Assembly: GCA_964385645.1 (NCBI GenBank)
Contig: CAYLPT010000072.1
Span: 4,207 to 68,206 of the forward strand
DNA: 64,000 nt
Reading direction: 5' to 3'
DNA from: an uncultured bacterium
GTDB taxonomy: Bacteria; Armatimonadota; Hebobacteria; Hebobacterales; Hebobacteraceae
The notes beneath the pieces were generated by a model. It searched no databases and was not told the DNA's origin. It worked only from the letters and a program-made list of their open reading frames with translations. Below are positions 1 through 64,000 of the stretch, one piece after another. Positions within the stretch are counted from its first letter, which is position 1. The number at the start of each line of letters is the position of its first letter. A program made the translations under genes and the position numbers.

Positions 1-177
1 TGTCAGCGCGCCGGCGCTCCAGCGCGCGATCCAGAGCACGGCCGCGAATCCCACGATGCCGCGCAACACCGCGTACAGCGGCTCGACGCCCACGCGCAGC
101 GACAGCCCCGCCGCCAGCCCGAAGGCGGCGACGGCCGCGGCGAGCGTCACTCCTGGCACCACTCGGTCCATGAGCAT
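1..177 (-). CDS. hypothetical small membrane protein, truncated by window edge (N-terminal 59 aa visible)
   Basis: Reverse-strand ATG at 175-177 preceded by GAGGAGG SD. Translation MLMDRVVPGVTLAAAVAAFGLAAGLSLRVGVEPLYAVLRGIVGFAAVLWIARW shows two hydrophobic helices. Starts 23 nt after the flhA stop. Not in the ORF track because it runs off the window. Confidence 0.4.
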   Translation of the reverse strand, partial: MLMDRVVPGVTLAAAVAAFGLAAGLSLRVGVEPLYAVLRGIVGFAAVLWIARWSAGALT

Positions 178-199
178 CCCTCAACCTCCTCGCCAGCCC

Positions 200-2284
200 T
201 CAGTCCTCCGCCTCCGCCTCCAGCCTGACCAGCCCCACCGACCTGACCCGCGTCTCGGGCGCAACCTCGGCGTGGGAGAGCACGGCCGCGGTCGGCGCCC
301 GGCGCTCCAGCGCGGCGCGCGCCAGCGGCCGCGCGGCCGGCGTGCACAGCAGGATCGGCGCGTGCCCAAGCGCGCCCATGCGGGCGAACTCGCGCCCCGC
401 CGCGCGCGCCAGCGCCTCCAGCCAGTCTGCAGCGAGGCCGCCGCCCTCGCCGCGGGCGCGGGCGACCAGCTCGGCCTCCAGCGCGGGGTCGAGCGCGCAC
501 ACCCACAGCGTGCCGTCGGCCTCGACGTACTGCGCGGTGATCGCGCGCGCCAGGGCCTGGCGGGCCAGCTCCACGAGCTCCTCCGGGTCCTTGGTCGTCG
601 GCGCATGTGCGGCGAGCGCGGTGAGTATGCGGGGGAGGTCGCGGATCGGCACTCGCTCCTTCAGCAGCCCCGCAAGGACGCGGTGGATGTCGGTCAGGGT
701 CAGGCCCTTGGCCGTGGTCTCCTCGATCAGCGCGGGCGCCCGCTCCCGCAGCCGGTCGAGCATCCCCCGCACCTCCTGGAGGGAGAGGATATCGGCGGCG
801 TGTCGCCTGATGACCTCGCCCAAGTGGGTCAGTAGCACGGTGCTCGCGTCCACCACCGTCTGGCCGAGCATCTCGGCCTCGGCCCGTCGCTCCTCGGGCG
901 TCCAGCGCGCGGGAACGCCGAAGGCGGGGTCGGTGGTGTCGGCGCCGGGGACCTGCGGCGGGCCCCCAGCGGGGTTCATCACCAGCACGTGCCCGGGCCG
1001 AATCTCGCCCAGGGCCACCTGCGCCCCGGAGAGCTTGATGGCGTACTGGTTGGCGCGCAAGGTCAGGTTATCGTGCACCCGGAGGGGGGGCACGAGCAGA
1101 CCGAGCTCCTCGGCGATGCGGCGGCGAAGCAGGGTGATGCGCTCGAGCAGGTCGCCGCCCTGAGCAGGGTCGGCAAGGGGGATGAGGTCGAGGCCGATCT
1201 CCAGCTCGATGGGGTCAGGCGCAAGCGCGCCGAGCAGCTCCTCCGGCCCGGGGGCCGCGGGGCGCGGCTGAGGCGAAGGGGCAGGCGGGCGATCGGCGTC
1301 GCGCAGCGCGGTCGCCACCATGCCCACGCCCGCCGCGACGAGCAGGAAGGGCAGCTTCGGCAGGCCGGGGACGAGCGCGAGGGCGGCGAGGGTGGCCGCC
1401 ACCAGCGCGATCGCGCGGGGGCTGCCGAGGAGCTGCATCGTCAGCTCGCGGCCGAGCGGCGAGCCAGAGGACGAGCGGGTGATGACGATCCCGGCGGAGG
1501 TGGCCATGATCAGCGCCGGGATCTGGGTGACCAGGCCGTCACCCACGGTGAGCAGCGTGTAGGTGCGGAGAGCGGTGGACAGGTCCATGCCGCGCTGCAC
1601 CACCCCGATCACGAACCCGGCGACGATGTTCACGAGGATGATGACCACTGCCGCGATCGCGTCCCCCCGGACGAACTTGCTCGCGCCGTCCATCGCGCCG
1701 TAGAAGTCGGCCTCCCGGCGGATCTCGTCGCGGCGCCTCCGCGCAGTCTCCTCGTCAATGAGCCCGGCATTCAGGTCGGCGTCAATCGCCATCTGCTTTC
1801 CCGGCATGGCATCCAGCGTGAACCGCGCGGCCACCTCGGCGACCCGCCCCGCGCCGCTGGTGATGACGACGAACTGGATCACGACCAGGATCACGAACAC
1901 CACCATTCCAACGACGTAGTCACCGCCGACCACGAAGCTGCCGAAGGCCGCGATCACCGCTCCCGCGTGGGCGTGCAGCAGGATCAGGCGGGTCGCCGAG
2001 ACGTTGATCGCCAGTCGAAACAGCGTGAGTATGAGCAGCAGCGACGGGAACACCGAGAACTGGAGCGGATGCGTGGTGTACGCGGTGAGCATCAGAACGG
2101 TTAGCGAAAGGCCGATGTTGACGACGAGTAGCGTGTCGAGCATCCAGTAGGGCAGCGGGACTACGAGCATGGCCACTACCAGCACGGCCCCGGCCGACAC
2201 GAGCAGCTCGCTGTGGCGTGCCAGTTGGGCCGGCAGGCCGCGCCCGGCCATTGCCGCCATCCCCATGCCTCCCATGTACTCCAT
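200..2284 (-). CDS. flhA: flagellar biosynthesis protein FlhA (type III export gate)
   Basis: 694-aa ORF. N-terminal polytopic region carries FHIPEP-type sequence (GDYVVGMVVFVILVVIQFVVITSGAGRVAEVAARFTLDAMPGKQMAIDADLNAGLI), followed by a large cytoplasmic C-domain. ATG at 2282-2284 with AGGGAGAG SD. Sits in the fliPQR-flhB context. Confidence 0.95.
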   Translation of the reverse strand: MEYMGGMGMAAMAGRGLPAQLARHSELLVSAGAVLVVAMLVVPLPYWMLDTLLVVNIGLSLTVLMLTAYTTHPLQFSVFPSLLLILTLFRLAINVSATRLILLHAHAGAVIAAFGSFVVGGDYVVGMVVFVILVVIQFVVITSGAGRVAEVAARFTLDAMPGKQMAIDADLNAGLIDEETARRRRDEIRREADFYGAMDGASKFVRGDAIAAVVIILVNIVAGFVIGVVQRGMDLSTALRTYTLLTVGDGLVTQIPALIMATSAGIVITRSSSGSPLGRELTMQLLGSPRAIALVAATLAALALVPGLPKLPFLLVAAGVGMVATALRDADRPPAPSPQPRPAAPGPEELLGALAPDPIELEIGLDLIPLADPAQGGDLLERITLLRRRIAEELGLLVPPLRVHDNLTLRANQYAIKLSGAQVALGEIRPGHVLVMNPAGGPPQVPGADTTDPAFGVPARWTPEERRAEAEMLGQTVVDASTVLLTHLGEVIRRHAADILSLQEVRGMLDRLRERAPALIEETTAKGLTLTDIHRVLAGLLKERVPIRDLPRILTALAAHAPTTKDPEELVELARQALARAITAQYVEADGTLWVCALDPALEAELVARARGEGGGLAADWLEALARAAGREFARMGALGHAPILLCTPAARPLARAALERRAPTAAVLSHAEVAPETRVRSVGLVRLEAEAED

Positions 2285-2302
2285 AGCCTCTCTCCCTTGG
2301 CC

Positions 2303-3391
2303 CTAGGGCTGTCGCCCAGTGAGCCGGTACACGAAGGCCAGTATCTCCGCCACCGCCTGGTAGAGTTCCGGCGGTATCTGGCGGCCGACGGGCACCGACC
2401 GGTATATGGCGCGCGCCACGTCGGCATGCTGGGTCACCGGCACGCCGTGGCGCTCGGCCGCCGCGCGGATGCGCTCGGCCAGCAACTGCCGTCCCTTAGC
2501 GACCACCACGGGCGCGGTCCGCCCCCGGGCGCGCCCGTGCGCGTCAGACAGAGCGGCGGGCAGGTCATAGCGGAGCGCAACTGCGATCTGCGTCGGGTTA
2601 GTGATGACCACGGTTGCGCGCTTCACGGCGTGAAGCATTCGGTGATGAGAGAGCGCGCGCTGCACCTCGCGGATGCGCGAGCGGATCAGCGGATCGCCTT
2701 CCGTCTCCTTGTGCTCGTCCCTTAGCTCCCGACGGCTCATGCGCAGCCCGCGCTCGTGCTGCCGGCGCTGGAACAGGTAGTCGGCCAGCGCGACGATCAA
2801 CAGCACGCCCGCGACCCGGAGTACGAGTCCCCAGACGAGCTCTGCAATGCCGATCCCCGCCGAGACCGGCGTCCCCTCGCCCAGGAGCAGAAGCAGCCCC
2901 CACCGGCCGCGCAGATAGTGCCACCCTACGAGCCCCACCGCGGCGACGCGCACCAGCGAACGACCCGCGGCGAACGCCCCCCGCAGCGAGCACATCCGGC
3001 CCAGCCCCTCCCCGAGGCTCAGGCGCCGCCACTGGAAGGCCAGCGGACGCGCACTCACCAGGAAGCCGGTCTGTGCGAGGCTCGCGGCGCCCGCGGCCGC
3101 GCACGCGCCCAGCGCCGCGGGGGCGGCCATGCGCAGGCCGTACGCGAGCCCCGCGGTCAGCGCCTGGGTCGCGGACTCGAGGGCCAACCCGCACGTAGTG
3201 CTCTGGCCCAGGTCCCAGCGGATGAGCCCCGCCGCCGAGCTCACGGCCGCGGCGGCTCCGATCCTCAGGGCGGCCAGCGCGCCGAGCAGGGCGGCCACGC
3301 CGGCGAGCTCCGCGCTGCGCGGGACCTCGCCGCGCCTGCGCGCCTCATCGCGCTTTCTGGGTGTGGCTTGCTCGGTTCGCTCCTCCGCCAC
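2303..3391 (-). CDS. flhB: flagellar biosynthesis protein FlhB (export switch)
   Basis: 362 aa, GTG start. N-terminus MAEERTEQATPRKRDEARRRGEVPRS and 4 TM are typical of FlhB/SctU. C-domain reads VVITNPTQIAVALRYD...APVVVAKG...IPPELYQAVAEILAFVY. The autocleavage motif is NPTQ rather than NPTH. Confidence 0.9.
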   Translation of the reverse strand: MAEERTEQATPRKRDEARRRGEVPRSAELAGVAALLGALAALRIGAAAAVSSAAGLIRWDLGQSTTCGLALESATQALTAGLAYGLRMAAPAALGACAAAGAASLAQTGFLVSARPLAFQWRRLSLGEGLGRMCSLRGAFAAGRSLVRVAAVGLVGWHYLRGRWGLLLLLGEGTPVSAGIGIAELVWGLVLRVAGVLLIVALADYLFQRRQHERGLRMSRRELRDEHKETEGDPLIRSRIREVQRALSHHRMLHAVKRATVVITNPTQIAVALRYDLPAALSDAHGRARGRTAPVVVAKGRQLLAERIRAAAERHGVPVTQHADVARAIYRSVPVGRQIPPELYQAVAEILAFVYRLTGRQP

Positions 3392-3397
3392 CGCGGA

Positions 3398-4189
3398 TCA
3401 CCTCACCACCAACATCAGGTCCCGCAGCAGCTCCTCCGTGGCCCAGAGAAGCCCTCGCTGGGCCTGTATGAGGAGCGGCAGCGCCAGCAGCGTCGCCCCC
3501 AGCCCGACCGCGAGCTTGACCGGGAAGCCGATCGCGAGCAGGTTCATCTGGGGCGCCGCCCGCGTCAGCAGGCCCAGCCCGAAGTCGGCCAGCAGGACCG
3601 CTCCGACCACCGGGGCCGACATCCTCACTCCCGCCGCCACGAGCGCGACGGCCGCTCGCGCGAGCACTGGGCCGGCGAGCTGGGGACTGGCCCCCAGCGG
3701 CACCGCGACCGCGCTAGCCGCCAAGGCCTCGAGCACGATGTGGTGCCCGTTCGCGCCCAGGAAGATCAGCCACGCCATCGCCATCTGGAGCTGCCCGATG
3801 ACGGAGGTGCGATCGCCCGTCTCGGGCGACACGATGCCCGCGAACCCGAACGCGGACTGCATGTCCGCCATCTCACCGGCGATCTGTATCGCGGTGAACA
3901 CCAGCCGCGCGCCGAACCCCATCGCCAGCCCGACGAGAAGCTCGCCTCCGGCCGCGAGCGCGATCTCAACGACGCCCGGCCGCCCGGCCGCCATAACCGC
4001 GACCGGCGCGAGCACGACGGAGACGGTCGCCGCGAGGGCCAGCTTCACTCGCCCCGGCAGGCGCTCGCTGCCGACCAGAGGCGCGACCATGAACGCCCCG
4101 GCCGCCCGACAGACGAGCAGCAGGAACGGCTCCAGCGCGGGCAGCTCGAGGGAGAGCCTCACCCCTTCATCCCCCAACCCGCGCCACAC
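3398..4189 (-). CDS. fliR: flagellar biosynthesis protein FliR
   Basis: About 255-263 aa polytopic protein located between fliQ and flhB. The ORF-track start (GTG 4189) overlaps fliQ. An in-frame GTG at 4162 with GGGGGATGAAGGG SD, 5 nt after the fliQ stop, is the more likely start. Confidence 0.85.
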   Translation of the reverse strand: MWRGLGDEGVRLSLELPALEPFLLLVCRAAGAFMVAPLVGSERLPGRVKLALAATVSVVLAPVAVMAAGRPGVVEIALAAGGELLVGLAMGFGARLVFTAIQIAGEMADMQSAFGFAGIVSPETGDRTSVIGQLQMAMAWLIFLGANGHHIVLEALAASAVAVPLGASPQLAGPVLARAAVALVAAGVRMSAPVVGAVLLADFGLGLLTRAAPQMNLLAIGFPVKLAVGLGATLLALPLLIQAQRGLLWATEELLRDLMLVVR

Positions 4190-4436
4190 AGGAGAAGACC
4201 CACAAGGTGTAGGTCATCATCGTCCTCAACATCCACGGCGCGCAAAGCAGGCCCGCGGCCGCCATTGCCGCGAGCTTGGGGACGAACGTGAGCGTGAACT
4301 CCTGGATCTGCGTGGCCGCCAGCACGATACTGATGATCACCCCCACCACTAGGCCGGCCGCCAGCACTGGTGCACAGACGCTAAGGGCGGTTAGCACCGC
4401 GCCCCTCCCAAGCTCCAGCACCGTCGCGTCAGGCAT
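4167..4436 (-). CDS. fliQ: flagellar biosynthesis protein FliQ
   Basis: 89 aa from the internal ATG at 4434-4436 (GAGGGA SD). Two TM helices. MPDATVLELGRGAVLTALSVCAPVLAAGLVVGVIISIVLAATQIQEFTLTFVPK fits the FliQ/SctS pattern. Confidence 0.85.
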   Translation of the reverse strand: MPDATVLELGRGAVLTALSVCAPVLAAGLVVGVIISIVLAATQIQEFTLTFVPKLAAMAAAGLLCAPWMLRTMMTYTLWVFSCVARVGG

Positions 4437-4447
4437 CTCGATCCCTC

Positions 4448-5191
4448 CTAGGCGAAACTGGTGACGATGCTCTCGATGACCACGCGCCAACCGTCCACTA
4501 ACACGAAGAGCAGAATCTTGCAGGGCAGCGAGACCACCACCGGGGGCATCATCATCATGCCCATGGACATCAGGGTGGTCGCCACCACCATGTCAATGAC
4601 GAGAAAGGGCAGGAAGATCATGAACCCCATGGTGAAGGCGCGCTTCAGCTCGCCGACCATGAAGGCGGGAACGACGACATAGGTCGGGACCTCCTCCGGG
4701 GTCTCCGGGCGGGCGAGCCCGCCGAGCCGGACGAATAGCGCCAGCTCCGCCTCCGGCGTCTGCCGCAGCATGAAGTCCCTAAGCGGGCCGAGCGCGCGCT
4801 GGGCCGCCGCCTCGTAGCCGATGTCCTCGCTAAGGTACGGCTGCAGCGCCTGCTCGTTGACCGCGCGCCACACTGGCGCCATGGTGAACACGGTCAAGAA
4901 GAGTGCGAGGCCCACGAGCACGGTGTTGGGCGGGATCTGTTGCGCGCCGATCGCGCTGCGGGTGAAGGAGAGCACGATCAGGATGCGGGTGAAGGACGTC
5001 AGCATCATCGCCAGCGCCGGCGCGAGCGAGAGCACCGTGAGGAGGGCGACGATCTCCAGGGTGGCAGGGAGCTGGCGCGGTCCGGCGCCGTCAATGCTGA
5101 TGGTGAGCGCGGCCGGCCTGGGATCGGCCCAGGCGGGCGCGGCGGGCCCGAGCAGCGCGCCGGCCAGCACGGCGGCGGGGAACGCCCTCAT
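4448..5191 (-). CDS. fliP: flagellar biosynthesis protein FliP
   Basis: 247 aa from ATG 5189-5191, with a signal peptide. SFTRILIVLSFTRSAIG, PPNTVLVGLALFLTVFTMAP and FLPFLVIDMVVATTLMSMGMMMMPP are typical FliP/SctR blocks. ATGA overlap with the fliO stop. Confidence 0.92.
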   Translation of the reverse strand: MRAFPAAVLAGALLGPAAPAWADPRPAALTISIDGAGPRQLPATLEIVALLTVLSLAPALAMMLTSFTRILIVLSFTRSAIGAQQIPPNTVLVGLALFLTVFTMAPVWRAVNEQALQPYLSEDIGYEAAAQRALGPLRDFMLRQTPEAELALFVRLGGLARPETPEEVPTYVVVPAFMVGELKRAFTMGFMIFLPFLVIDMVVATTLMSMGMMMMPPVVVSLPCKILLFVLVDGWRVVIESIVTSFA

Positions 5192-5598
5192 GCGCGTCCC
5201 CCGTTCCGCAGCGCGTCGGCGGCCTGCCGGAGGCGCCCAACCAGGTCGGGCTCGGCTGCGCCGCGGTCGCCCAGCAGGGGCGCGAGAGTGGAAGCGAAGT
5301 CCGGCTGCGCCGGCGCGCCCTCCAGCTCGGGCGCGGGGTGCTCGCCGGGCATCTCGGCGATGAGGGCCACCGCGTTGGCTGCACTCGCCAGGAGCAGAGT
5401 GCGGTCGCCGACCGCGATGAGATGCAGCGCCTGCTGCGGGCCGAGCGGCCGGGTCTCGAGCACGCGGAGGCGGCCCCTCGCCCGTCCGCGGAGGCGGGGC
5501 TCGCGAAGTCGCCGGAGGGCCGCCGAGGCGCAGACCGCAAGCGCCGCAGCCAACCCCACTTTCACCCCGATGCCGGCCAACGCCCCCACGGCGTCCAT
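5188..5598 (-). CDS. fliO: FliO-like flagellar export protein
   Basis: 136 aa. N-terminal TM (MDAVGALAGIGVKVGLAAALAVCASAAL), then LRVLETRPLGPQQALHLIAVGDRTLLLASAANAVALIAE, which matches the FliO core pattern. Located immediately upstream of fliP and coupled to it. GGGGAGGGG SD. Confidence 0.6.
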   Translation of the reverse strand: MDAVGALAGIGVKVGLAAALAVCASAALRRLREPRLRGRARGRLRVLETRPLGPQQALHLIAVGDRTLLLASAANAVALIAEMPGEHPAPELEGAPAQPDFASTLAPLLGDRGAAEPDLVGRLRQAADALRNGGRA

Positions 5599-5913
5599 CC
5601 ACCCCTCCCCGGACCGCTCGCGCCGAGGCGCGGCGGCCCCAACCTGGACACACAGAGCGTGGGGTGGGGGAGGAGCTGAGCGGCGCGCTCACCCCCCGAC
5701 GAGCGGCCTGGCGGCCGCGGCCCACGCCTCTGCAGCGGGCCCGCGCTCCCGAGCGCGAGCCCTGGTCCGAATCAGCCGACTCCCGCCCTGGTCATGCGGC
5801 CCGCCGTGGGCCGCCGGGAGCCACGGAGGTCATTCCACAGAATGGAGCGGATTTGAGATCAGATGAGGAGACTCGAGTGGCGCCCGCGGGCGTGTGAGCA
5901 GCACGGTGGGGGG

Positions 5914-6771
5914 CTACTCGGAGATGCCGAGCGCCCGGCGTGCAGCGGCGTTCGCGGGGTCGAGCTCGAGGGCGCGGGAGAAGGCTCGCACGGCCTCCTG
6001 GGGGGAGCCGGCCGCCGCGAGCGCGGCTCCCAGCGCGGCCCACGCCTCCGGGCTGTCGGGCTGGAGCTCGACGAGCTGGCGCAGGTGCCCAGCGGCCTCC
6101 TGGTGGCGGCCCAGCTCGCCCGCCAGGGAGGCGAGCGAGATGATCACCTGTGGGTCAGACGGCCTCAGTCGCTGCGTCTCCCTCAGCGCCTCGTGGGCCT
6201 CCTGCAGGTGGCCGGCGCGCCAGCGCACCAGGGCCAGGACGAAGTGGGTGAGCGAGACCCGGGGCGCGAGGCGCGCCCCGCGCTCGGCGGCCTCGAGCGC
6301 GGCCTCGAGCTCGCCCGCCTGCGCAAGCTGGCTGGCGAGCATGGCGTGCGCCACGCCGTTGTGGGGCTCCAGGCGCACCGCCCGCCGGAGCCACTCGGTC
6401 GCGCCTTTATGGTCCCCGGTCACGCCCAGCACCGCGCCCAGCTCGCGCGCCGCGCCCCCATCATAGGGCCTCGCCTGGGCGACCGCGCGCAGCTCCTGTA
6501 CGGCGCGGGCTGCCTCGCCCTCGGCCACCAGGTGCATGGCGAGCTCCCGCCGCGCGGCCGGGTTGTCGGGGGCGATGCGCAGCGCCTCCTCCACCGCCCG
6601 GCGGGCCTCCTTGGAGCGACCCTCGGCCGACATCTGCTGGGCCTGCGTGACGAGCTCATCCGAGCGCCGCCGCGCCTCCGCCGCGGGCAGTCCCGCGGCG
6701 ACCGTGCCGACCGCGGCGAGTGCGCCGACCACCGAGAGCAGCAGGCACCCGTGCAGCGCGCGCCGCGTCAT
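5914..6771 (-). CDS. TPR-repeat protein with N-terminal signal/anchor
   Basis: 285 aa from ATG 6769-6771 (MTRRALHGCLLLSVVGALAAVG...). Multiple 34-aa TPR-like repeats (AxxxLxxAxxLxPxxxxA pattern). ATGA overlap with the upstream membrane-protein gene. The ORF-track extension to 7212 is rejected. Confidence 0.8.
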   Translation of the reverse strand: MTRRALHGCLLLSVVGALAAVGTVAAGLPAAEARRRSDELVTQAQQMSAEGRSKEARRAVEEALRIAPDNPAARRELAMHLVAEGEAARAVQELRAVAQARPYDGGAARELGAVLGVTGDHKGATEWLRRAVRLEPHNGVAHAMLASQLAQAGELEAALEAAERGARLAPRVSLTHFVLALVRWRAGHLQEAHEALRETQRLRPSDPQVIISLASLAGELGRHQEAAGHLRQLVELQPDSPEAWAALGAALAAAGSPQEAVRAFSRALELDPANAAARRALGISE

Positions 6772-8528
6772 GGCCGCCCGCCTGTCCGTCCGCCACCGAC
6801 CCGCACCACCTCCATGGTGTGCGACTCCCCCTGCCACGCGACGACGTACTCGCCCGGCAGCAGCGACGACATTGCCAGCACCTGGGGTGTGAGCCCGCTC
6901 CCGCCCTCGTGGGAGACGGTGTGCGCCATCACCGGCCGCGCCGCCGTGCGCGCCAGGGCCTGTGGATAGCCGTTGCGGAACACCTGCGCGCCCAGGTGAG
7001 TGGCCGGCAGCCCCTGGAAGTACACGGTGGGCGCCGCGGGGGAGTCGGGTAGCTCGGCGACCACCCGCTGCCCCTCTCGCAGGGCCGCTGCCGCCAGGTC
7101 GCCAGCCAGCCGCCATGGTTGTACATACCACAGCGAAAGCCCGGCCGCTGCCGCCACCGTGGCAGCGGCCGCGGCGCCGCTCCGGCGCCACCCCCCGCCT
7201 CGCCCCGTGCACAGGTCTCCGAAGAGCAGCGCGAGCCCGATGGTGGGCAGGTAGGCGAAGCGGCTGTGTTCGAGCTCAGGCGTCCCGGCCGGCAGCGCCC
7301 AGACCGGCAGGGACATCACGAACACCCAGCTCAGCCACATCCACAGCCGCCGCGCCGGCGCGTGCGGCAGCCCGCGCACCCACCACAGCGCGCCCACGCC
7401 CATGGCGGACGCGGACGCCGTCAGCACCCACCACGGCGCGGCTGAGAACAGTCCGCCGTGCAGCGGGAACAGGAAGGCTGCGGTGTGCATGAGCGGGACG
7501 TGCGGCGGCAGTAGTCCCCACCGGTCCTGGCGGACAGGGTAGCCCCCAAGCCCACCCAGGGCCTGTTGCCGCACCAGCAGGTAGGCCGCCGCAGTGGCGC
7601 CATAGCCGCCGACCAGCGCCCACATGCCCCCTGGCCGCTCGCGCGGGACCAGAGCGAGCCGGAGGACAACCAGGCCGGGCAGGGCAACAGCAGCCTCCTT
7701 CATCAGGACCGCCAACGCGAAGGAGCTGAGCGCGCCGGCGAGGGCAAGGGTCCGCCCGCGGGGCGATGCTGCCGAGAGGTGAACCTCGAGCAGGAGGAGC
7801 GACGCGAGCACGAAGGTGGCCGCGAGCACATCGTTGAGGGCGCAGGCCCAGGCGACCGGCTCGACGTGGAGCGGATGCACGGCGAAGAGAAGCGCGCCCA
7901 GCGTCGCGCCCCGCGCGCTGCCGGTCCAGCGCCGCGCCAGCGCGAAGACGAGCAGCGCGTTGGCCCCGTGCGAGGCGAGGTTGAGAGCATGGTAACCCGC
8001 GGGCGAGTCGCCCCACAGGCGCCCGGCCAGCCACCACGTCGCCTGGAAGCCGGGTCGGAAGAAGAGCGGGAACACCCTCCTGGAGAAGGCCGCCCAGAGC
8101 CCGTCGGCCTGCTGGATGCCGCTCAGCAGGCCGTAGTCATCGGAGAGGAAACCGATGGTGACCGTAGGCAAGAAGGGCAGGACGGCGGCGGCGACGACCG
8201 CCGCCCATCCGACGCGAGCCAGCAGGCGTTCGCCGGGTGCATCGGCCTCGGGCGGGATCTGATGGCGGCCGACGAGCGCTCGCCCGGCCGCCGCAGCCGC
8301 GAGCAGGCAGAACACGAGCGTGGGCCCGGCCCAAGGCGCCGCGCCGCGCGGGGAGAGCACCAGCAGGTGGACGAGAAGCAGCGTGATGATGGTGGCGGCC
8401 GCGGCGCTGGCCGCGGCGCGGTCGCGGGGGAGCGAGCGCCGTCCCGCCTCGGCTGCGCGCGGGCGCCTGGCCCGCCGCCGGGCCCCGGCGCGAGCGCGCG
8501 AGCTGCGTGAGGCGCCTTCGGTGGTCAC
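6768..8528 (-). CDS. polytopic GT-C-like membrane protein (TMTC/PMT_2-like glycosyltransferase candidate)
   Basis: More than 10 TM helices. FLSDDYGLLSG, YHALNLASHGANALLVFALARR and LFAVHPLHVEPVAWA resemble TMTC/DUF1736-type O-mannosyltransferase-like proteins. There is no ATG in the N-terminal part. The likely GTG start at 8526-8528 avoids antisense overlap with the radical SAM gene. Confidence 0.6.
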   Translation of the reverse strand: MTTEGASRSSRARAGARRRARRPRAAEAGRRSLPRDRAAASAAAATIITLLLVHLLVLSPRGAAPWAGPTLVFCLLAAAAAGRALVGRHQIPPEADAPGERLLARVGWAAVVAAAVLPFLPTVTIGFLSDDYGLLSGIQQADGLWAAFSRRVFPLFFRPGFQATWWLAGRLWGDSPAGYHALNLASHGANALLVFALARRWTGSARGATLGALLFAVHPLHVEPVAWACALNDVLAATFVLASLLLLEVHLSAASPRGRTLALAGALSSFALAVLMKEAAVALPGLVVLRLALVPRERPGGMWALVGGYGATAAAYLLVRQQALGGLGGYPVRQDRWGLLPPHVPLMHTAAFLFPLHGGLFSAAPWWVLTASASAMGVGALWWVRGLPHAPARRLWMWLSWVFVMSLPVWALPAGTPELEHSRFAYLPTIGLALLFGDLCTGRGGGWRRSGAAAAATVAAAAGLSLWYVQPWRLAGDLAAAALREGQRVVAELPDSPAAPTVYFQGLPATHLGAQVFRNGYPQALARTAARPVMAHTVSHEGGSGLTPQVLAMSSLLPGEYVVAWQGESHTMEVVRVGGGRTGGRP

Positions 8529-8627
8529 CGCCCCATCCTCGTGTGCCGCGCTTCTTCCCCCCAGCGGTTCCCCAACCTCTCTGTCGGCCCGGGTGAGAGG
8601 AGCCAGGCGTCCGCTGTTCGTGGTATC

Positions 8628-10181
8628 ATGGGCAGCCGCAGGGAGGCCAAGGGCATGGCGTTGAGGGCCACAATCTCGCGCCGGCTGGCCGGGGAGACGG
8701 GCGCCGTCCGCAAGGACCACGGCGGCCGGCTGCGCGTGTGCCTTGTCTACCCGAACACCTACCGGGTCGGCATGTCGAGCCTGGGCTTCCAGGCGGTCTA
8801 TCATCTGCTGAACACAGAGCGCGACGTCGTCTGCGAGCGGGCCTTCATCCCCGACCGGGAGGACCTGGAGGATCTCCACAGGACCGGGGAAGAGCTCGTC
8901 TCCTACGAGTCGCAGACGCCGCTGGGGCGCTTCGACGTGATCGCTTTCTCGGTCTCCTATGAGTTGGACTACGTGCATGTGGCGAGGGCGCTTCGCCTGG
9001 CGAAGGTGTCACCGCTGGCGGCCGACCGCGGCCGCGCCGAGCCGCTCGTGATCGCCGGGGGGGCCGCGGTCTCCATTAACCCGGAGCCGCTCGCCGACCT
9101 GGTCGACGCGGTGGTGCTCGGGGAGGCCGAGGAGGCCGTCGCCGAGGCGGTGAGCGCGGTCCTGCGCTCTGGCGGCGACCGCGCTGGGTCGCTGGACGCC
9201 CTTGCGTCGGTCGGCGGCGTGTATGTTCCCGAGCGGGCGGCGGCCCCGCCGAAGCCGCGGGCCGTGAGGCGCTACATCGAGGACCTCGACGCCTGGCCAA
9301 CCCACTCTCGCCTGCTCACGCGAGAGGCGGAGCTCGGCGACCTGTTCCTGGTCGAGGTGTCGCGGGGGTGCGCCCGGCGCTGTCGGTTCTGCGTCACCCC
9401 CGCCTGCTACTGGCCGCCGCGCTGGCGCTCGGCAGAGTCGGTGCTCGGGGCCGCGCGCGCCGGGCTGGAGCATCGCGACGCGATCGGCCTCGTGGGCGCC
9501 GCGGTGTCCGATCACCCGGAGGTGGACGACATCGCCCGGGGCGTGGTCGCCCTGGGCGCCCGGCTGTCGGTCTCGTCGCTGCGGGCGGACTCGGTGTCGG
9601 ATGTTCTGCTCGACGCTCTGGCGCGGGGTGGCGCGAGGGCCATCACCATCGCGCCGGAGGCGGGAACGGAGCGCCTGCGGCGGGCCATCGGCAAGCCCAT
9701 CCGCGACGAGGCCCTCGCCGATGTGCTCGCGCGGGCGGTGCGGGCCGGGCTGCGGGAGGCGAAGCTGTACTTCATGGTAGGGCTGCCAGGGGAGCAAGAG
9801 GAGGATGTGGAGGCGATTCCCGCGCTCGTCCGAAGGCTCGTGCGCGGGGCGGGCCTGCGCCGCGCCACGGTGGCCGCGGGGGCGTTCGTGCCAAAGCCGG
9901 AGACGCCGTTCGAGGGGGAGGCGATGCTGCCGGCGCGGGAGCTGTCTCGCCGGCTGCGGGCGGTGCGCGACGCGCTGCGGGCCGAGCCTCGCGTTCGTCT
10001 GGCCCTGGAGAGCGCCAACTGGTCGGTCATCGAGGGTGTGCTGAGCCGGGGCGATCGGCGGCTGGGGCGGGTGATCGTCCGCGCCGAGGAGCTGGGCGGC
10101 AACCTGGCGGGGTGGCGGGCGGCCCTGGCGGAGGCCGGGCTAGACCTGACCATGCTCATCGGCCCCCGACCCAAGGGCTGA
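8628..10181 (+). CDS. B12-binding-like domain radical SAM protein (TIGR03960-like, function unknown)
   Basis: N-terminus reads RVCLVYPNTYRVGMSSLGFQAVYHLLN, and the CX3CX2C motif appears as EVSRGCARRCRFCVTP. ATG at 8628 (alternative at 8655). The first 29 codons of the track ORF are probably not translated. Confidence 0.85.
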   Translation: MGSRREAKGMALRATISRRLAGETGAVRKDHGGRLRVCLVYPNTYRVGMSSLGFQAVYHLLNTERDVVCERAFIPDREDLEDLHRTGEELVSYESQTPLGRFDVIAFSVSYELDYVHVARALRLAKVSPLAADRGRAEPLVIAGGAAVSINPEPLADLVDAVVLGEAEEAVAEAVSAVLRSGGDRAGSLDALASVGGVYVPERAAAPPKPRAVRRYIEDLDAWPTHSRLLTREAELGDLFLVEVSRGCARRCRFCVTPACYWPPRWRSAESVLGAARAGLEHRDAIGLVGAAVSDHPEVDDIARGVVALGARLSVSSLRADSVSDVLLDALARGGARAITIAPEAGTERLRRAIGKPIRDEALADVLARAVRAGLREAKLYFMVGLPGEQEEDVEAIPALVRRLVRGAGLRRATVAAGAFVPKPETPFEGEAMLPARELSRRLRAVRDALRAEPRVRLALESANWSVIEGVLSRGDRRLGRVIVRAEELGGNLAGWRAALAEAGLDLTMLIGPRPKG

Positions 10182-10188
10182 GGGGGCC

Positions 10189-10812
10189 TCAGGCGCCCTG
10201 GTCGTCGGAGGGAAGGAAGGCGGCGGGCACCTCATAGCCGGCGTCGGCCAGGAGCGAGAGGAGCAGGCGGCGCTCCTGGGCGTGCTCGGCGTCGAGGAGG
10301 GGAGCGCACTGGACCGGGCTGCGTCGCTCCGCGGCGACCTCGGCCGCGAAGGCGAGGCAGGTGGCAAGGCCGCAGCGACGGCAGTTGGTGCGCGGCAGTA
10401 GCTTGTACACCGTCAGCGGGGTGAGCCGCTCGCGGCGCTCATAGGAGGGCTGGATCTCGCCGCGGCGGGCCCAGGTGTCGTTGATGAGCTCGACGAGCCA
10501 GTCGAGGACCGCGCGCGCGTCCTCGACATCATCCAGCCGGGCCCCCGTGATCAGCCGGTTGTGGAGGCAGATGATCCGCTGGTCCTTCGAGAAGGTCAGC
10601 GCCGGCAGCGCGTGGTTGTAGATCGCGCCAGGGAGGCAGGAGTTGAGGTAGGGGAGGACCGCAGCCATGTCGTCGGATGCCTCGGCGTGAAAACGGATCT
10701 TCGCGGGGTCCGCGAGACATGGGAGCACATGGCAGATCTCGATGGACTCAACCAGCACCTCGAGCACCTGCGGGCGGCCTCGCGAGCGAGCGGCTACCTT
10801 CTCGCTTGCCAT
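10189..10812 (-). CDS. Fe-S protein, paralog 1: unknown N-domain plus C-terminal CFeSP/AcsC-type [4Fe-4S] domain
   Basis: 207 aa from ATG 10810-12. C-terminus YKLLPRTNCRRCGLATCLAFAAEVAAERRSPVQCAPL gives CX2CX4CX16C, as in the N-terminal cluster domain of corrinoid Fe-S protein. Homologous over its full length to the 12407-12973 product. Confidence 0.75.
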   Translation of the reverse strand: MASEKVAARSRGRPQVLEVLVESIEICHVLPCLADPAKIRFHAEASDDMAAVLPYLNSCLPGAIYNHALPALTFSKDQRIICLHNRLITGARLDDVEDARAVLDWLVELINDTWARRGEIQPSYERRERLTPLTVYKLLPRTNCRRCGLATCLAFAAEVAAERRSPVQCAPLLDAEHAQERRLLLSLLADAGYEVPAAFLPSDDQGA

Positions 10813-11021
10813 GCGCGGTACCCGGCGTAGCAGAGCACACCGCCGAGCAAGACGACCTTGCCCGCGGTTGCCCCAGCGGGCTGGCCGTGCTGCGGGGAGC
10901 CGCACGCAGAGCAGGCCCAGGCGCTGGCGCCGGCGATGAGCAGCGGCAAGAGCAAGCCGGCGAGACTCTGAGCGGCGCGTTTCACATCTTCCCCCTTTCC
11001 AGTCTGGCAGAGGCCTTTCAT
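10794..11021 (-). CDS. small exported/membrane CxxC protein (63-75 aa), not listed as a separate ORF in the track
   Basis: C-terminal part of the spurious 315-aa track ORF. ATG at 11019-21 forms an ATGA overlap with the ccdA stop; an alternative GTG at 10985 has a GGGGGAAG SD. Sequence: (MKGLCQTGKGED)VKRAAQSLAGLLLPLLIAGASAWACSACGSPQHGQPAGATAGKVVLLGGVLCYAGYRAWQARR. That reads as signal-like helix, CSAC, then C-terminal TM. Confidence 0.5.
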   Translation of the reverse strand: MKGLCQTGKGEDVKRAAQSLAGLLLPLLIAGASAWACSACGSPQHGQPAGATAGKVVLLGGVLCYAGYRAWQARR

Positions 11022-11707
11022 GCCTCCCACACGAAGTAGACGCCGACCAGGACGAGGACGATGCCCGCGGCCCTCTCCATCCAGCGCGTCCATCGCTCCA
11101 TCGCAGGAAGCGCCTTGACCACACCCGTGAAGGTGCCGGCGGCGATGATGGGCGCCCCGCGGCCGAGGCCGTAGGCGAAGAGGAGCGTGGCCCCGTAGGC
11201 GACCTTCCCCTTCGCCATGACCAGGCCGAGAATGGCGACGAGCACGGGAGTCCCGCACTGAGATCCGGCAAGGCCCACGACGAGGCCGAGCAGAAGGGCG
11301 CCGATAAGGCCGGTGACCGCCACCCGCTTGGGCTTGAGCCGAGCCAGGAAGTCGAAGTTCAGCTGCAGCGCCCCGAGCAGATTCAGGCCGATGAGGAAGC
11401 AGGCCAGGGCGACGAACCAGTAGAGCAGCGTGCGCTCGGTGCCGAAGAGCCCCCCAACCAGCGCGGCGATGAGGCCAAGCAGCATGAACGTGATCGAGCT
11501 TCCCACGGTGAAGAAGGTTGACAGCCAGAAGCCCCTCTTCCTCGTCAAGTCCTGCTGGCCGCCGACGTAACCCATCACCACGGGGACCATGGAGAGGTTG
11601 CAGGGGCCGATGCTGGTGAGCACACCGCCGAGGAAGGCGAGCACATATGCGAGGGCCGAGAGATCGGCGACCATGCTCGGGATAGTCTGTGTAACGAGTC
11701 CGTTCAC
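11018..11707 (-). CDS. ccdA: cytochrome c biogenesis/thiol-disulfide transporter CcdA (DsbD family)
   Basis: 229 aa, 6 TM. LAFLGGVLTSIGPCNLSMVPVVMGYV and GLAGSQCGTPVLVAILG carry the two conserved Cys. GTG start in a GTGA overlap with the upstream thioredoxin gene. Confidence 0.9.
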   Translation of the reverse strand: MNGLVTQTIPSMVADLSALAYVLAFLGGVLTSIGPCNLSMVPVVMGYVGGQQDLTRKRGFWLSTFFTVGSSITFMLLGLIAALVGGLFGTERTLLYWFVALACFLIGLNLLGALQLNFDFLARLKPKRVAVTGLIGALLLGLVVGLAGSQCGTPVLVAILGLVMAKGKVAYGATLLFAYGLGRGAPIIAAGTFTGVVKALPAMERWTRWMERAAGIVLVLVGVYFVWEA

Positions 11708-12390
11708 TGCCCGGCCCCCGCGGCGGCAAGGCGACTGTCAATCTCCTCGCGGTCCATGAAGCCCATGTGGTAGTCCACTTGGCTGCCGGAGGCGTCGAAG
11801 AAGATCTGCGTCGGCATCACCCTGATGCCGTACTCGCGTCCCAGCTCGGGATACTTGTCCAGCTCGACGAAGAGGATGTTGGCACGGCCCCAGTAGTCCT
11901 GGGTGGCCTGCTTCAGGATCGGCTCCATCGCCTTGCATGGGCTGCAGGTTCCCATGCCGAAGTCGGCCATGGTGGGCAAGCCGTTCTTCAGGCACTCCTT
12001 CAGCTTCGACCCGGGCAGAGGCCCTTCGGGCTTGGGCCCCAGGGCCGGTCTCTGTTCCGCCGGCTGCTGCGTCGGAGGCTCCGGCCTTGGATTGCCGGGC
12101 GCCTTGACCTCGGCAGGTGGGCTGAGCTTGTGGGTCTGGGGCTGACTGCCCTCGGCTGACCTCGCCAGTGGGGAGGACACGGGCTTCTGTTCCGCTTGGG
12201 TGGGAGCGGGAGAGGCCTCCCTATCGGGCGCCTCGCCATCAACGGCTGGCGGGGCGGGCTCACCCTGGGCAGGTGACTGGGCCACCACCTCCAGCCCAAG
12301 CGGCTGTGGGGAGTGGCGAGCCTCTTTCGCGATGACGACTCCGACCACGACGAGGACCACGATAAGAACGAGCCACTTCGATCCCTTCAT
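11704..12390 (-). CDS. membrane-anchored thioredoxin-like protein with long Pro/Glu/Ala-rich linker
   Basis: 228 aa from ATG 12388-90 (AGGAGG SD). TM anchor MKGSKWLVLIVVLVVVGVVIA, then a ~115-aa low-complexity linker, then a Trx fold with active site TCSPCK. Confidence 0.85.
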   Translation of the reverse strand: MKGSKWLVLIVVLVVVGVVIAKEARHSPQPLGLEVVAQSPAQGEPAPPAVDGEAPDREASPAPTQAEQKPVSSPLARSAEGSQPQTHKLSPPAEVKAPGNPRPEPPTQQPAEQRPALGPKPEGPLPGSKLKECLKNGLPTMADFGMGTCSPCKAMEPILKQATQDYWGRANILFVELDKYPELGREYGIRVMPTQIFFDASGSQVDYHMGFMDREEIDSRLAAAGAGQ

Positions 12391-12406
12391 GACCTCCTCT
12401 GTCCTT

Positions 12407-12973
12407 TCACAGCCAATCTTCTGGGACCTCGTACCCGGCCGACGCAAGCAGGTCCGCGAGCCGGGCGCGGCGTTCCTCGTGCTCTGGCTCGAGCAGGGGC
12501 GCGCACTGCTCGATGCTCACCTCCTCCTCGGCCAGTTGGGCGGCGAAGGCGAGACACGTCGGCAGGCCGCACCTGCGGCAGTTCGTTCCGGGCAGAACCC
12601 GAAAGAGCTGGAGCGCCGTGAGGCTGGGGGCGCGTCGGTCGCTGGGGGTGATCTCGGCGCGGCGCTCCCAGGTGTCGTTGATGAGGTCCTTCACCCAGTC
12701 GAGCACTCGGCGGGCCTCGTCGGAGTCGGCCAGCTTGCTCACCGCCGCTTGGCGCGGGCGCAGGGTGATGACGTGTCCCTCGTGACGCAGCCGGAGAAAA
12801 GGAGCCTCAGGGTTGTACTGGCAGCCCTTCAGCCTGCCGTTCAGGTAGGGTAAGACCTCCCGGATGTCGTCGCGGAGCGCCGCCAGGCAGTTGGCGTACT
12901 CCGCCGACGGATTGCACTTCGGCGCAAAGAGCTGGAACTTGTACTCGGTGAGCAGCGCCACTGCCCCTGTCAT
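12407..12973 (-). CDS. Fe-S protein, paralog 2: unknown N-domain plus C-terminal CFeSP/AcsC-type [4Fe-4S] domain
   Basis: 188 aa. FRVLPGTNCRRCGLPTCLAFAAQLAEEEVSIEQCAPL gives the same CX2CX4CX16C. It shares VLPYLN...ARxVLDWxxxLINDTWxRR with paralog 1. ATGA overlap with the DGC gene. Confidence 0.75.
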   Translation of the reverse strand: MTGAVALLTEYKFQLFAPKCNPSAEYANCLAALRDDIREVLPYLNGRLKGCQYNPEAPFLRLRHEGHVITLRPRQAAVSKLADSDEARRVLDWVKDLINDTWERRAEITPSDRRAPSLTALQLFRVLPGTNCRRCGLPTCLAFAAQLAEEEVSIEQCAPLLEPEHEERRARLADLLASAGYEVPEDWL

Positions 12974-13377
12974 CTCCCGGCGGCCGCGGTTGACTCCACT
13001 CGCGTGTCGAGTTCCTGCTCAAGCTGGCGGCGGCACGCGTCCAGCTCCTCCGCGGTGTACCCTAGGTCGCCGGAGCGCTTTTCGACGCCGAGCTCCGACA
13101 CGATCACATGGATCTGGGGCTGAAGCTCGGCGTGCTCGAGGCTCTTGCGAGCGCAGGCGAGAGGACAGCCGTCCACGGCTACCAGCACCTTGGCCGCCCT
13201 CGCCGACTCGATCAGCCCCTTCACATGCCCACCGATGCCCGCGAGGCAGAAGAGCCTGCCGCGGCCCGCGTTGTGCAGCTCGACGGCGGCCCGGTCGGCG
13301 ATGCGGGCGCAGTTGGACCCGCCCGAGCACGGGAAGAACAGGACTTCGCTAGGTTCGCAGGCGCACTTCTCAGTCAC
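12970..13377 (-). CDS. DGC-domain (putative zinc-binding) protein
   Basis: 135 aa. FFPCSGGSNCARIADRAA...LFCLAGIGG...VLVAVDGCPLACARK matches the DGC-domain pattern (test against PF08859). Confidence 0.7.
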   Translation of the reverse strand: MTEKCACEPSEVLFFPCSGGSNCARIADRAAVELHNAGRGRLFCLAGIGGHVKGLIESARAAKVLVAVDGCPLACARKSLEHAELQPQIHVIVSELGVEKRSGDLGYTAEELDACRRQLEQELDTRVESTAAAGR

Positions 13378-13388
13378 CGCAGTCCTCC

Positions 13389-13625
13389 TCAGGCCGCCAG
13401 CCAGCCCTTGATCTCGTCCACGGTCGGGATGCGGCCGGCCACCTTGACCTCACCGTCAATGGCGAGGGCCGGCGTGAACATCACCCCGAACTTGGCGATG
13501 TCGGCCGGCTTCTCGACCTTCTCCAGCGTGATCTGCACGCCGGCCGCCTCGGCCGCCGCCTTCGCGTTCTCGGCCGTCTGCTGACACTTCGGGCAGCCGG
13601 TGCCCAGCACTTGCACCTTCTTCAT
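13389..13625 (-). CDS. small thioredoxin-fold protein (redox-active disulfide protein 2 type)
   Basis: 78 aa from ATG 13623-25 (AAGGAGTGAGGGAG SD). MKKVQVLGTGCPKCQQT...FGVMFTPALAIDGEV is the Thioredoxin_3-type pattern usually paired with COG0701 permeases. Confidence 0.85.
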   Translation of the reverse strand: MKKVQVLGTGCPKCQQTAENAKAAAEAAGVQITLEKVEKPADIAKFGVMFTPALAIDGEVKVAGRIPTVDEIKGWLAA

Positions 13626-13642
13626 CTCCCTCACTCCTTACC

Positions 13643-14824
13643 TTACGAGGCTATGGTTCCGTACAGCATCCCCGTCGCCGTGGCCAGCACGACGACGAGG
13701 GCAACGTAGACGAGGGTCTTGCGCAAACCCATGATACCCGCGATGACGAGCATGTTGGGCAGGCTCAGCGAGGGCCCCGCCAACAGCAGGGCGAGCGCCG
13801 GGCCCTTGCCCATGCCCGCGCCCAGCAGCCCCTGGAGGATCGGCACCTCGGTGAGCGTGGCGAAGTACATCAGCGCGCCGGACACGGACGCGAACAGATT
13901 CGCTCTCAAGGAATTGCCGCCCACCAGCCGCGCCACCCACTCCTCCGGGATGAGGGCCATGTGTCCGGGGCGGCCGAGGAGGAAGCCGGCGACGAGCACG
14001 CCGCCGAACAGCAGGGGCAGGATCTGCCACGCGAAGCCCCAGGTGGAGGAGGTCCACTCCTTCAGCTCAGAGCGACGGAACCAGCGCAGCAGCATGAGCG
14101 CGAGAATGACCAGCAGACCGAGCGTGATCCACCACTTCAGCCCGTAGATGGTCGCCCACAGGCTCGGGTTCGACGCGGGCTTGCCCCAGTTGGCGAACAC
14201 CAGGATGCCGACCATGACGGCGAAGTAGGCGGCGGTCTGCCCCAGAGACCGCTCGCCGGCCTCTGGGGATAGGTCGAAGCCGGCCGCCTCGGCGGCCTTG
14301 GCGCGCTCCTCGTGCAGGAAGAACAGGTGCATGCCGAGGCCGACAAGAAACGCGAAGAGGATGGCGCCCACGGCGCGCGCGAGGCCGAGCTCAAAGCCCA
14401 GCACCCGGGCGGTGAGGATGATGGCCAGGACGTTGATGGCAGGGCCGGAGTAGAGGAAAGCGGCGGCAGGCCCGATCCCCGCGCCGCGGGTGTAGATCCC
14501 CGCGAACAGCGGCAAAACGGTGCAGGAGCAGACCGCGAGGATCGTCCCTGACACCGAGGCCACCGAGTACGACAGGAGCTTGTTCGCCGTGGGACCGAAG
14601 TACCTCATCACGGAGGCCTTGCTGACGAACACCGCGATGGCGCCGGCTATGAAGAGGGCGGGCACGAGACAGAGCAGGACGTGCGCGCGGGCATACTCGT
14701 GGAGCATGGCGAAGGCCTCCACGAGCGCCGCCTGGACGCGGCCGCTGCCCACCGGCAGGAAGTAGGCGGCGAGGAACACGCCCAGGAGGATGAGGAACTG
14801 CCTCAGCCTCGTGCTCATCATCAC
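13643..14824 (-). CDS. ArsP-like permease (COG0701/DUF318 family)
   Basis: ~390 aa, ~10 TM. VSGTILAVCSCTVLPLFAG contains the vicinal-Cys CSC motif described for ArsP-type organoarsenical permeases. Start is GTG 14824 or ATG 14821/14818. Confidence 0.8.
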   Translation of the reverse strand: MMMSTRLRQFLILLGVFLAAYFLPVGSGRVQAALVEAFAMLHEYARAHVLLCLVPALFIAGAIAVFVSKASVMRYFGPTANKLLSYSVASVSGTILAVCSCTVLPLFAGIYTRGAGIGPAAAFLYSGPAINVLAIILTARVLGFELGLARAVGAILFAFLVGLGMHLFFLHEERAKAAEAAGFDLSPEAGERSLGQTAAYFAVMVGILVFANWGKPASNPSLWATIYGLKWWITLGLLVILALMLLRWFRRSELKEWTSSTWGFAWQILPLLFGGVLVAGFLLGRPGHMALIPEEWVARLVGGNSLRANLFASVSGALMYFATLTEVPILQGLLGAGMGKGPALALLLAGPSLSLPNMLVIAGIMGLRKTLVYVALVVVLATATGMLYGTIAS

Positions 14825-15162
14825 TAGCGCCCCAGCGCGACCGCAAGGTCCTCGATGTGCGCGAGCTGGTCGGCCAGGATCTCGCGCATGTGGTCAAGGA
14901 CGTGGTAGATGCGCTCGTCGCGGACTCGGTAGTAGATGATGTGCCCCTCGCGCCGGGTATCCACCAGCCCCGCCCGGCGAAGCGCGGCCAGCAGCTGCGA
15001 CATGTTGGACTCTGTCACCCCCGCCCGAGGAGCGAGCCGGCACACGCACTCCTCACCCTCGCGCAGGAGGTCGAGGACCTTCATCCTGGTGGGGTGGCCC
15101 AGGGCCTTGCACACGGAGGCGTGCAAGCGGTAGATCCGGTCATCAGCGAGTGGTTCGCGCAT
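14824..15162 (-). CDS. arsR: ArsR/SmtB family transcriptional regulator
   Basis: Winged-helix core HASVCKALGHPTRMKVLDLLREGEECVCRLAPRAGVTESNMSQLLAALRRAGLV. ATG at 15160-62; the track ORF begins at TTG 15171. Confidence 0.88.
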   Translation of the reverse strand: MREPLADDRIYRLHASVCKALGHPTRMKVLDLLREGEECVCRLAPRAGVTESNMSQLLAALRRAGLVDTRREGHIIYYRVRDERIYHVLDHMREILADQLAHIEDLAVALGR

Positions 15163-15178
15163 CGTCCCCAATCCTCAT

Positions 15179-15198
15179 ATCCGCTTATCCTTGCGGAT
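15179..15198. promoter_or_regulatory. candidate ArsR operator (ATCCGC-N8-GCGGAT)
   Basis: Perfect 6-bp inverted repeat with an 8-nt spacer, 17 nt upstream of the arsR ATG, in an unusually AT-richer stretch (tcatATCCGCttatccttGCGGATtata). Confidence 0.4.
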
Positions 15199-15302
15199 TA
15201 TACCGGAAACGGCGGCCTTGTCAACCCCCCTGGTGGTGCAACGTACAACGCGGCGCGGATGCCGGCCCGGGCCAGCCAGCCCCCCCTGGCCCTGGGCGCT
15301 CC

Positions 15303-15488
15303 CTACCGGTCGGGCATGGACGAGGGCCCCTCGAACACGGGTCGGCAGTGTCCCTTGATGTGCAGGTCAACCTTGGGCTTGACGACCCGCTTCAGGAATT
15401 CGAGCGCTCCCTTCTCGTCCCGGTCCATCAGGAGTTCCTCGAGCTGCATCTGGGCAGCGTCGTCGAGGGTGATGGTGATGTTCGGCAT
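15303..15488 (-). CDS. hypothetical 61-aa protein
   Basis: ATG with GAGGTGA SD, 24 nt after the upstream gene stop. Sequence: MPNITITLDDAAQMQLEELLMDRDEKGALEFLKRVVKPKVDLHIKGHCRPVFEGPSSMPDR. No family recognised. Confidence 0.5.
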   Translation of the reverse strand: MPNITITLDDAAQMQLEELLMDRDEKGALEFLKRVVKPKVDLHIKGHCRPVFEGPSSMPDR

Positions 15489-15512
15489 GGCATCACCTCT
15501 GCCGCGCGCCAG

Positions 15513-15842
15513 TCACTCGGTGCTCAAGGTCACACTCACGTCTCTTGGCAGCGCCACGCGCGCCGCTGCCTGGAGCGCCTTGAAGATGCCCACGGGCACC
15601 GCGCACGCGGCGCAGCAGCCCAGGAGTTTCCCCCGCGCGGTGGACAAGATAACGCCGTCTGAGCCCTTGGCGATCTCCTCGTAGGCGTCTATCTGCCGGC
15701 CGTTGAGAGCCTCCGCGAGAGCGCGGACCTTGTCGCAGTCGGTGTGGATGGTCAGGGTGACCATCTGCTCATCAGGCGAGTCGGCCTCAACGGCAGTCTG
15801 GAAGCCGCAGACGCCAGCGTGGACACGCGCGGTGCACTTCAC
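15513..15842 (-). CDS. hypothetical Cys-rich 109-aa protein
   Basis: GTG at 15840-42 with GGAGGGAG SD, 2 nt after the arsM stop. Six Cys, including VHAGVCGF and LLGCCAACAVP. The N-terminal 69 aa of the track ORF are antisense to arsM and are rejected. Confidence 0.6.
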   Translation of the reverse strand: MKCTARVHAGVCGFQTAVEADSPDEQMVTLTIHTDCDKVRALAEALNGRQIDAYEEIAKGSDGVILSTARGKLLGCCAACAVPVGIFKALQAAARVALPRDVSVTLSTE

Positions 15843-15844
15843 GG

Positions 15845-16621
15845 TCAGTCTCCCTCCGAGGGCTTGCGAGCCGTGATGTGGAGGCTCGTCACGACGCCCC
15901 GCAGGTCTGCTGCGCGGGCGCCGGAGCCGCAGCAGTCCGCCGCCAGCAGCTCTGCCGCGTCGGCCTCTGAGGCCACGCACACCTCCTGCAGGCCGGCCGC
16001 TGCCAGCCCCGCCAGGTACTCGGCCCGGGGCGCGGCGCCGGAGACGCAAGAGCAGTAGGCGTCGGCATCGCCTCGCAGCGCGTCGGGGAGGGCGCCGTCG
16101 AGCACGATGTCGGCGATGGCGATACGACCGCCGGGCCTCAGGACGCGAGCGATCTCTCCGAAGGCCCGCGCCTTGTCCGGCGCCAGGCAGAGCACGCAGT
16201 TGCTCATGACGAGGTCAACGGAGGCGTCCGGGAGGGGGAGACTCTCGATGTCACCGAGGTGGAACTCCACGTTGGTGTAGCCGGCGGCCGCCGCGTTCGC
16301 CCGGGCCCGCTGGATCATCTCCGGCGTCATGTCCACGCCGATGACGCGTCCGGTGGGGCCGACCCGGGCCGCAGCGAGGAAGACGTCCAGGCCCGCCCCG
16401 CACCCCAGGTCGAGCACGGTCTCCCCGGGCTCAATGCCCGCAAGCGCGACCGGATTGCCGCAGCCGAGCCCCAGGTCCGCGCCGGCGGGAGCCGCGGCCA
16501 GGTCCTCCCGCCTGTAGCCGATGCGCTCCCCGGCTGGCGCGGGGGCCTCACAGCAGCTCGACTGCGCCTCTCTCGCGATCGCGCCGTAGCGCTCCGTCAC
16601 CCATTCCTTAGCCTGCGACAT
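15845..16621 (-). CDS. arsM: arsenite S-adenosylmethionine methyltransferase
   Basis: 258 aa. ERYGAIAREAQSSCCE (N-terminal Cys pair), GCGNPVALAGIEPGETVLDLGCGAGLD (SAM motif I), VMSNCVLCLAPDK and YCSCVSGA match ArsM/AS3MT. Confidence 0.88.
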   Translation of the reverse strand: MSQAKEWVTERYGAIAREAQSSCCEAPAPAGERIGYRREDLAAAPAGADLGLGCGNPVALAGIEPGETVLDLGCGAGLDVFLAAARVGPTGRVIGVDMTPEMIQRARANAAAAGYTNVEFHLGDIESLPLPDASVDLVMSNCVLCLAPDKARAFGEIARVLRPGGRIAIADIVLDGALPDALRGDADAYCSCVSGAAPRAEYLAGLAAAGLQEVCVASEADAAELLAADCCGSGARAADLRGVVTSLHITARKPSEGD

Positions 16622-16639
16622 GGTCTCTGTGTCTCCAAT

Positions 16640-16951
16640 CTAGCGATTGCTCGAATGCGCGGGGTCGTAGCCCGAGCGCTCCCGGCGCAGCTGCGCCGCC
16701 CACCTGCGGACCTGCTCGAGCGCCGGGCGGAGCCGGGCCGGGTCGGCCGTCTCGCCCGACAGCATGTAGCCCAACATCAGCACGTTCGCCTGCACGCCCG
16801 GTGGGCACCATTCCTCCTTGGGGTCGAAGCGGTACATCCCGGGCGGCGGGAGGTCAGACTCCCGGTAGCGGCACCACTGCTTCATCTCCAGCCCCAGTCC
16901 GACGCACACGTCGTAACAGGGGCACTGGATGATCTCCTCGCGCTCATTCAT
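16640..16951 (-). CDS. hypothetical Cys-rich 103-aa protein
   Basis: ATG with GAGGAG SD. Sequence begins MNEREEIIQCPCYDVCVGLGLEMKQWCRYRESDLPPPGMYRFDPKEEWCPPG. Five Cys, no family recognised. Sits 18 nt upstream of arsM. Confidence 0.55.
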   Translation of the reverse strand: MNEREEIIQCPCYDVCVGLGLEMKQWCRYRESDLPPPGMYRFDPKEEWCPPGVQANVLMLGYMLSGETADPARLRPALEQVRRWAAQLRRERSGYDPAHSSNR

Positions 16952-17069
16952 CGGCGTACTCCTCGTGTGCCCTCCGCCGGCCGGCGGGGAACGCCCGCCC
17001 GAGGCGGAGCCGACGCTGAACTGACCGATAGCGAGTTCATGATGCCGTGGGCCGCGGGGGCCGGTTCTC

Positions 17070-17942
17070 CTAGCGGATCTGGGGTACCAGCAACACAGGA
17101 GCCTCCGAGCGCCGCGCGACCGCCAGGCTCACACTGCCCAGGAACAGCTCCGCGAGGAAGCCCCGGCCTTGGCTGCCCATGACGACCAGCGAGACGTCGC
17201 CGCGGGTGCGCGCGATGATCTCCTTCTTCGGGGAGCCATATGGTATCTCGATCTGCACGTCGGCGACACCGAGCCCCTCCAGCTCGTGCTTGAGGCGTGT
17301 CAGCCGATCGGTGTCAATCCGCTTGAACTCCTCCAGGCGATCGCTCAGGTGAGGCGAGAGCTTCGCCTCGTCCTGGACGTGCAGCAGGGTGATCCGCCGG
17401 GCGCCGACCTCGGCGATCTGACGCACGAACGCGAACGCGTGCTCGGCGTTATCAGAGAAGTCGGTGGGAAAGAGCACATGCCGCAGCGGGTCGCAGTCGG
17501 CCGGCTCGCATACGGCGCGGCCGTCCTCCTCCCGCCTGAGCCGGAGTCGGAGCAACAGCACGGGCTTGGAGGCGCTGTTGATGACGGCGCTGGCTACCCC
17601 GCCGAGCAGGATCTCAGAGGCCATCGTCTGTCCGTGTGAGCCCACGACGATCATAGAGGCGCCGGCCTCCTCCGCGATCCGGTTGACCTCTGCGTGGGGA
17701 AGCCCGAGCACGATCCTCGCCTCGGTCTCAAAGCCCAGCTCCTCGAGGAGCCGCTTCTGCCTGTCAAGGGTCGGCTGGGCCAGCGCGGTCAACTGATTCG
17801 CCAGGGTTCCGACGTCTCGGATGTTGAGGCAATGCACAAGAAGCGCCTGCCGGGTCTTCAGCGCCTTGAGACCTGCGAGCGCACACACGACTTGGTCGGA
17901 GGCCTGTGAGAGGTCGGTCGCCACAAGCATCTTGGTGAACAT
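17070..17942 (-). CDS. tandem universal stress protein (UspA) domain protein
   Basis: 290 aa. Two Usp repeats, each ending in the ATP-binding-type G-x2-G-x9-G-S pattern (VVGSHGQTMASEILLGGVASAV; VVMGSQGRGFLAELFLGSVSLAV). Confidence 0.88.
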   Translation of the reverse strand: MFTKMLVATDLSQASDQVVCALAGLKALKTRQALLVHCLNIRDVGTLANQLTALAQPTLDRQKRLLEELGFETEARIVLGLPHAEVNRIAEEAGASMIVVGSHGQTMASEILLGGVASAVINSASKPVLLLRLRLRREEDGRAVCEPADCDPLRHVLFPTDFSDNAEHAFAFVRQIAEVGARRITLLHVQDEAKLSPHLSDRLEEFKRIDTDRLTRLKHELEGLGVADVQIEIPYGSPKKEIIARTRGDVSLVVMGSQGRGFLAELFLGSVSLAVARRSEAPVLLVPQIR

Positions 17943-17958
17943 CTGCGCACTCCTCTCC

Positions 17959-19077
17959 TCAAGCGTGTTCGGCGGCGGCGAACCAGCGTTGGGTTCGCAC
18001 GCACACCCGCACCAGCATCAGCATGACCGGAACCTCAATCAGCACCCCGACCACCGTCGCCAGGGCGGCGCCGGAGCCCAGGCCGAAGAGCATGGTGGCG
18101 GTGGCGATGGCGACCTCGAAGTGGTTCGACGCGCCGATCATCGCCGAGGGAGCCGCGTCCCCATACGTGAAGCGCAGCAGGCGCGCCGCCGAGTAGGTGA
18201 TCCCGAAGATCAGCCAGGTCTGGATGAAGAGGGGGATGGCGATCCAGAGGATGGTCAGCGGATTGCCGAGGATGGTGTCGCCCTTGAGGGAGAACAGCAG
18301 CACCAGCGTCCCCAGCAAGGCGATGATTGATACCGGCGTGAGATAGTGCAGGAACTTGGTCGCGAACCAGAGGGGACCCTTGGCGGCGAGGACCCACTTG
18401 CGGGTGAAATAGCCGGCCACCAGGGGGAGGGCGACGTAGATGCCCACAGACAGCAGCAGCGCCTGCCAGGGAACGGGCATCTCGTTCACCCCCAGCAGCC
18501 ACCCGCCCAGCACCCCATAGAGCAGCAGCATGGTCAGCGAGTTGATCGCCACCATTACCAGGGTGTGCCCCTGGTTGCCGTTCGCCAGGTACCCCCACAC
18601 CAGCACCATGGCGGTGCAGGGCGCGATGCCCAGCAGGATGGCGCCGGAGATGTAGGAGCGGAACAGCTCCACCTGCGTGCCGTCCTTGACCACCTCGGTG
18701 CCAGGCACCAGGTCACGGAACAGGTAGCCGAGGAAGGCGGTGGCGATGGCGAACATGGTGAAGGGCTTGATCGCCCAGTTGACCACCAGCGTGAGCAGCA
18801 CGGGCCTCAGGTTCTTGCCGGCCCGGACCACCTCGGCGAAGTCAATCTTCACCATGATGGGGTACATCATGAAGAAGAGCGCGATGGCGATGGGGATGGA
18901 CACGACGGGCGCATCCCCCACGTAGATCGCCATGCCGTCCAGGGCCCTCGCCAGGCCCGGGACGAGCCTGCCCAGCCCGATGCCGCAGCCGATGCAGAGC
19001 ACTACCCACAGCGTCAGGTATCTCTCGAAGACATTGAGGCCTTTGGGCTGGCTGGCAGCGGCCGACGAAGCCGTCAC
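17959..19077 (-). CDS. acr3: arsenite efflux transporter ACR3
   Basis: 372 aa from GTG 19075-77 (GGGGAGGTGAG SD). [23 protein letters not shown]...[13 protein letters not shown]...[10 protein letters not shown] is the typical ACR3 family sequence. The upstream 57 codons of the track ORF are rejected. Confidence 0.9.
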
Positions 19078-19147
19078 CGGCTCACCTCCCCTGGGGCGAT
19101 AGATGGGCCAATGTACATATGAACATGTGTCCGGCAGCCAAGGACCG

Positions 19148-19507
19148 TCAGGGGCACCGGACCATGGCCCCCTTCTCGCGCGGACGCAGGCTCCGCGACA
19201 GCCGGCGCTCGTCCAACCGTGCGGCCGGCTCCTGCGCAACGCAGTCACACGCGGCCTCGAGCAGCGCGCGCTCGGGCGCGGAGAGAGAGGACGCCAGCAT
19301 GTAGTGCATCCACTTGCCCTGGCGCCAGTCGCTCACCACCCCCGCGGCCTTGAGCACCCCGAGGTGTCGGGACACACGGTACTGCGGCAGGTCGAGCGCG
19401 TCCACAATCTCGCAGACGCACAGCTCCTCGCGGCCCCGCAGCAGCCGGCAGATGCGCAGCCGCGTGGGATCCGCGAGCGCCTTGGTGAGCTGCACCGCTC
19501 GGATCAT
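19148..19507 (-). CDS. arsR: ArsR family transcriptional regulator (ELCVCE metalloid-site type)
   Basis: 119 aa from ATG 19505-07. [48 protein letters not shown]. Confidence 0.9.
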
Positions 19508-19511
19508 GGGG

Positions 19512-19537
19512 TCATATGCCTCACATCGCATATGATA
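19512..19537 (-). promoter_or_regulatory. candidate ArsR operator overlapping the arsR-acr3 promoter -10
   Basis: Perfect inverted repeat TCATATGC-N8-GCATATGA (19512-19535). On the minus strand TTGCGC-17-TATCAT (-10 at 19532-37) overlaps the distal arm. A third CATATG-centred near-palindrome, TGTACATATGAACA, lies at 19112-19125 between arsR and acr3. Confidence 0.45.
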
Positions 19538-19630
19538 CCCCAAAACGACCGGAAGCGCAACCCCCCGGGGGCCTCGCACGCAGGAAGGTGGGGCCGCGGC
19601 GGCGACGAACCTGGGGCCGGCGGGAGTGGA

Positions 19631-19659
19631 TTGACTTGACGTGGAGGGCATGATACCAT
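19631..19659 (+). promoter_or_regulatory. candidate sigma70-type promoter of the giant-FtsX operon
   Basis: TTGACT (19631-36), 17 nt spacer, TACCAT (19654-59) with TGa extended -10. Located 55 nt upstream of ATG 19714. Confidence 0.4.
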
Positions 19660-19713
19660 CCCCGGATGGGGGGGGGTGGAGAGTCGCCGGAACACAGTGC
19701 AGGAGGGGTAGTG

Positions 19714-22700
19714 ATGGTCAAGGCAACACTCCGGCGGGCGCTGATCGCCTCTGTTGGCGGCTTCCTGCTGCTGGCGATCGCGGGTGGGTCGCCCTGCCTC
19801 GGCGCATTGGGCAAGAAGGAGCCCACTCCGGAGCAGAAGGAGTGGTGGGGCGCCTTCTCCAGGGAGGTCAAGCAGTCCGAGCTCGAGCGCCACATGGAGG
19901 CGCTCAGTTCGTTCCAGCCCCGGCTGGCCGGCTACCCGGGGGCCCAGCAGGCAGCCGAGTACATCGTCGGGGAGCTCCAGAAGCTGGGCCTCAAGGATGT
20001 GAGCCGGGGCGGCCTCGAGGAGTACAAGGAGCCCTACCGCGAGGCCTTCTGGGTGACGGTGCCGTGGGTATGGGGGGAGCCGTCACTGGAGGTCGTGCAG
20101 GACGGCCGGCCGGTGCGCAGCTTCCGGCTCTACCCGCTCTGGCCCAACGTGGTGCGGACCTCGCACCTGCCCAGGGGCGGCCAGAGCTACCCGCTGATCT
20201 ACGGGGGCGAGGGGAGGCTGGCGGAGTTCAGCGGCAAGGACATCGCGGGCACCGCGGTGCTGATGGAGTTCAACTGCGGCTCGAACTGGCTCAACGCCCC
20301 CCGCCTCGGGGCGGAGGCGGTGATCTTCATCGAGCCGGAGACGACGACCCGGGGCGAGGCGGAGGCGAAGTTCCTCCGCATCCCCATCAACATCCCCCGC
20401 TTCTGGATCGGGCGCAGCGACGCCTACGAGCTGCTGGCCCTGCTCAAGTCCCGACCCGAGGTGACGGTGCACATCGAGTGCAACATGACGTGGGAGCGCA
20501 AGCCCGCCTGGAACGTCGTGGCGGAGATCCCCGGCACCGACCCCGAGCTGAGCAAACAGGCCGTCTATCTCACCGCCTACTACGACTCGATGTCCATCGT
20601 GCCTGAGCTCTCGCCGGGCGCGGAGAGCACGGCCGGCGCGGCGAGCCTGCTGGAGATCACGCGCATCCTCTCCCAGCATCCCCCGAAGCGCACGGTGCGC
20701 GTCATCTTCAACGGCGCCCACTTCCTGGGGCTGGCGGGGATCCGCAACTACATCGCCAACCACCTGGACGACCTGATCGAGGGCCAGCCGGTGCGGGTCA
20801 CCAGGAGGTTCCTCGGGCTGATCCCCTACCGGAGGACGGTCCGGGAGAAGATGAACATCAACCTCTTCCTGGCCTTCGACCTCTCGACGAACCACGACCG
20901 GGTGGGGGTGTTCTACAAGGGGATGTTCTACGACCAGCGCGAGGACATGGACATCAGCCGCCAGTTCTCGGACTTCGCGCGCACCCTGCGGGAGAACGCC
21001 CAGCTCATGGCCGACTGGGGCACGACGGTGGGCTTCAGCAGCGCCTCCGGGCAGTTCGCCGACGGCGTCAACCCCATCTACGGCAAGCCCTGGCGGACCT
21101 TCATCTTCGGCAAGATCGCCCTCGACAACGAGCCCGTCACCCTCGGCGGAGGCCGGGGGGCGGCCTTCGTGACCACCGACGACGCCCGCGCCCTGGTGGA
21201 CACGCCCTTCGACACCATCGAGCACGTCAACTTCCGGAACCTCTACCGCCAGACCTGCTTCCTGGCGGCCACCATGTGGGATATCGTCAATGACCCCAAG
21301 ATGCCGGTGGACCGGGACCCGCAGTTCTCCCGCATGATGGTCTCGGGCGGCTTCGCCGAGGTGACGGTCAACGCGCTCGCCTTCGATCCCACCAGGAGCA
21401 TCGTGGCGGACAAGGTCGTGGACGGGACCATGGTGGTGGCGCGCATGTCGGACTCCACGCTCATGGGCACCCGGGGCGACCTGGTGGAGATCGTGGACGA
21501 GAAGGGGCAGGCCAAGTTCTGGGGCTACCCCACCATCAACGCCTACGGGTGGCGCAAGCCCAGCTTCATCGAGGCCTACCACACCGACCCGGAGACCGGC
21601 CACATTGACTACGCGCCCGACTGGGGGCCGATGGCGAACCGCAACTACCCCCGGGACCCGACCCAGTTCTTCATCACCAGCGGCCGGAGGGAGTTCACGC
21701 TGGTGCTGTTCGACTGCGTCCCCCTGGCGCTGTACGACCTGGTGGACCCCCAGAGCCTGACCACGCTGCGCTACATCAAGGTGTTCGACGGCATGACCGA
21801 CGCCGAGCCCCGCCGCTACGGCGTGACCATCCCCCGCCCGGAGCCCTGGCGAGGGCACGTCGAGGATGTGGCCCTGATCTTTGTGGACCCCGGCCACCGG
21901 GTGAAGGTGATGATGGGCCTGGGGCCGGGCTCGGTGCGGATGTTGCTGCTGAACGCCGAGACCATCAGCAAGGAGAACCCGAGCGGGCTGGGCTACTTGG
22001 TTGATCGGCCCATGGCCCTCGCCCGCACCCCCCTGCACGTCACGGAGGACATGTGGACCCTGGACGAGCTGCGCATGCAGAAGCTGGCGGGCTTCCGCAT
22101 CGTCAACGACATCGTGTGGGAGCACCACAGCCGGGCGGAGGAGCTGCTCGGGGAGGCGCGGGAGGCGCTCGCCCAGAGGGACTACGAGCTGTCCGACGCG
22201 AAGGCCCGCGCGGCCTGGGGCTACGAGGCGAGGGCCTACCCGGCCGTGCTCTCCACCATGAACGACGTCGTGAAGGGCGTGCTGTTCTACCTCGCCCTCA
22301 TGTTGCCCTTCGCCTTCTTCGTGGAGCGGCTCATCTTCGCGTTCCCGAACCTGCGGCTGCAGATCGTGGGCTTCGTGGGCATCTTCGTGGTCATCTGCGT
22401 GATCTTCGCCTTCATCCACCCGGCCTTCGAGATCACCAACAACCCCTGGATCGTACCCCTGGCATTCATCATGCTCGCCCTGAGCATCCTCGTCATCACC
22501 CTGGTGACCATGAAGTTCGAGGCCCAGCTCAAGGCCCTGCAGATGAAGGTCTCGGGGGTGCACCGCGCGGACATCGGGCGCATGGGCGTGGCTGCGGCGG
22601 CCTTCTCGCTGGGGATCAGCAACATGCGCAAGCGCCGCGCGCGGACCGTCTTCACCTGCCTCACGCTGGTGCTGCTCACCTTCACCGTGTTGTCCTTCAC

Positions 22701-24348
22701 CTCGGTGGAGACGGCGACCCGCTACAACGAGCGTCGGGCCCGGGGCGAGCCCCGCTACCAGGGGCTGCTGGTGCGCAACGCGATGTGGGAGCCCCTGGAG
22801 GAGTCGGCCTATCGGGTGCTCAACGACGAGTTCGGGCGCACCCGGGCGGTGGCCCCAAGGGCCTGGTTCTTCACCTCGAAGTGGGAGGAGCAGTCGTTCA
22901 TCCAGGTGAGCACCTCGGCGAGCGAGGCCACCTACGACGCCCGCGCGGTGACCGGCCTGTCCCCGGCCGAGGTGGAGGTGACCCGGCTGGATGAGGCCCT
23001 GGTGGCGGGGCGCTGGTTCCGGCCCGGCGATGTCCACGCGGCGATCATCCCGACCCGCATGGCCGAGCACTTCCGCATCAGCCCCAGGGACATCGGCCAG
23101 GTGCAGATCTTCCTGGGCGGCGTGCCCTACGAGCTGATCGGCATCATCAACTCCAGCCACGCCCGGCGCATCGTGGACCTGGACCAGGAGCCCCTGACCC
23201 CCGTGGACTGGATCCAGATGCAGCGCATGCAGCGCCAGGGCCAGGGCCAGCAGGCCGGGGGGCAGGACCGGGGCTTCCAGGAGTATCTGCACCTCTCGCC
23301 CGACCAGGTGGTGTTCGTCCCCTTCCAGACTGCGCTGAACCTGGGGGCTGAGGTGCAGTCGGTGGCGGTCAGCTTCGTGACGCCCGATGAGGTGAAGGAG
23401 ACGCTGCGGGCGCTGATGCCCCGCCTGGGCTTCAACCTCTACGCGGGCACCGGGGACGAGATCCGCAAGTGGAGCGCCATCGGGCGCACCTCCATCGTGG
23501 GCATGGGCGACCTGCTCATCCCTATCCTGATCGCGGCCCTCATCGTCCTCAACACCATGCTGGGCGCGGTCTACGAGCGGGTGCGGGAGATCCACATCTT
23601 CAGCTCCATCGGGCTGGCGCCCAACCACATCGCCATGCTGTTCATGGCGGAGTCCTTCGTCTACGCCATCCTGGGCGCCATCTTCGGCTACCTGGTGGGG
23701 CAGGGGACGGCGAAGGCGATCGTCGCCCTCGATCTGCTCTCTGGGCTCTATCTGAACTACTCCTCGGTGTCCGCGGTGGCCTCGACCTCCGTGGTGATCG
23801 GCGTCGTGCTCCTGTCCACCCTCTACCCGGCCCGCAAGGCCTCCGAGGTGGCGACGCCGGCCATCGAGCGGCGCTGGCAGGTGCCGGAGCCGGTGGGCGA
23901 CACCTGGGACATCCCCCTGCCCTTCGCGGTGACGGGGGAGCAGGCGACCGCACTGACCCGCTTCATGGTGGAGTGGTTCGAGGCCTATGAGGAATACTCG
24001 ATCGGCGACTTCGTGACCCAGGACGTGCGCTCGTGGGAGGAGGAGGCCGAGTACGGCACCTCCTACATGATCGAGACCATGGCCTGGGTGGCGCCCTTCG
24101 ACCTCGGCGTCAGCCAGAAGGTCCGCCTGGAGACGATCCCGACGGACATGGAGGACGTCTTCGAGATCAGACTGCATCTCGAGCGCGTCAGCGGCGACGT
24201 CTCATCCTGGCGCCGCGTCAACCGACGCTTCCTGAACACCCTGCGCAAGCAGTTCCTGATCTGGCGAACCCTGCGCGCCGAAGACCGGGACCGCTACCTT
24301 GGGCTCCGGCCGGCGGCCGCGGGACCGGCGGCAGAGGCCGCGTCGTAG
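19714..24348 (+). CDS. giant membrane protein: degenerate M28-peptidase/PA-domain ectodomain fused to FtsX (MacB-type) ABC permease plus C-terminal soluble domain
   Basis: 1544 aa from ATG 19714 (AGGAGGGG SD). Signal anchor MVKATLRRALIASVGGFLLLAIAG. M28/PA-like blocks: AEYIVGELQKLGL, AVLMEFNCG...LGAEAVIFIE, WNVVAEIPG, LTAYYDSMS, PGAESTAGAASLLEITR and VIFNGAHFLGLAG. FtsX blocks: RTVFTCLTLVLLTFTVL...large loop...LNTMLGAVYERVREIHIFSSIGLAPNHIAMLFMAESFVYAILGAIFGYLVG. Confidence 0.8.
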   Translation: MVKATLRRALIASVGGFLLLAIAGGSPCLGALGKKEPTPEQKEWWGAFSREVKQSELERHMEALSSFQPRLAGYPGAQQAAEYIVGELQKLGLKDVSRGGLEEYKEPYREAFWVTVPWVWGEPSLEVVQDGRPVRSFRLYPLWPNVVRTSHLPRGGQSYPLIYGGEGRLAEFSGKDIAGTAVLMEFNCGSNWLNAPRLGAEAVIFIEPETTTRGEAEAKFLRIPINIPRFWIGRSDAYELLALLKSRPEVTVHIECNMTWERKPAWNVVAEIPGTDPELSKQAVYLTAYYDSMSIVPELSPGAESTAGAASLLEITRILSQHPPKRTVRVIFNGAHFLGLAGIRNYIANHLDDLIEGQPVRVTRRFLGLIPYRRTVREKMNINLFLAFDLSTNHDRVGVFYKGMFYDQREDMDISRQFSDFARTLRENAQLMADWGTTVGFSSASGQFADGVNPIYGKPWRTFIFGKIALDNEPVTLGGGRGAAFVTTDDARALVDTPFDTIEHVNFRNLYRQTCFLAATMWDIVNDPKMPVDRDPQFSRMMVSGGFAEVTVNALAFDPTRSIVADKVVDGTMVVARMSDSTLMGTRGDLVEIVDEKGQAKFWGYPTINAYGWRKPSFIEAYHTDPETGHIDYAPDWGPMANRNYPRDPTQFFITSGRREFTLVLFDCVPLALYDLVDPQSLTTLRYIKVFDGMTDAEPRRYGVTIPRPEPWRGHVEDVALIFVDPGHRVKVMMGLGPGSVRMLLLNAETISKENPSGLGYLVDRPMALARTPLHVTEDMWTLDELRMQKLAGFRIVNDIVWEHHSRAEELLGEAREALAQRDYELSDAKARAAWGYEARAYPAVLSTMNDVVKGVLFYLALMLPFAFFVERLIFAFPNLRLQIVGFVGIFVVICVIFAFIHPAFEITNNPWIVPLAFIMLALSILVITLVTMKFEAQLKALQMKVSGVHRADIGRMGVAAAAFSLGISNMRKRRARTVFTCLTLVLLTFTVLSFTSVETATRYNERRARGEPRYQGLLVRNAMWEPLEESAYRVLNDEFGRTRAVAPRAWFFTSKWEEQSFIQVSTSASEATYDARAVTGLSPAEVEVTRLDEALVAGRWFRPGDVHAAIIPTRMAEHFRISPRDIGQVQIFLGGVPYELIGIINSSHARRIVDLDQEPLTPVDWIQMQRMQRQGQGQQAGGQDRGFQEYLHLSPDQVVFVPFQTALNLGAEVQSVAVSFVTPDEVKETLRALMPRLGFNLYAGTGDEIRKWSAIGRTSIVGMGDLLIPILIAALIVLNTMLGAVYERVREIHIFSSIGLAPNHIAMLFMAESFVYAILGAIFGYLVGQGTAKAIVALDLLSGLYLNYSSVSAVASTSVVIGVVLLSTLYPARKASEVATPAIERRWQVPEPVGDTWDIPLPFAVTGEQATALTRFMVEWFEAYEEYSIGDFVTQDVRSWEEEAEYGTSYMIETMAWVAPFDLGVSQKVRLETIPTDMEDVFEIRLHLERVSGDVSSWRRVNRRFLNTLRKQFLIWRTLRAEDRDRYLGLRPAAAGPAAEAAS

Positions 24349-24417
24349 CGACCGGCAAGGGCGAGAGCGCCGGACTCCGGCCGCGAACAGCGAGCTGGAG
24401 ACCATAATGGAAGGTAG

Positions 24418-26472
24418 GTGAGCGCGTTGGAGGAGCGGGAGCAGGAGGCCGGGACGCCGAGTCCCGCCGAGCAGGCCGCGCCGGACTGGTACTCGGCCCG
24501 CAGGCCGGAGCTGGAGCCGACCGAGTTCCGAGAGGGCTTCACCCTCAGGACCGTGCTGGGGGCGCTGTTCCTGGGCATCATCATGCTGCCCGGCTCGATC
24601 TACCTGGGGCTCATGATGGGGCAGGGCATGGGCCCCGCCGGACAGTGGACGACCATCATCCTGTTCACGGAGGTGGCCCGGCGGTCCTTCACCAGGCTCA
24701 GCCGCCAAGAGCTGTACATGATCTACTACATGGCGGGCAGCCTGCTGTGGATGGCAGGGGGCACCGCGCTCGCGGGGGGCATCTTCGCTTGGGCGGTCTG
24801 GAACGCGTACCTGGTCAACTCCCCGGCCGCCCGCAACTTCGGCATCGCCGACCAGATCCCCAGATGGGTGGCCCCCCCGCTGGGCTCTACCGCCTATATC
24901 GAGCGCACCTTCTTCCACCCCGACTGGACGTTCCCCGTGGTGCTGCTCGTGCTCGGGAACATCTTCGGGCGCATGCAGTGGATCGGGATGGGCTACTTCC
25001 TCTTCCGCACCACCTCCGACGTGGAGCGCCTGCCCTTCCCCATGGCCCCCATCGCCGCCCAGGGCGCCACCGCGCTCGCCGAGGTCTCCGAGGAGAAGGA
25101 GTCCTGGCGCTGGCAGGTCTTCAGCATCGCCACCGTGATCGGCCTCGTCTACGGCTTCTTCTACGTGGCGGTGCCGGTGATCACCGGCGGCTTCCTCGCC
25201 GACCCCCTGACGCTCATCCCCATCCCCTTCCTGGACCTCACCGCCAATGCCGAGGACGCCTTCCCGACCGCCCGCATCGGCATCTTCACCGACCTCGCCC
25301 CGATCTTCTACGGCTTCGTGCTGCCGTTCCCCATCGTGGTGGGCGGGTTCATCACCTCGATGTTCACCAACTTCGTGTTCTCGCCCACGCTGTTCCGCCT
25401 GAACCCTGACCTGTTCCCCACTTGGTCGAAGGGGATGAACCTCATCCAGAGCGAGATGACCCTCGGCTTCGACCTCTACATGAGCACCGGCATCGGCGTC
25501 GCGCTGGCGATCGCCGTGGTGGGCATCTTCACCGTGGTGCGCACCACTATCCAGGGCCGCATCGCGCGGGCGAGGGGCGCTACCCAGGTGAGGGGCTATG
25601 GCGACATCCCGGCCGGGAGGGGGGACTTCCCGATCTGGCTCGCGCTGCTCGCCTGGGCGGTCCCCGCGGGCGGCTACGTCGTGCTCTGCCATGTCCTCGT
25701 GCCCAGGTTCCCCATCTACTGGTTCGTCGCGCTGGCGTTCGTGTGGACCCCGCTGATCTCCTATATGTCGGCCCGCATGATCGGGTTCACCGGCCAGCCC
25801 CTGAACATCCCCTACGTGCAGCAGGCGGTCTACATACTCAGCGGCTACCAGGGCGTTGACATCTGGTTCGCGCCGCTCCCGATCGGCGACCATGGCTGGG
25901 CGGCTGCGCAGTTCCGCGAGGTCGAGCTCACGGGTACGCGCATCAGGAGCGTCATCAAGGCCGAGGCCTTCCTGTTCGTGCTCATCACCGTATGCAGCTT
26001 CGCCTACTGGTCCTTCTTCTGGCGCACCAGCCAGATCCCGTCCTCCCAGTACCCCTACGCCCAGACCTTCTGGCCCCTGAGCGCGTTCTGGCAGTGCCTG
26101 TGGGTCTCGTCAACCGACCCGACCCGGGCCGGGGAGGCCACCTTCCTGCTGAAGGCGGTGAAGTTCCCGGTGATCGGCTATGCGGGCGGGGCCGCGCTGG
26201 CGCTCTACGTCGCGCTGGCGGCGCTGAGGGTGCCGGCCCTGTGGTTCTACGGGCTGGCGGGCGGCTTCGGGGTGGCGACCACGTGGGCCATACCCACCTT
26301 CATCGGCGCCATGCTGGGGCGCTACTACTTCGCCCGGCGCCTCGGGCGGGAGCGCTGGCGGCGCTACACCCCGGTGCTGGCCGCCGGTTACGCGGCCGGC
26401 GTCGGGCTGATCGGCATGGCGGCGATCGGCATGACCATCATCTTCCGGGCGGTGCGCTCGCTGCCCTTCTAG
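24418..26472 (+). CDS. polytopic membrane protein, OPT (oligopeptide transporter) superfamily-like
   Basis: 684 aa, GTG start with GGAAGG SD, at least 14 predicted TM. N-terminus FTLRTVLGALFLGIIMLPGSIYLGLMMGQGMG...QELYMIYYMAGS resembles the OPT-family N-terminal pattern. The assignment is by eye only. Confidence 0.45.
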   Translation: MSALEEREQEAGTPSPAEQAAPDWYSARRPELEPTEFREGFTLRTVLGALFLGIIMLPGSIYLGLMMGQGMGPAGQWTTIILFTEVARRSFTRLSRQELYMIYYMAGSLLWMAGGTALAGGIFAWAVWNAYLVNSPAARNFGIADQIPRWVAPPLGSTAYIERTFFHPDWTFPVVLLVLGNIFGRMQWIGMGYFLFRTTSDVERLPFPMAPIAAQGATALAEVSEEKESWRWQVFSIATVIGLVYGFFYVAVPVITGGFLADPLTLIPIPFLDLTANAEDAFPTARIGIFTDLAPIFYGFVLPFPIVVGGFITSMFTNFVFSPTLFRLNPDLFPTWSKGMNLIQSEMTLGFDLYMSTGIGVALAIAVVGIFTVVRTTIQGRIARARGATQVRGYGDIPAGRGDFPIWLALLAWAVPAGGYVVLCHVLVPRFPIYWFVALAFVWTPLISYMSARMIGFTGQPLNIPYVQQAVYILSGYQGVDIWFAPLPIGDHGWAAAQFREVELTGTRIRSVIKAEAFLFVLITVCSFAYWSFFWRTSQIPSSQYPYAQTFWPLSAFWQCLWVSSTDPTRAGEATFLLKAVKFPVIGYAGGAALALYVALAALRVPALWFYGLAGGFGVATTWAIPTFIGAMLGRYYFARRLGRERWRRYTPVLAAGYAAGVGLIGMAAIGMTIIFRAVRSLPF

Positions 26473-26491
26473 CGAGGGCCGGTGGTCACGC

Positions 26492-27427
26492 TTGAGGCGA
26501 GATCAGGACTTCCAGACGATCGGATGGCAGGCAATCTCGGTGCGAGTCCCGGCGGACTGGACGCTGGCCGCGGTAGGGGGTGACCGACGAAAGGGCTACC
26601 TCAGACTCGACGACCAGTATCTGCCCCGGCTCCAGGTGAAGTGGGCGGCCGCGCACGTCAAGCTGGACGAGAGGCTCGCCGAGTACGCCAAGCAGCTCAC
26701 GACCGGCCGGCGCAGGCGCCCCACCGGCCTGGAGGTGGACACGGGCGCCAAGTTCCTCAGCCAGCGTGCGAAGCCCGGCAAGGAGCTGCGCACCTTCGCC
26801 TGGCGGGGCCGAGAGTGTGGGCTGGGTGTGCTGTGGAACTGCCAGGTCTGCGGGCGCGCCACCATCGCCCAGGCGAGCTGGCGCCAGGAGGAGAGGCTCC
26901 ACGACGCAGCGCTGGCGGCGCTCAAGTCACTGGAGGACCACGGCGAGGGCGGCTGGGAAGCGTGGGGCATGGATGGCTTCGCCTTCCTCGCCCCCGAGGG
27001 CTACCATCTCGCCGGGTGGCGTCGGCTGACCCGGTACCTGGAGTTCTCGCTGGAGCGCGGCGGCGCGCGACTGAAGGCCGCCCGCTGGGGCATGGTGCCG
27101 CTGGTGCTCCAGGGGCGCTCGGTCGAGGAGTGGTACCGGGAGACGAACCAGGGCCGGCGGGACGTGAGCTGGCATACGCAGGGCATGCAGATCAAAGGAC
27201 ACGAGGGGGCGGCGGCCTGGGGCGAGCGGCGCCGCCTCGCCGGCCGGCTGCGCCGGCGTGTTGCAGAGGCGCTGCGGCGCCGGCCGCCCCTGGACTTCGC
27301 TGCCGTGGCCTGGCACTGCCCGGCGGCCAATCGGCTCTACCTGGTCGAGAGCGTGCATGCGGGCGGCGGCGAGGCGTTCGCTGGGGTCGTGGACTCGATC
27401 GCCTGCCACGCCGGCGGCGATGGCTAG
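26492..27427 (+). CDS. hypothetical soluble protein (no recognised family)
   Basis: 311 aa, TTG start as given by the track (start uncertain). Arg/Trp-rich with one CQVCG. Two similar beta-like segments: ISVRVPADWTLAAVGG..GYLRLDD..LQVKW and FAFLAPEGYHLAGWRRLTRYLEFSLERGGARLKAARW. Confidence 0.5.
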   Translation: MRRDQDFQTIGWQAISVRVPADWTLAAVGGDRRKGYLRLDDQYLPRLQVKWAAAHVKLDERLAEYAKQLTTGRRRRPTGLEVDTGAKFLSQRAKPGKELRTFAWRGRECGLGVLWNCQVCGRATIAQASWRQEERLHDAALAALKSLEDHGEGGWEAWGMDGFAFLAPEGYHLAGWRRLTRYLEFSLERGGARLKAARWGMVPLVLQGRSVEEWYRETNQGRRDVSWHTQGMQIKGHEGAAAWGERRRLAGRLRRRVAEALRRRPPLDFAAVAWHCPAANRLYLVESVHAGGGEAFAGVVDSIACHAGGDG

Positions 27428-27447
27428 GGGCGGGAAAACCTGTGAGG

Positions 27448-27825
27448 ATGCTGAGGCGAAGGCCGCGCCTGACCCCGGAGCAAGTGCTGCGGTCGCGCCC
27501 GGTGAGGAATCAGGCGGTGAAGAGCGAACCGACGGAGGACGGGGGGATACGGCTGACGATCGGCCGGCGCACCGACTGGTGGGCGCGGGCGCTGGCGGTG
27601 GTGTTCCCGATCCCGCGGCAGCGACATATCGAGCTGGATGCCGTGGGGGCAGAGGTGTGGAGGCTGTGTGACGGCGAAAACAGGCTCCGGGATATGATCC
27701 GGGCTCTGGCGGAGCGGCACAAGCTGACGCGGGCGGAGGCGGAGTGGTCGCTGCGCACCTACCTGAGGGACCTGGGCAAGCGGGGGCTGGTGGGATTCGC
27801 GGTGGAGAAGCCAGAAGGGGAGTAA
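27448..27825 (+). CDS. PqqD-family / RiPP-recognition-element-like protein
   Basis: 125 aa from ATG 27448 (in frame within the long spurious track ORF 26641-27825). IELDAVGAEVWRLCDGENRLRDMIRALAERHKLTRAEAEWSLRTYLRDLGKRGLV fits the PqqD winged-helix pattern. Confidence 0.7.
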   Translation: MLRRRPRLTPEQVLRSRPVRNQAVKSEPTEDGGIRLTIGRRTDWWARALAVVFPIPRQRHIELDAVGAEVWRLCDGENRLRDMIRALAERHKLTRAEAEWSLRTYLRDLGKRGLVGFAVEKPEGE

Positions 27826-27841
27826 CAGGGAGAGGAAGCGC

Positions 27842-28531
27842 ATGGCAGGAGTGATCGAGCAGGCGGGCCGGGAGCGAGGCATCCAGCGCCAGATCGTTCT
27901 CCCCTGGTCGCGGGCGCTGCAGATGACCCGGGAGAACATCTTCGTGCGCATCGGCCGGTCGGTGATCACCGCGCTGGGCATCTTCCTCGGGCTGGCGTTC
28001 ATGAGCGCGGTGCTCTTCGGCGCGGCGGCGATGCGGGTGCAGGCCCGCATCCACGAGCAGACGATCGGGCTGGTCGAGGACCCGGTGGTGGAGATGCAGG
28101 CGCGCACCATCTGGCTGGTGGCGATGTCGCTGCTGGTGGCCACCGTGGGGATCGTGAACTCGATGCTGATGTCGGTCACGGAGCGGTACAAGGAGATCGG
28201 CACGATGAAGTGCCTGGGCGCGCTCGACAGCTTCATCGTGCGCCTGTTCATCCTGGAGGCGATCCTGCTGGGGATCCTGGGCTCCATCCTGGGGACCATC
28301 GTGGGCGTGGGGCTCATGACCCTGGCGCGCGCGCCGGCGATCGGTTGGTCGGGCGTGCTCGGGGCGTGGGGGGAGGTGGCAGTGGTGCTGGGGTCGTGGG
28401 AGATCCCGCTGTGGCTGGGGATCATCCTGGGCATCCTGGTCGGCGGGCTGCTGTCGGTCCTGGCGGCGCTCTACCCCGCCTGGCGGGCGGCGAAAATGCC
28501 GCCCGCGGCGGCGCTGCGCTCTGAGTTCTAG
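27842..28531 (+). CDS. short FtsX-family ABC permease (minimal extracytoplasmic loop)
   Basis: 229 aa, GGGAGAGGAAG SD. TM1 VITALGIFLGLAFMSAVLFG, a loop of only ~30 aa, then VNSMLMSVTERYKEIGTMKCLGALDSFIVRLFILEAILLGILGSILG and C-terminal LYPAWRAAKMPPAAALR. Confidence 0.85.
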   Translation: MAGVIEQAGRERGIQRQIVLPWSRALQMTRENIFVRIGRSVITALGIFLGLAFMSAVLFGAAAMRVQARIHEQTIGLVEDPVVEMQARTIWLVAMSLLVATVGIVNSMLMSVTERYKEIGTMKCLGALDSFIVRLFILEAILLGILGSILGTIVGVGLMTLARAPAIGWSGVLGAWGEVAVVLGSWEIPLWLGIILGILVGGLLSVLAALYPAWRAAKMPPAAALRSEF

Positions 28532-28546
28532 ATAGGGAGGCTGTGC

Positions 28547-29293
28547 ATGTCTACATCGGTCTACGAGTACATCGTCCGCACCAAGGACCTCTCCAAGGTC
28601 TATATGATGGGCGGCACCGAGGTGCGAGCGCTGGAGGACGTGGAGCTCGACATCCGCCGCGGCGAGTACGTGTCCATCATGGGCCCCTCCGGCTCGGGCA
28701 AGTCCACCCTGTTCAACATGATCGGGGGCCTCGACAAGCCCACGCGGGGCACGGTGTTCATTGACGAGGTGGACATGGCACAGCTCGACGCCTTCGAGCT
28801 CGCCTGGCTCCGGTGCCGCAAGATCGGCTACATCTTCCAGACCTTCAACCTGATCCCGGTGATGACCGCCCTCGAGAACGTCACCCTGCCCATGGTCTTC
28901 GCCGGCCTCACCACCGACCAGGCCCTCGACAAGGGCGTCGAGCTGCTGCGCACCGTCGGGCTGGCCGATCGCCGCGACCACAAGCCGACCGAGCTCTCCG
29001 GCGGCCAGCAGCAGCGAGTCGCCATCGCGCGCGCCCTCGCCAACGACCCCGCCATCATCCTCGCTGACGAGCCCACCGGAAACCTCGACCTGCGCACCGG
29101 CAAGGAGATCATCACCCTCCTCAAGCAGATGAACGAGGACAAGAACGTCACCATCATCTCGGCCACCCACGACCTCAAGATGATTGACGTCTCCGACCGC
29201 GTGGTGTGGATCCGGGACGGCAAGATCGAGCGCATCGAGGAGCGAGCCGACATCCAGGTGCGCGTCGGCGAGATGGAGGGGGAGGAGCAGTAG
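28547..29293 (+). CDS. ABC transporter ATP-binding protein (MacB/LolD-type)
   Basis: Walker A GPSGSGKSTL, Q-loop, signature LSGGQQQRVAIARAL, Walker B IILADEPTGNLD, and an FQTFNL motif typical of the MacB/LolD clade. GGGAGG SD. Confidence 0.93.
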   Translation: MSTSVYEYIVRTKDLSKVYMMGGTEVRALEDVELDIRRGEYVSIMGPSGSGKSTLFNMIGGLDKPTRGTVFIDEVDMAQLDAFELAWLRCRKIGYIFQTFNLIPVMTALENVTLPMVFAGLTTDQALDKGVELLRTVGLADRRDHKPTELSGGQQQRVAIARALANDPAIILADEPTGNLDLRTGKEIITLLKQMNEDKNVTIISATHDLKMIDVSDRVVWIRDGKIERIEERADIQVRVGEMEGEEQ

Positions 29294-29327
29294 GGCCCCC
29301 GGGCGGGGGAGCCGCCGAGCCGGTTCC

Positions 29328-29356
29328 TTGACAGCCCGCCTGCGATGACCTATGAT
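29328..29356 (+). promoter_or_regulatory. near-consensus sigma70 promoter (TTGACA-17-TATGAT)
   Basis: TTGACA 29328-33, 17-nt spacer, TATGAT 29351-56. About 75 nt upstream of the SPOR-protein start. Confidence 0.55.
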
Positions 29357-29431
29357 GCTCCCGCGGCCGCCCGCGAGCCGTTGCGGACGCCGATGATGCC
29401 CGGCGCGGCGCGGGCCCTCCTGGGCTAGACG

Positions 29432-30031
29432 ATGAGAGCGGCGCGAGGCCACATCAGTCTTCCCTCGGCACTCCTGACGCTGTCGCTGCTGGCGCTCGTG
29501 CTGGCGGTGGGATTCGTGGTGGGCCGGGTGGTCGTCGCGAGGGCCTACCTCAAGATGATGCCCGACCTCGGCGAGCCCGCGGCCCCTGCCCCCGAGTCCG
29601 CACGCGCGGAGCCCCCCGGCGGCGCCGCCCCGGGCCGTGTCTATGTGCCGGCCCCGCCCCCGGAGCGCCCTCGCGGCGCGGAGCCGGCGGAGGCGCCGGC
29701 CCCAGCCGGAGAGGAGCCAACGGCGGAGGCGGACGGGCCGGCGGCCGCGCCGGCGCCCGCGACCGCGCCGGCCCCGCAGCCGGAGGGCCCGCCCGCCGGC
29801 GAGCGCCGCTACACCATCCAGGTGGGCGTGTTCGTGAGCCGGGAGGGCGCTCAGCAGGTGGCCGACGAGCTGACGCGGGCAGGCTTCCCGGCGCGCGTGG
29901 AGGCGGAGCGCGCGGACGACCGCACCGTCTACCGCGTGTTCACCGGCCGCTACCGGACCGACTCCGCGGCGCGCAGCGCCCTCGAGCAGCTCAAGCAGGA
30001 GGGCTTCCCGGGGTTCCTAGCCGAGCGCTGA
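29432..30031 (+). CDS. SPOR-domain (septal peptidoglycan-binding) membrane protein
   Basis: 199 aa. TM anchor, Pro/Ala-rich linker, and C-terminal RRYTIQVGVFVSREGAQQVADELTRAGFPARVE...YRVFTGRYRTDSAARSALEQLKQEGF, which is the SPOR pattern. Confidence 0.85.
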   Translation: MRAARGHISLPSALLTLSLLALVLAVGFVVGRVVVARAYLKMMPDLGEPAAPAPESARAEPPGGAAPGRVYVPAPPPERPRGAEPAEAPAPAGEEPTAEADGPAAAPAPATAPAPQPEGPPAGERRYTIQVGVFVSREGAQQVADELTRAGFPARVEAERADDRTVYRVFTGRYRTDSAARSALEQLKQEGFPGFLAER

Positions 30032-30064
30032 GGCACAGCAATACCGCGCGGGAGAGCACTATCC

Positions 30065-30724
30065 GTGAGGGACATACGGAACGACGACAGCGAGCCGCAG
30101 GCGCCAGACCAGCGCGACACCCAGGGCGACCCTGAGGGCGCGCCCGGGCCGCTGGCCGAAGAGATCGCCCCGGCCGAGGAGGAGCCTGAGGAGGAGGAAG
30201 CGCGGCGGGAGGAATCCGAGGTGGAGGTCCTGCAGAAAGAGCTGGCCCTGTTGGAGGGGCAGCTCAGGGACATGCGGGACCGCTACATCCGAGCAGTGGC
30301 CGACCTGGACAACGCGCGCAAGCGTGCGCGGCAGGAGATCGCCGAGGCGCGAAAATCGGCGGCGGCGAGCGTCATACTGGACGTGCTGGGGATCGTTGAC
30401 AACCTCGAGCGCGCCCTGGAGACGGCCCAGGCCGGCCCCGAGGCCCCGGAGCAGACCAGGGCGGTGTATGAGGGCGTGTCCCTGATCTACCGGCAGTTCA
30501 TGGATGCGCTGGAGCGCCGGGGCGTCAAGCCCATCCGCGCGCTGGGCGAGCGCTTCGACCCCAAGTATCACGAGGCGGTGGCCCAGGTGCCGGCGAGCGG
30601 CGATCAGCGGGACGGCACTATCGCGCTGGAGATGCAGAGGGGATACCTGATGGGCGACCGGGTGCTCCGGCCCAGCCGAGTGGGGGTCGTGGTGCGGGAG
30701 GCGGGGGACAAGCAGGCCGGGTGA
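30065..30724 (+). CDS. grpE: nucleotide exchange factor GrpE
   Basis: 219 aa, GTG start. RDRYIRAVADLDNARKRARQE...VLDVLGIVDNLERAL...FDPKYHEAV...GYLMGDRVLRPSRVGV. Confidence 0.92.
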   Translation: MRDIRNDDSEPQAPDQRDTQGDPEGAPGPLAEEIAPAEEEPEEEEARREESEVEVLQKELALLEGQLRDMRDRYIRAVADLDNARKRARQEIAEARKSAAASVILDVLGIVDNLERALETAQAGPEAPEQTRAVYEGVSLIYRQFMDALERRGVKPIRALGERFDPKYHEAVAQVPASGDQRDGTIALEMQRGYLMGDRVLRPSRVGVVVREAGDKQAG

Positions 30725-30956
30725 TGGGCGGGGAGAGGGAAGGCCGCCAGACCGTCGAAGAGGACGCCCGGGCGGCGGGCGACGGGCGGAGGATGGTGAG
30801 AGAGGTCGCGTTGTGGTATCTTCAAGGAGAAAGCGACGCCGGGCGAACTCGCCCGAGGAGCCGAAGGAGCAGGTGAACGCGGTAGGCGGGGAAGGGCAGC
30901 CGGAGGCGCCCGGGCGAGAGGTTGAGGCCCCGATGCTGAGAGAGGGAGGAACTCCT

Positions 30957-32009
30957 ATGTCGAGCCAGCAGGCGGCCGACGCGAGGCATGCGGTGATCCG
31001 GGTGATCGGCATCGGCGGGGCCGGCAGCAATGCCGTGGACCGGATGGTGGAGGCCGGGCTCAAGGGGGTGGAGTTCGTGGCCGCGAACACGGATCTCCAG
31101 GCCCTCGCCCGCTCCCGGGCCACAACCAAGCTCCAGCTCGGTGCTCAGGTGACCAATGGGCTGGGCGCCGGGGGCGACCCCGAGGTCGGGGCGCGGGCGG
31201 CGGAGGAGAGCCGGTCGGAGATCAAGGGGGTGCTGGAGGGGGCCGACATGGTCTTCATCACCGCCGGCATGGGGGGCGGCACTGGGACCGGCGGCGCCCC
31301 CACGGTCGCGGAGGTGAGCCGCGAGGTCGGGGCGCTGACGGTGGCCGTGGTCACGAAGCCCTTCGCCTTCGAGCGGGGCCGGCGGCAGGCCATCGCCGAC
31401 GAGGGGCTGGACAACCTGCGCACCAAGGTGGACACGCTCATCACTGTGCCGAACGACCGCTTGCTGGGCGTGGTGCAGAAGAAGGTCACCCTGCTCGACG
31501 CCTTCCGCCTCGCCGACGAGGTGCTGCGGGAGGGCGTTCAGGGCATCTCCGACCTGATCACCATCCCCGGGCTCATCAACCTCGACTTCGCCGACGTGAA
31601 GACGGTCATGCAGGACGCCGGCACCGCGCTGATGGGCATCGGCGTAGGCAGCGGCGAGACGCGGGCCTCTGACGCCGCGCAGGCCGCCATCTCGAGCCCG
31701 CTGCTCGAGAGCTCCATTGACGGGGCGACCCGGATCCTGTTCAACATCACCGGCGGCGGCGACTTGTCTCTCTCCGAGGTCGAGGAGGCCGCGCAGGTTA
31801 TCCGATCCGCCTCCGATTCGCCGGACACCAACGTCTTGTTCGGCGTCGTCATCGCCGAGGAGCCGAGAGAGGAAGTCCGCATCACCGTCCTCGCCACGGG
31901 CTTCGAGCGGGGCCGCCGGTCGGCCAAGGGCGAGGGGCGGGGGCTGCCCGCGGCAGAGCCCGTCCCCGATGCCGACCTCGAGGTGCCTACCTTCCTGCGC
32001 AACCGCTAG
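30957..32009 (+). CDS. ftsZ: cell division protein FtsZ
   Basis: 350 aa from ATG 30957 (GGGAGGA SD). IRVIGIGGAGSNAVDRM, GLGAGGDPEVG, FITAGMGGGTGTGGAP, and the C-terminal peptide DLEVPTFLRNR. The track ORF start at 30813 is probably too far upstream. Confidence 0.95.
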   Translation: MSSQQAADARHAVIRVIGIGGAGSNAVDRMVEAGLKGVEFVAANTDLQALARSRATTKLQLGAQVTNGLGAGGDPEVGARAAEESRSEIKGVLEGADMVFITAGMGGGTGTGGAPTVAEVSREVGALTVAVVTKPFAFERGRRQAIADEGLDNLRTKVDTLITVPNDRLLGVVQKKVTLLDAFRLADEVLREGVQGISDLITIPGLINLDFADVKTVMQDAGTALMGIGVGSGETRASDAAQAAISSPLLESSIDGATRILFNITGGGDLSLSEVEEAAQVIRSASDSPDTNVLFGVVIAEEPREEVRITVLATGFERGRRSAKGEGRGLPAAEPVPDADLEVPTFLRNR

Positions 32010-32893
32010 CCGCCCCGGAGGGCGCGCGCAATGGCTCGGAGGTGGGCGGGGGTGGATCCGCAGCACCCGCCGATCAGCGTGGCCCCCAGGTCGCGGAAGC
32101 GCGGCGCCGCCTCGGCCATCGCCTCAGGCGCCTCCGGGAAGACCACGCCCTCGGCCGTCCGCTGCGGCCGGCCGGCGTTGGGCTGCGCGATGAGCGGAAG
32201 CTCGCTCACCGCGCGGAAGGCGCGGATGATCTCCACCATCTCCGCGGGCGAGATGGTCCCGCAGTTCGCGCCTACCACCACCGCGCCTGCGGCCCCCAGC
32301 TCCGCCGCCGCGCGCTCGGGCGTCACCCCGAAGGCCGTGCGCCCGTTAGGGTCGAAGGCCATCGAGGCCACCACCGGCAGGCCTGTCTCCACCGCCGCCT
32401 CGACGGCCAGCACCCCCTCCTCGATCGCGCTCATGGTCTCGACGATGAGCATGTCCACTCCCCCCTCGGCGAGGGCGCGCGCCTGCTCGGCGAAGGCGTC
32501 CCGCGCCGCGGCGGGGTGGAAGTCGCCATAGGGCTCCAGGATCCGCCCCGTGGGGCCGATGCTCCCGGCCGCGAAGGCCCGCTCTCCCGCCACCTCGCGG
32601 GCCAGGCGGGCGCCGGCCGCGTTGAGCTCGACGGTCCGCTCCCCCAGGCCGTGGCGCTCTAGCGCGGGCCGGCTGCCCTGGAAGGTGTTGCTCTGGAGCA
32701 CGTCCGAGCCCGCCTCCAGGAAGCCGCGGTGCACCGCACGCACGCGGTCGGGCTGCTCGACGTTCAGCACCTCGAGCGACCGCCCGGGCGTGTGGCCCTC
32801 CTGGCTCAGGGTCGTCCCCATCGCCCCATCGCCGATGAGGAGGCCCTGGAGAAGGCCCGCCCTCAGCCTGGCTGCCCGCTGCTCGGCCTGCAT
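32006..32893 (-). CDS. homocysteine S-methyltransferase-domain protein (stand-alone)
   Basis: 295 aa from ATG 32891-93. LIGDGAMGTTL, DVLQSNTF, GANCG and LIGGCCGSTPAHL (zinc-site Cys). Confidence 0.85.
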   Translation of the reverse strand: MQAEQRAARLRAGLLQGLLIGDGAMGTTLSQEGHTPGRSLEVLNVEQPDRVRAVHRGFLEAGSDVLQSNTFQGSRPALERHGLGERTVELNAAGARLAREVAGERAFAAGSIGPTGRILEPYGDFHPAAARDAFAEQARALAEGGVDMLIVETMSAIEEGVLAVEAAVETGLPVVASMAFDPNGRTAFGVTPERAAAELGAAGAVVVGANCGTISPAEMVEIIRAFRAVSELPLIAQPNAGRPQRTAEGVVFPEAPEAMAEAAPRFRDLGATLIGGCCGSTPAHLRAIARALRGG

Positions 32894-33037
32894 GGCGGGG
32901 CGATTGTACCCTCGGGTCCTCCGGGCGTCAAGCAAGCGCCGGGGCCCTGTGGGCCCGCCACCCGCCTCCGGGTCAGCGCAGGTGGCGCTGGCTCGGGGTC
33001 GAAGGGTGAGGGGGCGCGACCGGCGCGGGGGAGAGAA

Positions 33038-33805
33038 ATGGACTTCGGCATCATCGGCGGCACGGGTTTCTACCAGACGGGCGGCGAGCCCGGCAAGCGG
33101 ATCGAGGTGGCGACCCCGTATGGGCTCGTGGAGGTGGAGCAGGGGAGCTTCGGCGGGCGCACCGTGGCCTTCGTGGCGCGCCACGGGTGGCAGCACAGCG
33201 TGCCGCCGCACCGCATCAACTACCGGGCGAACGTCTCCGCGCTGCAGCAGCTTGGGGTGACGAGCGTGCTCGCCTCTGCGGCCGTGGGCTCGATGGCGGA
33301 AGCGCTGCCGCCGGGCGCGCTGGCCATCGTCACGCAGTTCCTCGATTTCACGCGGGGCCGGCCGAGCACGTTCTTCGACGGCGACTCAGGCGGGGTCGTG
33401 CATGTGGACATGACCGAGCCCTACTGCCCCCACCTGAGCCGGGAGCTGGCGGCAGCGGCGCAGAGCCTCGGCGAGCAGGTCGCGCCCGCAGCCACGTATG
33501 CCTGCGCGGAGGGCCCGCGCTTCGAGACCGCCGCCGAGATCCGCATGTACCGGATGCTGGGCGCCGACCTGGTCGGCATGACGAACGTGCCCGAGGTGAC
33601 GCTCGCCCGGGAGGCGGGCATCTGCTATGCGACGGTGGCCGTGGTCACCAACTGGGCAGCGGGGGTATCGGAGACGCCGCTCGCGCACGAGGAAGTAAGC
33701 GCCTTCATGGAACGACAGATACCGCGCCTGCGCGCCCTCTTCGAGCGCACCATCGCGGATCATCAAGAAATCGCTTGCTCGTGCCGCCGATGGCGGACCC
33801 TGTAG
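33038..33805 (+). CDS. mtnP: S-methyl-5'-thioadenosine phosphorylase (MTAP/PNP family)
   Basis: 255 aa from ATG 33038. FGIIGGTGFY...VAFVARHG...HRINYRANVSALQQLGV...GPRFETAAEIRMYRMLGADLVGMTNVPEVTLAREAG. Confidence 0.88.
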   Translation: MDFGIIGGTGFYQTGGEPGKRIEVATPYGLVEVEQGSFGGRTVAFVARHGWQHSVPPHRINYRANVSALQQLGVTSVLASAAVGSMAEALPPGALAIVTQFLDFTRGRPSTFFDGDSGGVVHVDMTEPYCPHLSRELAAAAQSLGEQVAPAATYACAEGPRFETAAEIRMYRMLGADLVGMTNVPEVTLAREAGICYATVAVVTNWAAGVSETPLAHEEVSAFMERQIPRLRALFERTIADHQEIACSCRRWRTL

Positions 33806-34734
33806 CCGGTCGGGGTGGCGGAGAAGCCGCACTCTGGTGGGCGGCACTCCAGAGCGTCACTGGCATCGGCCCCGCGAGGGCGCTCCACTTGGCGCGGACC
33901 TTCGGCTCGGCACAGAAGGCTCTGCAGGCCCCCGTCGAGGAGCTGGCCGGCCGGGGCCGGCTCTCGCTCGAGCAGGCGCAGGCGCTGGCCGCGATGTCGG
34001 GGTCTCTCGCGCGGGTCTCTGAGCGGCTCGATCTCTGGCGCCGGGCGGGCATCGAGGCGGTGGCCGTCGAGGATGAGCGCTACCCGGCCGGCCTTCGCGA
34101 CCTGCGGAGCCCGCCGCCGCTGCTGTTCTTGCGGGGTGAGCTGAGGCCAGACGACGGCCGCGCGGTGGCCATCGTCGGCACCCGCGAGCCCAGCCGAGAG
34201 GGGGCGCGGCTCGCCCGCGGCCTCGCAAGGGGACTCGCCGCGCGCGGCTTCACCGTCGTGAGCGGCCTGGCGCGTGGGATCGACACCGCGGGACACCGGG
34301 GCGCGCTCGCCGCGCGCGGGGGGAGGACCATCGCCGTGCTTGGCTCGGGGCTGCTGCGCATCTACCCACCGGAGAACGCCGTGCTCGCGGCCACCATCGC
34401 GCGGCGCGGCTGCCTGATGGCCGAGGTGAGCCCCGACGTGGAGGTGGACCGCCGGCGCCTGCTGGCGCGGGACCGCATCCAGGCAGCGCTGCCGCGCGCC
34501 GTGATCGTCGTCCAGGCCTACGAGCAGTGCGGCAGCATCGTCACCGCACGCCACGCCCGCCAGTGCGGCCGAATGCTGCTGGCGGTCCCGTGGACGGAGC
34601 CGCCATTCTCGCATGGCTGGCAGCGCCTCAGGGAGATGGGCGCGCGCCCCATCGCGGCCGAGGCGGAGCTCGACGACCTGGTGGCCGCGCTGGAGGCGGA
34701 GCCGCCCGTCGGCCCGCAGAGGCCGCTCCTCTAG
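33790..34734 (+). CDS. dprA: DNA processing protein DprA (Smf)
   Basis: 314 aa from ATG 33790, overlapping the MTAP end by 16 nt. YPAGLRDLRSPPPLLFLRGEL...VAIVGTREPS...GFTVVSGLARGIDTAGHRGAL...TIAVLGSGL. Confidence 0.88.
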   Translation: MADPVAGRGGGEAALWWAALQSVTGIGPARALHLARTFGSAQKALQAPVEELAGRGRLSLEQAQALAAMSGSLARVSERLDLWRRAGIEAVAVEDERYPAGLRDLRSPPPLLFLRGELRPDDGRAVAIVGTREPSREGARLARGLARGLAARGFTVVSGLARGIDTAGHRGALAARGGRTIAVLGSGLLRIYPPENAVLAATIARRGCLMAEVSPDVEVDRRRLLARDRIQAALPRAVIVVQAYEQCGSIVTARHARQCGRMLLAVPWTEPPFSHGWQRLREMGARPIAAEAELDDLVAALEAEPPVGPQRPLL

Positions 34735-36914
34735 CGCGCTGGCCGGCCGCGGCGCCGCCGCGGCCACAGCACCAGGGCCGCGCAGGCCGCCGCCGACACC
34801 AGGGTAAGGGCGCGGCCGACCAGGAATCCCGTCGGCCGATACAGGAACTCGACGGTGTGCTCTCCGGCCGGCGTCACCGCCCCCATGAGGACCCCGTTCA
34901 CCTTCAGCAGCGGCGCCGGCCGCCCGTCCACGCGGGCACGCCACCCCCGGTCCCACCGCTCGTTCAGCACCACCAGCGTTGGCCCGCTGGCTTCGGTGTG
35001 CGCGATGACCCACTCTGGCCTGCGCACCTCGGTCGCGAGGCTGACCGTCGCCCCAGGCTCGAGCTGGAGTCCGTCCAGCTCGCCCTCGACCACTGCGACG
35101 TCGCGCAGGCGCCCGGCGCGGGCCAGCTCTGTCGTCCTGAAGTAGGCCTCGATCGGGTCCGCCGCAGCCACCACCTCGCCCGCTGTGAACACGTGCGGGA
35201 ACGCGCCCGGATTGCGGTAGACGGTGAAGGGCCCGGCCTGTACGCCCTCCAGCTCCGGGAAGCTGGTCCCGCCCCCGACCGCTAAGTACTTAGCGCCAAG
35301 AAGAGAGAGCAGCGACAGGTCCTTGTGCAGCACCGCGTCGAGGAAGGCGGCGTTGAACAGCGGCGCCTGCTGGCGGTCCACGAACGCCGCATAGCCGTCC
35401 AGGGTCCTCAGTCCATAGGACATAGGTACGTTCGGCGGCAGCAGCCTGCGCGCCTCCGCCCACCCGTCCGGGTTCGTCGCCCAGCCGCCGGGGGGAACCC
35501 ATTCGGCATCCACCCGCTGCGGTGGCAAAATGTGCACGCGCGCCCAGTCTGGATCCTCGCCAACAAGCTCCGCCACAGGGTGGGGGGTGGTCAGTATCCG
35601 CGGATCGGCGAGCGGCGCGAGGGTGCGGCCGAACGCCCACAGGTCGAGCACCGAGGCGGCTGCCACCGCGCCTCCAAGCACTATCGCGCGGCGCCCGCGA
35701 CCCACCGCGGGTAGTCGTGCGATGGTCTCCCAGCCGTATCCGACGAGTAGCGCTGCCGCGAGCGTGAAGAGGAAGATGAAGCGGGCGGGCACTCGGAAGT
35801 CACCGAAGCCGGGGAGGTGGCGAAGAAGCTCGTAGAGCGGATTGTTGCGGGCGAGCGCGAGAAGCAGCGCGGCCGCCGCGAGCCCGGCCAGCGGCCAGGC
35901 GCGGCGCTGCGTACCGCCCACAAGCGCCAGCGCGAGTGGCGCGATACCGAGGTACAGGACGTACTCCCAGTAGTAGGGTCGGCCGCTATAGGTGTCATCG
36001 GCCGGCGTGCCCTGCCAGTTAGGGGCGACCAGCCCGATCAGGTGCTCGGGACGCAGAGAGAAAGACGTGATGTAGCCGAGGTCGCCGCGCCCGGCGCGGG
36101 GCGCGGCCGCGGCCAGCTCGGCGGTGGGCAGAAGCTGCACCGCGGCCAGCCCCGCCCCCAGCGCCAGCGTGCCCGCGGCAACGATGAGGGCGGTCCGCAG
36201 CGGCCAGCGCCGCGCGCGGCGCGCCCTCTCGACGGTTCGCCACCCGACCCAGAAGAGCACTGCGAGGGTGATGTGGAAGAGCGTCTGAGGGTGCCCCGCC
36301 AGCGCCGCCATGGAGCACGCGAGGCCCGCGAGCGCGATGTTCCGCGCCATCGGCCCGCGCCAGGCCCGCTCGACGAATACCAGGATCACCGGGAGCCACG
36401 CCGCGGCGCAGATCAGGCTGACGTGGTGGAGATGGGAGAGCAGATAGCCGCTAAGTGAGAACACCAGCCCCGAGAGCCACGCGGCGGACGGTGAGCACCC
36501 GAGAGTGCGCGCCAGCGCGTAGGCCCCGAGACCGGCCGCAAGAAGGTGGACGGCCAGCAGCCAGCCGATGGCCGCGGGGGAGGGGAGGAGCCAGGAGAGA
36601 GCGAGGGAGAGGGGGTGGAAGGCCGCGATCTGGCCCTCTGCGGCGAGCGGGTAGCCGCACATGATGTGGGGGCACCACAGGGGGAGCCGTCCGGCGCGAA
36701 GCGATTCGTGCATGAACCCCTTGACGGGTTCGAAGAAGAAGAGAAGGTCGCCGTGGATGAACGCGCCGCGGAGGGTTAGCGCCCGCCAGAAGAAGGCCAG
36801 GTGCACGAGCGCGAGAGCGCCCACGGCCAGCGAGTCCCACCCCCTTCTGGCAGCCGGTCCCGCCCCCGAGTGCCCATCCAGGCCTGCACTGCTCCGCCTC
36901 TGTCTCTGTGGCAT
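34731..36914 (-). CDS. YfhO-family polytopic membrane protein (glycosyltransferase candidate)
   Basis: 727 aa, many TM. GDLLFFFEPVKGFMHESLRAGRLPLWCPHIMCGYPLAAEGQIAAFHPLSL matches the YfhO N-terminal pattern. Large C-terminal extracytoplasmic part. Confidence 0.65.
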   Translation of the reverse strand: MPQRQRRSSAGLDGHSGAGPAARRGWDSLAVGALALVHLAFFWRALTLRGAFIHGDLLFFFEPVKGFMHESLRAGRLPLWCPHIMCGYPLAAEGQIAAFHPLSLALSWLLPSPAAIGWLLAVHLLAAGLGAYALARTLGCSPSAAWLSGLVFSLSGYLLSHLHHVSLICAAAWLPVILVFVERAWRGPMARNIALAGLACSMAALAGHPQTLFHITLAVLFWVGWRTVERARRARRWPLRTALIVAAGTLALGAGLAAVQLLPTAELAAAAPRAGRGDLGYITSFSLRPEHLIGLVAPNWQGTPADDTYSGRPYYWEYVLYLGIAPLALALVGGTQRRAWPLAGLAAAALLLALARNNPLYELLRHLPGFGDFRVPARFIFLFTLAAALLVGYGWETIARLPAVGRGRRAIVLGGAVAAASVLDLWAFGRTLAPLADPRILTTPHPVAELVGEDPDWARVHILPPQRVDAEWVPPGGWATNPDGWAEARRLLPPNVPMSYGLRTLDGYAAFVDRQQAPLFNAAFLDAVLHKDLSLLSLLGAKYLAVGGGTSFPELEGVQAGPFTVYRNPGAFPHVFTAGEVVAAADPIEAYFRTTELARAGRLRDVAVVEGELDGLQLEPGATVSLATEVRRPEWVIAHTEASGPTLVVLNERWDRGWRARVDGRPAPLLKVNGVLMGAVTPAGEHTVEFLYRPTGFLVGRALTLVSAAACAALVLWPRRRRGRPAR

Positions 36915-36917
36915 TCC

Positions 36918-38024
36918 TTAGTGCCGATAGCGGCCTCGGCCGGTCCAGCCCGATACCCGCGCGATAACCGCATCGGCCTGCTCGCGTTCTCTGACGCCGT
37001 GGACGCTGAGCCACACTCCCTCCGGCCGCAGACTCTCCATGAACAGGTCGAGCTCGTCTGGGGCGAGTCCGATCTGAAGCCCCTTTCCCGCCGCCTGGCA
37101 CTTAGTGTAAACCTCCAACCAGTCGGAGGCGCGGCCGTTCCCCTCGCCGTAGACCCACTGGATGGCGGTAAGCTCCGGGATCTCGAGCAGCGCGTCCAGG
37201 TGCTTAAGCGCGCCCGGCCCGTCGAGGTGGTAGAGCGCGGCCTCGTAGTGGCGGCACTCCTCGGCGATGCTCTCGAGGAACACGTCGCGGAACATCCGAG
37301 GCGAGATCATGCAAGAGAAGTCGTTCGACGGCACCAGCCAGCGCTTGGTGGACACGATGCCCGCCCAAGTGCAGATCGGCTGGCGGGCCGCGCGCAGCTT
37401 ATCATGGTAGCAGTCGTACACGCGGAGGTAGACGTCGGTGACGTACCGTAGGAGCGACTTGACCTGCTCCGGCCGTTCCACCATGTCGAAGTTCAGGCGC
37501 ATGGGATCGCGGAAGGCCGCGATGGCATCGGCCCCGGGGTGAAGGTCGGTGATGCCGGTGTAGAACTTGCCCTTGCCGGCGGCGAGGAGTGCGTCGGTGA
37601 TCTCCAGGATCTTGCGCCAGTAGACGTTGTCCTCGCTGAAGCGGACCTTGTCCACCTGCGACCAGTCGTCGAGGATGGGCACAGACCAGGATGTTTCCTC
37701 GCCAAACTCCAGCTCGCAGCCGAAGAACGCACTGAAGACCTCCGGCCCGAGATTGGGGTAGGCGTGGGGGAGGGCATCGCCGAGGTACTCGGTGTTCATG
37801 GCTGTCGCGAGCGCCACCTCCGCCGCCCGCCCCGCGTCCATCCAGCGCTCGCGCAGGGAGGCATACGGCCGCTCCGCCGGGTAGGGGTAGTCCGAGTCCC
37901 GCTTGGGGACTGTGATACATACCACCGGGCGGTCAATGATCTCGCGGCTCCAGAAGGCGTCCTGGCGGGCGAGCCTCTGCTCCCAGTCAGGGATGCGCTC
38001 GATGGGCATGACGTCTCGGTGCAT
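36918..38024 (-). CDS. hypothetical cytoplasmic protein, URO-D/MtaA-like TIM-barrel candidate
   Basis: 368 aa from ATG 38022-24 (GGAGGAG SD). The stop lies 3 nt before the YfhO start. The overall pattern (..LHPGADAIAAF.., ..YHLDGPGALKHLDALLEIPELTAIQWVYG..) resembles uroporphyrinogen-decarboxylase-like families. Weak assignment. Confidence 0.4.
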   Translation of the reverse strand: MHRDVMPIERIPDWEQRLARQDAFWSREIIDRPVVCITVPKRDSDYPYPAERPYASLRERWMDAGRAAEVALATAMNTEYLGDALPHAYPNLGPEVFSAFFGCELEFGEETSWSVPILDDWSQVDKVRFSEDNVYWRKILEITDALLAAGKGKFYTGITDLHPGADAIAAFRDPMRLNFDMVERPEQVKSLLRYVTDVYLRVYDCYHDKLRAARQPICTWAGIVSTKRWLVPSNDFSCMISPRMFRDVFLESIAEECRHYEAALYHLDGPGALKHLDALLEIPELTAIQWVYGEGNGRASDWLEVYTKCQAAGKGLQIGLAPDELDLFMESLRPEGVWLSVHGVREREQADAVIARVSGWTGRGRYRH

Positions 38025-38210
38025 GCTGGCGTCTCCTCCGGCTGTCACTCCCCCCTTGATTCTTCCTCGCGTGCCCAGGCACCTCCGTTGTCGTGCGGCC
38101 CCGGGGGCTGACGCGCGTGGCCCTGCGGGGAGGGCGCCGGCCCTGGGCGGTCGAAACGTAGAGAGGGCGCGCCCGCTGCCGGTGGCCGCACCTGCACACT
38201 CTCACACCCC

Positions 38211-39590
38211 ATGGGATGGCACCCGATGGAGAACGACGCCACACGGACACTCGTGTCCGAGATCGAGGAGCTCTTCGCCGCGCGCGACTGGGCTGGCCTG
38301 CGTCGGCGGTTGGCGGAGACGCCTGCCCCCGAGGTGGCCGATGTGCTGGGGGAGCTGGGGAAGGCCGAGCGCGCCTTCGCCTTTCGTCTCCTGCCGCGCG
38401 AGCTGGCGGCAGAGGTGCTGTCGTTGCTGGAGCCGTCGCAGCAGAACGCCCTGCTGACCGACCTGAACGAGGACGAGACGCGCCAACTGCTGGCGACCAT
38501 GCGGCCGGACGACCGCACGCAGCTCCTCGAGGAGCTGCCGGGCATGGCTACCCAGCGCCTGCTCAACCTGCTGAGCGCCTCGGACCTTGCGGAGGCGCGT
38601 CACCTGCTGGGCTACCCGGAGGACAGCGTTGGGCGCCTGATGACGCCCGACTACGTGGCGGTGCGGCCCCACTGGACGGTTGGGCAGGCGCTCCAGCACA
38701 TCCGCCGCCGGGGCCGCGACAGCGAGACCATCAACACCATCTACGTCACCGACGATCACTGGGTGCTGCAGGACGCGGTGGAACTGCGCCGCTTCATCCT
38801 CGCCGACCCCGAGGCGCCGGTGTCGGAGATCATGGACCACTCCTTCGTGAGCGTGTCCGCCTTCGCGGATCGGGAGGAGTCGGTGCGCTTGATCCAGCGC
38901 TACGATCTGGACGCCCTGCCGGTGGTGGGCTCTGACGGGGTGCTGCTGGGCATCGTGACCATCGACGACGTCCTCGATGTGGCGGAGGAGGAGACGACCG
39001 AGGACTTCCACAAGACGGCGGCCATCGCGCCCCTGCTGGGCAGCTACCGGGAGGCGACCGTGTGGTCGGTGTTCCGAAGGCGGGTGGGGTGGCTGCTGGT
39101 GCTGGTGGTGGTCAACCTCGCCTCCTCGGGGGTGATCGCCGCCTACGAGGAGGTGCTCGCCTCAACGATCGCGCTCGCCTTCTTCATCCCCTTGCTCATT
39201 GACAGCGGCGGCAACGCCGGAGCGCAGTCGGCCACCCTCATGGTGCGCGCCCTCGCCACCGGCGACCTCCACATGCGCCACTGGCTGGCCACGCTGGGCA
39301 AGGAGGTCGGCATCGGGGCCTTCCTCGGGGTGTCCATGGGGCTGGCCAGCGCGCTGCTCGGGCTGTTCCGGGGCGGACCGACGGTGGCCATCATCGTCGG
39401 GCTGTCCATGATCTCGATCGTGCTCACCGCCAACCTGATCGGAGTGGTGCTGCCCTTCCTCCTGACCCGCCTGAGGGTGGACCCCGCGGTGGCGAGCAGC
39501 CCGCTGATCACTACCCTCGCCGACGCGACGGGGCTGCTGATCTACTTCTCGATCGCCACCGCCATCATGGGCCGGGTGCACGCGGCCTGA
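38211..39590 (+). CDS. mgtE: magnesium transporter MgtE
   Basis: 459 aa with MgtE-N domain, CBS pair and 5 TM. PLLIDSGGNAGAQSATLMVRALATGD and PLITTLADATGLLIYF. Confidence 0.93.
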   Translation: MGWHPMENDATRTLVSEIEELFAARDWAGLRRRLAETPAPEVADVLGELGKAERAFAFRLLPRELAAEVLSLLEPSQQNALLTDLNEDETRQLLATMRPDDRTQLLEELPGMATQRLLNLLSASDLAEARHLLGYPEDSVGRLMTPDYVAVRPHWTVGQALQHIRRRGRDSETINTIYVTDDHWVLQDAVELRRFILADPEAPVSEIMDHSFVSVSAFADREESVRLIQRYDLDALPVVGSDGVLLGIVTIDDVLDVAEEETTEDFHKTAAIAPLLGSYREATVWSVFRRRVGWLLVLVVVNLASSGVIAAYEEVLASTIALAFFIPLLIDSGGNAGAQSATLMVRALATGDLHMRHWLATLGKEVGIGAFLGVSMGLASALLGLFRGGPTVAIIVGLSMISIVLTANLIGVVLPFLLTRLRVDPAVASSPLITTLADATGLLIYFSIATAIMGRVHAA

Positions 39591-39600
39591 GGCGCCCCCG

Positions 39601-40932
39601 TCACCCGGGCCCGGGCACGCGAAGCCACAGGTAGGCCGGCGACTCGTTCACCACCAGCCGAACCCCTCCGTCGGCGGCGCTCTCCCACTGGACGGGCTCG
39701 ACCGCTCCCTCGGCCAGCGGCATGCGCTCGGCGCGTACGACGGCCCCCGGCGGTCGGGGCAGGGCGACCTCGCGCTCGCGCCCGGAGCCCGTGGGCGACC
39801 ACGCGACCCAGATGCGATCGCCCTCGTCGTCGCCGCGGCGGAACTCGTAGAGGTAGAGGTCGCCGGCGTCCTCCACCAGCGCACGCGCGAATCGGTACTC
39901 GCCCAGCGTGCGGTGGAGGTGGGCGACGGCGTGGAAGGCGGGCTTGGGCTGGTAGTGGCGGGTGAGCCCTGAGGAGCCATGCACCTGCGGCTCGTCCTGG
40001 TCATCGAACCAGAAGATGTAGGCGCGCTCGACCCCCATCGCCGAGAACACCAGGAAGGAGCGTACCAGGTACTGCGCCTGCTCGGTCTCGGTGGAGCCGA
40101 CCCACTGGCTGAACTCCCCGGTCGGCAGCGCCTCCTTCGTGGAGGCGTCCCAGCCGAACTCCGTCACCCACACTTCCTTGCCGGGGGCATGGACATCTCG
40201 CCACTCCTGCACCGCCTGCACATCGGTGAGATAGGTGAGCGCGGGGTCCTCGGGGTAGCTGCGCCGCCAGGTGGGCCAGTTCTCCACATGAGCGTAGGTG
40301 TGCACGGCGATGGCGTCGTAGAGGTCCTCCAGCCCCTCGAGGGTGGACAGGCCCTTCGCGTAACGATGGCTCGGGCCGGCGGTGGCGGCGCAGGTCACGA
40401 TCCTGAGCCGGGGATCGCCCTTGCGGATGCCGCGGGCCATGTGCTCGAATATCTCGCGGTAGGTTGCGTCGTCCATCAGGCCCGGCTCGTTGCCGATCTG
40501 AACCGCCTCGACCAGCCTCTGGGTGCCCGAAGGGCCGAAGAAGCGGGCGAAGGCCAGCCCGTAGGCGTAGGCGTCGCGGGCCAGGTCGTGCCACTCGCCG
40601 GCCAGGAAGTCGTCGAGCACCACGCAGACTAGGGTCTCGTAGCCGGACTCCCTCCAGCCACCGTAGAGCTCCTCCCAGTTCACCTGGTTGCGGGCGAAGG
40701 GGAAGCGCGGGGCGTAGTTGGTGTCCCGGCCGATGTCCCACTCCAGGCCGTGGTAGTTGCGCACCAGCCGGCACACCGGCCGATAGAGCTCCGGCCTGAA
40801 GAGCACCGTGTGCACGACGAGCCCCATGGAGTCGCGCAACACCGGCCCGGCGACCGACCGGGGCGGTGGCGCGTCGGCGGCCGCCACGACCATCAGCCAG
40901 AGCACGGCGAGCACAAACCAGGGTCTGCTCAT
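39601..40932 (-). CDS. secreted clan GH-A-like glycoside hydrolase
   Basis: 443 aa from ATG 40930-32. Signal peptide MSRPWFVLAVLWLMVVAAADA. IGNEP (acid/base Glu context) and VWVTEFGWD (nucleophile Glu context). GH family not determinable by eye. Confidence 0.6.
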   Translation of the reverse strand: MSRPWFVLAVLWLMVVAAADAPPPRSVAGPVLRDSMGLVVHTVLFRPELYRPVCRLVRNYHGLEWDIGRDTNYAPRFPFARNQVNWEELYGGWRESGYETLVCVVLDDFLAGEWHDLARDAYAYGLAFARFFGPSGTQRLVEAVQIGNEPGLMDDATYREIFEHMARGIRKGDPRLRIVTCAATAGPSHRYAKGLSTLEGLEDLYDAIAVHTYAHVENWPTWRRSYPEDPALTYLTDVQAVQEWRDVHAPGKEVWVTEFGWDASTKEALPTGEFSQWVGSTETEQAQYLVRSFLVFSAMGVERAYIFWFDDQDEPQVHGSSGLTRHYQPKPAFHAVAHLHRTLGEYRFARALVEDAGDLYLYEFRRGDDEGDRIWVAWSPTGSGREREVALPRPPGAVVRAERMPLAEGAVEPVQWESAADGGVRLVVNESPAYLWLRVPGPG

Positions 40933-41270
40933 TGCCGCTCCCATGCAAGTGCCTGGCGCAGGCGGGCAGGGGAGGAGCGGGAAGAACCTCACTGATCCTG
41001 CACCTGGCCGCCACGCGCCGCTCCTCCATGGCACTACGCCGCCGGCGTCCACCAGCCCTCCCGCGCATCCCGCATCGCCAGGTACAGCCGTCGGGCGGAG
41101 TCTGCGGTTGCCGGCGGCTCCGCTGGCGGCCTGCCCAGGAGCGGAGGCCCGTACATGCGGTCCGGGCCGAGCAGCGCTTCGAGCGCGGGCGTTTCACGTC
41201 CGATAATATATCTTATGTTACCTTTAGCCACATCGCCTCCTGGCGGGGACAGCTCTTCGGGGTGATGGGG

Positions 41271-42047
41271 CTACTGCTGGGCGGGCCGCGCGACGTAGAA
41301 GGCGCGGTCGGTGAGGTCGTCGGGGGGCGCCAGCCGATAGGCGGCGTAGACCGCCACGTCGTCGAAGCCAGCGGCGGCGAGCGCGCTCCGCAGTTCCTCA
41401 TCAGTGTAGGCGCGTTGGTGGTGGACGGCGCTGAAGTGCTCGCCGGTCGCTGCGACCTCGAAGCGCATGCGTACCCGCGAGATGCGGGTCCGTGGGTTGT
41501 AGCGGCTGGTCCATCGGTACCGGACGGGCGCGTCCTCGGCGCTGCGCTGTGTGAACAGCTCCATCTCGAGCGCGCGCACGGTGTTGACGTCGAAGATCAG
41601 CAGCCCGCCCCCTCGCAGCGCGGCGCGCGTGTTTGCAAACGCGCGTTCGAGACGCTTGTGATCGAGGATGTAGTTGAGGCTATCGTAGACGCACAGGGCG
41701 TGGTCAAACTCCGGTGGAAGGTCGAAATCGGTGAGGTCGCAGCACAGGAACTCGACCGAGAGGCCGCTGTCGGCCGCGCGACGGCGCGCCTGGGCCAGCA
41801 TCGCCTCCGAGCGGTCAATGCCGACCACGAGGCAGCCGCGGCGGGCGAGCTGGAGGGCGATGGAGCCAGTGCCGGTGGCCAGGTCGAGAACGCGCGATCC
41901 CGGTCGAATGGGGCGCCCGGCGAGCTCCGCCAGCTGCAGCAGGTACTCGGCCCAGATGCCGTAGGGCACGCTGGACATGATCTGGTCGTAGTAGGGGGCA
42001 ATGCGGGCGAACGGGTCGTCGTTCGACTCGCGCCTGCGGCGCGGCAT
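41271..42047 (-). CDS. class I SAM-dependent methyltransferase
   Basis: 258 aa from ATG 42045-47, with motif I VLDLATGTGSIAL. The N-terminal 145 codons of the track ORF are antisense to the DAHP synthase gene and are rejected. Confidence 0.8.
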   Translation of the reverse strand: MPRRRRESNDDPFARIAPYYDQIMSSVPYGIWAEYLLQLAELAGRPIRPGSRVLDLATGTGSIALQLARRGCLVVGIDRSEAMLAQARRRAADSGLSVEFLCCDLTDFDLPPEFDHALCVYDSLNYILDHKRLERAFANTRAALRGGGLLIFDVNTVRALEMELFTQRSAEDAPVRYRWTSRYNPRTRISRVRMRFEVAATGEHFSAVHHQRAYTDEELRSALAAAGFDDVAVYAAYRLAPPDDLTDRAFYVARPAQQ

Positions 42048-42064
42048 TCGCCGGCGCTCCTCCC

Positions 42065-43123
42065 CTACCCCGCGCGCACCGAGGCCGAGGGCTCGGGGGC
42101 GCCGAGGGTCCTGCCCACCGCCGCGGCCACGGGGCCCGCGGCCCGCATCAGGTCGGCGAACTTGTCCGGCCGCAGCGATTGGGGGCCGTCCGACAGCGCC
42201 ACCGCCGGATCGGGATGGACCTCGACCATGATGCCATCGGCCCCCGCGGCGATCGCCGCCAGCGCAACCGCCGCCACATAGCGGTAGTCTCCAGTGGCGT
42301 GGCTGGGATCGGCGATGACCGGGAGGTGGCTGAAGCGCTTGATGACCGGGATGGCGTTGAGGTCGAAGGTGTAGCGGGTGGCGTCCTCGAAGGTGGTGAT
42401 CCCGCGCTCGCACAGCACGACGTTGGCGTTCCCCTCCAGCATGATGTACTCGGAGGCCATCAACAGGTCGCGCACCCGGCATCCGGGGTGGCGCTTGAGG
42501 ATCACCGGCTTCCCCGTCTGGCCGACCTCCTGGAGGAGTCGGAAGTTCTGCATGTTCCGCGCGCCGATCTGGATCACGTCGGCGTGCTCCACGATGTCCC
42601 CCAGGTCATCCGGGTGGAGCACCTCAGTTACCACCGGCAGCCCGACGAGCCGCCCTGCCTCCGCCAGCACCCGGAGCCCCTCCCGGCCCAGCCCCTGGAA
42701 GCTGTAGGGCGAGGTCCGCGGCTTGAAGGCGCCGCCGCGGAGGAGGTTTGCGCCGGCCTCCTTCACCTGCCGGGCGGCCTCGAGCATCTGCTCCCGGCTC
42801 TCGATGCTGCACGGGCCCGCGATGACGCTGATCGCGCGCCCCCCGATCTCCACCCCGCCGGCCCGGACGATGGAGGGCTCGGGGTGGCTACGCCGGGAGG
42901 CGAGCTTGTAGGGCTCCGAGATGAGGGTGACGCGCTCGACGCCGGGCAGGGCGGAGAAGCGATCCACGAGCTCCGCCTTCTCGGCGTCCATCGCGCCAAG
43001 GAGCGCGATGACTTTGCGCTCCACTCCGGGGTTGACGAAGGGCCTGAAGCCGGCCTTCGCCACGGCCGCGATGACCGCCTCGACCTGCTCCTCCGGGGCC
43101 CCCGCCTGCATGATGATGACCAC
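42065..43123 (-). CDS. 3-deoxy-7-phosphoheptulonate (DAHP) synthase, type I-beta with N-terminal ferredoxin-like domain
   Basis: 352 aa, GTG start with ACGGAGG SD. VIAGPCSIESREQMLEAARQVKEAGANLLRGGAFKPRTSPYSFQGLG, preceded by a ~70-aa ACT/FL-type domain. Confidence 0.9.
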   Translation of the reverse strand: MVIIMQAGAPEEQVEAVIAAVAKAGFRPFVNPGVERKVIALLGAMDAEKAELVDRFSALPGVERVTLISEPYKLASRRSHPEPSIVRAGGVEIGGRAISVIAGPCSIESREQMLEAARQVKEAGANLLRGGAFKPRTSPYSFQGLGREGLRVLAEAGRLVGLPVVTEVLHPDDLGDIVEHADVIQIGARNMQNFRLLQEVGQTGKPVILKRHPGCRVRDLLMASEYIMLEGNANVVLCERGITTFEDATRYTFDLNAIPVIKRFSHLPVIADPSHATGDYRYVAAVALAAIAAGADGIMVEVHPDPAVALSDGPQSLRPDKFADLMRAAGPVAAAVGRTLGAPEPSASVRAG

Positions 43124-43138
43124 GTGCGGGGCCTCCGT

Positions 43139-43573
43139 TCAGGGGGTGTCGCTGGGGGGGCGCGCGATCAGCGCCTCCGTGACATAGACCGGCGCGCCGC
43201 TGCGCACCGCGATGGCGACCGCGTCGCCGGGTCGCGCCTCCACGGCAACCGGGCCCTCGGGGCCGCAAAGGTGCAGCGTGGCGCCCCAGCCGTCCTCCTC
43301 CGCCTCGTCAATGAGCACGTGCTCGAGCTGGACGGAGAGCCGCCGGAGGAGCTGCACCGCGAGGTCGTGGGTGAGAGGCCGGGGTGCGAGTTGTTCTTGC
43401 AGAGCGAGGTGGATGGCAAAGCCCTCGCAGGAGCCCACCGGCACGCGCACCTCTCGGGCGGCCTCGTCCCGCAGCACGAGCAGGGGCAGGCGCTCCTCGT
43501 CCTCCCCGGCGCCGCCGCGGTTCTCGAAGACGCCCACGACTTCCACCCTCACGCTGTCGCCGCCAGCGAACAT
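43139..43573 (-). CDS. bifunctional nuclease (DUF151/BFN) family protein
   Basis: 144 aa. LPLLVLRDEAAREVRVPVGSCEGFAIHLALQEQLAPRPLTHDL...ARPGDAVAIAVRSGAPVYV. Confidence 0.75.
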   Translation of the reverse strand: MFAGGDSVRVEVVGVFENRGGAGEDEERLPLLVLRDEAAREVRVPVGSCEGFAIHLALQEQLAPRPLTHDLAVQLLRRLSVQLEHVLIDEAEEDGWGATLHLCGPEGPVAVEARPGDAVAIAVRSGAPVYVTEALIARPPSDTP

Positions 43574-43600
43574 GGCGTCAGCTCCCTCCCCGACGGAGTA

Positions 43601-44866
43601 TCACTTCGACTCCTTGCTGAGCTCCCGCTGGACCCACTTGAGGAACTCGGCGTTGGTCGAGGTCTTGCGCAGGCCGGTCAGGAGCAGCTCGGTGGCCTGC
43701 GTGGTGTCGAGCGCGTTGAGCACCCGCCGGAGCTGGTAGACGCGCTGAAGATCTTCCTCGGAGAAGAGCAGCTCCTGGTGGCGGGTGCCGGAGCGTTGGA
43801 TGTCAATGGCGGGGAAGATCCCCCGGTCGGCCATCGAGCGATCGAGCACGAGCTCCTGGTTGCCGGTGGCCTTGAACTCCTCGAAGATCATATCGTCCAT
43901 GCGGCTGCCGGTCTCGACGAGCGCGGTGGCGATGACGGTGAGGCTGCCGCCCTCCTCGATGTTGCGGGCGGAGGCGAAGAAGCGCTTGGGGCGATACAGC
44001 GCGCTGGGGTCCAGCCCGCCCGAGAGGGTGCGGCCGCTGGGGGCGACGGTGAGGTTGGAGGCGCGGGCCAAGCGGGTGAGAGAGTCGAGCAGCACGACGA
44101 CGTCGCGGCCGCTCTCGACGAGGCGCTTGGCATGCTCCAGGACGATCTCCTGGAGCTTCAGGTGATTCTCGGGCACCTCGTCGAAGGTGGAGGCGGCCAC
44201 CTCGCCGTCCACCGAGCGGCGGATATCGGTGACCTCCTCCGGGCGCTCATCAATCAGGAGCACGAGCAGGTACACCTCGGGGTGGTTCACGGTGATGCCG
44301 TTGGCGATCTGCTTGAGCAGGGTGGTCTTGCCGGCCTTGGGGGGGGAGACGATGAGGCCCCGCTGCCCCTTCCCGATGGGGGCTACGATGTCAATGAAGC
44401 GCCCCGAGACGTTCTCGGGGACGGTCTCCATACGGAGGCGCTCGGAGGGGTAGATGGGGGTCAGCTCATCGAAGCTCTTCCGGTGGCGGGCGGCCTCGGG
44501 CTGGGCGCCGTTGATGGCGTCCACCTTGAGGAGGCTGTGGTAGCGCTCGCCGCTCTTGGGGGCGCGGACCGCGCCCACCACCGTGTCCCCGGTGCGCAGG
44601 CCGAAGCGCTTCACCTGCGACTGCGAGACGTAGATATCGTCAGCGCTGGGCAGGTGGTTGCGGACGCGGAGGAACCCGTAGCCCTCGGGGAGCACCTCGA
44701 GGACGCCCTGCGCGTAGCGCAGGCCGTTGGACTCGGCCTGGGCGCGCATGATGCCCAGCATGAGGTCGCGCTTGCGCAGCTTCTCGTAGTCGCCCACGGA
44801 GAGCTGCTTGGCGATTGACTGCAGGTCGTCTACGCTCTTCTGCTCGAGTTCAGCTAGCTCGATCAC
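43601..44866 (-). CDS. rho: transcription termination factor Rho
   Basis: 421 aa, GTG start. Cold-shock-like RNA-binding domain GVLEVLPEGYGFLR, Walker A PPKAGKTTLL, and ALVETGSRMDDMIFEEFKATGN. Confidence 0.95.
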   Translation of the reverse strand: MIELAELEQKSVDDLQSIAKQLSVGDYEKLRKRDLMLGIMRAQAESNGLRYAQGVLEVLPEGYGFLRVRNHLPSADDIYVSQSQVKRFGLRTGDTVVGAVRAPKSGERYHSLLKVDAINGAQPEAARHRKSFDELTPIYPSERLRMETVPENVSGRFIDIVAPIGKGQRGLIVSPPKAGKTTLLKQIANGITVNHPEVYLLVLLIDERPEEVTDIRRSVDGEVAASTFDEVPENHLKLQEIVLEHAKRLVESGRDVVVLLDSLTRLARASNLTVAPSGRTLSGGLDPSALYRPKRFFASARNIEEGGSLTVIATALVETGSRMDDMIFEEFKATGNQELVLDRSMADRGIFPAIDIQRSGTRHQELLFSEEDLQRVYQLRRVLNALDTTQATELLLTGLRKTSTNAEFLKWVQRELSKESK

Positions 44867-45112
44867 CTCAACCGCCCCCTCTGTGCCGCATCTGCGGCAA
44901 GTCCTCGACGGTGGCTTCGGCCTGGCGCGGCCTCGGAAGGGTGCTGTGGGGCGCCCGGCGAGGGAACGACCGCGGGGTCTGGCGCGCGTTCCGCGTCAGG
45001 CAGGTCGGGATCGCAACCTCGGCGCGCCCGCTCACATTCCGAGCTGTGGCGCTTGCACAGCGCCGGCCGACGCGCGAGACTTCAGGGAATAGGCTCTGAA
45101 TACCCCACGCGC

Positions 45113-45141
45113 ATTATACCACAAAGCACGGGCCATGTACA
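45113..45141 (-). promoter_or_regulatory. candidate extended -10 promoter of rho (TGTACA-17-TGgTATAAT)
   Basis: Minus-strand TATAAT at 45113-18 preceded by TGg; -35-like TGTACA at 45136-41. Lies between the hpt stop and the rho start and implies a ~240-nt rho leader. Confidence 0.5.
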
Positions 45142-45157
45142 CCGGCCTTGCGCCATC

Positions 45158-45733
45158 TCAGCCCGCCTCGTCGGGCGGGGTCCCCCGCCCGGCGTAGATG
45201 TGCGACTTCAGGATCCCGATGAAGGGCAGGTTTCGGTAGTGCTGCGCGAAGTCCAGCCCGTAGCCCACCACGAAGGCGTCCGGCACCTCGAAGCCCAGGT
45301 AGTCCGCCTTCGCCTCGATCTTGCGCCGGCTCGGCTTGTCCAGCAACGCCGCCACCCTCACGCTCGCCGGCTTCCGGGAGCGGATGTTGTCCAGCAGGTA
45401 GTGCAGCGTCAGGCCTGTGTCTATGATGTCCTCCACGATGAGGACGTGCTTGCTCTCGACGTTCGTCTCGAGGTCCTTCAGGATTCGGAACACCCCGCTC
45501 GACGAGGTGTCCTTCCCATAGCTCGACCAGGAGACGAAGTCCACGGTGCAGCGCAGATCGAGCCGTCGCATGAGGTCGGCCAGGAAGACGAAGGCCCCGT
45601 TGAGCACCCCCACCAGCACGGGGTCCTTGTCCCGGTAGTCCCGTGAGATGCGCTCGGCGAGCTCCTCCACCTTCGCCTGGATCTGCTCCTCGCTGATGAG
45701 CACCTCTTGGATGTCGGACACCATGGCGGACAC
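45158..45733 (-). CDS. hpt: hypoxanthine phosphoribosyltransferase
   Basis: ~190 aa. PRPP-binding motif VLIVEDIIDTGLTL and VVGYGLDFAQHYRNLPFIG. Start is GTG 45733 or ATG 45724. Confidence 0.93.
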   Translation of the reverse strand: MSAMVSDIQEVLISEEQIQAKVEELAERISRDYRDKDPVLVGVLNGAFVFLADLMRRLDLRCTVDFVSWSSYGKDTSSSGVFRILKDLETNVESKHVLIVEDIIDTGLTLHYLLDNIRSRKPASVRVAALLDKPSRRKIEAKADYLGFEVPDAFVVGYGLDFAQHYRNLPFIGILKSHIYAGRGTPPDEAG

Positions 45734-45734
45734 C

Positions 45735-47285
45735 TCACTCCCACTCGATGGTCGCGGGGGGCTTCGAGCTGAGGTCGTAGACCACCCGGTTGACCCCGCG
45801 CACCTCGTTGATGATCCTGGTGCTGATGCTCGAGAGCACCTCGTAGGGCAGCGGCGCCCAGTCGGCCGTCATCGCATCCTCGCTGACCACCGCCCTCAGG
45901 ATGATGGTCTTCGCGTAGGTGCGCTGGTCGCCCATGACCCCCACGCTCTTGACTGGGGCAAGCACGCCGAAGCACTGGAACAGGCGCCGGTAGAGTCCCG
46001 CAGCGCGGATCTCGTTGATGATGATGTCGTCTGCCTCCCGCAGCGTCTCCAGCGCCTCCGGCGTCACCTCGCCCAGCACGCGGATCGCCAGCCCCGGCCC
46101 AGGGAAGGGGTGCCGCCACACGATCTCCGCCGGCAGCCCCAGCTCCTCCCCCACCGCGCGCACCTCGTCCTTGAACAGATACCGCACCGGCTCCACGAGC
46201 TTGAGCTGCAGCGTCTCTGGCAGCCCCCCCACGTTGTGGTGGGTCTTGATGCGGGCCGCCTGCCGTGTCCCGCTCTCGATGACGTCGGGATACAACGTGC
46301 CCTGGGCCAGGAACTCCACCTCCCCGATCTCCCGGGCCGCCTCCTCGAGCACGTTGGCGTACTCCTCCCCGATGATCCGGCGCTTCTGCTCGGGGTCGCT
46401 CACCCCGCGCAGCCTCCGCAGAAAGCGGTCCTGGGCCTGCACGTGCACCAGGTTCACGTGGAAGTGCTCCCGGAACGTGGTCACCACCTGCTCCCCCTCG
46501 CCCTTGCGCAGGAACCCGTGGTCCATGAAGATGCAGGTCAGCTGATCCCCCACCGCCCGGTGGACGAGGGCCGCCGTCACCGCCGAGTCCACGCCCCCGC
46601 TCAGCGCGCACACCACTCTCCCGTCACCCACCTGCTCCCGGATCGCGCGCACCGACTGGGTGACCACCGACTCGGTCGTCCACAGCTCCCGACAGCCGCA
46701 CTGGCGGTGCAGGAAATTCCGGAAGATCTCGATGCCCCAGGGCGTGTGGGCCACCTCGGGGTGGAACTGCACGCCGAAGAGGCGGCGCTCCCGGTTGGCC
46801 ATCGCGGCCAGGCCGCTGGCCGTGCGGGCGGTCTCGATGAAGCCGGGCGGCACCGCGTCCACGCGGTCGCCGTGACTCATCCAGGCGATCAGACGCGGGT
46901 TCAGGTCCTCAAACAGGTCGCCGTGGTCGAGCACGGTGATCTCGGTCTTGCCGTACTCGCGGCGCTCGCCGCGCCGCACGCTCCCCCCCTGGAGCATGGC
47001 CATGAGCTGCATGCCATAGCAGATGCCGAGGATGGGCACCCCGGCCTCGAACAGCGCGGGGTCGCAGCGCGGCGCTCCGTCCTCGTACACGCTGCTGGGC
47101 CCGCCGGAGAACACGATCCCCTTGGGCCGGCGGGCGAGGATGTCGGCCACGGGCGTGTCGTGGGGCACGATCTCGCAGTAGACGTGGCACTCCCGGATGC
47201 GGCGGGCGATGAGCTGGCCGTACTGCGCGCCGAAGTCAACGACGAGGACCAGCTCCTCGGGCTGGGGACTCCTGGGGACGCTCAT
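45735..47285 (-). CDS. guaA: glutamine-hydrolysing GMP synthase
   Basis: 516 aa from ATG 47283-85. GATase [14 protein letters not shown]-PPase SGGVDSAV, and C-terminus KPPATIEWE. Confidence 0.95.
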
Positions 47286-47307
47286 GTGCCGATCCTCGGC
47301 CCGCTCC

Positions 47308-48468
47308 CTATCCCGTGCCCCCGACGCCCTGGGCGCGCTGGTGCGCCTTGCCTTCGGTGGGCAGGGCGGGGGCGACGACGATCTCGGCGCGCTGCATGTC
47401 CCGGAGCGTGCGCGCGCCACAGCAGGCCATGGCGAGCCGCAGGGCGCCGAACAGATTCGTGGCGCCGTCCTCCCGCTTGGCCGGCCCCAACAGGATCTGC
47501 TTCATGGGCCCGACGACGCCGACCCGGATGCGAGTCCCCCGGGGCAGGCCCAGGTCCGAGGTGGCCATGCCCCAGTGGAAACCCCGGCCGGGCGCTTCGG
47601 CAGCCGCCGCGAGGGGCGAGCCGATCATCACCGCGTCGGCGCCCGCCGCGAAGGCCTTCGCGATGTCGCCGCCGACCCGCATGCCGCCGTCGAGGATGAT
47701 GGGCACGCGCTTGCCTGTCTCCCGCTCGTGGTCGTCCCGGGCCGCCGCACAGTCGAGCGCCGCCGTGATCTGGGGCACGCCGATCCCCAGCACCCGCCGC
47801 GTTGTACACGCAGCCCCCGGCCCCACCCCCACCAACACGCCGTCCGCGCCCGCCCGCATGAGGTCCCGCGCGGCCTCGTAGCTCACGCAGTTGCCGACGA
47901 ACACGGGCGCCTCGACCATGTCCGCGAGGCGCCGGAAATCCAGCCCCTCGTGGCGCTCTGAGAGGTGCCGGGCGGTGGTGACCGTGGACTGGACGATGAG
48001 CGCATCCACCTGCCCGGGCCCGATCACCTCCGCGGCATGCCGGGCGAAGGCGGGCGTCGGCGACACGGCCACCTTCGCCCCCCGCTGCCTGACCTCCGCG
48101 ACGCGGCGGCGGATGAGCTCGTCCTTGACCGGTTCCTGGTAGATCCCCTGGATGACAGCGACTGCCTCCTCGGCGGAGGCGGCGGCGATGCGCTCATAGA
48201 GCGGTGCAGGGTCCTCGTAGCGGGTCAGGATGCCCTGAAGGTGGAGCACGCCGAGGCCGCCGAGCTCGCCGAGGGTGACCGCGGAAGCGACGTCCATGAC
48301 CGCGTCCATCGCGGAGGCGAGCAGGGGCAGCCCCAGGCGCACCCCGGCCAGCTCGCAGCTCAGGTCCACCTGCTCGGGGTCAACCGTCACCGCGCCGGGG
48401 ACGAGCGCCACGTCATCGAAGCCAAAGGTGCGGCGGCTGATCCGCCCACGACCGATCTCGATAGCCAC
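47308..48468 (-). CDS. IMP dehydrogenase-family protein lacking the CBS pair (GuaB3-like)
   Basis: 386 aa from GTG 48466-68 (AGGAGGG SD). FDDVALVPG, catalytic-loop-like [21 protein letters not shown], and [24 protein letters not shown]. No CBS insert is visible. Confidence 0.8.
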
Positions 48469-48635
48469 CCTTGTACCGCCCTCCTGGGTGGACGCCGGCG
48501 CCCCACCCGCCGCGCCCGGGAAATCGTGCCCCCGCTCAAGCTGCACGCGGGACGCGCAACACCGGGGTCGGTGGGCTCGAGCAGAGGCGCGGGTAGATGG
48601 GGCCGTCTCCGGGCCGCCTCACCCGAGGATGGGGT

Positions 48636-48664
48636 ATTCTAGCAACCCGCCGCGTGGTTGTCAA
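48636..48664 (-). promoter_or_regulatory. near-consensus sigma70 promoter (TTGACA-17-TAGAAT) for guaB3-like/guaA/hpt
   Basis: Minus-strand TTGACA at 48659-64 and TAGAAT at 48636-41. Implies a ~160-nt leader before GTG 48468. Confidence 0.55.
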
Positions 48665-48752
48665 ACACCAGGCGCCGCCGGCCGATGGGGCCCGCGACCA
48701 TGCGGGGGAGGGGTCTGCCCGCCGGGCCGGCTCCTCCCCTGCTCCCCGGCAC

Positions 48753-48781
48753 TTGACAGGCCGGCGGCATCATGTTAGTAT
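48753..48781 (+). promoter_or_regulatory. near-consensus sigma70 promoter (TTGACA-17-TAGTAT) for arsR/small ORF/ABC-2 operon
   Basis: TTGACA 48753-58, 17-nt spacer, TAGTAT 48776-81. ATG of arsR at 48808. Confidence 0.55.
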
Positions 48782-48807
48782 TCTCTGAAAGGCTTACCGA
48801 CCGCACC

Positions 48808-49164
48808 ATGGGCGATCTCGTCAAGCTGTTCAAGGCGCTCTCCGATCCCACCCGACTGGAGATCCTGGTTCGGCTCTCCGACGGCGACCTGTGCGTCGGC
48901 GCGCTCGCCTACCGGCTCGGGGTCACCCACTCGGCGGTCTCTCAGCACCTGCGGGTGCTGCGGGAGGCCGGGCTGGTGGAGGGGCAACGGCGCGGCCCCC
49001 GGGTCCACTACGCGGTGAGGCGGGAGCAGGTCCGGGCGGCCTCCGAGCAGGTGTCGGAGTGGCTGAGCAGGCTGGGCGCGCAGCCTGACGAGAGAGGTGC
49101 GGCAGGGGCCGTGCACGCGAGGCGGGCCCGCCCGCGCCGCGTCGAATCCGCCGCGAGGAGGTGA
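48808..49164 (+). CDS. ArsR/SmtB family transcriptional regulator
   Basis: 118 aa from ATG 48808. LFKALSDPTRLEILVRLSDGDLCVGALAYRLGVTHSAVSQHLRVLREAGLV. Confidence 0.88.
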   Translation: MGDLVKLFKALSDPTRLEILVRLSDGDLCVGALAYRLGVTHSAVSQHLRVLREAGLVEGQRRGPRVHYAVRREQVRAASEQVSEWLSRLGAQPDERGAAGAVHARRARPRRVESAARR

Positions 49165-49167
49165 ACC

Positions 49168-49299
49168 ATGCCGGCCGAGACGAAGAAGTGCGAGAAGGGC
49201 AAGGACCCCAGGACCTGCACCCCCGAGCAGATCAAGGAGTGCCACGGGGAGGTCGCAGTCCACCCGTGTGGGTCCGGCAACCCGAAGAAGAAGAAGTGA
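49168..49299 (+). CDS. unannotated 43-aa Cys/His-rich, Lys-tailed small protein
   Basis: ATG 49168 preceded by GAGGAGGTGA SD, 3 nt after the arsR stop. Sequence MPAETKKCEKGKDPRTCTPEQIKECHGEVAVHPCGSGNPKKKK, ending at TGA 49297-99. GC-rich third positions match the host. Below the 60-aa ORF-track threshold. Confidence 0.55.
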   Translation: MPAETKKCEKGKDPRTCTPEQIKECHGEVAVHPCGSGNPKKKK

Positions 49300-49356
49300 A
49301 GGCCGGAGGCGGGCGGCCCGGGGGCGCCTCGGGCCGCCCGCGCGCGGGGGAGTGCT

Positions 49357-50337
49357 ATGGCTGCGGACGTCATCATCGAGGTGCGAGGGCTGGCCAAGCG
49401 CTTCGGCGGCGTGCAAGCGGTGGCCGGGGTGGATTTCGACGTCCGGGCCGGGGAGCTGTTCGGCTTCCTGGGGCCGAACGGCGCAGGCAAGACCACGACC
49501 ATCAACATGCTCACGGGCCTGGCGCGGCCAGACGCCGGCACGATCCGGATCGCCGGCATAGACTGCTCGGCCGACCCGAAGGCCGCGCAGCACCTGGTCG
49601 GCACCGTTCCAGACGAGACGAACCTCTACCCCGAGCTGACAGGCTTCGAGAACCTGAGCTTCTGCGCCGCGCTGTATGGGATGCGGCGGGCCCCGCGAGA
49701 GGCCCGGGCGCGGGAGCTGCTGGAGAGCTTCGGCCTGGGGGAGGCGGCCGACCGCAAGTTCGGCGGCTACTCCAAGGGCATGAAGCGCAGGCTCACGCTG
49801 GCCGCGGGCATAGTCCACCAACCCCAGATTCTGTTCCTGGACGAGCCGACCACCGGCATTGACGTCGCCAGCGCGCGGCAGATCCGCCAGCTCATCGCCG
49901 ACCTGCACCGCCGCGGCACCACCATCTTCCTGACTACCCACTACATCGAGGAGGCCGAGCGGCTCTGCGATCGGATCGCCTTCATCGTCGCCGGCCGCAT
50001 CGTGCGCACCGATTCCGTGGCCGCGCTCATGCAGGAGACCGAGGGCCAACACGCGGTGGAGTTCGCGCTGTCGGGCGAGGCCCGACAGGTGTGCGGAGTG
50101 CTCGAGGAGGCGCTCCCAGGGCTCTCGTGCCGGCTCGTCTCCGATGGGCGGCTCCGGGTGGAGGCCGCCTGGCCGGTGCCCATCGGCCCCATCGTGCGCC
50201 TGCTGGAGGAGCGCGGCCTCGAGGTGGAGGAGGCGCGCAAGGTGCGCCTGTCCCTGGAGGAGGTGTTCGTGCGGGTGACGGGCATTGAGGCGGCGGCCAT
50301 GCAGCGGGAGCGGGAGAAGGCGGGGGCCGGGCCATGA
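49357..50337 (+). CDS. ABC-2-type (DrrA-like) transporter ATP-binding protein
   Basis: 326 aa. GFLGPNGAGKTTT, YSKGMKRRLTLA and ILFLDEPTTGID. Confidence 0.92.
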   Translation: MAADVIIEVRGLAKRFGGVQAVAGVDFDVRAGELFGFLGPNGAGKTTTINMLTGLARPDAGTIRIAGIDCSADPKAAQHLVGTVPDETNLYPELTGFENLSFCAALYGMRRAPREARARELLESFGLGEAADRKFGGYSKGMKRRLTLAAGIVHQPQILFLDEPTTGIDVASARQIRQLIADLHRRGTTIFLTTHYIEEAERLCDRIAFIVAGRIVRTDSVAALMQETEGQHAVEFALSGEARQVCGVLEEALPGLSCRLVSDGRLRVEAAWPVPIGPIVRLLEERGLEVEEARKVRLSLEEVFVRVTGIEAAAMQREREKAGAGP

Positions 50338-51071
50338 GGGCATGGATCGCCTTCTGGAGCATCCTCCACAAGGATCTGCGGGCCTACTACCTCAAGCCGC
50401 CCAACATCAGTTGGGGGCTGATCTTCCCCCTCGCCTGGGCGGGGATGTTCTTCCTGCGCTCGGGCGCGGGGATGGACAGCGTCCGGTCGCTGCTGCCGGG
50501 GGTGATGGCGGTCTCCGTGCTGTTCGGGACCACGTCAATGTTGGCGGTGACGATCACCTTCGAGAAGCGGACGCGCTCCTTCGAGCGGCTGCTGCTGGCG
50601 CCGATCTCCCTGCAGTTGCTGATGTTGGCCAAGACCACCGGCGCGATCCTGTTCGGGGTGGTGAACGCCTTCGTGCCCGCGCTGATGGCGGCCTTCCTGA
50701 CCGACCTGTCGGGGGTCGCCTGGGGGGTGCTGGTGGCGAGTGTGGTTCTGATCGCAGTCAGCTCGACCTTCCTGGGGCTGTTCATCGCGGTGTCGGTGAG
50801 CGAGGTGTTCGAGGCGCAGACCTTCTCGAACTTCTTCCGCTTCCCGATGCTGTTCCTGTGCGGGCTGTTCTTCCCCATCGCGCGGCTGCCGGTCTGGCTG
50901 CGCCCGCTCTCCTACGTGCTGCCCCTGACCTATGGCGCGGACGCGATGCACAGCGCCATCCAGGGGGCGGGGCGGCTGCCGCTGGCACTGGACTTCGCAA
51001 TGCTGGCGATCTTCTGTGCGGTGCTGTTCGCCGGCAGCCTGCGCAACATCAGGCGGAAGTGGATCCTGTGA
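50334..51071 (+). CDS. ABC-2 family transporter permease
   Basis: 245 aa, 6 TM. ATGA overlap with the ATPase gene. KPPNISWGLIFPLAWAGMF is the typical ABC-2 N-terminus. Confidence 0.88.
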   Translation: MRAWIAFWSILHKDLRAYYLKPPNISWGLIFPLAWAGMFFLRSGAGMDSVRSLLPGVMAVSVLFGTTSMLAVTITFEKRTRSFERLLLAPISLQLLMLAKTTGAILFGVVNAFVPALMAAFLTDLSGVAWGVLVASVVLIAVSSTFLGLFIAVSVSEVFEAQTFSNFFRFPMLFLCGLFFPIARLPVWLRPLSYVLPLTYGADAMHSAIQGAGRLPLALDFAMLAIFCAVLFAGSLRNIRRKWIL

Positions 51072-51382
51072 GCGCGGGGAAGGGGCAGGCGCGGCGGACA
51101 GGGTGAAGCCGGGGGCCCGCGCCGCCGGCCGGAGGGGCTCCCATACGCGGGGAGAGGCCCCGGCCCCGGGCATCGCGCTGAGCGTGCAGGCGCATGCGTG
51201 CTGGGCATCCGGGGCCAGGACCCTCCCGTGCGACTGCGGACGAGCAGTGCGCGCGGGGCTTCGACGAGCACCCTATGCCGTGTACTATGGGCCGCCTTGT
51301 CCTCGCCGCCTGCGCAGGCGAGGCCCGATGGGACGGACCAGCCTACACCATAGCAGTGTAGCAGAGTCGGTCCAAAGATGCA

Positions 51383-51412
51383 TTGCACCTTCTGACTAAG
51401 GTCTTGTATATT
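51383..51412 (+). promoter_or_regulatory. candidate promoter TTGCAC-18-TATATT directly abutting the AraC start (possible leaderless mRNA)
   Basis: The -10 ends at 51412 and the ATG is at 51419. No SD between them. This is the AT-richest stretch of this intergenic region. Confidence 0.4.
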
Positions 51413-51418
51413 CAACTC

Positions 51419-52324
51419 ATGACCCAGGGACAGGAAGTGCCCTATAGCACCCCGGACTGGACGGTGCGCTGTACCCATGTGAGCTTCCGGCTGGACACAG
51501 CGAGGCCGTTCCACGCGACCATCGTCCGCTTCCCGGCGCCCACGCGGCCGCGGGTGAGCATCCACGATGGGTTCGAGATCTGCGTGATGCTGCGGGGGGG
51601 CGCCGACATGCATGTGGGCGATGGGTTCAGCTCCGGCCGGCCCGGGGACCTTTGGCTGATGGGCATGTGGGAGCCACACCGTTGGCGCATCACGAAACGG
51701 TGCACGGAGCAGGTCAGCCTGATCTTCCTGCCCGAGTACATCGGGGACGATGTGCTCCGCGTCAGCGCCTGGATGGGGATGTTCGCCTGCGCGCCGCAGG
51801 ACCGGCCCGCGGTGCGGAGCGAGGCAATGCGCCGCAGCGTGCTGGCGATCGGACGGGAGCTGCGAGCAGAGATCGAGGCGAAGCGCTGCGGCTGGGAGAG
51901 GGGGGTGCGCCTGGGGGCGCTGCGCCTCCTCCATCTGCTCGAGAGGGAGTGGCAGCCGCCGCGGCGCCTGGCAGGGGTGGCCAGCACCGAGGCGCTCCCC
52001 AGACACATGAGCCGCATCATGCCGGCGATCGCGGCCGTGCACGCGCGCCCGGCCGACCGGGTGAGGCTGACGGACGCGGCCGCCGCCTGCGGCCTCAGCC
52101 CGGCGCAGTTCAACCGCGTGTTCCACCAGGCCACAGGGGTGAGCTTCGGGCGCTTCCGGCTGCGGTCGCGCCTCGCCTATGCCGCTAACCTGATCTACGG
52201 TACCGACCTCTGCCTGGAGACTATCGCCCAGCGCGCCGGCTTCACCGACGCCAGCCACCTGCACCGGAGCTTCGCTCGCTCCTATGGCGTGACCCCTGGC
52301 GCGTACCGGGCCGCCAACCGCTGA
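51419..52324 (+). CDS. AraC family transcriptional regulator
   Basis: 301 aa. Cupin-like N-domain and C-terminal HTH pair LTDAAAACGLSPAQFNRVFHQATG...IAQRAGFTDASHLHRSFARSYGVTPGAYR. Confidence 0.88.
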   Translation: MTQGQEVPYSTPDWTVRCTHVSFRLDTARPFHATIVRFPAPTRPRVSIHDGFEICVMLRGGADMHVGDGFSSGRPGDLWLMGMWEPHRWRITKRCTEQVSLIFLPEYIGDDVLRVSAWMGMFACAPQDRPAVRSEAMRRSVLAIGRELRAEIEAKRCGWERGVRLGALRLLHLLEREWQPPRRLAGVASTEALPRHMSRIMPAIAAVHARPADRVRLTDAAAACGLSPAQFNRVFHQATGVSFGRFRLRSRLAYAANLIYGTDLCLETIAQRAGFTDASHLHRSFARSYGVTPGAYRAANR

Positions 52325-53797
<1,473 letters not shown>

Positions 53798-54148
53798 CTA
53801 GCTGGCGAGGATGGCGACGAGGATCAGCAGCAGGAGAACCGTCACGGTGTCCCACTGCTGCCCGGTGGCGCCGGCGGCCTGGAGCGCGTCCAGGTCCGCG
53901 GCGATGGCGTGCACCTCCTCGTCGGTCAGGAGCTCGACGCGGCCGGCCGCCGCCTCCTCCGAGAGGCCGAAGTCCATGAGCTTGCCCTTGACGAGCTCCC
54001 GCGCGGCGGCGATGGCCTCAGCGTCGGGTCCCCCGGGGGCCGCGCAGGCGGCCTGTGAGGGCACCGGCGCGGCCCACGCGCCTGGGCCGAAGAGGGCCAG
54101 CGTGAGCACCGCGACGAGGGTGAGGGAGAACAGCCGTCTTGCCCGCAT
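53798..54148 (-). CDS. small secreted, C-terminally tail-anchored protein (PA2779-family-like)
   Basis: 116 aa with strong AAGGAGGTGA SD. Signal peptide MRARRLFSLTLVAVLTLALFGPGAWA, acidic helical core GLSEEAAAGRVELLTDEEVHAIAADLDALQAAG, and terminal TM TVTVLLLLILVAILAS. Confidence 0.6.
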   Translation of the reverse strand: MRARRLFSLTLVAVLTLALFGPGAWAAPVPSQAACAAPGGPDAEAIAAARELVKGKLMDFGLSEEAAAGRVELLTDEEVHAIAADLDALQAAGATGQQWDTVTVLLLLILVAILAS

Positions 54149-54228
54149 GGTAACCGGTTCACCTCCTTTCGATCGGTCTCCCGGGGCCGGGGGTTCGCCC
54201 GCCCCGGGAACCGTGGCCCGCCGAACCT

Positions 54229-55152
54229 TCAGATTCCGCGCTCGCGCTCGAGCGCCTGCTGCCGGATTCGCTCGGCGCGCGCGAAGTAGGCCTCCCGCCC
54301 CTCCAGGCTGAACTCGGCCATCAGATCATCCACACTCAGACCCTCCCGCTCTGAGGCGATCACCCAGCAGGCCTCGCGCGAGTAGTAGCGGAAGGAGACC
54401 CCGGGGCCATAGGCGGCCAGGATGTCGTCGAGCTTGTCGGAGTTGTAGTCCAGGTGGAGCAGGCGCGAGTCCAGGTTGACGCGGCGTGCGACGACCACCT
54501 CGGAGGTGGACTCGGCGAGCACCTCGCCCCCGCGGTCCACGATCATGCCCAGCTCGCCGGTGATGGCGCTGACCATGAAGGCGGCGAGCTGGAAGGCCCA
54601 CATCCGAAGCTGCAGCCCTCCTCGGTACATCGAGCAGAAGAACACGGCCTCCGCGCCGGCCCGGCCGAGGCCCTCCATAGTGTCGCCGAAGTTGAGGTCG
54701 AAGCAGATGCACAGCCCGATGCGGCCGAAGTCAACGTCGTAGACCCCCACCTGCTCGCCCGGCGTGATCCCCTGCTCGATCTCGCTGATGGTCGGGTGCA
54801 TCTTGTGGTACACGCCGGCGACGCGGCCCCGGCGGTCGAGCAGCACCGCCGAGTTGTGCACCCTGTCGCCCTCCCGGGTGAGCGTGGGCCACACGATGTA
54901 CAGAGCGCGCTCCCTGGCGCACTCCCCCAGGGCGGCGATGGTGGGGCCGCTGGCCGGGTCCTCCGCGAGCTCCATCCACCTCTCCCAGCCCTCGGCCTGG
55001 CCGAGCTGGGCATACACCTCGGGGAACGCGACGATGTCCGCGCCCTGGCGCGCGGCCCGCTCGACGAGGCGCGCGGCCCGCGCAAGCAGCGCCTGCCGGC
55101 CCTGAGCGGGGGGATACTCGGACACGCTCGCAAGGGTCACATATCTGGCCAT
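54229..55152 (-). CDS. carbon-nitrogen hydrolase (nitrilase superfamily) protein
   Basis: 307 aa. Catalytic triad contexts VAFPEV (Glu), YHKMHP (Lys) and GLCICFDLNF (Cys). ~60-aa C-terminal extension. Confidence 0.85.
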   Translation of the reverse strand: MARYVTLASVSEYPPAQGRQALLARAARLVERAARQGADIVAFPEVYAQLGQAEGWERWMELAEDPASGPTIAALGECARERALYIVWPTLTREGDRVHNSAVLLDRRGRVAGVYHKMHPTISEIEQGITPGEQVGVYDVDFGRIGLCICFDLNFGDTMEGLGRAGAEAVFFCSMYRGGLQLRMWAFQLAAFMVSAITGELGMIVDRGGEVLAESTSEVVVARRVNLDSRLLHLDYNSDKLDDILAAYGPGVSFRYYSREACWVIASEREGLSVDDLMAEFSLEGREAYFARAERIRQQALERERGI

Positions 55153-55174
55153 CCAGTGATCTCCTGGGCGCCCT

Positions 55175-55891
55175 TCACTCCGGCGTAGGCCGCGCAGCGC
55201 CGTGGTTCGCCGGCCCTGGCGGCGACGCCTGCCCGCAGCGGGCGAGCGCCTCGCGGAGGACGGCCAGGCGCTCAGTCACGGCGGCAAGGAGATCCGGGTC
55301 CTCGGCCTCCGCGGCGGCGCGCTCCAGCAGCGCGGCCGCGCGCTCGTGGTCGCCGCGGAGATGGTGGAGCCAGCCGAGGGTGTCGAGGCCGTGGGCGCGG
55401 TGAACCCCGGCCTCCTCCAGCAGGGGAGTGAGGCGGGCGACGGCCTCGTCGAGGTGCAGGCCCAGATGGGCGCAGAGGTCGGCGAAGTTGTTGGCGGCGA
55501 TGAAGCTGTGCGGGTCGGCGGCCATCGCCTGCCGATAGCGAAACAGCGCTTCCTCATGTCGGCCCTGCGCGCGCCTCACGTTGCCGAGGTTCACATAGGC
55601 CGGCGAGTACCGCGGATCGCGCCAGACGGCCTGCTGGTACGCCCACGCGGCCTCCTCAAGCCGGCCCCCCCGCTCGTAGAGGACCCCCAGGTCGGTGAGT
55701 TGTTGCGCGCTGAGGCTGGCCAGTATGCGCTCCACCTGTTGGCGGCCGGGCTGGCGGTCCACCCGGGCGCGGTACGCGCGCAGGGCGGCCGAGAGGTCCA
55801 CGTAGACGCCGTCGCGCTCCGTCTGGCAGCCCCACAGCAGGCACGCGGCGGCGAGCCCCAGGGCCAGGGCGACTCGCGCGCCGCCGCTCAT
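55175..55891 (-). CDS. TPR-repeat lipoprotein
   Basis: 238 aa from ATG 55889-91, in an ATGA overlap with the peptidase stop. Lipobox-like AACLLWGCQ. TPR repeats (AWAYQQAVWRDPRYSPAYVNLGNV...). Confidence 0.8.
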   Translation of the reverse strand: MSGGARVALALGLAAACLLWGCQTERDGVYVDLSAALRAYRARVDRQPGRQQVERILASLSAQQLTDLGVLYERGGRLEEAAWAYQQAVWRDPRYSPAYVNLGNVRRAQGRHEEALFRYRQAMAADPHSFIAANNFADLCAHLGLHLDEAVARLTPLLEEAGVHRAHGLDTLGWLHHLRGDHERAAALLERAAAEAEDPDLLAAVTERLAVLREALARCGQASPPGPANHGAARPTPE

Positions 55892-56445
55892 CGCGGCCCC
55901 CGCTCTGGGTGGGCAGCCCTCCCCTCGACGATGAGCATCCACCGCCCGCACTCCGCCCAGTCCCGCCCGAACCGGGCCGCTGGCACCGCCTCCTCGCGCC
56001 CGCGGCCGGCGTCCACGTACCACAGCGCGGCGACCTCATCGTAGCCCCGGAGGACGACGAAGTGGTTGCGGTCAGCGAGGGCCCCCCGAGCGCGGACCAT
56101 GCAGATCACCGGCAGGTCGCGTGCGAGCACGGCCCGAAGCTGCTCCTCCGAGCCGGCCTCGGCGCGTGCCGTGAATCCGCGCTGTCGCGCCCAGAGCAAC
56201 AGGTCGAGGTTGATGGCCCCCCGGTAGGCGGAGAGGTGGATGTCGCGCGCGATGTCGGCCGGCCGGACCGACTCGCCGTGGTACTGGAGCACTGCGGCAA
56301 GGGCGGCCGGGCCGCAGTGGTCGCGGCTGGGATCGGCCAGCGGTACGCCTGCGACGCGGTGGGCCGGGGGCGGCGGCGCGGGACCCGCTCCGGCCGCGAG
56401 GGCCGCGGCGAGCACGGCCGCGAGTGGGGCGAGCAGCATGTGCAT
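55888..56445 (-). CDS. secreted C39-like (papain-fold) cysteine peptidase domain protein (PA2778-family-like)
   Basis: 185 aa from ATG 56443-45, with a signal peptide. Catalytic Cys context DHCGPAALAAVLQYHG and His context RNHFVVLRGYD. Confidence 0.65.
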   Translation of the reverse strand: MHMLLAPLAAVLAAALAAGAGPAPPPPAHRVAGVPLADPSRDHCGPAALAAVLQYHGESVRPADIARDIHLSAYRGAINLDLLLWARQRGFTARAEAGSEEQLRAVLARDLPVICMVRARGALADRNHFVVLRGYDEVAALWYVDAGRGREEAVPAARFGRDWAECGRWMLIVEGRAAHPERGPR

Positions 56446-56533
56446 GGGCAACCCCCGCGGAGCTGGCTTCGCCGCCGGGACCGCGGCCCCTGTCGCGGGA
56501 AGGCGCGCGCAGGACGCGGCGGCGCGGGCTGGA

Positions 56534-57520
56534 ATGGAGGATGCGGAGGGCGCTCGCGTGGGATCGCGGACTTCGCTTCTCTCGACGGTCATCGCGGCCG
56601 CCCTGCTGGTGGTCGGGCGCCTGCCGGGGGCGCCCCGCGGCGCCGCATCGGGCGACCCGACGCCCACCGTCCGGCCGGCGGCCGTGGTGGGCGCCTTCTA
56701 CCCCGCGAACCGCGATGAGCTTGCCGCCGCCGTCGCGAGCTACCTTGCCCAGGCCTGCCCCGCCCGGCACGGGGGCGACCTCGTGGCCCTCATCGTGCCC
56801 CACGCCGGCTTCGTGTACAGCGGCCTGGTGGCCGGTGAGGCCTACCGTCAGGTCGTGGGGCGCCACTACGACACCGTCGTCGTCGCGGGGCCGAGCCACC
56901 AGGTCGCATTCCGCGGGTTCGCCATCTCGGGGGCCGACCAGTGGGAGACGCCGCTGGGCCGTGTGAAGCTCGACCAGGCGGGGCGAGACGAGCTGCTCCG
57001 GCTGCTGAGCGCAGCCCAGGTGTTCGACCCCGCGCACGCGCCCGAGCACTCGATCGAGGTGCAGCTCCCCTTCCTACAGGTGGTCGCGCCTGATGCCGCG
57101 CTCCTGCCTGTGCTCATGCCCGATGGATCGCTGGCGGCGGCCCAGGAGCTGGGCGAGGCGCTGGCGCGCTACGCGCAAGGGCGGTCGGTGCTGCTGGTCG
57201 CGAGCAGCGATATGTCGCACTACCCCGGCTATGAGGACGCGGTGCGGGCGGACCGCGAGGTTCTCTCAGCGATCCAGCGGCTGGACGCCGCACACCTCGA
57301 GGCCACCGTCGCGGAGCTGCTGGCGCGGGGAGTCCCGGGGCTGAGCACAGCCCTGTGCGGGCAGGGCGCGGTGAAGGCGATCCTCGTTGCCGCGCGCGCC
57401 CTGGGCGCTGACCGGGTAGAGGTGCTGCGGTACGCGAACTCGGGGGACATCCCTGGCGCGCCTCGCGACCGGGTGGTGGGCTACTGCGCCGTGGGCATCT
57501 ACCGGAGCCGGCGGCCCTGA
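56534..57520 (+). CDS. MEMO1/AmmeMemoRadiSam system protein B family protein with N-terminal hydrophobic segment
   Basis: ~320-328 aa; ATG 56534 or GTG 56558 (GGAGGG SD). GAFYPANRDEL, ALIVPHAGFVYSG, EHSIEVQLPFLQ, ASSDMSHY and LCGQGAV are the Memo-type metal-site contexts. Confidence 0.8.
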   Translation: MEDAEGARVGSRTSLLSTVIAAALLVVGRLPGAPRGAASGDPTPTVRPAAVVGAFYPANRDELAAAVASYLAQACPARHGGDLVALIVPHAGFVYSGLVAGEAYRQVVGRHYDTVVVAGPSHQVAFRGFAISGADQWETPLGRVKLDQAGRDELLRLLSAAQVFDPAHAPEHSIEVQLPFLQVVAPDAALLPVLMPDGSLAAAQELGEALARYAQGRSVLLVASSDMSHYPGYEDAVRADREVLSAIQRLDAAHLEATVAELLARGVPGLSTALCGQGAVKAILVAARALGADRVEVLRYANSGDIPGAPRDRVVGYCAVGIYRSRRP

Positions 57521-57548
57521 CCCGGCCACCCGCGCTGGCGGGATGGCG

Positions 57549-59459
57549 TCAGAAACCTGCGGGGACCGGGACGCCGTGCAGCCGGGCCTCCGTGACGGCT
57601 CGCCCGAGCTGACCGCGGACCTGTTGGGTGCGCCGGTCGGTCGGGTGCCAGTAGGCGAACTCGGCGGCCGCTCTGGCGAGGTTCGCCTCCGCGGCTGCGT
57701 AGTGACCCAGGCGGATGTTGACCCGTGTCAGTGCGCTGAGGCCCAGCACATTACCGGGCTGCAGTTCGACGGCGTGGCTGAGCAGGGGCTCCACCTCCTC
57801 GACCGGCCAGCCCTGGTCGAGGTGCAGATCGGCGAGGTACACGGCCGCTGACGTGTAGTCGGGCGCGACCCTGAGGGCTTGCCGCCAGCTCCGGGCTGCC
57901 GCTTCGAGGTCGCCGAGCGACTGCTGGGCGAGTCCGAGGAACACCCACGCGTCCGCGTCCTCCGGGTCGTCGGCGATCGCGCGCTCGAGCGCCTCCCGCG
58001 CCTCTGGCAGCCGCTGGGCGGTCCCCAATGCACGCCCGATGTAGAACCAATCGCGGTTGGCGGCGCGGCTGCGCCGCGCGCCGTAGGCGTCGGAGTTGAC
58101 GAGCAGAGCGAGGACCACCAGCCCCAGGGCCGCGCCTCCGAGCGCGCCCCAGCGGCGGCCCTTCGCAAGGCGGACGACCGAGAACACCGCGTAGGAGGCG
58201 AAGACGCTCAAGATCGGCACCGCGGGCATCCGGTAGCGCCCACAGAAGAAGAAGACGATGACCGCGAGCATGTGCGCCAGCACGATCAGGGTGAGCACCC
58301 AGGAGTCGCGGCTGCGCCAGCCTCCCAGGGCGATCCCCAGCAGCGCCAGCGGGCCGAGCACGCCGAAGGTGAGCGGCAGGATCCGCAGCATGGAGGCGTG
58401 CTGCCGGCCCCAGTCGTAGCTGAGGTTGTTGGGCACCTCGTAGGCGTTCCAGTAGGCGTAGGCCTTCCTGAGCAGGAGGGCGAGCGCCTCGCCGGGGTGT
58501 TCCCGCCAGAACTCCCTCACCTTGCGGAGCCAGTACTGCCCCTGGGTGCGGGGCGAGATCGCGCCCGCCTGCCTGGCCTCGTACCAGGTGCGCTCCCAGG
58601 CGATGCCGGAGGGGATGGGCGAGATGCCGTCGGCCCCGGGGCGGTTCCCCGTGTACAGGTTGATGGGGCCATTGGTGGAGATCCAGATGAGCTCATTGCT
58701 GACCAGGTAGTTGCGCACGGTGATGGGCAGGATCGGCAGGACGATCCCGAGGGCGAAAATCCCCGCCAGACGGGCCAGGCCCCTCGGGCTCTCGGCCCGG
58801 CGGAGCACGACGACCATCGCCCCCAGGGCTACCGCTGCGAAGGAGAGGAGGTTGGGCCTGGTGAGGCCGAGCACGCCGAGGAGCAGGCCGAGGCCGAACC
58901 ACCGCGCGCCGGTGGGCCGGTCGAGCACAGCGAGAAGGGCGAGCACGAAGCCGAGGGTCAGGAGCGTCGCGACGGCGGTGTCGAGTAGCTGCCCCTCCCG
59001 GAACAGAGCGGGGCTGTAGAGCGCCAGAAAACCGCCAGCCAACAGGCCCACGCCGGCGCCGAACACCCGCCGGCCCAGGCTGTAGGTCATCCCGCACACG
59101 ACGGCCCCGAGGAGCAGCTGGATCGCCCGCGCGCCGAAGAGGGCCGGCCGCCCCTCCCCCAGCAGAAGCTGAACGAGCGCCAGATAGTAGGTGTATAGGG
59201 GCGCCTTGGCGAGCACCTCGTTGTTGCCGATGCCGAGGGTCCGCAGCAGCACCAGGCTCCAGCTATACTGGGTGTGGGAGTCGAGGATCGGCTGGTAGAA
59301 GTCAGGCCAGCGCTGGATCTGGAACAGGTAGACAAGCCGGGGCACGAGGGCGAGGGCGATGATCGCGGCGACATGCAGGCGCGGGTCGCCGAGACGATCT
59401 CGTCTCGGTGAGGCCGGCCCCTCGGCGTGCGGGCTTTGCGCGGCGTCCTCGGCTGTCAT
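57549..59459 (-). CDS. GT-C (family 39/ArnT-like) membrane glycosyltransferase fused to C-terminal TPR repeats
   Basis: 636 aa. ~11 TM N-domain followed by TPR repeats (ADAWVFLGLAQQSLGDLEAAARSWRQALRVAPDY...). Confidence 0.75.
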   Translation of the reverse strand: MTAEDAAQSPHAEGPASPRRDRLGDPRLHVAAIIALALVPRLVYLFQIQRWPDFYQPILDSHTQYSWSLVLLRTLGIGNNEVLAKAPLYTYYLALVQLLLGEGRPALFGARAIQLLLGAVVCGMTYSLGRRVFGAGVGLLAGGFLALYSPALFREGQLLDTAVATLLTLGFVLALLAVLDRPTGARWFGLGLLLGVLGLTRPNLLSFAAVALGAMVVVLRRAESPRGLARLAGIFALGIVLPILPITVRNYLVSNELIWISTNGPINLYTGNRPGADGISPIPSGIAWERTWYEARQAGAISPRTQGQYWLRKVREFWREHPGEALALLLRKAYAYWNAYEVPNNLSYDWGRQHASMLRILPLTFGVLGPLALLGIALGGWRSRDSWVLTLIVLAHMLAVIVFFFCGRYRMPAVPILSVFASYAVFSVVRLAKGRRWGALGGAALGLVVLALLVNSDAYGARRSRAANRDWFYIGRALGTAQRLPEAREALERAIADDPEDADAWVFLGLAQQSLGDLEAAARSWRQALRVAPDYTSAAVYLADLHLDQGWPVEEVEPLLSHAVELQPGNVLGLSALTRVNIRLGHYAAAEANLARAAAEFAYWHPTDRRTQQVRGQLGRAVTEARLHGVPVPAGF

Positions 59460-59513
59460 CTCCCGCTCCGGTGGTGGCGCTCGGGCGCCTTGGTGTCATG
59501 CTGAGCGTAACTA

Positions 59514-59629
59514 GTCCGCCAGACGGCGGACGTCCGGTGTCTCGGGCCTGCAGGCCCGAGACCGCGCGCCCGGCCGGCCTGGCGGGACAGGCGCCCAGCC
59601 TGTCCGGTCCTGGCCAGACAGGCTGTCTG
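59514..59629. repeat. cluster of four GC-rich perfect palindromes/hairpins in a 274-nt intergenic region
   Basis: GTCCGCC-agac-GGCGGAC (59514-31); GTCTCGGGCC-tgca-GGCCCGAGAC (59539-62); GGACAGGC-gccca-GCCTGTCC (59585-605); CAGACAG-g-CTGTCTG (59615-29). GACAGGC occurs twice and GCCTGTC once, so alternative pairings are possible. Confidence 0.6.
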
Positions 59630-59733
59630 CCCCACCGGGTACGGCCAGTCGCGCCCGGGTGCTGTCCTCAGTTCACCACAGGGAGGCGCTTCTCCTGCGC
59701 GCCCTGGCACGGCGGCAGGCCGCCCCCCGGACG

Positions 59734-62700
59734 CTAGAGGGCCCGCAGCCGCTCGATCGCCTCGGCGACCCTCCCGCGATGTCCGTGGATCGGCTCCGGG
59801 GTGACCGTGAAGGTGGTGAGGTCGGCCGTCACCTCCTGCGGCACCTCGAGGAGCCGCTCCGCCTCCGCGTACACCGACGGGTCTGCACCCGCCTGCTTGA
59901 GCCGCTCGACCTCGGCCCGCAGCAGGACGAAGTACTCGTAGTCCTCGATGCCATCCCGCAGCGCCTCCCAGCGTATCGAAGGGATCGGTCCACTCAGGTA
60001 CTTGGTGCGGTCAGTCTCGGGGTCGCGGTTGGGCGGGTAGAGGAAGCGGCCGTCGCCATTGCCCCAGGGCTGCTTCGTGCCGGCGGGCACCCCGTAGCCC
60101 GAGGTCCAGCTCATCGCGTCCTGCCAGGGGTTCTGGAGCGCCGGTGGCGGATAAGCGGTGTGCGAGGTCCAATAGTTCGTGTCCCAGACGAGAACGCCCT
60201 GGATGCCGTACTTCCAGGTCTGCCACAGCCAGAGGCGCATCTCGGTGCCGTAGTGGTCGAGGAAGAGGGTGATGTAGGGCGCCTTGGGCGCCGTGCACAG
60301 ATACCACCAGATCTCCTCCCCCGCCGCCTGCCGCTCGTGGACCACCGCGGGATCGAGCTCATAGGTCGGCAGACACCACAGGTCAACGGCGCCGTAGAGC
60401 TGAGGCGTCGGCTTGGTCGTGAGCATCCGGGTGAGCCCGGGGGCCGCCCGGTGGATGAGCTCCATCCCCTCCCGGACGAAGTCGAAGTCCCGCTCCGCCG
60501 GCTCGTCGAACCAGTAGACGTACGCCTTGTCCAGCCATCCCCTCTCCTCCAGGTGGCGCTGGACGGCCCGCGCGTAACGCCGGAAGGCTTCCTCGTGGGC
60601 AGGGGTGCCCTGCTGGCGCCCGAGGACCTCGCCCAGGCGGCGCTCATGGAACGTGCCGCCGCCTAGGCCGGCCAGACTCAGCACGAAGCTGTTGAAGCGC
60701 AGCTCCTCGATCCCATGCCGCGTGTCCTCGTCGAAGCCGCTGAAGTCCAGCCGGGGCACGATGTGCGCGGGCCCCACCTCCTCCCACTCCACCCCGATGC
60801 CGCGGCCGAAGGAGTACGGCGAGACCCGGTGGGAGGCGAAGCTCTCCAGGTAGAGGCGGTGGACCTGCCGCAGCTCCTCCTCCGTCTCCAGGTTGTGGTA
60901 GCGCCGGATGAGGTGTGTGGAGAGCCCGAACCCGCTGCGCAGGGTCGTCTCCGCCGGCAGATCGAAGCCCCAGACGCGGACCTCGATGGGAGCCCGCGCC
61001 CACTCCCTGCCGGCTGCGTTGAGCACCACCTCGCCTCGATAGAGCCCGGCCGGGGTGCCCGGGGGCGCGTACACCGTGATCCAGAAGGGCTGGTTGGCGC
61101 CGGCCGCCAGGTCGAGGGGCTCGCCGTGGGGAGGGAGAGGGTCCGGCCAGTCGCCCACACAGCCGACGTCATCGGTCGGGTGCTCGACGCGTACGTACTC
61201 GACCACCCTGACCTCCACATCGGAGGCAGGGATGCGCGCGCCTTCGGGCCCCACCAGGTCGCCCACCGAAACGCGTACTCCTTCGAGCGGAGCCCGGGGC
61301 GTGATGACGAGCTGCGCGGGCTCGTACTCGTTGCCCGCGGCGCTGATGCGGAGGGCCGCGCCGCGGCCGCTGGGGGCCGGCCGCGTCCTGCTGACCCGGC
61401 GCTCGGGCTCACACCACCAGAGGACCGCCGCCTCGTCCTCGAATAGCACCTCCCCACCGCGAGCGTCGTAGAGCGCGGGCACGGTGAAGCCTCCTCTCGC
61501 CTCGAATAGCAGTTCGTCAGTATGGGCGTCTGCGCAGGTCAGGCGCAGCTCGTGCTCGCCTGGGGCCGCGAGGGAGTAGCCGAGCGCCACCCTTGTCCGC
61601 GAGCCCGGGGGTATCGTGACCGTCTCCTCCGAGAGCGACACGATCTCGTCCCCCCGGGCGATGGCCAGCGCGACGCGCAGGAGGCGCCTCTCCCCGGTGT
61701 TGTGGACCTCGAAGCGCGCCTGCGAGCCGGGGGCGGGCAGAAGTGGGCCCAGGTCGAGCGGTTCCGCGCTGATGCCGGCGCCGCCGACCAGCACCGCCAG
61801 GTAGTGGCTGGCGCCGACGGCCTCGGGGAGCCAGGCCACCTCCTCCAGCCGAGAGGTGTACTGGTAGCCGTTGATCTGAAGGTCAACCTCGCCCTCGCTG
61901 CGCAGGCGCACCCACACCTCCGGGGAGGGCGCGACCGGCCGCAGCACGGGGAAAGCGGCCGAGCCCACGGCGCTGACCTCCCCCAGACGCGTCCACTCCT
62001 GTCCGTCGCCGCTCGCCTCCACCAGGACCACGCCTCGCTCCGCGCGGTTGACGCGGATCTCCACCGAGGGCTCGCTGTGGCGCAGCCGGCCCACGCGGTG
62101 TCGGTAGACGACCTCGGCCGGCCCGCTGAAGACCCACCGGTTGGTGTTGAAGCGGGCGTCGAAGCGCTCGAGGAATCGGCAGTCGCTGGCCCCAGGGCCG
62201 TCGAGCCTGTGGCTGGCGCGGTAGCGCCCGGCGAGGAGTGACTCGCCCTCGCCCAGAGGCAGGCCCAGGTCCTCCGGGTGGCGATGGGCCACCAGGGCCG
62301 GGGTGAGAGAGACCCCGTCGAAGTACAGGGTGCCATCCACGTGCCACTGCCCGACGCGGAAGGAGGGGCGCCAGATGGGCGGGTCGGGGGTGCGGAAGAA
62401 GAAGCGCTTGCGCTCCCACTCGGGGCCGGCCTGCCAGTCGCGGTTCACGGGCTCGAAGCCAGAGATCGCCACGCCGCCGCGAGCCCGCTCGTCTCGCCGC
62501 AGCCAGAAGGCCACGGAGTAGAGCGCATTGCGCTCTACCGGCGCCGAGACCGGCCGCCACCAGGAGGCGTCGCGGCCGTTGCCGGTGACGCTGACGCAGC
62601 GCTCTCCCTCCTTGCCGCCGAACTCCCACCGGCCGGCGCCAAGGGCGAAGACGGTCCACCCCTCCGGCTCCGCGCGTCCGACCTCGAAGGAGGGGTTGGG

Positions 62701-62802
62701 CAGCACGTTCGTATCCACCCCCCGGGTGGCCAGGGCCGCACCGCCGGCGGCGGTCACGGCCAAGCACAGGAGGCACGCGATCGTCAGACGCGCCATGGTC
62801 AT
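59734..62802 (-). CDS. secreted DUF4091-domain protein (GH123-like glycoside hydrolase candidate) with N-terminal CBM-like domain
   Basis: 1022 aa from ATG 62800-02 (GGAAGGAAG SD). Signal peptide [25 protein letters not shown]; [14 protein letters not shown]-terminus [11 protein letters not shown]...[21 protein letters not shown] fits the DUF4091 pattern. Confidence 0.7.
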
Positions 62803-62986
62803 CTTCCTTCCCGCGGCTAGTGGCGCCCATGACCACGCAAGCCGCGCGCTGCCCACTTGGTTCGTCCCCACCGCCGCCCGTCCTCCCCCATTCCAGGCGG
62901 GAGCCGCCCCTGGGCCGGCAGGACCTGGCGAGGCGGGGCGCCGAAGACAAGGATCAAGAGACCTCACTTCTGAGCGGAAGGATGCC

Positions 62987-64000
62987 ATGGCGGACTACGA
63001 GAGAACGGTGCCGGCCGATCCCGCGACCTACGGGCGCGACCTGAGGGGGGACAAGCTCGACGAGCTCGCCGTCAACACCATCCGGGCGCTGGCCATGGAC
63101 GGCGTGCAGAAGGCGAAGTCGGGCCACCCGGGCATGCCCATGGGCATGGCGGATGCCGCCTATGTGCTGTGGACCCGATTCCTGCGCTACAGCCCCTCCG
63201 ACCCGTGCTGGCCTGATCGCGATCGCTTCGTGCTGTCGGCCGGGCACGGTTCGATGCTGCTGTACTCCCTGCTCCACCTGGCCGGCTTCGGGGTGTCGCT
63301 GGAGGATCTTCAGCAGTTCCGTCAGTGGGAGAGCCGCACCCCCGGCCACCCCGAGCACTGGTGCGCGCCCGGCGTCGAGACCACCACTGGACCCCTGGGC
63401 CAGGGCCTGGCGAACGCCGTCGGCCTGGCGATGGCGGAGCGTATGCTCGCCGCGCGGTTCAACCGCGAGGAGGCGGTGGTGGATCACTGGACATACGCGA
63501 TCGTCAGCGACGGAGATCTGATGGAGGGCATCTCGCACGAGGCCGCCTCGCTCGCCGGCCATCTGGGGCTGGGCCGGCTGATCTGCCTCTATGATGACAA
63601 CCGGATCACCATCGAGGGCGAGACCACGCTCGCCTTCAGCGAGGACGTCAGGCGGCGCTTCGAGGCCTACTGCTGGCACGTCACCACCGTAGATGGGCAC
63701 GACCGGGCAGCAGTCGCTGATGCTCTCGAGGTCGCCCGCGGGAGCGAGGAACGCCCGAGCCTCATCATCTGCCGGACGCACATCGCCAAGGGCAGCCCGA
63801 ACAAGCAGGACACGGCCGACGCGCACGGCGCACCCCTCGGGGAGGACGAGGTGCGGGCGACCAAGGAAAGGCTGGGCTTTCCCGTGGAGCCGAGCTTCTT
63901 CGTGCCCGAGGTCGTGCGGGAGCGCTTCGCCCAGCGGGGCGAGGAAGTCGAGCGTGAGGCTGCGGAGTGGCGCGCCCGGCTGTCGCGCTGGGAGGCCGCT
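62987..64000 (+). CDS. tkt: transketolase (3'-truncated by window edge)
   Basis: ATG 62987 with GGAAGGA SD; open to the window end (338 codons; absent from the ORF track). [53 protein letters not shown] and DGDLMEG. Confidence 0.93.

Follow-up and report, generated by a model that had tools for sequence, protein, structure and literature searches.

Nine minus-strand ORFs at positions 10189-15162 of the window (the whole 64,000-nt stretch of DNA that was analysed) form a tightly packed operon headed by arsR, in which neighbouring genes either overlap or lie no more than about 32 nt apart. We tentatively read it, with a probability of roughly 0.4, as an arsenic-induced efflux operon combined with a two-compartment thiol relay that would be fed low-potential electrons by two Fe-S proteins. 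Most of the operon parts are already known, and the interest centres on the role of the Fe-S proteins. This operon makes up the distal end of an ars island of 9.5 kb, where it follows arsR2 and the genes for ACR3, USP, ArsM and DUF6951; the host is probably an Armatimonadota bacterium. The features of the island are as follows:

17070..19651, minus strand: second arsR (ELCVCEI), ACR3 arsenite efflux transporter (TIGR00832, 372 bits, cutoff 283) and tandem-USP protein (HTH_5 and Usp domains; starts approximate)
15845-16621, minus strand: arsenite methyltransferase ArsM (NF008823, 304 bits, cutoff 263)
15513-15854, minus strand: DUF6951 protein (PF22263, 90 bits)
15303..15488, minus strand: o61, a conserved helical protein of 61 aa, last gene of the upstream ArsM unit
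15197..15224, minus strand: sigma-70 promoter TTGACA-16-TATAAT
15179..15198, no strand assigned: inverted repeat ATCCGC-N8-GCGGAT, predicted operator
14824-15162, minus strand: arsR, ArsR/SmtB repressor (HTH_5; NF033788, 87 bits, cutoff 55)
13643-14824, minus strand: ArsP_1 (COG0701) permease (PF03773, 253 bits; CSC motif AVCSCTVLP)
13389-13625, minus strand: Trx3, cytoplasmic small Trx-fold protein of the MTH895/ArsE family (PF13192; TIGR00412, 97 bits, cutoff 62; CPKC)
12970-13377, minus strand: cysteine-rich DGC-domain protein (PF08859, 105 bits)
12407-12973, minus strand: Fe-S paralog 2 (PF04060, 50 bits), TBP-like N-domain (Cys20) and CFeSP-type [4Fe-4S] domain (Cys132/135/140/157)
11704-12390, minus strand: membrane-anchored thioredoxin (PF00085; CSPC; N-terminal TM helix)
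11018-11707, minus strand: CcdA, DsbD transmembrane domain (PF02683, 92 bits; both catalytic cysteines)
10794-11021 (probable start GTG 10985), minus strand: small membrane protein with CSAC, a signal peptide and a C-terminal TM helix
10189-10767/10812, minus strand: Fe-S paralog 1 (PF04060, 41 bits), two-domain build as in paralog 2

The sequence-only reading had already listed nine minus-strand ORFs with these domains, and the profile matches, including those to PF04060, PF08859, PF03773, PF13192 and PF02683, bear it out. It had also placed all genes within 17 nt of each other; the packing is indeed tight, but this limit is exceeded by two probable gaps. Starting from arsR, the junctions are a TAGTG overlap, 17 nt, 11 nt, ATGA, 16 nt, GTGA and ATGA. 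For the small CSAC protein, the start at GTG 10985 is more likely than that at 11021, as the resulting N-terminus fits the homologues and a GGAAAGGGGG ribosome-binding site precedes it; this leaves a 32-nt gap after ccdA. For Fe-S paralog 1, GTG 10767 is the more likely start, as it is called so in a 96%-identical contig (L086), and the gap before this gene is therefore 26 nt; the alternative ATG 10812 would produce a 19-nt overlap with the small CSAC gene. Neither an internal promoter nor a minus-strand terminator was found inside the nine-gene operon.

The promoter matches the consensus at 12 of 12 positions; in shuffled sequence, 0.7 sites scoring at least 9/12 are expected. A TTGAC(A)...TATAAT arrangement also lies 5' of arsR in three other loci (L083, L084, L001). 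The inverted repeat, reported earlier upstream of arsR, is indeed present, overlaps the -10 box and, judging from sequence, is probably the ArsR operator. In L083 and L084, the sequence 5' of arsR keeps it as TATAATCCGC-N8-GCGGA(T), and in L001 its left arm is degenerate, differing at two positions. No such repeat was found 5' of the core in L081. This core lacks both arsR and the operator, and therefore the relay is not intrinsically arsenic-specific. The ArsR protein carries an alpha-3 CVC motif (EECVCRL), which is kept in the orthologous ArsRs and presumably aligns with Cys32/Cys34 of R773 ArsR. Its nearest solved relatives are Rv0081 and SqrR, neither of which is an arsenic sensor. In the proposed scheme, ArsR with its Cys-Val-Cys site would occupy the inverted repeat over the -10 box and leave the DNA upon binding the presumed inducer, As(III) or a trivalent organoarsenical. 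Derepression would then yield a thiol-lined exporter of the ArsP (methylarsenite) type together with a dedicated membrane-spanning thiol-reducing relay.

The arsR, permease and Trx3 trio, previously said to be a recurrent module, does recur, as the same gene order was found in L087, L089, L095 and L104 and in operon C of Pseudodesulfovibrio mercurii ND132. The latter (DND132_2311-2314, arsR-arsP-arsE-DGC) shows increased transcription with either As(III) or As(V) (bioRxiv 10.1101/2022.10.17.512643), and its genes match the first four genes studied here in order (ArsR, PF03773, PF13192, PF08859). As described, it ends at the DGC gene, whereas the studied operon adds Fe-S paralog 2, the tethered thioredoxin, CcdA, the small Cys-pair protein and Fe-S paralog 1. 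The permease scored under the equivalog cutoffs for both SaoE and SO_0444. Trx3 matches PDB 1ilo (MTH895) with E 3e-15, and its CxxC motif is missing from just one of 20 homologues, an N-terminally truncated ORF. For the DGC protein, a PDB search gave no solved relative.

The redox genes also have precedents. A 2010 survey counted CcdA, thioredoxin, redox-active disulfide protein 2 and ArsP among the determinants of ars operons and proposed that CcdA carries electrons across the membrane (PMC2963123). That survey, however, ties the redox genes to ArsC-dependent arsenate reduction and mentions no Fe-S protein, whereas no arsC was found in the studied island within the region examined. With the CcdA-ResA, CcdA-CcmG and DsbD pathways, the operon shares a two-cysteine CcdA core and an anchored extracytoplasmic CxxC thioredoxin; here, unlike in those pathways, ccdA is located away from cytochrome c maturation genes and under a predicted ArsR operator, and the Fe-S proteins flanking CcdA have no counterpart. 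In CcdA/DsbD pathways, disulfide exchange is expected to run from the cytoplasm to the outside. The sequence-only reading had not recognised the combination as a described system. Given the 2010 survey and the ND132 operon, this fails for the arsR/ArsP/Trx3/DGC and CcdA/Trx parts and stands for the Fe-S family, the small CSAC protein and their placement, which alone are new relative to the literature found.

Every one of the 11 full-length CcdA homologues has both cysteine motifs (one more ORF, the twelfth, ends at a contig edge), and the two CcdA cysteines and both CxxC motifs, of Trx3 and of the tethered thioredoxin, are kept in every full-length homologue examined. The Pro/Glu/Ala linker of the thioredoxin is ~115 aa long, and the tether is variable. 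The small CSAC ORF had no Pfam match and was an orphan in the word-indexed search. Still, hmmsearch yielded homologues in L093 and L094 (E 3e-38) with the same build, that is, a signal peptide, a Cys pair and a C-terminal TM helix, and therefore we consider it a real gene. In the proposed relay, Trx3 and the DGC protein would act on the cytoplasmic side, CcdA would perform the membrane step, and the long-tethered thioredoxin and the small anchored Cys-pair protein would work outside. The outer part may keep extracytoplasmic thiols in the reduced state, among them those hit by As(III) or methylarsenite after export, or else the thiols of the exporter.

The two Fe-S paralogs belong to a family of about 431 clusters at 50% identity, which is uncharacterised though widespread, so far as the literature found shows. 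In both paralogs, the C-terminal 50 residues match the CFeSP [4Fe-4S] domain (E 3e-14) with all CX2CX4CX16C ligands aligned; the identity over the domain is about 40%, and Foldseek matched 2ycl. The four ligands are 96% and Cys20 98% conserved among 218 family sequences, and Cys20 is the only conserved non-ligand cysteine. The ligand pattern is shared with RnfB and with the N-terminal [4Fe-4S] domain of the AcsC/CdhE large subunit (PDB 2h9a/2ycl, 4djd). By contrast with these, the studied domain forms the C-terminal part of the protein and follows a TBP-like domain, which has a conserved cysteine of its own. Assignment of the paralogs to the CdhE type was rejected (NF003195, 57 bits, cutoff 306; no corrinoid-binding or TIM-barrel part), as was assignment to RnfB (29 bits, cutoff 69).

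The CFeSP/RnfB-type domain is an electron-transfer module in CFeSP and Rnf. Together with the conserved ligands, the small ferredoxin genes found at 5 of 35 species-level and 7 of 47 metagenomic Fe-S loci, and one homologue fused to a PyrK-like NAD-binding/[2Fe-2S] module, this argues for the Fe-S proteins being electron carriers. They would accept low-potential electrons in the cytoplasm, for instance from ferredoxin, and probably use them to reduce the relay's disulfides, in Trx3 and/or CcdA, from where the electrons may pass through CcdA. As a functional analogy only, this would resemble ferredoxin:thioredoxin reductase (FTR), a [4Fe-4S] protein that delivers electrons from ferredoxin one at a time to a disulfide. 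No sequence or fold similarity between FTR and the family was detected. Moreover, FTR has a redox-active cysteine pair by its cluster, whereas the family has a single extra conserved cysteine, and we know of no Fe-S disulfide reductase chemistry that uses a single non-ligand cysteine, unless the protein dimerises.

The suggested metalloid link proved stronger than claimed, with ACR3 and ArsM adjoining the operon and ars genes accompanying the Fe-S family in 23 of 35 species-level loci. Co-conservation of the family with ccdA and trx was likewise confirmed by the synteny survey. The order arsR-ArsP-Trx3-DGC-FeS2-Trx-CcdA(-FeS1) is common to L087, L089, L095 and L104 (76-85% identity), and L081, L105 and L106 have the core Trx3-FeS2-Trx-CcdA-FeS1 at about 50% identity. 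In L092, L097 and L098, the order is kept up to the thioredoxin gene, and CcdA was not detected there. Versions with another gene order were found in Syntrophaceae, Phycisphaerae, Planctomycetota and Dissulfuribacterales. The gene directly upstream of the Fe-S gene is ccdA in 14 of the 47 closest metagenomic loci, although these counts are not independent, as the loci are the 80 closest relatives. A DsbD-type relay (CcdA and Trx, or ArsF and ArsG, scored within 8 kb of the Fe-S gene) accompanies the family in 9 of the 35 species-level loci. Neither type is present in the other 26, and hence the family does not depend on CcdA. None of the operon's partner genes were found in 45 control loci having only a PF04060 domain of the CdhE type.

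A serious rival, if an unlikely one, is that the Fe-S proteins sense redox state or arsenic and serve as co-regulators with ArsR-type repressors, their cluster and Cys20 responding to oxygen, redox state or As(III); the CcdA/Trx relay would then be an independent module supplied by either Trx3 or ordinary cytoplasmic thioredoxin. The top gene immediately downstream of Fe-S genes is arsR (8 of 48 Fe-S genes), as in the FeS-arsR-acr3-arsC arrangement of L012, L024 and L030, and one protein (P0184) is a MarR winged-helix DNA-binding domain fused to a complete Fe-S protein; therefore, a sensor or regulator fits as well as an electron carrier. The IMG label of the family ('ArsR family metal-binding transcriptional regulator'), the TBP-like fold of the N-domain and the majority of family loci lacking CcdA also point to regulation. 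On the other hand, no ArsR fusion was found among roughly 120 loci, and in the studied operon both copies are distal, flanking trx-ccdA away from arsR. With E about 0.05, the TBP sequence match is weak, and many proteins that share the fold do not bind DNA. The known function of the CFeSP/RnfB-type domain, the PyrK-like fusion, the linked ferredoxin genes and the frequent CcdA-FeS adjacency favour electron transfer.

Distinctly less probable is a variant in which the operon is a canonical-CcdA version of an ArsEFG-type system, reducing an arsenical that is extracytoplasmic or bound to the membrane (the candidates being nitroaromatic arsenicals, MAs(V) and As(V)) with low-potential electrons from the Fe-S proteins; Trx3 would be ArsE, and CcdA and the tethered thioredoxin would be the counterparts of ArsG and ArsF. 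In ArsEFG of Shewanella putrefaciens 200 (NF040494 ArsF, NF040495 ArsG, TIGR00412 ArsE), too, a small cytoplasmic protein of the Trx3 type is encoded in ars islands along with a membrane protein of the DsbD superfamily and an exported protein bearing CxxC. NCBIfam assigns the small Trx to 'MTH895/ArsE', and ArsM adjoins the operon. In addition, true ArsF (107 bits, cutoff 60) and ArsG (270 bits, cutoff 200) adjoin Fe-S genes in six loci (L007, L012, L013, L017, L107, L150), holding the positions of Trx and CcdA in the studied operon, and the ArsF-like protein examined has a hydrophobic N-terminal segment and a CxxC motif. Still, the studied CcdA is canonical and falls under the ArsG cutoff (62 bits, cutoff 200), and the protein on the long tether is an ordinary PF00085 thioredoxin, not ArsF. 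The substrate is not deducible from sequence, and the role given to ArsG in its NCBIfam name and by Chen, Zhang and Rosen (2019), as cited in PMC9144182, is that of an efflux permease, not an electron carrier.

It is very improbable that the Fe-S proteins are arsenic chaperones or buffers whose five cysteines bind As(III)/MAs(III) instead of, or besides, a cluster and pass it to ArsP, ACR3 or TauE, much as ArsD hands arsenic to ArsA: the five cysteines are nearly invariant, the family is almost confined to ars-type contexts and exporters adjoin its genes (ACR3 4 times and ArsP 3 times downstream; TauE-FeS in L085, L117 and L119), but the four C-terminal cysteines align exactly with the crystallographic CFeSP [4Fe-4S] ligands, the sequences have no ArsD likeness, and the linked ferredoxins, the PyrK-like fusion and the CcdA/ArsG adjacency are left unaccounted for.

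The family of o61 accompanies Fe-S genes across loci, and in one protein (P0206) o61 is fused to a member of the Fe-S family.

The nine minus-strand genes at 10189-15162 are a known kind of ars operon in a new version, which carries a widespread and uncharacterised family of Fe-S proteins. In profile searches, the products encoded in 10189-15224 match, domain by domain, the gene list of the sequence-only reading, which had proposed an ArsR-controlled thiol-redox operon:

14824-15162, minus strand: arsR, encoding ArsR
13643-14824, minus strand: permease, ArsP_1/COG0701, with a CSC motif
13389-13625, minus strand: Trx3, an MTH895/ArsE-type protein of 78 aa with a thioredoxin fold and CPKC
12970-13377, minus strand: DGC-domain protein
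12407-12973, minus strand: FeS2, an Fe-S protein
11704-12390, minus strand: tethered Trx, an N-terminally membrane-anchored thioredoxin with CSPC and a Pro/Glu/Ala linker of ~115 residues
11018-11707, minus strand: CcdA
10794-11021, minus strand: small membrane protein with a Cys pair (CSAC), alternative start GTG 10985
10189-10767 or 10812, minus strand: FeS1, the second Fe-S protein, with two alternative starts

Read from the sequence, the junctions are, in order of transcription, a TAGTG overlap, 17 nt, 11 nt, ATGA, 16 nt, GTGA and ATGA, while the start chosen for FeS1 decides whether the last one, before FeS1, is a gap of 26 nt or an overlap of 19 nt. Homologues of the small CSAC gene suggest that it begins at GTG 10985, in which case 32 nt separate it from ccdA. 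The tight spacing claimed earlier for the whole operon thus holds at most junctions (overlaps or gaps of 11-17 nt), with possible exceptions of 26 and 32 nt. All nine genes have GC3 of 0.80-0.94, and neither internal promoters nor minus-strand terminators were predicted within the operon.

The operon is preceded by a perfect promoter, TTGACA-16-TATAAT (15224-15197), in a genome of ~70% G+C. The inverted repeat noticed earlier upstream of arsR is real: ATCCGC-N8-GCGGAT at 15179-15198 overlaps the -10 box. The string TATAATCCGC-N8-GCGGA(T) was found again 5' of the orthologous arsR in two of the related loci that we fetched (L083 and L084), and a third (L001) has a form of it that differs at two left-arm positions. 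As the ArsR proteins of these loci are just 66-75% identical to that of the window, the retained string is a phylogenetic footprint of the predicted operator. ArsR itself is a winged-helix HTH_5 protein (PF01022, 44.8 bits, cutoff 22; NF033788, 87.2 bits, cutoff 55); among solved structures, Rv0081 and SqrR are its closest relatives. The CxC site of its helix alpha-3, EECVCRL, aligns with ELCVCDL of the R773-type ArsR, the third cysteine (Cys37) being absent; it is retained in L083, L084 and L001. Its cysteines align with Cys32 and Cys34 of the R773 protein. Conservation at these two positions makes an arsenic response of ArsR plausible.

The permease has a full-length ArsP_1 domain, that of the methylarsenite efflux permease ArsP (PF03773, TC 2.A.119; 252.8 bits, cutoff 32.3; profile positions 5-293 of 294), and its translation contains a cysteine pair, in AVCSCTVLP, which is presumably membrane-embedded. 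It passes no equivalog model (SaoE, 97 bits vs 325; SO_0444, 95 vs 300). Trx3 matches TIGR00412 (MTH895/ArsE) with 96.9 bits (cutoff 62) and PDB 1ilo with E 3e-15, with CPKC as its motif. CcdA (DsbD_TM, PF02683, 91.9 bits, cutoff 27.1) has one cysteine in each half, in GPCNLSMV and SQCGTPVL, in 11 of 11 full-length homologues; a twelfth ORF, cut off by a contig end, was left out. The tethered Trx consists of the anchor MKGSKWLVLIVVLVVVGVVIA, the linker and a thioredoxin domain (PF00085, 44.4 bits) with CSPC. This is the build of extracytoplasmic, CcdA-dependent thioredoxins (ResA/CcmG/TlpA-like), but its ResA-subfamily score of 19 bits vs 170 shows that it is not a ResA orthologue. Both CcdA cysteines and both CxxC motifs are retained in all full-length homologues examined. 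The tether changes far faster than the other parts of the operon: its length varies from about 0 to >200 residues (whole homologues, 145 to 358 aa), and compared with L086 (1113-1802) it shows one indel and ~20 replacements at 96% nucleotide identity.

The small CSAC protein had a single match in a word-indexed search. We rejected the possibility that its ORF is spurious or an orphan, given clear homologues in L093 and L094 that are alike in build (signal peptide, CSC, C-terminal transmembrane helix). Compared with L086, the ORF has five synonymous and four non-synonymous changes, an uninformative ratio.

The best-supported reading of the operon is that arsenic would derepress an ArsP-type exporter paired with a membrane-spanning thiol relay; the earlier interpretation is partly supported. 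The combination, previously considered undescribed, is new in a narrower sense. Arsenic induces an operon of the order arsR-arsP-arsE-DGC in P. mercurii ND132 (bioRxiv 10.1101/2022.10.17.512643), and NCBIfam holds models for ArsE, ArsF and ArsG. What remains uncharacterised is the Fe-S family.

Upstream of the operon, the same strand carries genes for ArsM arsenite methyltransferase (304 bits, cutoff 263), a tandem USP protein, ACR3 (372 bits, cutoff 283) and a second ArsR, so that the operon forms the distal portion of an ars island of 9.5 kb. Other features of the island and its flanks are:

8541-10181, plus strand: B12-binding radical-SAM gene, convergent, with 7 nt between its end and the stop codon of FeS1
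15303-15488, minus strand: o61, a conserved 61-aa protein upstream of the operon
15513-15854, minus strand: cysteine-rich DUF6951 protein flanking ArsM
16640-16951, minus strand: 103-aa Cys-containing ORF flanking ArsM, with no family match
19666-24348, plus strand: 1560-aa M28/FtsX protein, the other flank of the island

The radical-SAM and M28/FtsX genes also bracket related loci in Armatimonadota MAGs (L081, L084 and L086), the best genome match being an Armatimonadota MAG at 82% identity. Between these flanks, L081 has only Trx3-FeS2-Trx-CcdA-FeS1, with neither arsR nor the operator. The five-gene core is therefore what stays constant, with the ars genes as variable additions, and the locus resembles a variable hot spot that surrounds this core. 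DUF6951 is also present in another ars locus, L012. Between the stop codon of o61, which it closely follows, and the promoter of arsR lies a G+C-rich inverted repeat with 13-nt arms (15263-15298); it lacks a T-run but may terminate transcription of the upstream ArsM unit. No matches came from scans of the window for Rfam families and tRNAs.

FeS1 and FeS2 share one two-domain build. Both contain the PF04060 [4Fe-4S] domain (49.7 and 40.7 bits, cutoff 23), and over their last 50 residues they are homologous to the [4Fe-4S] domain at the N-terminus of the corrinoid iron-sulfur protein (CFeSP); all four cysteines of CX2CX4CX16C, the predicted cluster ligands, align with PDB 2h9a (E 3e-14), and a Foldseek search with the protein model also returns 2ycl. 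They are neither whole CFeSP large subunits (AcsC/CdhE; NF003195, 56.7 bits vs 306, model positions 3-52 only) nor whole RnfB (TIGR01944, 28.8 bits vs 68.7). The N-terminal ~110 residues match no Pfam or NCBIfam model. Their AlphaFold2 model (pLDDT 91) has a sheet and two helices, and its only Foldseek neighbours are single TBP repeats, archaeal and eukaryotic, matched weakly (E 0.05-0.3, rmsd 1.6-3.7, ~80-88 columns); the profile match to TBP 2z8u is weak as well (E 0.41). The N-domain residue Cys20 is conserved in 98% of 218 family sequences and the four cluster ligands in 96%, and a PYLN motif is conserved. In a neighbour-joining tree, FeS1 orthologues separate from FeS2 orthologues across Armatimonadota loci; the duplication is therefore old and has been maintained.

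The N-domain alone retrieved ~431 clusters (50% identity) at E <= 1e-3 from 1.84 billion representative proteins, and the family turns up repeatedly in ars islands, across one archaeal lineage and at least eight phyla of bacteria. Its members are labelled 'ArsR family metal-binding transcriptional regulator' in IMG and '(Fe-S)-binding protein' at NCBI; literature searches with PF04060, with the DGC domain and arsenic, and with the IMG product name yielded no paper on the family. A plasmid-collection search returned one record, unannotated and from Acetoanaerobium, in which no ars genes were recognisable among the neighbours.

To characterize the genomic context, the ORFs of all fetched loci were profiled with HMMs made from the window proteins. 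At least one ars-type gene was present in 23 of the 35 species-representative loci holding the full Fe-S family (ArsR in 18, ACR3 in 16, Trx3 in 14, ArsC in 11, ArsP in 10, DGC in 9), and a relay in several, either CcdA with thioredoxin (five) or ArsF with ArsG (four). None of these partners occurred in 45 control loci (CdhE type, mostly Desulfobacterota) in which PF04060 is all that is shared with the family. Of the 47 nearest metagenomic loci with a length of 5 kb or more, which are close relatives of the query and hence not independent, 17 had CcdA and Trx, 19 had two Fe-S copies, and in 14 CcdA was immediately 5' of an Fe-S gene. The synteny survey supports co-conservation of the Fe-S family with ccdA and Trx, which accompany it in 17 of the metagenomic and five of the species-level loci. 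A role of the Fe-S proteins as a substitute for ArsC was rejected, as ArsC is present in ~10 of 16 ACR3 loci of the genome set.

The exact gene order of the window was found again in L087, L089, L095 and L104 (76-85% identity); in L092, L097 and L098 it was found only through the thioredoxin gene. L083, L099 and L100 have a version that lacks DGC and continues with arsR-ACR3-ArsM, and a single Fe-S gene lies 3' of CcdA in L084, L142 and L157. In a distinct lineage at ~45% identity (L003, L126, L130, L145 and L153), o61-Trx-CcdA is followed by one or, mostly, two adjacent Fe-S genes, with the Trx3 gene usually after these. In seven loci, a ferredoxin-TauE-FmdE cassette lies by the Fe-S/Trx/CcdA core, at the position held in the window by ArsP and DGC (L001, 5847-7966; L085, 7154-8951; L094, L096, L117, L120 and L153); it replaces ArsP and DGC in L001, L085 and L094 and accompanies ArsP in L096 and L153.

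The ars islands of anaerobes hold many unassigned genes, and the recurrent two-domain Fe-S protein is one of them; its gene often directly adjoins DsbD-type membrane electron carriers. We suggest that the Fe-S proteins feed electrons into the thiol relay, a model to which, as a whole, we assign a probability of about 0.4. It draws on the kind of cluster domain that the proteins have, on ferredoxin genes linked to theirs, on their adjacency to CcdA, ArsG and Trx3, and on a fusion of a PyrK-like NAD-binding/[2Fe-2S] module to the N-domain (P0208, from a large protein scan). If so, this would explain what drives thiol chemistry outside the cytoplasm when strict anaerobes face arsenic, and an ars gene that has no name would gain a concrete candidate. 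This part of the earlier interpretation still has a serious, though less probable, rival, in which the Fe-S proteins are sensors or co-regulators and would give the regulation by ArsR a redox input as well: Fe-S genes are frequently adjacent to arsR, MarR is fused to a whole Fe-S protein in P0184, and many Fe-S loci lack any DsbD-type protein. No ArsR-FeS fusion was found among the fetched loci, though the IMG name hints at one. Whichever role applies, the family merits biochemical study.

True ArsF and ArsG adjoin Fe-S family genes in L007, L012, L013, L017, L107 and L150, where they hold the positions taken in the window by the tethered Trx and CcdA. Given this swap, ArsE/ArsG/ArsF and Trx3/CcdA/Trx look like two versions of one topology. 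Such a topology, a thiol relay from the cytoplasm to the outside, fits oddly with the annotation of ArsG as an efflux permease. It is improbable that the window encodes an ArsEFG-type extracytoplasmic reductase; its CcdA scores 61.9 bits against NF040495, the equivalog model of the aminobenzylarsenical efflux permease ArsG (cutoff 200), compared with 270 bits for ArsG of L013. An arsenic chaperone function of the Fe-S proteins is the least probable alternative, and a very unlikely one.

Returning to electron input, a bolder and quite doubtful version is that the TBP-like/[4Fe-4S] proteins form a new class of disulfide reductases that depend on iron-sulfur clusters. They would deliver low-potential electrons of ferredoxin to membrane proteins of the DsbD superfamily, CcdA in the window and ArsG elsewhere, or to the Trx3 partner of these. 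Anaerobes would then gain an NADPH-independent transmembrane thiol relay for arsenic chemistry outside the cytoplasm, with the reduction of pentavalent methylated arsenicals, to which no enzyme is yet assigned, as one candidate reaction. ArsEFG would be a machine of one kind with the relay, and ArsG an electron carrier, not just a permease.

Twenty-eight loci had no recognised ars or relay partner. Most are short contigs, and they include hemL-adjacent and xdhC-adjacent clades. In one Fe-S clade (P0202, P0238, P0244 and P0251), the proteins begin with a further domain of ~100 aa that matches no Pfam model, and the clade's genes in L010, L011, L014 and L021 adjoin hemL, not ars genes. In Chloroflexota-type loci (L034, L004, L008, L128, L136 and L138), a gene for an XdhC-family maturation factor lies directly 3' of the Fe-S gene. 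The o61 family (55-60 aa, helical, motif L..iLlD.D.egAl.FLk), with no Pfam or NCBIfam match, is repeatedly encoded beside or between Fe-S genes; it was found in L004, L008, L016, L028, L030, L032, L085, L126, L145, L153 and L156 as well as in the window (15303-15488, minus strand), and in P0206 it is fused to a whole Fe-S protein.

What the first reader, a model, noticed from the sequence alone, without database searches (positions are those of the whole stretch)
19631..29293. Six-gene operon built around an asymmetric pair of FtsX permeases, one carrying an ~820-aa dead-peptidase ectodomain, plus OPT-like, unknown and PqqD/RRE-like proteins
SEEN: six same-strand genes with gaps of only 15-69 nt (19714-24348, 24418-26472, 26492-27427, 27448-27825, 27842-28531, 28547-29293). 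They have their own TTGACT-17-TACCAT promoter, and the next promoter appears only at 29328. Gene 1 (1544 aa) reads as signal anchor, then ~820-aa ectodomain with PA-domain/M28-peptidase-like blocks, then 3 TM, then a complete FtsX module (TM, ~260-aa loop, 3 TM), then a ~165-aa soluble tail. Gene 5 is a 229-aa FtsX with almost no ectodomain. Gene 6 is a MacB/LolD-type ATPase. Gene 2 is a 684-aa OPT-like polytopic protein. Gene 3 has no recognisable family. Gene 4 is PqqD-like. ESTABLISHED: MacB-type (type VII) ABC systems act as permease dimers that transmit ATPase motion to extracytoplasmic domains (MacB, LolCDE, FtsEX). FtsEX controls cell-wall hydrolases through EnvC, a catalytically dead M23 protein. 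PqqD domains are peptide-binding RREs. INFERENCE: a giant-FtsX/mini-FtsX heterodimer may mechanically drive a built-in pseudo-peptidase, coupled to a cytoplasmic peptide-binding protein and an OPT-like channel. This would be a peptide or envelope processing/signalling machine that I cannot match to any characterised system.
Basis: partly seen in the sequence, partly recalled or inferred. Interest (0 to 1): 0.8.

Follow-up and report, generated by a model that had tools for sequence, protein, structure and literature searches.

The report
Giant FtsX pseudo-peptidase plus OPT transporter operon
This is a real six-gene membrane-machine operon, conserved across the Armatimonadota, that joins an ATP-driven FtsX/MacB-type mechanical transducer carrying a huge, re-tooled peptidase-like outer domain to an OPT-type transporter and two cytoplasmic binding proteins, and nobody has characterised it.

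Summary
Four things are new.

- Gene 2 has no Pfam hit, but its AlphaFold model matches only barley Yellow Stripe 1 (E 1e-11), so it has an OPT/YSL fold.
- Gene 3 is a tandem PsbP/Mog1-like protein with an invariant C-x2-C…H…C site. It looks like a binder or scaffold, not an enzyme.
- The M28 site is re-tooled, not simply decayed. In 57 orthologues the canonical ligands are replaced while Glu304, His336 and Asp496 are (near-)invariant.
- The evolutionary core is gene 1 directly upstream of gene 2 (71 of 83 loci). Genes 5–6 accompany them in 42 of 53 loci that can be judged. Genes 3 and 4 are more dispensable. Flanking genes are unrelated.

A PADLOC model named "CARF_m8–LolE_TM" matches gene 1's 3-TM block, FtsX module and tail (E 1.5e-58). 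I could not confirm that the tail is CARF-like.

The 3-TM block is not a second FtsX module, so a gene 1:gene 5:(gene 6)2 heterodimeric type VII ABC complex is the most economical stoichiometry.

Function is unknown. My best guess is ATP-driven capture or gating of a peptide-like ligand handed to the OPT importer. This is a new variant of a known kind.

The parts
19631..19659 (+). sigma-70-like promoter candidate (TTGACT-17-TACCAT, TG-extended) in the roughly 200-nt divergent intergenic region between an ArsR-like gene and g1
   Evidence: 2 sites found in 14 kb against 1.1 +/- 1.1 expected, so weak; sequence
19714..24348 (+). g1: 1544-aa giant FtsX-family permease (whole gene). AGGAGG lies 8 nt upstream of the ATG
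   Evidence: gene callers give an identical 1544-aa product (P0001)
19804..21318 (+). g1 residues 31-535: extracytoplasmic M28-like domain with a PA insert. The canonical ligands are replaced (His->Tyr289, bridging Asp->Ser305, Glu-Glu->His336-Phe337, His->Asp496). Glu304, His336, Asp291 and Asp500 are (near-)invariant
21319..22263 (+). g1 residues 536-850: second extracytoplasmic region plus helical stalk, with no detectable family
   Evidence: no Pfam or PDB hit; no relation to the PCD, g3 or the tail
22264..22533 (+). g1 residues 851-940: block of three TM helices, highly conserved and not FtsX-like
22639..23844 (+). g1 residues 976-1377: complete FtsX/MacB-type module (TM1, roughly 257-aa periplasmic core domain, TM2-4 with the ER..EI coupling motif)
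   Evidence: MacB_PCD in homologues
23845..24345 (+). g1 residues 1378-1544: conserved cytoplasmic tail (WLAPFDLGVSQ, RKQFLIWRT motifs). It falls within the PADLOC 'CARF_m8--CARF_LolE_TM' match; its CARF nature is unverified
24418..26472 (+). g2: 684-aa polytopic OPT/YSL-fold secondary transporter and the most conserved protein of the cluster
26492..27427 (+). g3: 311-aa cytoplasmic tandem PsbP/Mog1-fold protein with invariant Cys117, Cys120, His150 and Cys305 (probable Zn site). No Pfam family. The TTG start is supported by conserved Trp12 upstream of the gene-caller start
27448..27825 (+). g4: 125-aa PqqD/RRE-like peptide-binding domain protein. Its closest solved relative is the lasso-peptide leader binder TbiB1
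27842..28531 (+). g5: 229-aa mini-FtsX permease with 4 TM and only about 20 external residues between TM1 and TM2
28547..29293 (+). g6: 248-aa MacB/LolD-type ABC ATPase with intact Walker A, Q-loop, signature, Walker B and H-loop motifs

Best explanation
This is a type VII (MacB/FtsX-type) ABC mechanotransducer. It is built from one giant permease (g1), one ectodomain-less permease (g5) and two copies of the ATPase (g6).

The ATP cycle would move g1's periplasmic core domain, and with it the covalently attached M28/PA-like ectodomain of about 820 aa. That ectodomain has lost the canonical di-zinc aminopeptidase site but keeps a conserved pocket. It would act as a receptor or gate for a peptide-like ligand with a free terminus.

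The machine works together with the adjacent OPT/YSL-fold secondary transporter (g2), which carries the ligand into the cytoplasm. On the cytoplasmic side, the PqqD/RRE-like protein (g4) and the tandem PsbP/Mog1-like Zn protein (g3) would bind the incoming peptide, or couple its presence, perhaps through g1's conserved tail, to the ATPase.

Shown: the domain identities, the loss of the canonical catalytic residues, the single FtsX module per permease, and the conserved gene linkage.

Inferred: the heterodimer, the physical g1-g2 coupling, the direction of transport, the nature of the ligand, and the roles of g3 and g4.
For: - Domain calls.
- One FtsX module each in g1 and g5, and no second module in g1.
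- Intact NBD motifs in g6.
- g5-g6 are always adjacent and accompany g1 in 42 of 53 judgeable loci, either downstream or as a block moved upstream.
- g1 is immediately upstream of g2 in 71 of 83 loci down to about 30-40% g1 identity, with unrelated flanks.
- g2's fold matches HvYS1 only (E 1e-11, TM 0.58-0.67).
- Characterised OPT members are cation-coupled importers, and prokaryotic ones were predicted from gene context to be peptide importers often linked to peptidases (PMC3061005).
- The M28 catalytic set is replaced in 57 of 57 orthologues while Glu304, His336 and Asp496 stay (near-)invariant.
- The g1 profile also hits the non-catalytic M28/PA relatives transferrin receptor and nicalin.
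- g4 passes the PqqD cut-off and is nearest to the leader-peptide binder TbiB1.
- g3 has a binding or scaffold fold, not an enzyme fold.
- There is precedent for type VII ABC systems driving or partnering hydrolase-like proteins: FtsEX-EnvC and YbbAP-TesA.
Against: - There is no direct evidence for any protein-protein contact, for the heterodimer, or for a ligand.
- g2 relatives function without g1 in other phyla, so g2 does not need the machine.
- Eleven loci have g1-g2 with no g5-g6 within 8 kb, and g4 is absent from 12 of 13 arrangement-B loci. The cytoplasmic peptide hand-off therefore cannot be essential to the core function.
- The conserved substituted residues could form a new catalytic centre, so the ectodomain may be an enzyme and not a receptor.
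- A SPOR gene follows the operon in two lineages, which hints at a cell-wall role.
- The PADLOC CARF label on the g1 C-terminal part would point to nucleotide-signal control, which this model does not require.
Confidence: 0.4

Rival explanations
1. The ectodomain is not a pseudo-enzyme. It is a re-tooled metallo-hydrolase, for example with a mononuclear site built from Glu304, His336 and Asp496. It processes an extracellular or periplasmic substrate, and its products are imported by the OPT transporter. The ABC part positions or activates the enzyme.
For: Glu304, His336, Asp291, Asp496 and Asp500 are invariant or nearly so across 57 orthologues that are otherwise only 30-60% identical. Some lineages have His-His at 336-337. 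Prokaryotic OPT genes are often linked to peptidases. M28-fold enzymes with a single metal exist (glutaminyl cyclase; my own knowledge).
Against: Four of the five canonical ligand positions, plus the general-base Glu, are changed. The Pfam match covers only the N-terminal half of the M28 model. The g1 profile also hits the non-catalytic relatives transferrin receptor and nicalin. No structure of the pocket was obtained.
Confidence: 0.2
2. This is an FtsEX-like envelope or cell-wall remodelling regulator. The ATP cycle switches the M28-like ectodomain, by analogy to EnvC, to control a peptidoglycan hydrolase. OPT recycles the released muropeptide stems, and g3 and g4 handle them in the cytoplasm.
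For: Type VII architecture. A pseudo-hydrolase partner is the FtsEX-EnvC logic. A SPOR-domain gene directly follows g6 in the window clade and in KD3-62, and FtsZ lies 1.5 kb downstream in the window clade.
Against: The SPOR/FtsZ linkage is absent from most loci. GrpE sits between SPOR and FtsZ, so this is not a dcw-type cluster. The FtsX and FtsE equivalog scores are below the cut-offs: FtsX about 15 bits for g1 and 28-34 bits for g5 against cut-offs of 225-255, and FtsE 207 against 265. No hydrolase is conserved nearby.
Confidence: 0.13
3. This is a BceAB-like antimicrobial-peptide sensing or detoxification module, split into two polypeptides. The ectodomain binds a peptide antibiotic or its lipid target.
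For: The pairing of an ECD-bearing with an ECD-less FtsX module mirrors BceB (PMC5985334). JGI annotates some homologues as 'antimicrobial peptide transport system permease'.
Against: No two-component system is conserved nearby. g5 is closest to LolF, YtrF and LolE, and BceB is not among the hits. This model does not explain the strict OPT linkage. The cluster is conserved phylum-wide and syntenic, unlike accessory resistance genes.
Confidence: 0.08
4. This is a RiPP-like peptide maturation and export system. The PqqD RRE binds a leader peptide, the ABC system exports it, and the peptidase-like domain trims it.
For: A PqqD domain nearest to a lasso-peptide B1 protein, with an ABC ATPase and a peptidase-like domain in one operon.
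Against: No precursor-like small ORF lies in or beside the operon (gaps 15-69 nt). No modifying enzyme is present; g3 has a PsbP/Mog1 binding fold. The canonical peptidase site is lost. Type VII ABC systems are not known to move substrates across the cytoplasmic membrane. OPT members are importers. g4 is missing in many loci.
Confidence: 0.06
5. This is an anti-phage or second-messenger-controlled membrane effector. The cytoplasmic tail is a CARF-like sensor that gates the machine in response to a cyclic nucleotide.
For: The PADLOC model 'CARF_m8--CARF_LolE_TM' matches g1 residues 803-1521 at E 1.5e-58, and a sister model has a beta-galactosidase-like ectodomain.
Against: No cas, CBASS or other defence genes appear in any flank. 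The tail profile finds no CARF structure or Pfam family. The cluster is inherited vertically and syntenically across a phylum. The label comes from a census whose paper I could not read.
Confidence: 0.05

Closest known systems
Type VII ABC systems (MacB, LolCDE, FtsEX, YbbAP-TesA)
   Same: A 4-TM FtsX module with a MacB-like periplasmic core domain between TM1 and TM2. A separate LolD/MacB-type NBD with intact motifs. The ER..EI coupling-helix motif is present in both permeases. There is precedent for driving or partnering hydrolase-like proteins (EnvC, TesA).
   Different: g1 carries a roughly 820-aa M28/PA-like ectodomain and three extra TM helices N-terminal to the FtsX module, plus a conserved roughly 170-aa cytoplasmic tail. 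The partner permease has no ectodomain. No NCBIfam equivalog cut-off (LolC/E, LolD, FtsE, FtsX, MacB) is reached. The system is linked to an OPT transporter.
BceB of BceAB-type peptide-antibiotic transporters
   Same: One FtsX module with a large external domain is paired with one that has none (PMC5985334).
   Different: Here the two modules are separate genes. There is no 2-TM linker and no associated two-component system. g5's sequence is nearest to LolF, YtrF and LolE.
Non-catalytic M28/PA-fold receptors (transferrin receptor, nicalin)
   Same: An M28-like protease domain with a PA/apical insert that lacks the metal ligands and is used for binding. The g1 profile hits TfR1 and nicalin.
   Different: This one is bacterial, is fused to an ABC permease, and its substituted active-site positions are themselves invariant, which suggests a defined new pocket.
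OPT/YSL transporters (TC 2.A.67; barley HvYS1, PDB 7WST/7WSR)
   Same: Full-length fold match (E 1e-11, TM 0.58-0.67). The model's helix pattern is broadly in line with the 16 TMS described for OPT (my rough reading). Prokaryotic members are predicted peptide importers linked to peptidases.
   Different: The sequence is too divergent for PF03169 on the window protein. It is strictly adjacent to a type VII ABC permease in Armatimonadota.
PqqD / RiPP recognition elements (e.g. TbiB1, PDB 5V1U)
   Same: The PqqD domain scores above the Pfam cut-off, and TbiB1 is the best solved match.
   Different: No RiPP enzyme and no precursor are present. It sits directly upstream of the mini-FtsX gene and moves with g5-g6 as a block in L084.
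PsbP / Mog1 fold proteins
   Same: Each half of g3 superposes on PsbP (TM 0.5-0.64 normalised to the target) and also matches Mog1, Tsi3, MTC28/Apa and BT_1490.
   Different: g3 is a tandem duplication, is cytoplasmic (no signal peptide), has an invariant Cys3-His site, and has no sequence-level family. About 1,200 representative clusters exist.

Membership tests
Type VII (MacB/FtsX-type) ABC transporter | FtsX permease domain (PF02687) forming TM2-4 | tested here: met
   g1 47.8 bits and g5 70.4 bits against a cut-off of 25.5; g1-FtsX against g5 gives hhalign 97.9%
Type VII (MacB/FtsX-type) ABC transporter | Large extracytoplasmic domain between TM1 and TM2 | tested here: inconclusive
   g1 has a 257-aa loop, and MacB_PCD hits homologues. 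g5 has only about 20 residues there. The feature is met for g1 and not met for g5
Type VII (MacB/FtsX-type) ABC transporter | Cognate NBD with functional motifs | tested here: met
   g6 hits ABC_tran at 123.9 bits; the Walker A, Q-loop, LSGGQ, Walker B and H-loop motifs can be read in the translation
Type VII (MacB/FtsX-type) ABC transporter | Permease dimer (homo- or hetero-) with two NBDs | not testable with these tools
   No multimer prediction was available. It is inferred from one FtsX module per gene
FtsEX | Scores above the NCBIfam FtsX/FtsE equivalog cut-offs | tested here: not met
   FtsX models give 11-15 bits for g1 and 28-34 bits for g5 against cut-offs of 225-255; FtsE gives 207 against 264.85
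LolCDE | Scores above the NCBIfam LolC/E and LolD cut-offs | tested here: not met
   lolCE gives 22 bits (g1) and 69 bits (g5) against 362; LolD gives 233 against 307.75
BceAB | Single 10-TM permease and a co-evolved two-component system | tested here: not met
   The genes are separate, there is no TCS in conserved flanks, and there is no BceB hit
Peptidase family M28 | Sequence/fold homology to the M28 catalytic domain | tested here: met
   Pfam 38.7 bits against 21.3; profile hits to 2EK8 at E 4e-20, and to YwaD and AAP
Peptidase family M28 | Co-catalytic zinc ligands (His, Asp, Glu, Asp/Glu, His) and the general-base Glu | tested here: not met
   His->Tyr/Phe, Asp->Ser/Asn/Ala..., Glu-Glu->His-Phe/His, and His->Asp in 57 orthologues. 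One ligand (the Asp179 equivalent) could not be mapped
OPT family (PF03169 / TC 2.A.67) | Pfam OPT model match | tested here: not met
   No hit for the window protein even at E<=10; 4 of 35 family members hit, best 7e-8
OPT family (PF03169 / TC 2.A.67) | OPT/YSL fold of about 16 TM | tested here: met
   AF2 pLDDT 83. HvYS1 (7WST/7WSR) is the only significant PDB match, at E 1e-11 over the full length
OPT family (PF03169 / TC 2.A.67) | Cation-coupled uptake of peptides or metal chelates | not testable with these tools
   This requires transport assays
PqqD / RRE | PqqD domain above the Pfam cut-off | tested here: met
   44.1 bits against 23.4; TbiB1 at E 6e-5
RiPP biosynthetic gene cluster | Precursor peptide gene and an RRE-dependent modifying enzyme nearby | tested here: not met
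   There is no small conserved ORF and no enzyme; g3 has a PsbP/Mog1 fold
CARF domain proteins (PADLOC 'CARF_m8') | Match to the PADLOC family model | tested here: met
   E 1.5e-58, g1 residues 803-1521
CARF domain proteins (PADLOC 'CARF_m8') | Recognisable CARF (Rossmann-like) domain and linkage to cOA-producing systems | tested here: inconclusive
   The tail profile hits no CARF chain or Pfam family. No cas or CBASS genes are in the flanks. No structure model of the tail could be made
PsbP/Mog1 fold | Alpha-beta-alpha sandwich superposable on PsbP | tested here: met
   g3 model pLDDT 90; PsbP hits at E 4e-5 to 1e-3, TMt 0.5-0.64, each covering about half of g3

The most novel reading that the evidence does not exclude
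This is a previously unrecognised hybrid envelope machine. A primary (ATP-driven, type VII ABC) mechanotransducer is physically docked, through g1's extra TM helices, to a secondary OPT-fold transporter. A re-tooled M28/PA receptor captures a specific peptide signal or substrate outside the cell. ATP hydrolysis, possibly licensed by a ligand-sensing CARF-like tail and the RRE/PsbP-like adaptors, gates its entry. That would make it a peptide import and sensing pathway characteristic of Armatimonadota and allied candidate lineages.
Probability: 0.2. Interest if true: 0.85.

Novelty: new variant of a known kind. Interest (0 to 1): 0.6.

Why it matters
Type VII ABC systems are understood from a handful of proteobacterial and firmicute examples: MacB, LolCDE, FtsEX, BceAB and YbbAP. 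This cluster would add four things:
- an architecture with a covalently attached peptidase-fold ectodomain;
- a natural split version of the ECD-plus / ECD-less permease pair;
- the first conserved genetic coupling of such a machine to an OPT-fold secondary transporter, a family with no characterised prokaryotic member in the 2011 family survey I read (PMC3061005);
- cytoplasmic RRE-like and PsbP-like partners outside any RiPP or photosystem context.

It also defines two Pfam-less families, the divergent OPT clade of g2 and g3. The g2 clade has relatives in 492 species genomes; g3 has about 1,200 clusters at 50% identity. It is one of the few multi-gene signatures conserved across the poorly studied phylum Armatimonadota, and the g1-g2 core is present in a cultured species (Abditibacterium utsteinense), so it can be tested.

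Tried and rejected
1. **g1 as a tandem (YbbP/ADOP-like) double FtsX.** Rejected. The TM0 plus 3-TM block has no FtsX similarity (hhalign about 1%), against 97.9% for the positive control.
2. **A PqqD-mini-FtsX Rosetta-stone fusion in L017**. Rejected as a 1-nt homopolymer indel. An independent short-read assembly (P0474) restores a TAA stop after g4.
3. **SPOR/FtsZ linkage as evidence for a division role.** It is limited to the close clade, plus SPOR alone in KD3-62, and GrpE intervenes.
4. **Orphan SBP_bac_1 plus Rhomboid upstream of g1 as extra components.** Found in one clade only: L001, L003 and L085.
5. **Unbiased clustering of all flanking ORFs over 84 loci.** No further conserved partner emerged, only DUF1559 pilins, a WD40 gene and an ion channel in sub-clades.
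6. **Precursor peptide or riboswitch in the leader or gaps.** None found.
7. **g3 as an enzyme.** There are no Pfam or PDB sequence hits, and the fold is a binding or scaffold type.
8. **g1 tail or second ecto-region related to g3, g4 or the PCD.** No relation.
9. **CARF nature of the tail.** No support from the PDB profile or Pfam. The source paper is not held and the literature probe came back empty.
10. **Defence-system reading.** Apart from the CARF_m8 family label, only generic P-loop hits for g6, and there is no defence context.
11. **Paralogues in the window.** Only an unrelated ABC ATPase at 49351-50052.

Full report
**1. Source and observation**

The window is about 70% G+C. Named homologues place it in the Armatimonadota. 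Five of the six starts have clear SD-like motifs; g3's TTG start has only a weak one.

On the left, the operon is bounded by a divergently oriented ArsR-like gene and an SBF/ACR3-like transporter. On the right lie SPOR, GrpE and FtsZ genes.

Two sites is within what shuffles give (1.1 +/- 1.1). They fit an operon and do not prove one.

**2. Domain calls**

Pfam supports the following:
- M28 in g1, N-terminal half of the model, residues 267-350.
- FtsX in g1, residues 1269-1377.
- PqqD in g4.
- FtsX in g5.
- ABC_tran in g6.

NCBIfam places g6 nearest to LolD and the MacB NBD. It places g1 and g5 nearest to the LolC/E, ADOP and MacB permeases. No curated cut-off is reached in any of these cases.

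A profile of 33 g1 homologues hits several PDB groups:
- the PA-containing aminopeptidases 2EK8 (E 4e-20) and YwaD;
- the non-catalytic relatives transferrin receptor and nicalin;
- YtrF, LolF, MacB and LolC for the FtsX part.

The ATPase motifs of g6 are intact.

**3. The peptidase-like site**

I aligned g1 to YwaD and 2EK8 and tabulated the columns in 33 and then 57 orthologues from every gene arrangement.

| Canonical M28 residue | In g1 orthologues |
|---|---|
| First His ligand | Tyr or Phe |
| Bridging Asp | Ser, Asn, Ala, Gly or Gln (Asp once) |
| General-base Glu | invariant His (His336) |
| Adjacent Glu ligand | Phe, His, Gly, Tyr or Cys |
| Last His ligand | Asp in 56 of 57 (Asp496) |

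Glu304, Asp291 and Asp500 are also (near-)invariant.

Canonical M28 catalysis is therefore excluded. The pattern is conserved re-tooling, not decay. "Dead" is an inference; "non-canonical" is what is shown.

**4. Gene 2**

g2 has no Pfam, NCBIfam or PDB sequence hit, either alone or as a profile. Three observations still place it in the OPT superfamily:
- 4 of 35 family members touch PF03169, best E 7e-8.
- NCBI names some homologues "peptide transporter".
- An MSA-based AlphaFold model (pLDDT 83, pTM 0.82) matches only barley Yellow Stripe 1 in the PDB, over the full length (E 1e-11, TM 0.58-0.67).

g2 is the most conserved protein of the cluster.

According to PMC3061005, all prokaryotic OPT members fall in the YSL branch. 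The same paper states that functionally characterised members are uptake symporters, and that gene context predicts peptide uptake, often next to peptidases.

**5. Gene 3**

g3 has no family by sequence. It does have these features:
- an invariant C117-x2-C120 … H150 … C305 signature;
- an internal duplication (hhalign 95%, E 3e-8);
- a confident model (pLDDT 90) in which each half superposes on PsbP, and also on Mog1, Tsi3, MTC28/Apa and BT_1490.

It lacks a signal peptide or TM segment, so it is cytoplasmic. An exhaustive HMMER search finds about 1,200 representative clusters of stand-alone proteins of about 300 aa. This is a binding or scaffold fold with a probable Zn site, not a recognisable enzyme.

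**6. Genes 4 to 6**

g4's nearest solved relative is the lasso-peptide leader binder TbiB1. g5's TM2-4 are closest to LolF, YtrF and LolE.

g1's extra three TM helices are not a degenerate FtsX module. The operon therefore encodes exactly two FtsX modules, one with and one without an ectodomain, and one NBD. The same asymmetry is known in fused form in BceB (PMC5985334).

**7. Conservation**

g1 homologues at 50-83% identity are numerous. Three divergent loci show the same six genes in the same order with unrelated flanks.

A scan of one genome per species found g2 relatives in 492 genomes. Among the best 80 loci plus four others:

| Arrangement | Loci |
|---|---|
| g1 immediately upstream of g2 | 71 of 83 |
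| Full order g1-g6 (arrangement A) | 29 |
| g5-g6 moved upstream of g1 (arrangement B); once as g4-g5-g6, usually without g4, sometimes with g3 3-4 kb downstream | 13 |
| Only g1-g2 within +/- 8 kb (arrangement C); includes the cultured Abditibacterium utsteinense | 11 |
| g2 alone; MAGs labelled Gemmatimonadota, Latescibacterota or Zixibacteria, plus unlabelled ones | 9 |

The carriers are Armatimonadota classes, including Zipacnadia and Hebobacteria, plus KD3-62, WS1, FCPU426 and some MAGs labelled Planctomycetota.

Clustering of all flanking ORFs revealed no further universal partner.

**8. An unexpected label**

The PADLOC model "CARF_m8--CARF_LolE_TM" matches g1 residues 803-1521 at E 1.5e-58. 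A sister model has a beta-galactosidase-like ectodomain. The 3-TM, FtsX and tail portion therefore belongs to a family already catalogued in a CARF census.

By elimination, the CARF-like part should be the conserved cytoplasmic tail. I could not confirm this:
- The tail profile finds no CARF structure or Pfam family.
- The source paper is not held.
- No cas or CBASS genes occur in any flank.

**9. Leads that failed**
- An apparent PqqD-FtsX fusion in L017 is a homopolymer indel.
- The SPOR/FtsZ and SBP/Rhomboid linkages are each limited to one or two clades.
- There is no precursor ORF and no RNA element.
- No paper links these components.

**10. Interpretation**

What is shown:
- a phylum-wide, vertically conserved cluster whose core is a giant FtsX permease with a re-tooled M28/PA ectodomain next to an OPT-fold transporter;
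- it usually comes with a mini-FtsX and an ATPase;
- it often comes with a PqqD-like and a tandem PsbP-like cytoplasmic protein.

What is inferred (confidence about 0.4): a g1:g5:(g6)2 type VII ABC mechanotransducer moves the ectodomain to capture or gate a peptide-like ligand. That ligand enters through g2 and is met by g3 and g4.

The rivals, which overlap in part with this model:
- an active re-tooled hydrolase (0.2);
- an FtsEX-like cell-wall role (0.13);
- BceAB-like peptide-antibiotic handling (0.08);
- RiPP export (0.06);
- a nucleotide-gated defence effector (0.05).

**11. Verdict**

The system is uncharacterised. It is a new variant of the type VII ABC theme, not a categorically new kind. 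Interest 0.6.

Noticed in passing
window 17959-19248 (-) and about 19148-19510 (-): An SBF/ACR3-like transporter preceded by an ArsR/SmtB-type HTH regulator (…[13 protein letters not shown]…CVCEIV…). They are transcribed divergently from the operon and look like an arsenite or metalloid resistance pair.
   Followed up: partly
window 29432-30031, 30065-30724, 30813-32009 (+): SPOR-domain protein, GrpE and FtsZ lie directly downstream of g6. SPOR and FtsZ follow the cluster only in the closest clade (L005, L006, L008, L009). SPOR alone follows it in KD3-62 (L003), and GrpE also lies downstream in L085.
   Followed up: yes
L017 11406-12542: An apparent PqqD-mini-FtsX fusion ORF in a long-read chromosome. 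An independent short-read assembly has one more A in a homopolymer (CCAAAG against CCAAG), which restores a stop codon. It is most likely a sequencing indel and a caution for Rosetta-stone inference from long-read MAGs.
   Followed up: yes
L001 6879-9434; L003 8353-9690; L085 821-3372: An orphan SBP_bac_1 solute-binding protein, with a Rhomboid/TPR protease in L001 and L085, sits directly upstream of g1 on the same strand, with no cognate importer permeases. It is restricted to one clade.
   Followed up: partly
window 26492-26540: Gene callers start g3 at residue 17 (P0241, 295 aa), but the family-conserved Trp12 (GWQG motif) lies upstream. The TTG at 26492 is the better start.
   Followed up: partly
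g1 residues 803-1521 (window 22120-24276): Strong match to the PADLOC model 'CARF_m8--CARF_LolE_TM'. A sister model named 'CARF_Beta-galactosidase_LolE_TM' implies that relatives exist with a different, swappable ectodomain on the same 3-TM, FtsX and tail chassis.
   Followed up: partly
L019 and L033 (same MAG, UWMA-0252): Two g2 paralogues in one genome, one next to g1 and one not, so the OPT-like family has both g1-linked and free-standing copies within Armatimonadota.
   Followed up: no
L075: A contig binned as 'Janthinobacterium lividum' MAG carries a full Armatimonadota-type g1-g6 cluster. It is probably a mis-binned contig.
   Followed up: no
L044 10204-11979; L016 8889-9575: DUF1559/N-methyl (type IV pilin-like) genes recur near the cluster in about 15 loci. 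In WS1/Zipacnadia loci they sit between g2 and g3. I suspect they are simply abundant in these genomes (my own recollection, not checked here), so this is probably incidental.
   Followed up: partly
window 49351-50052 (+): A second ABC ATPase, 29% identical to g6, is the only paralogue of any operon gene in the window.
   Followed up: no
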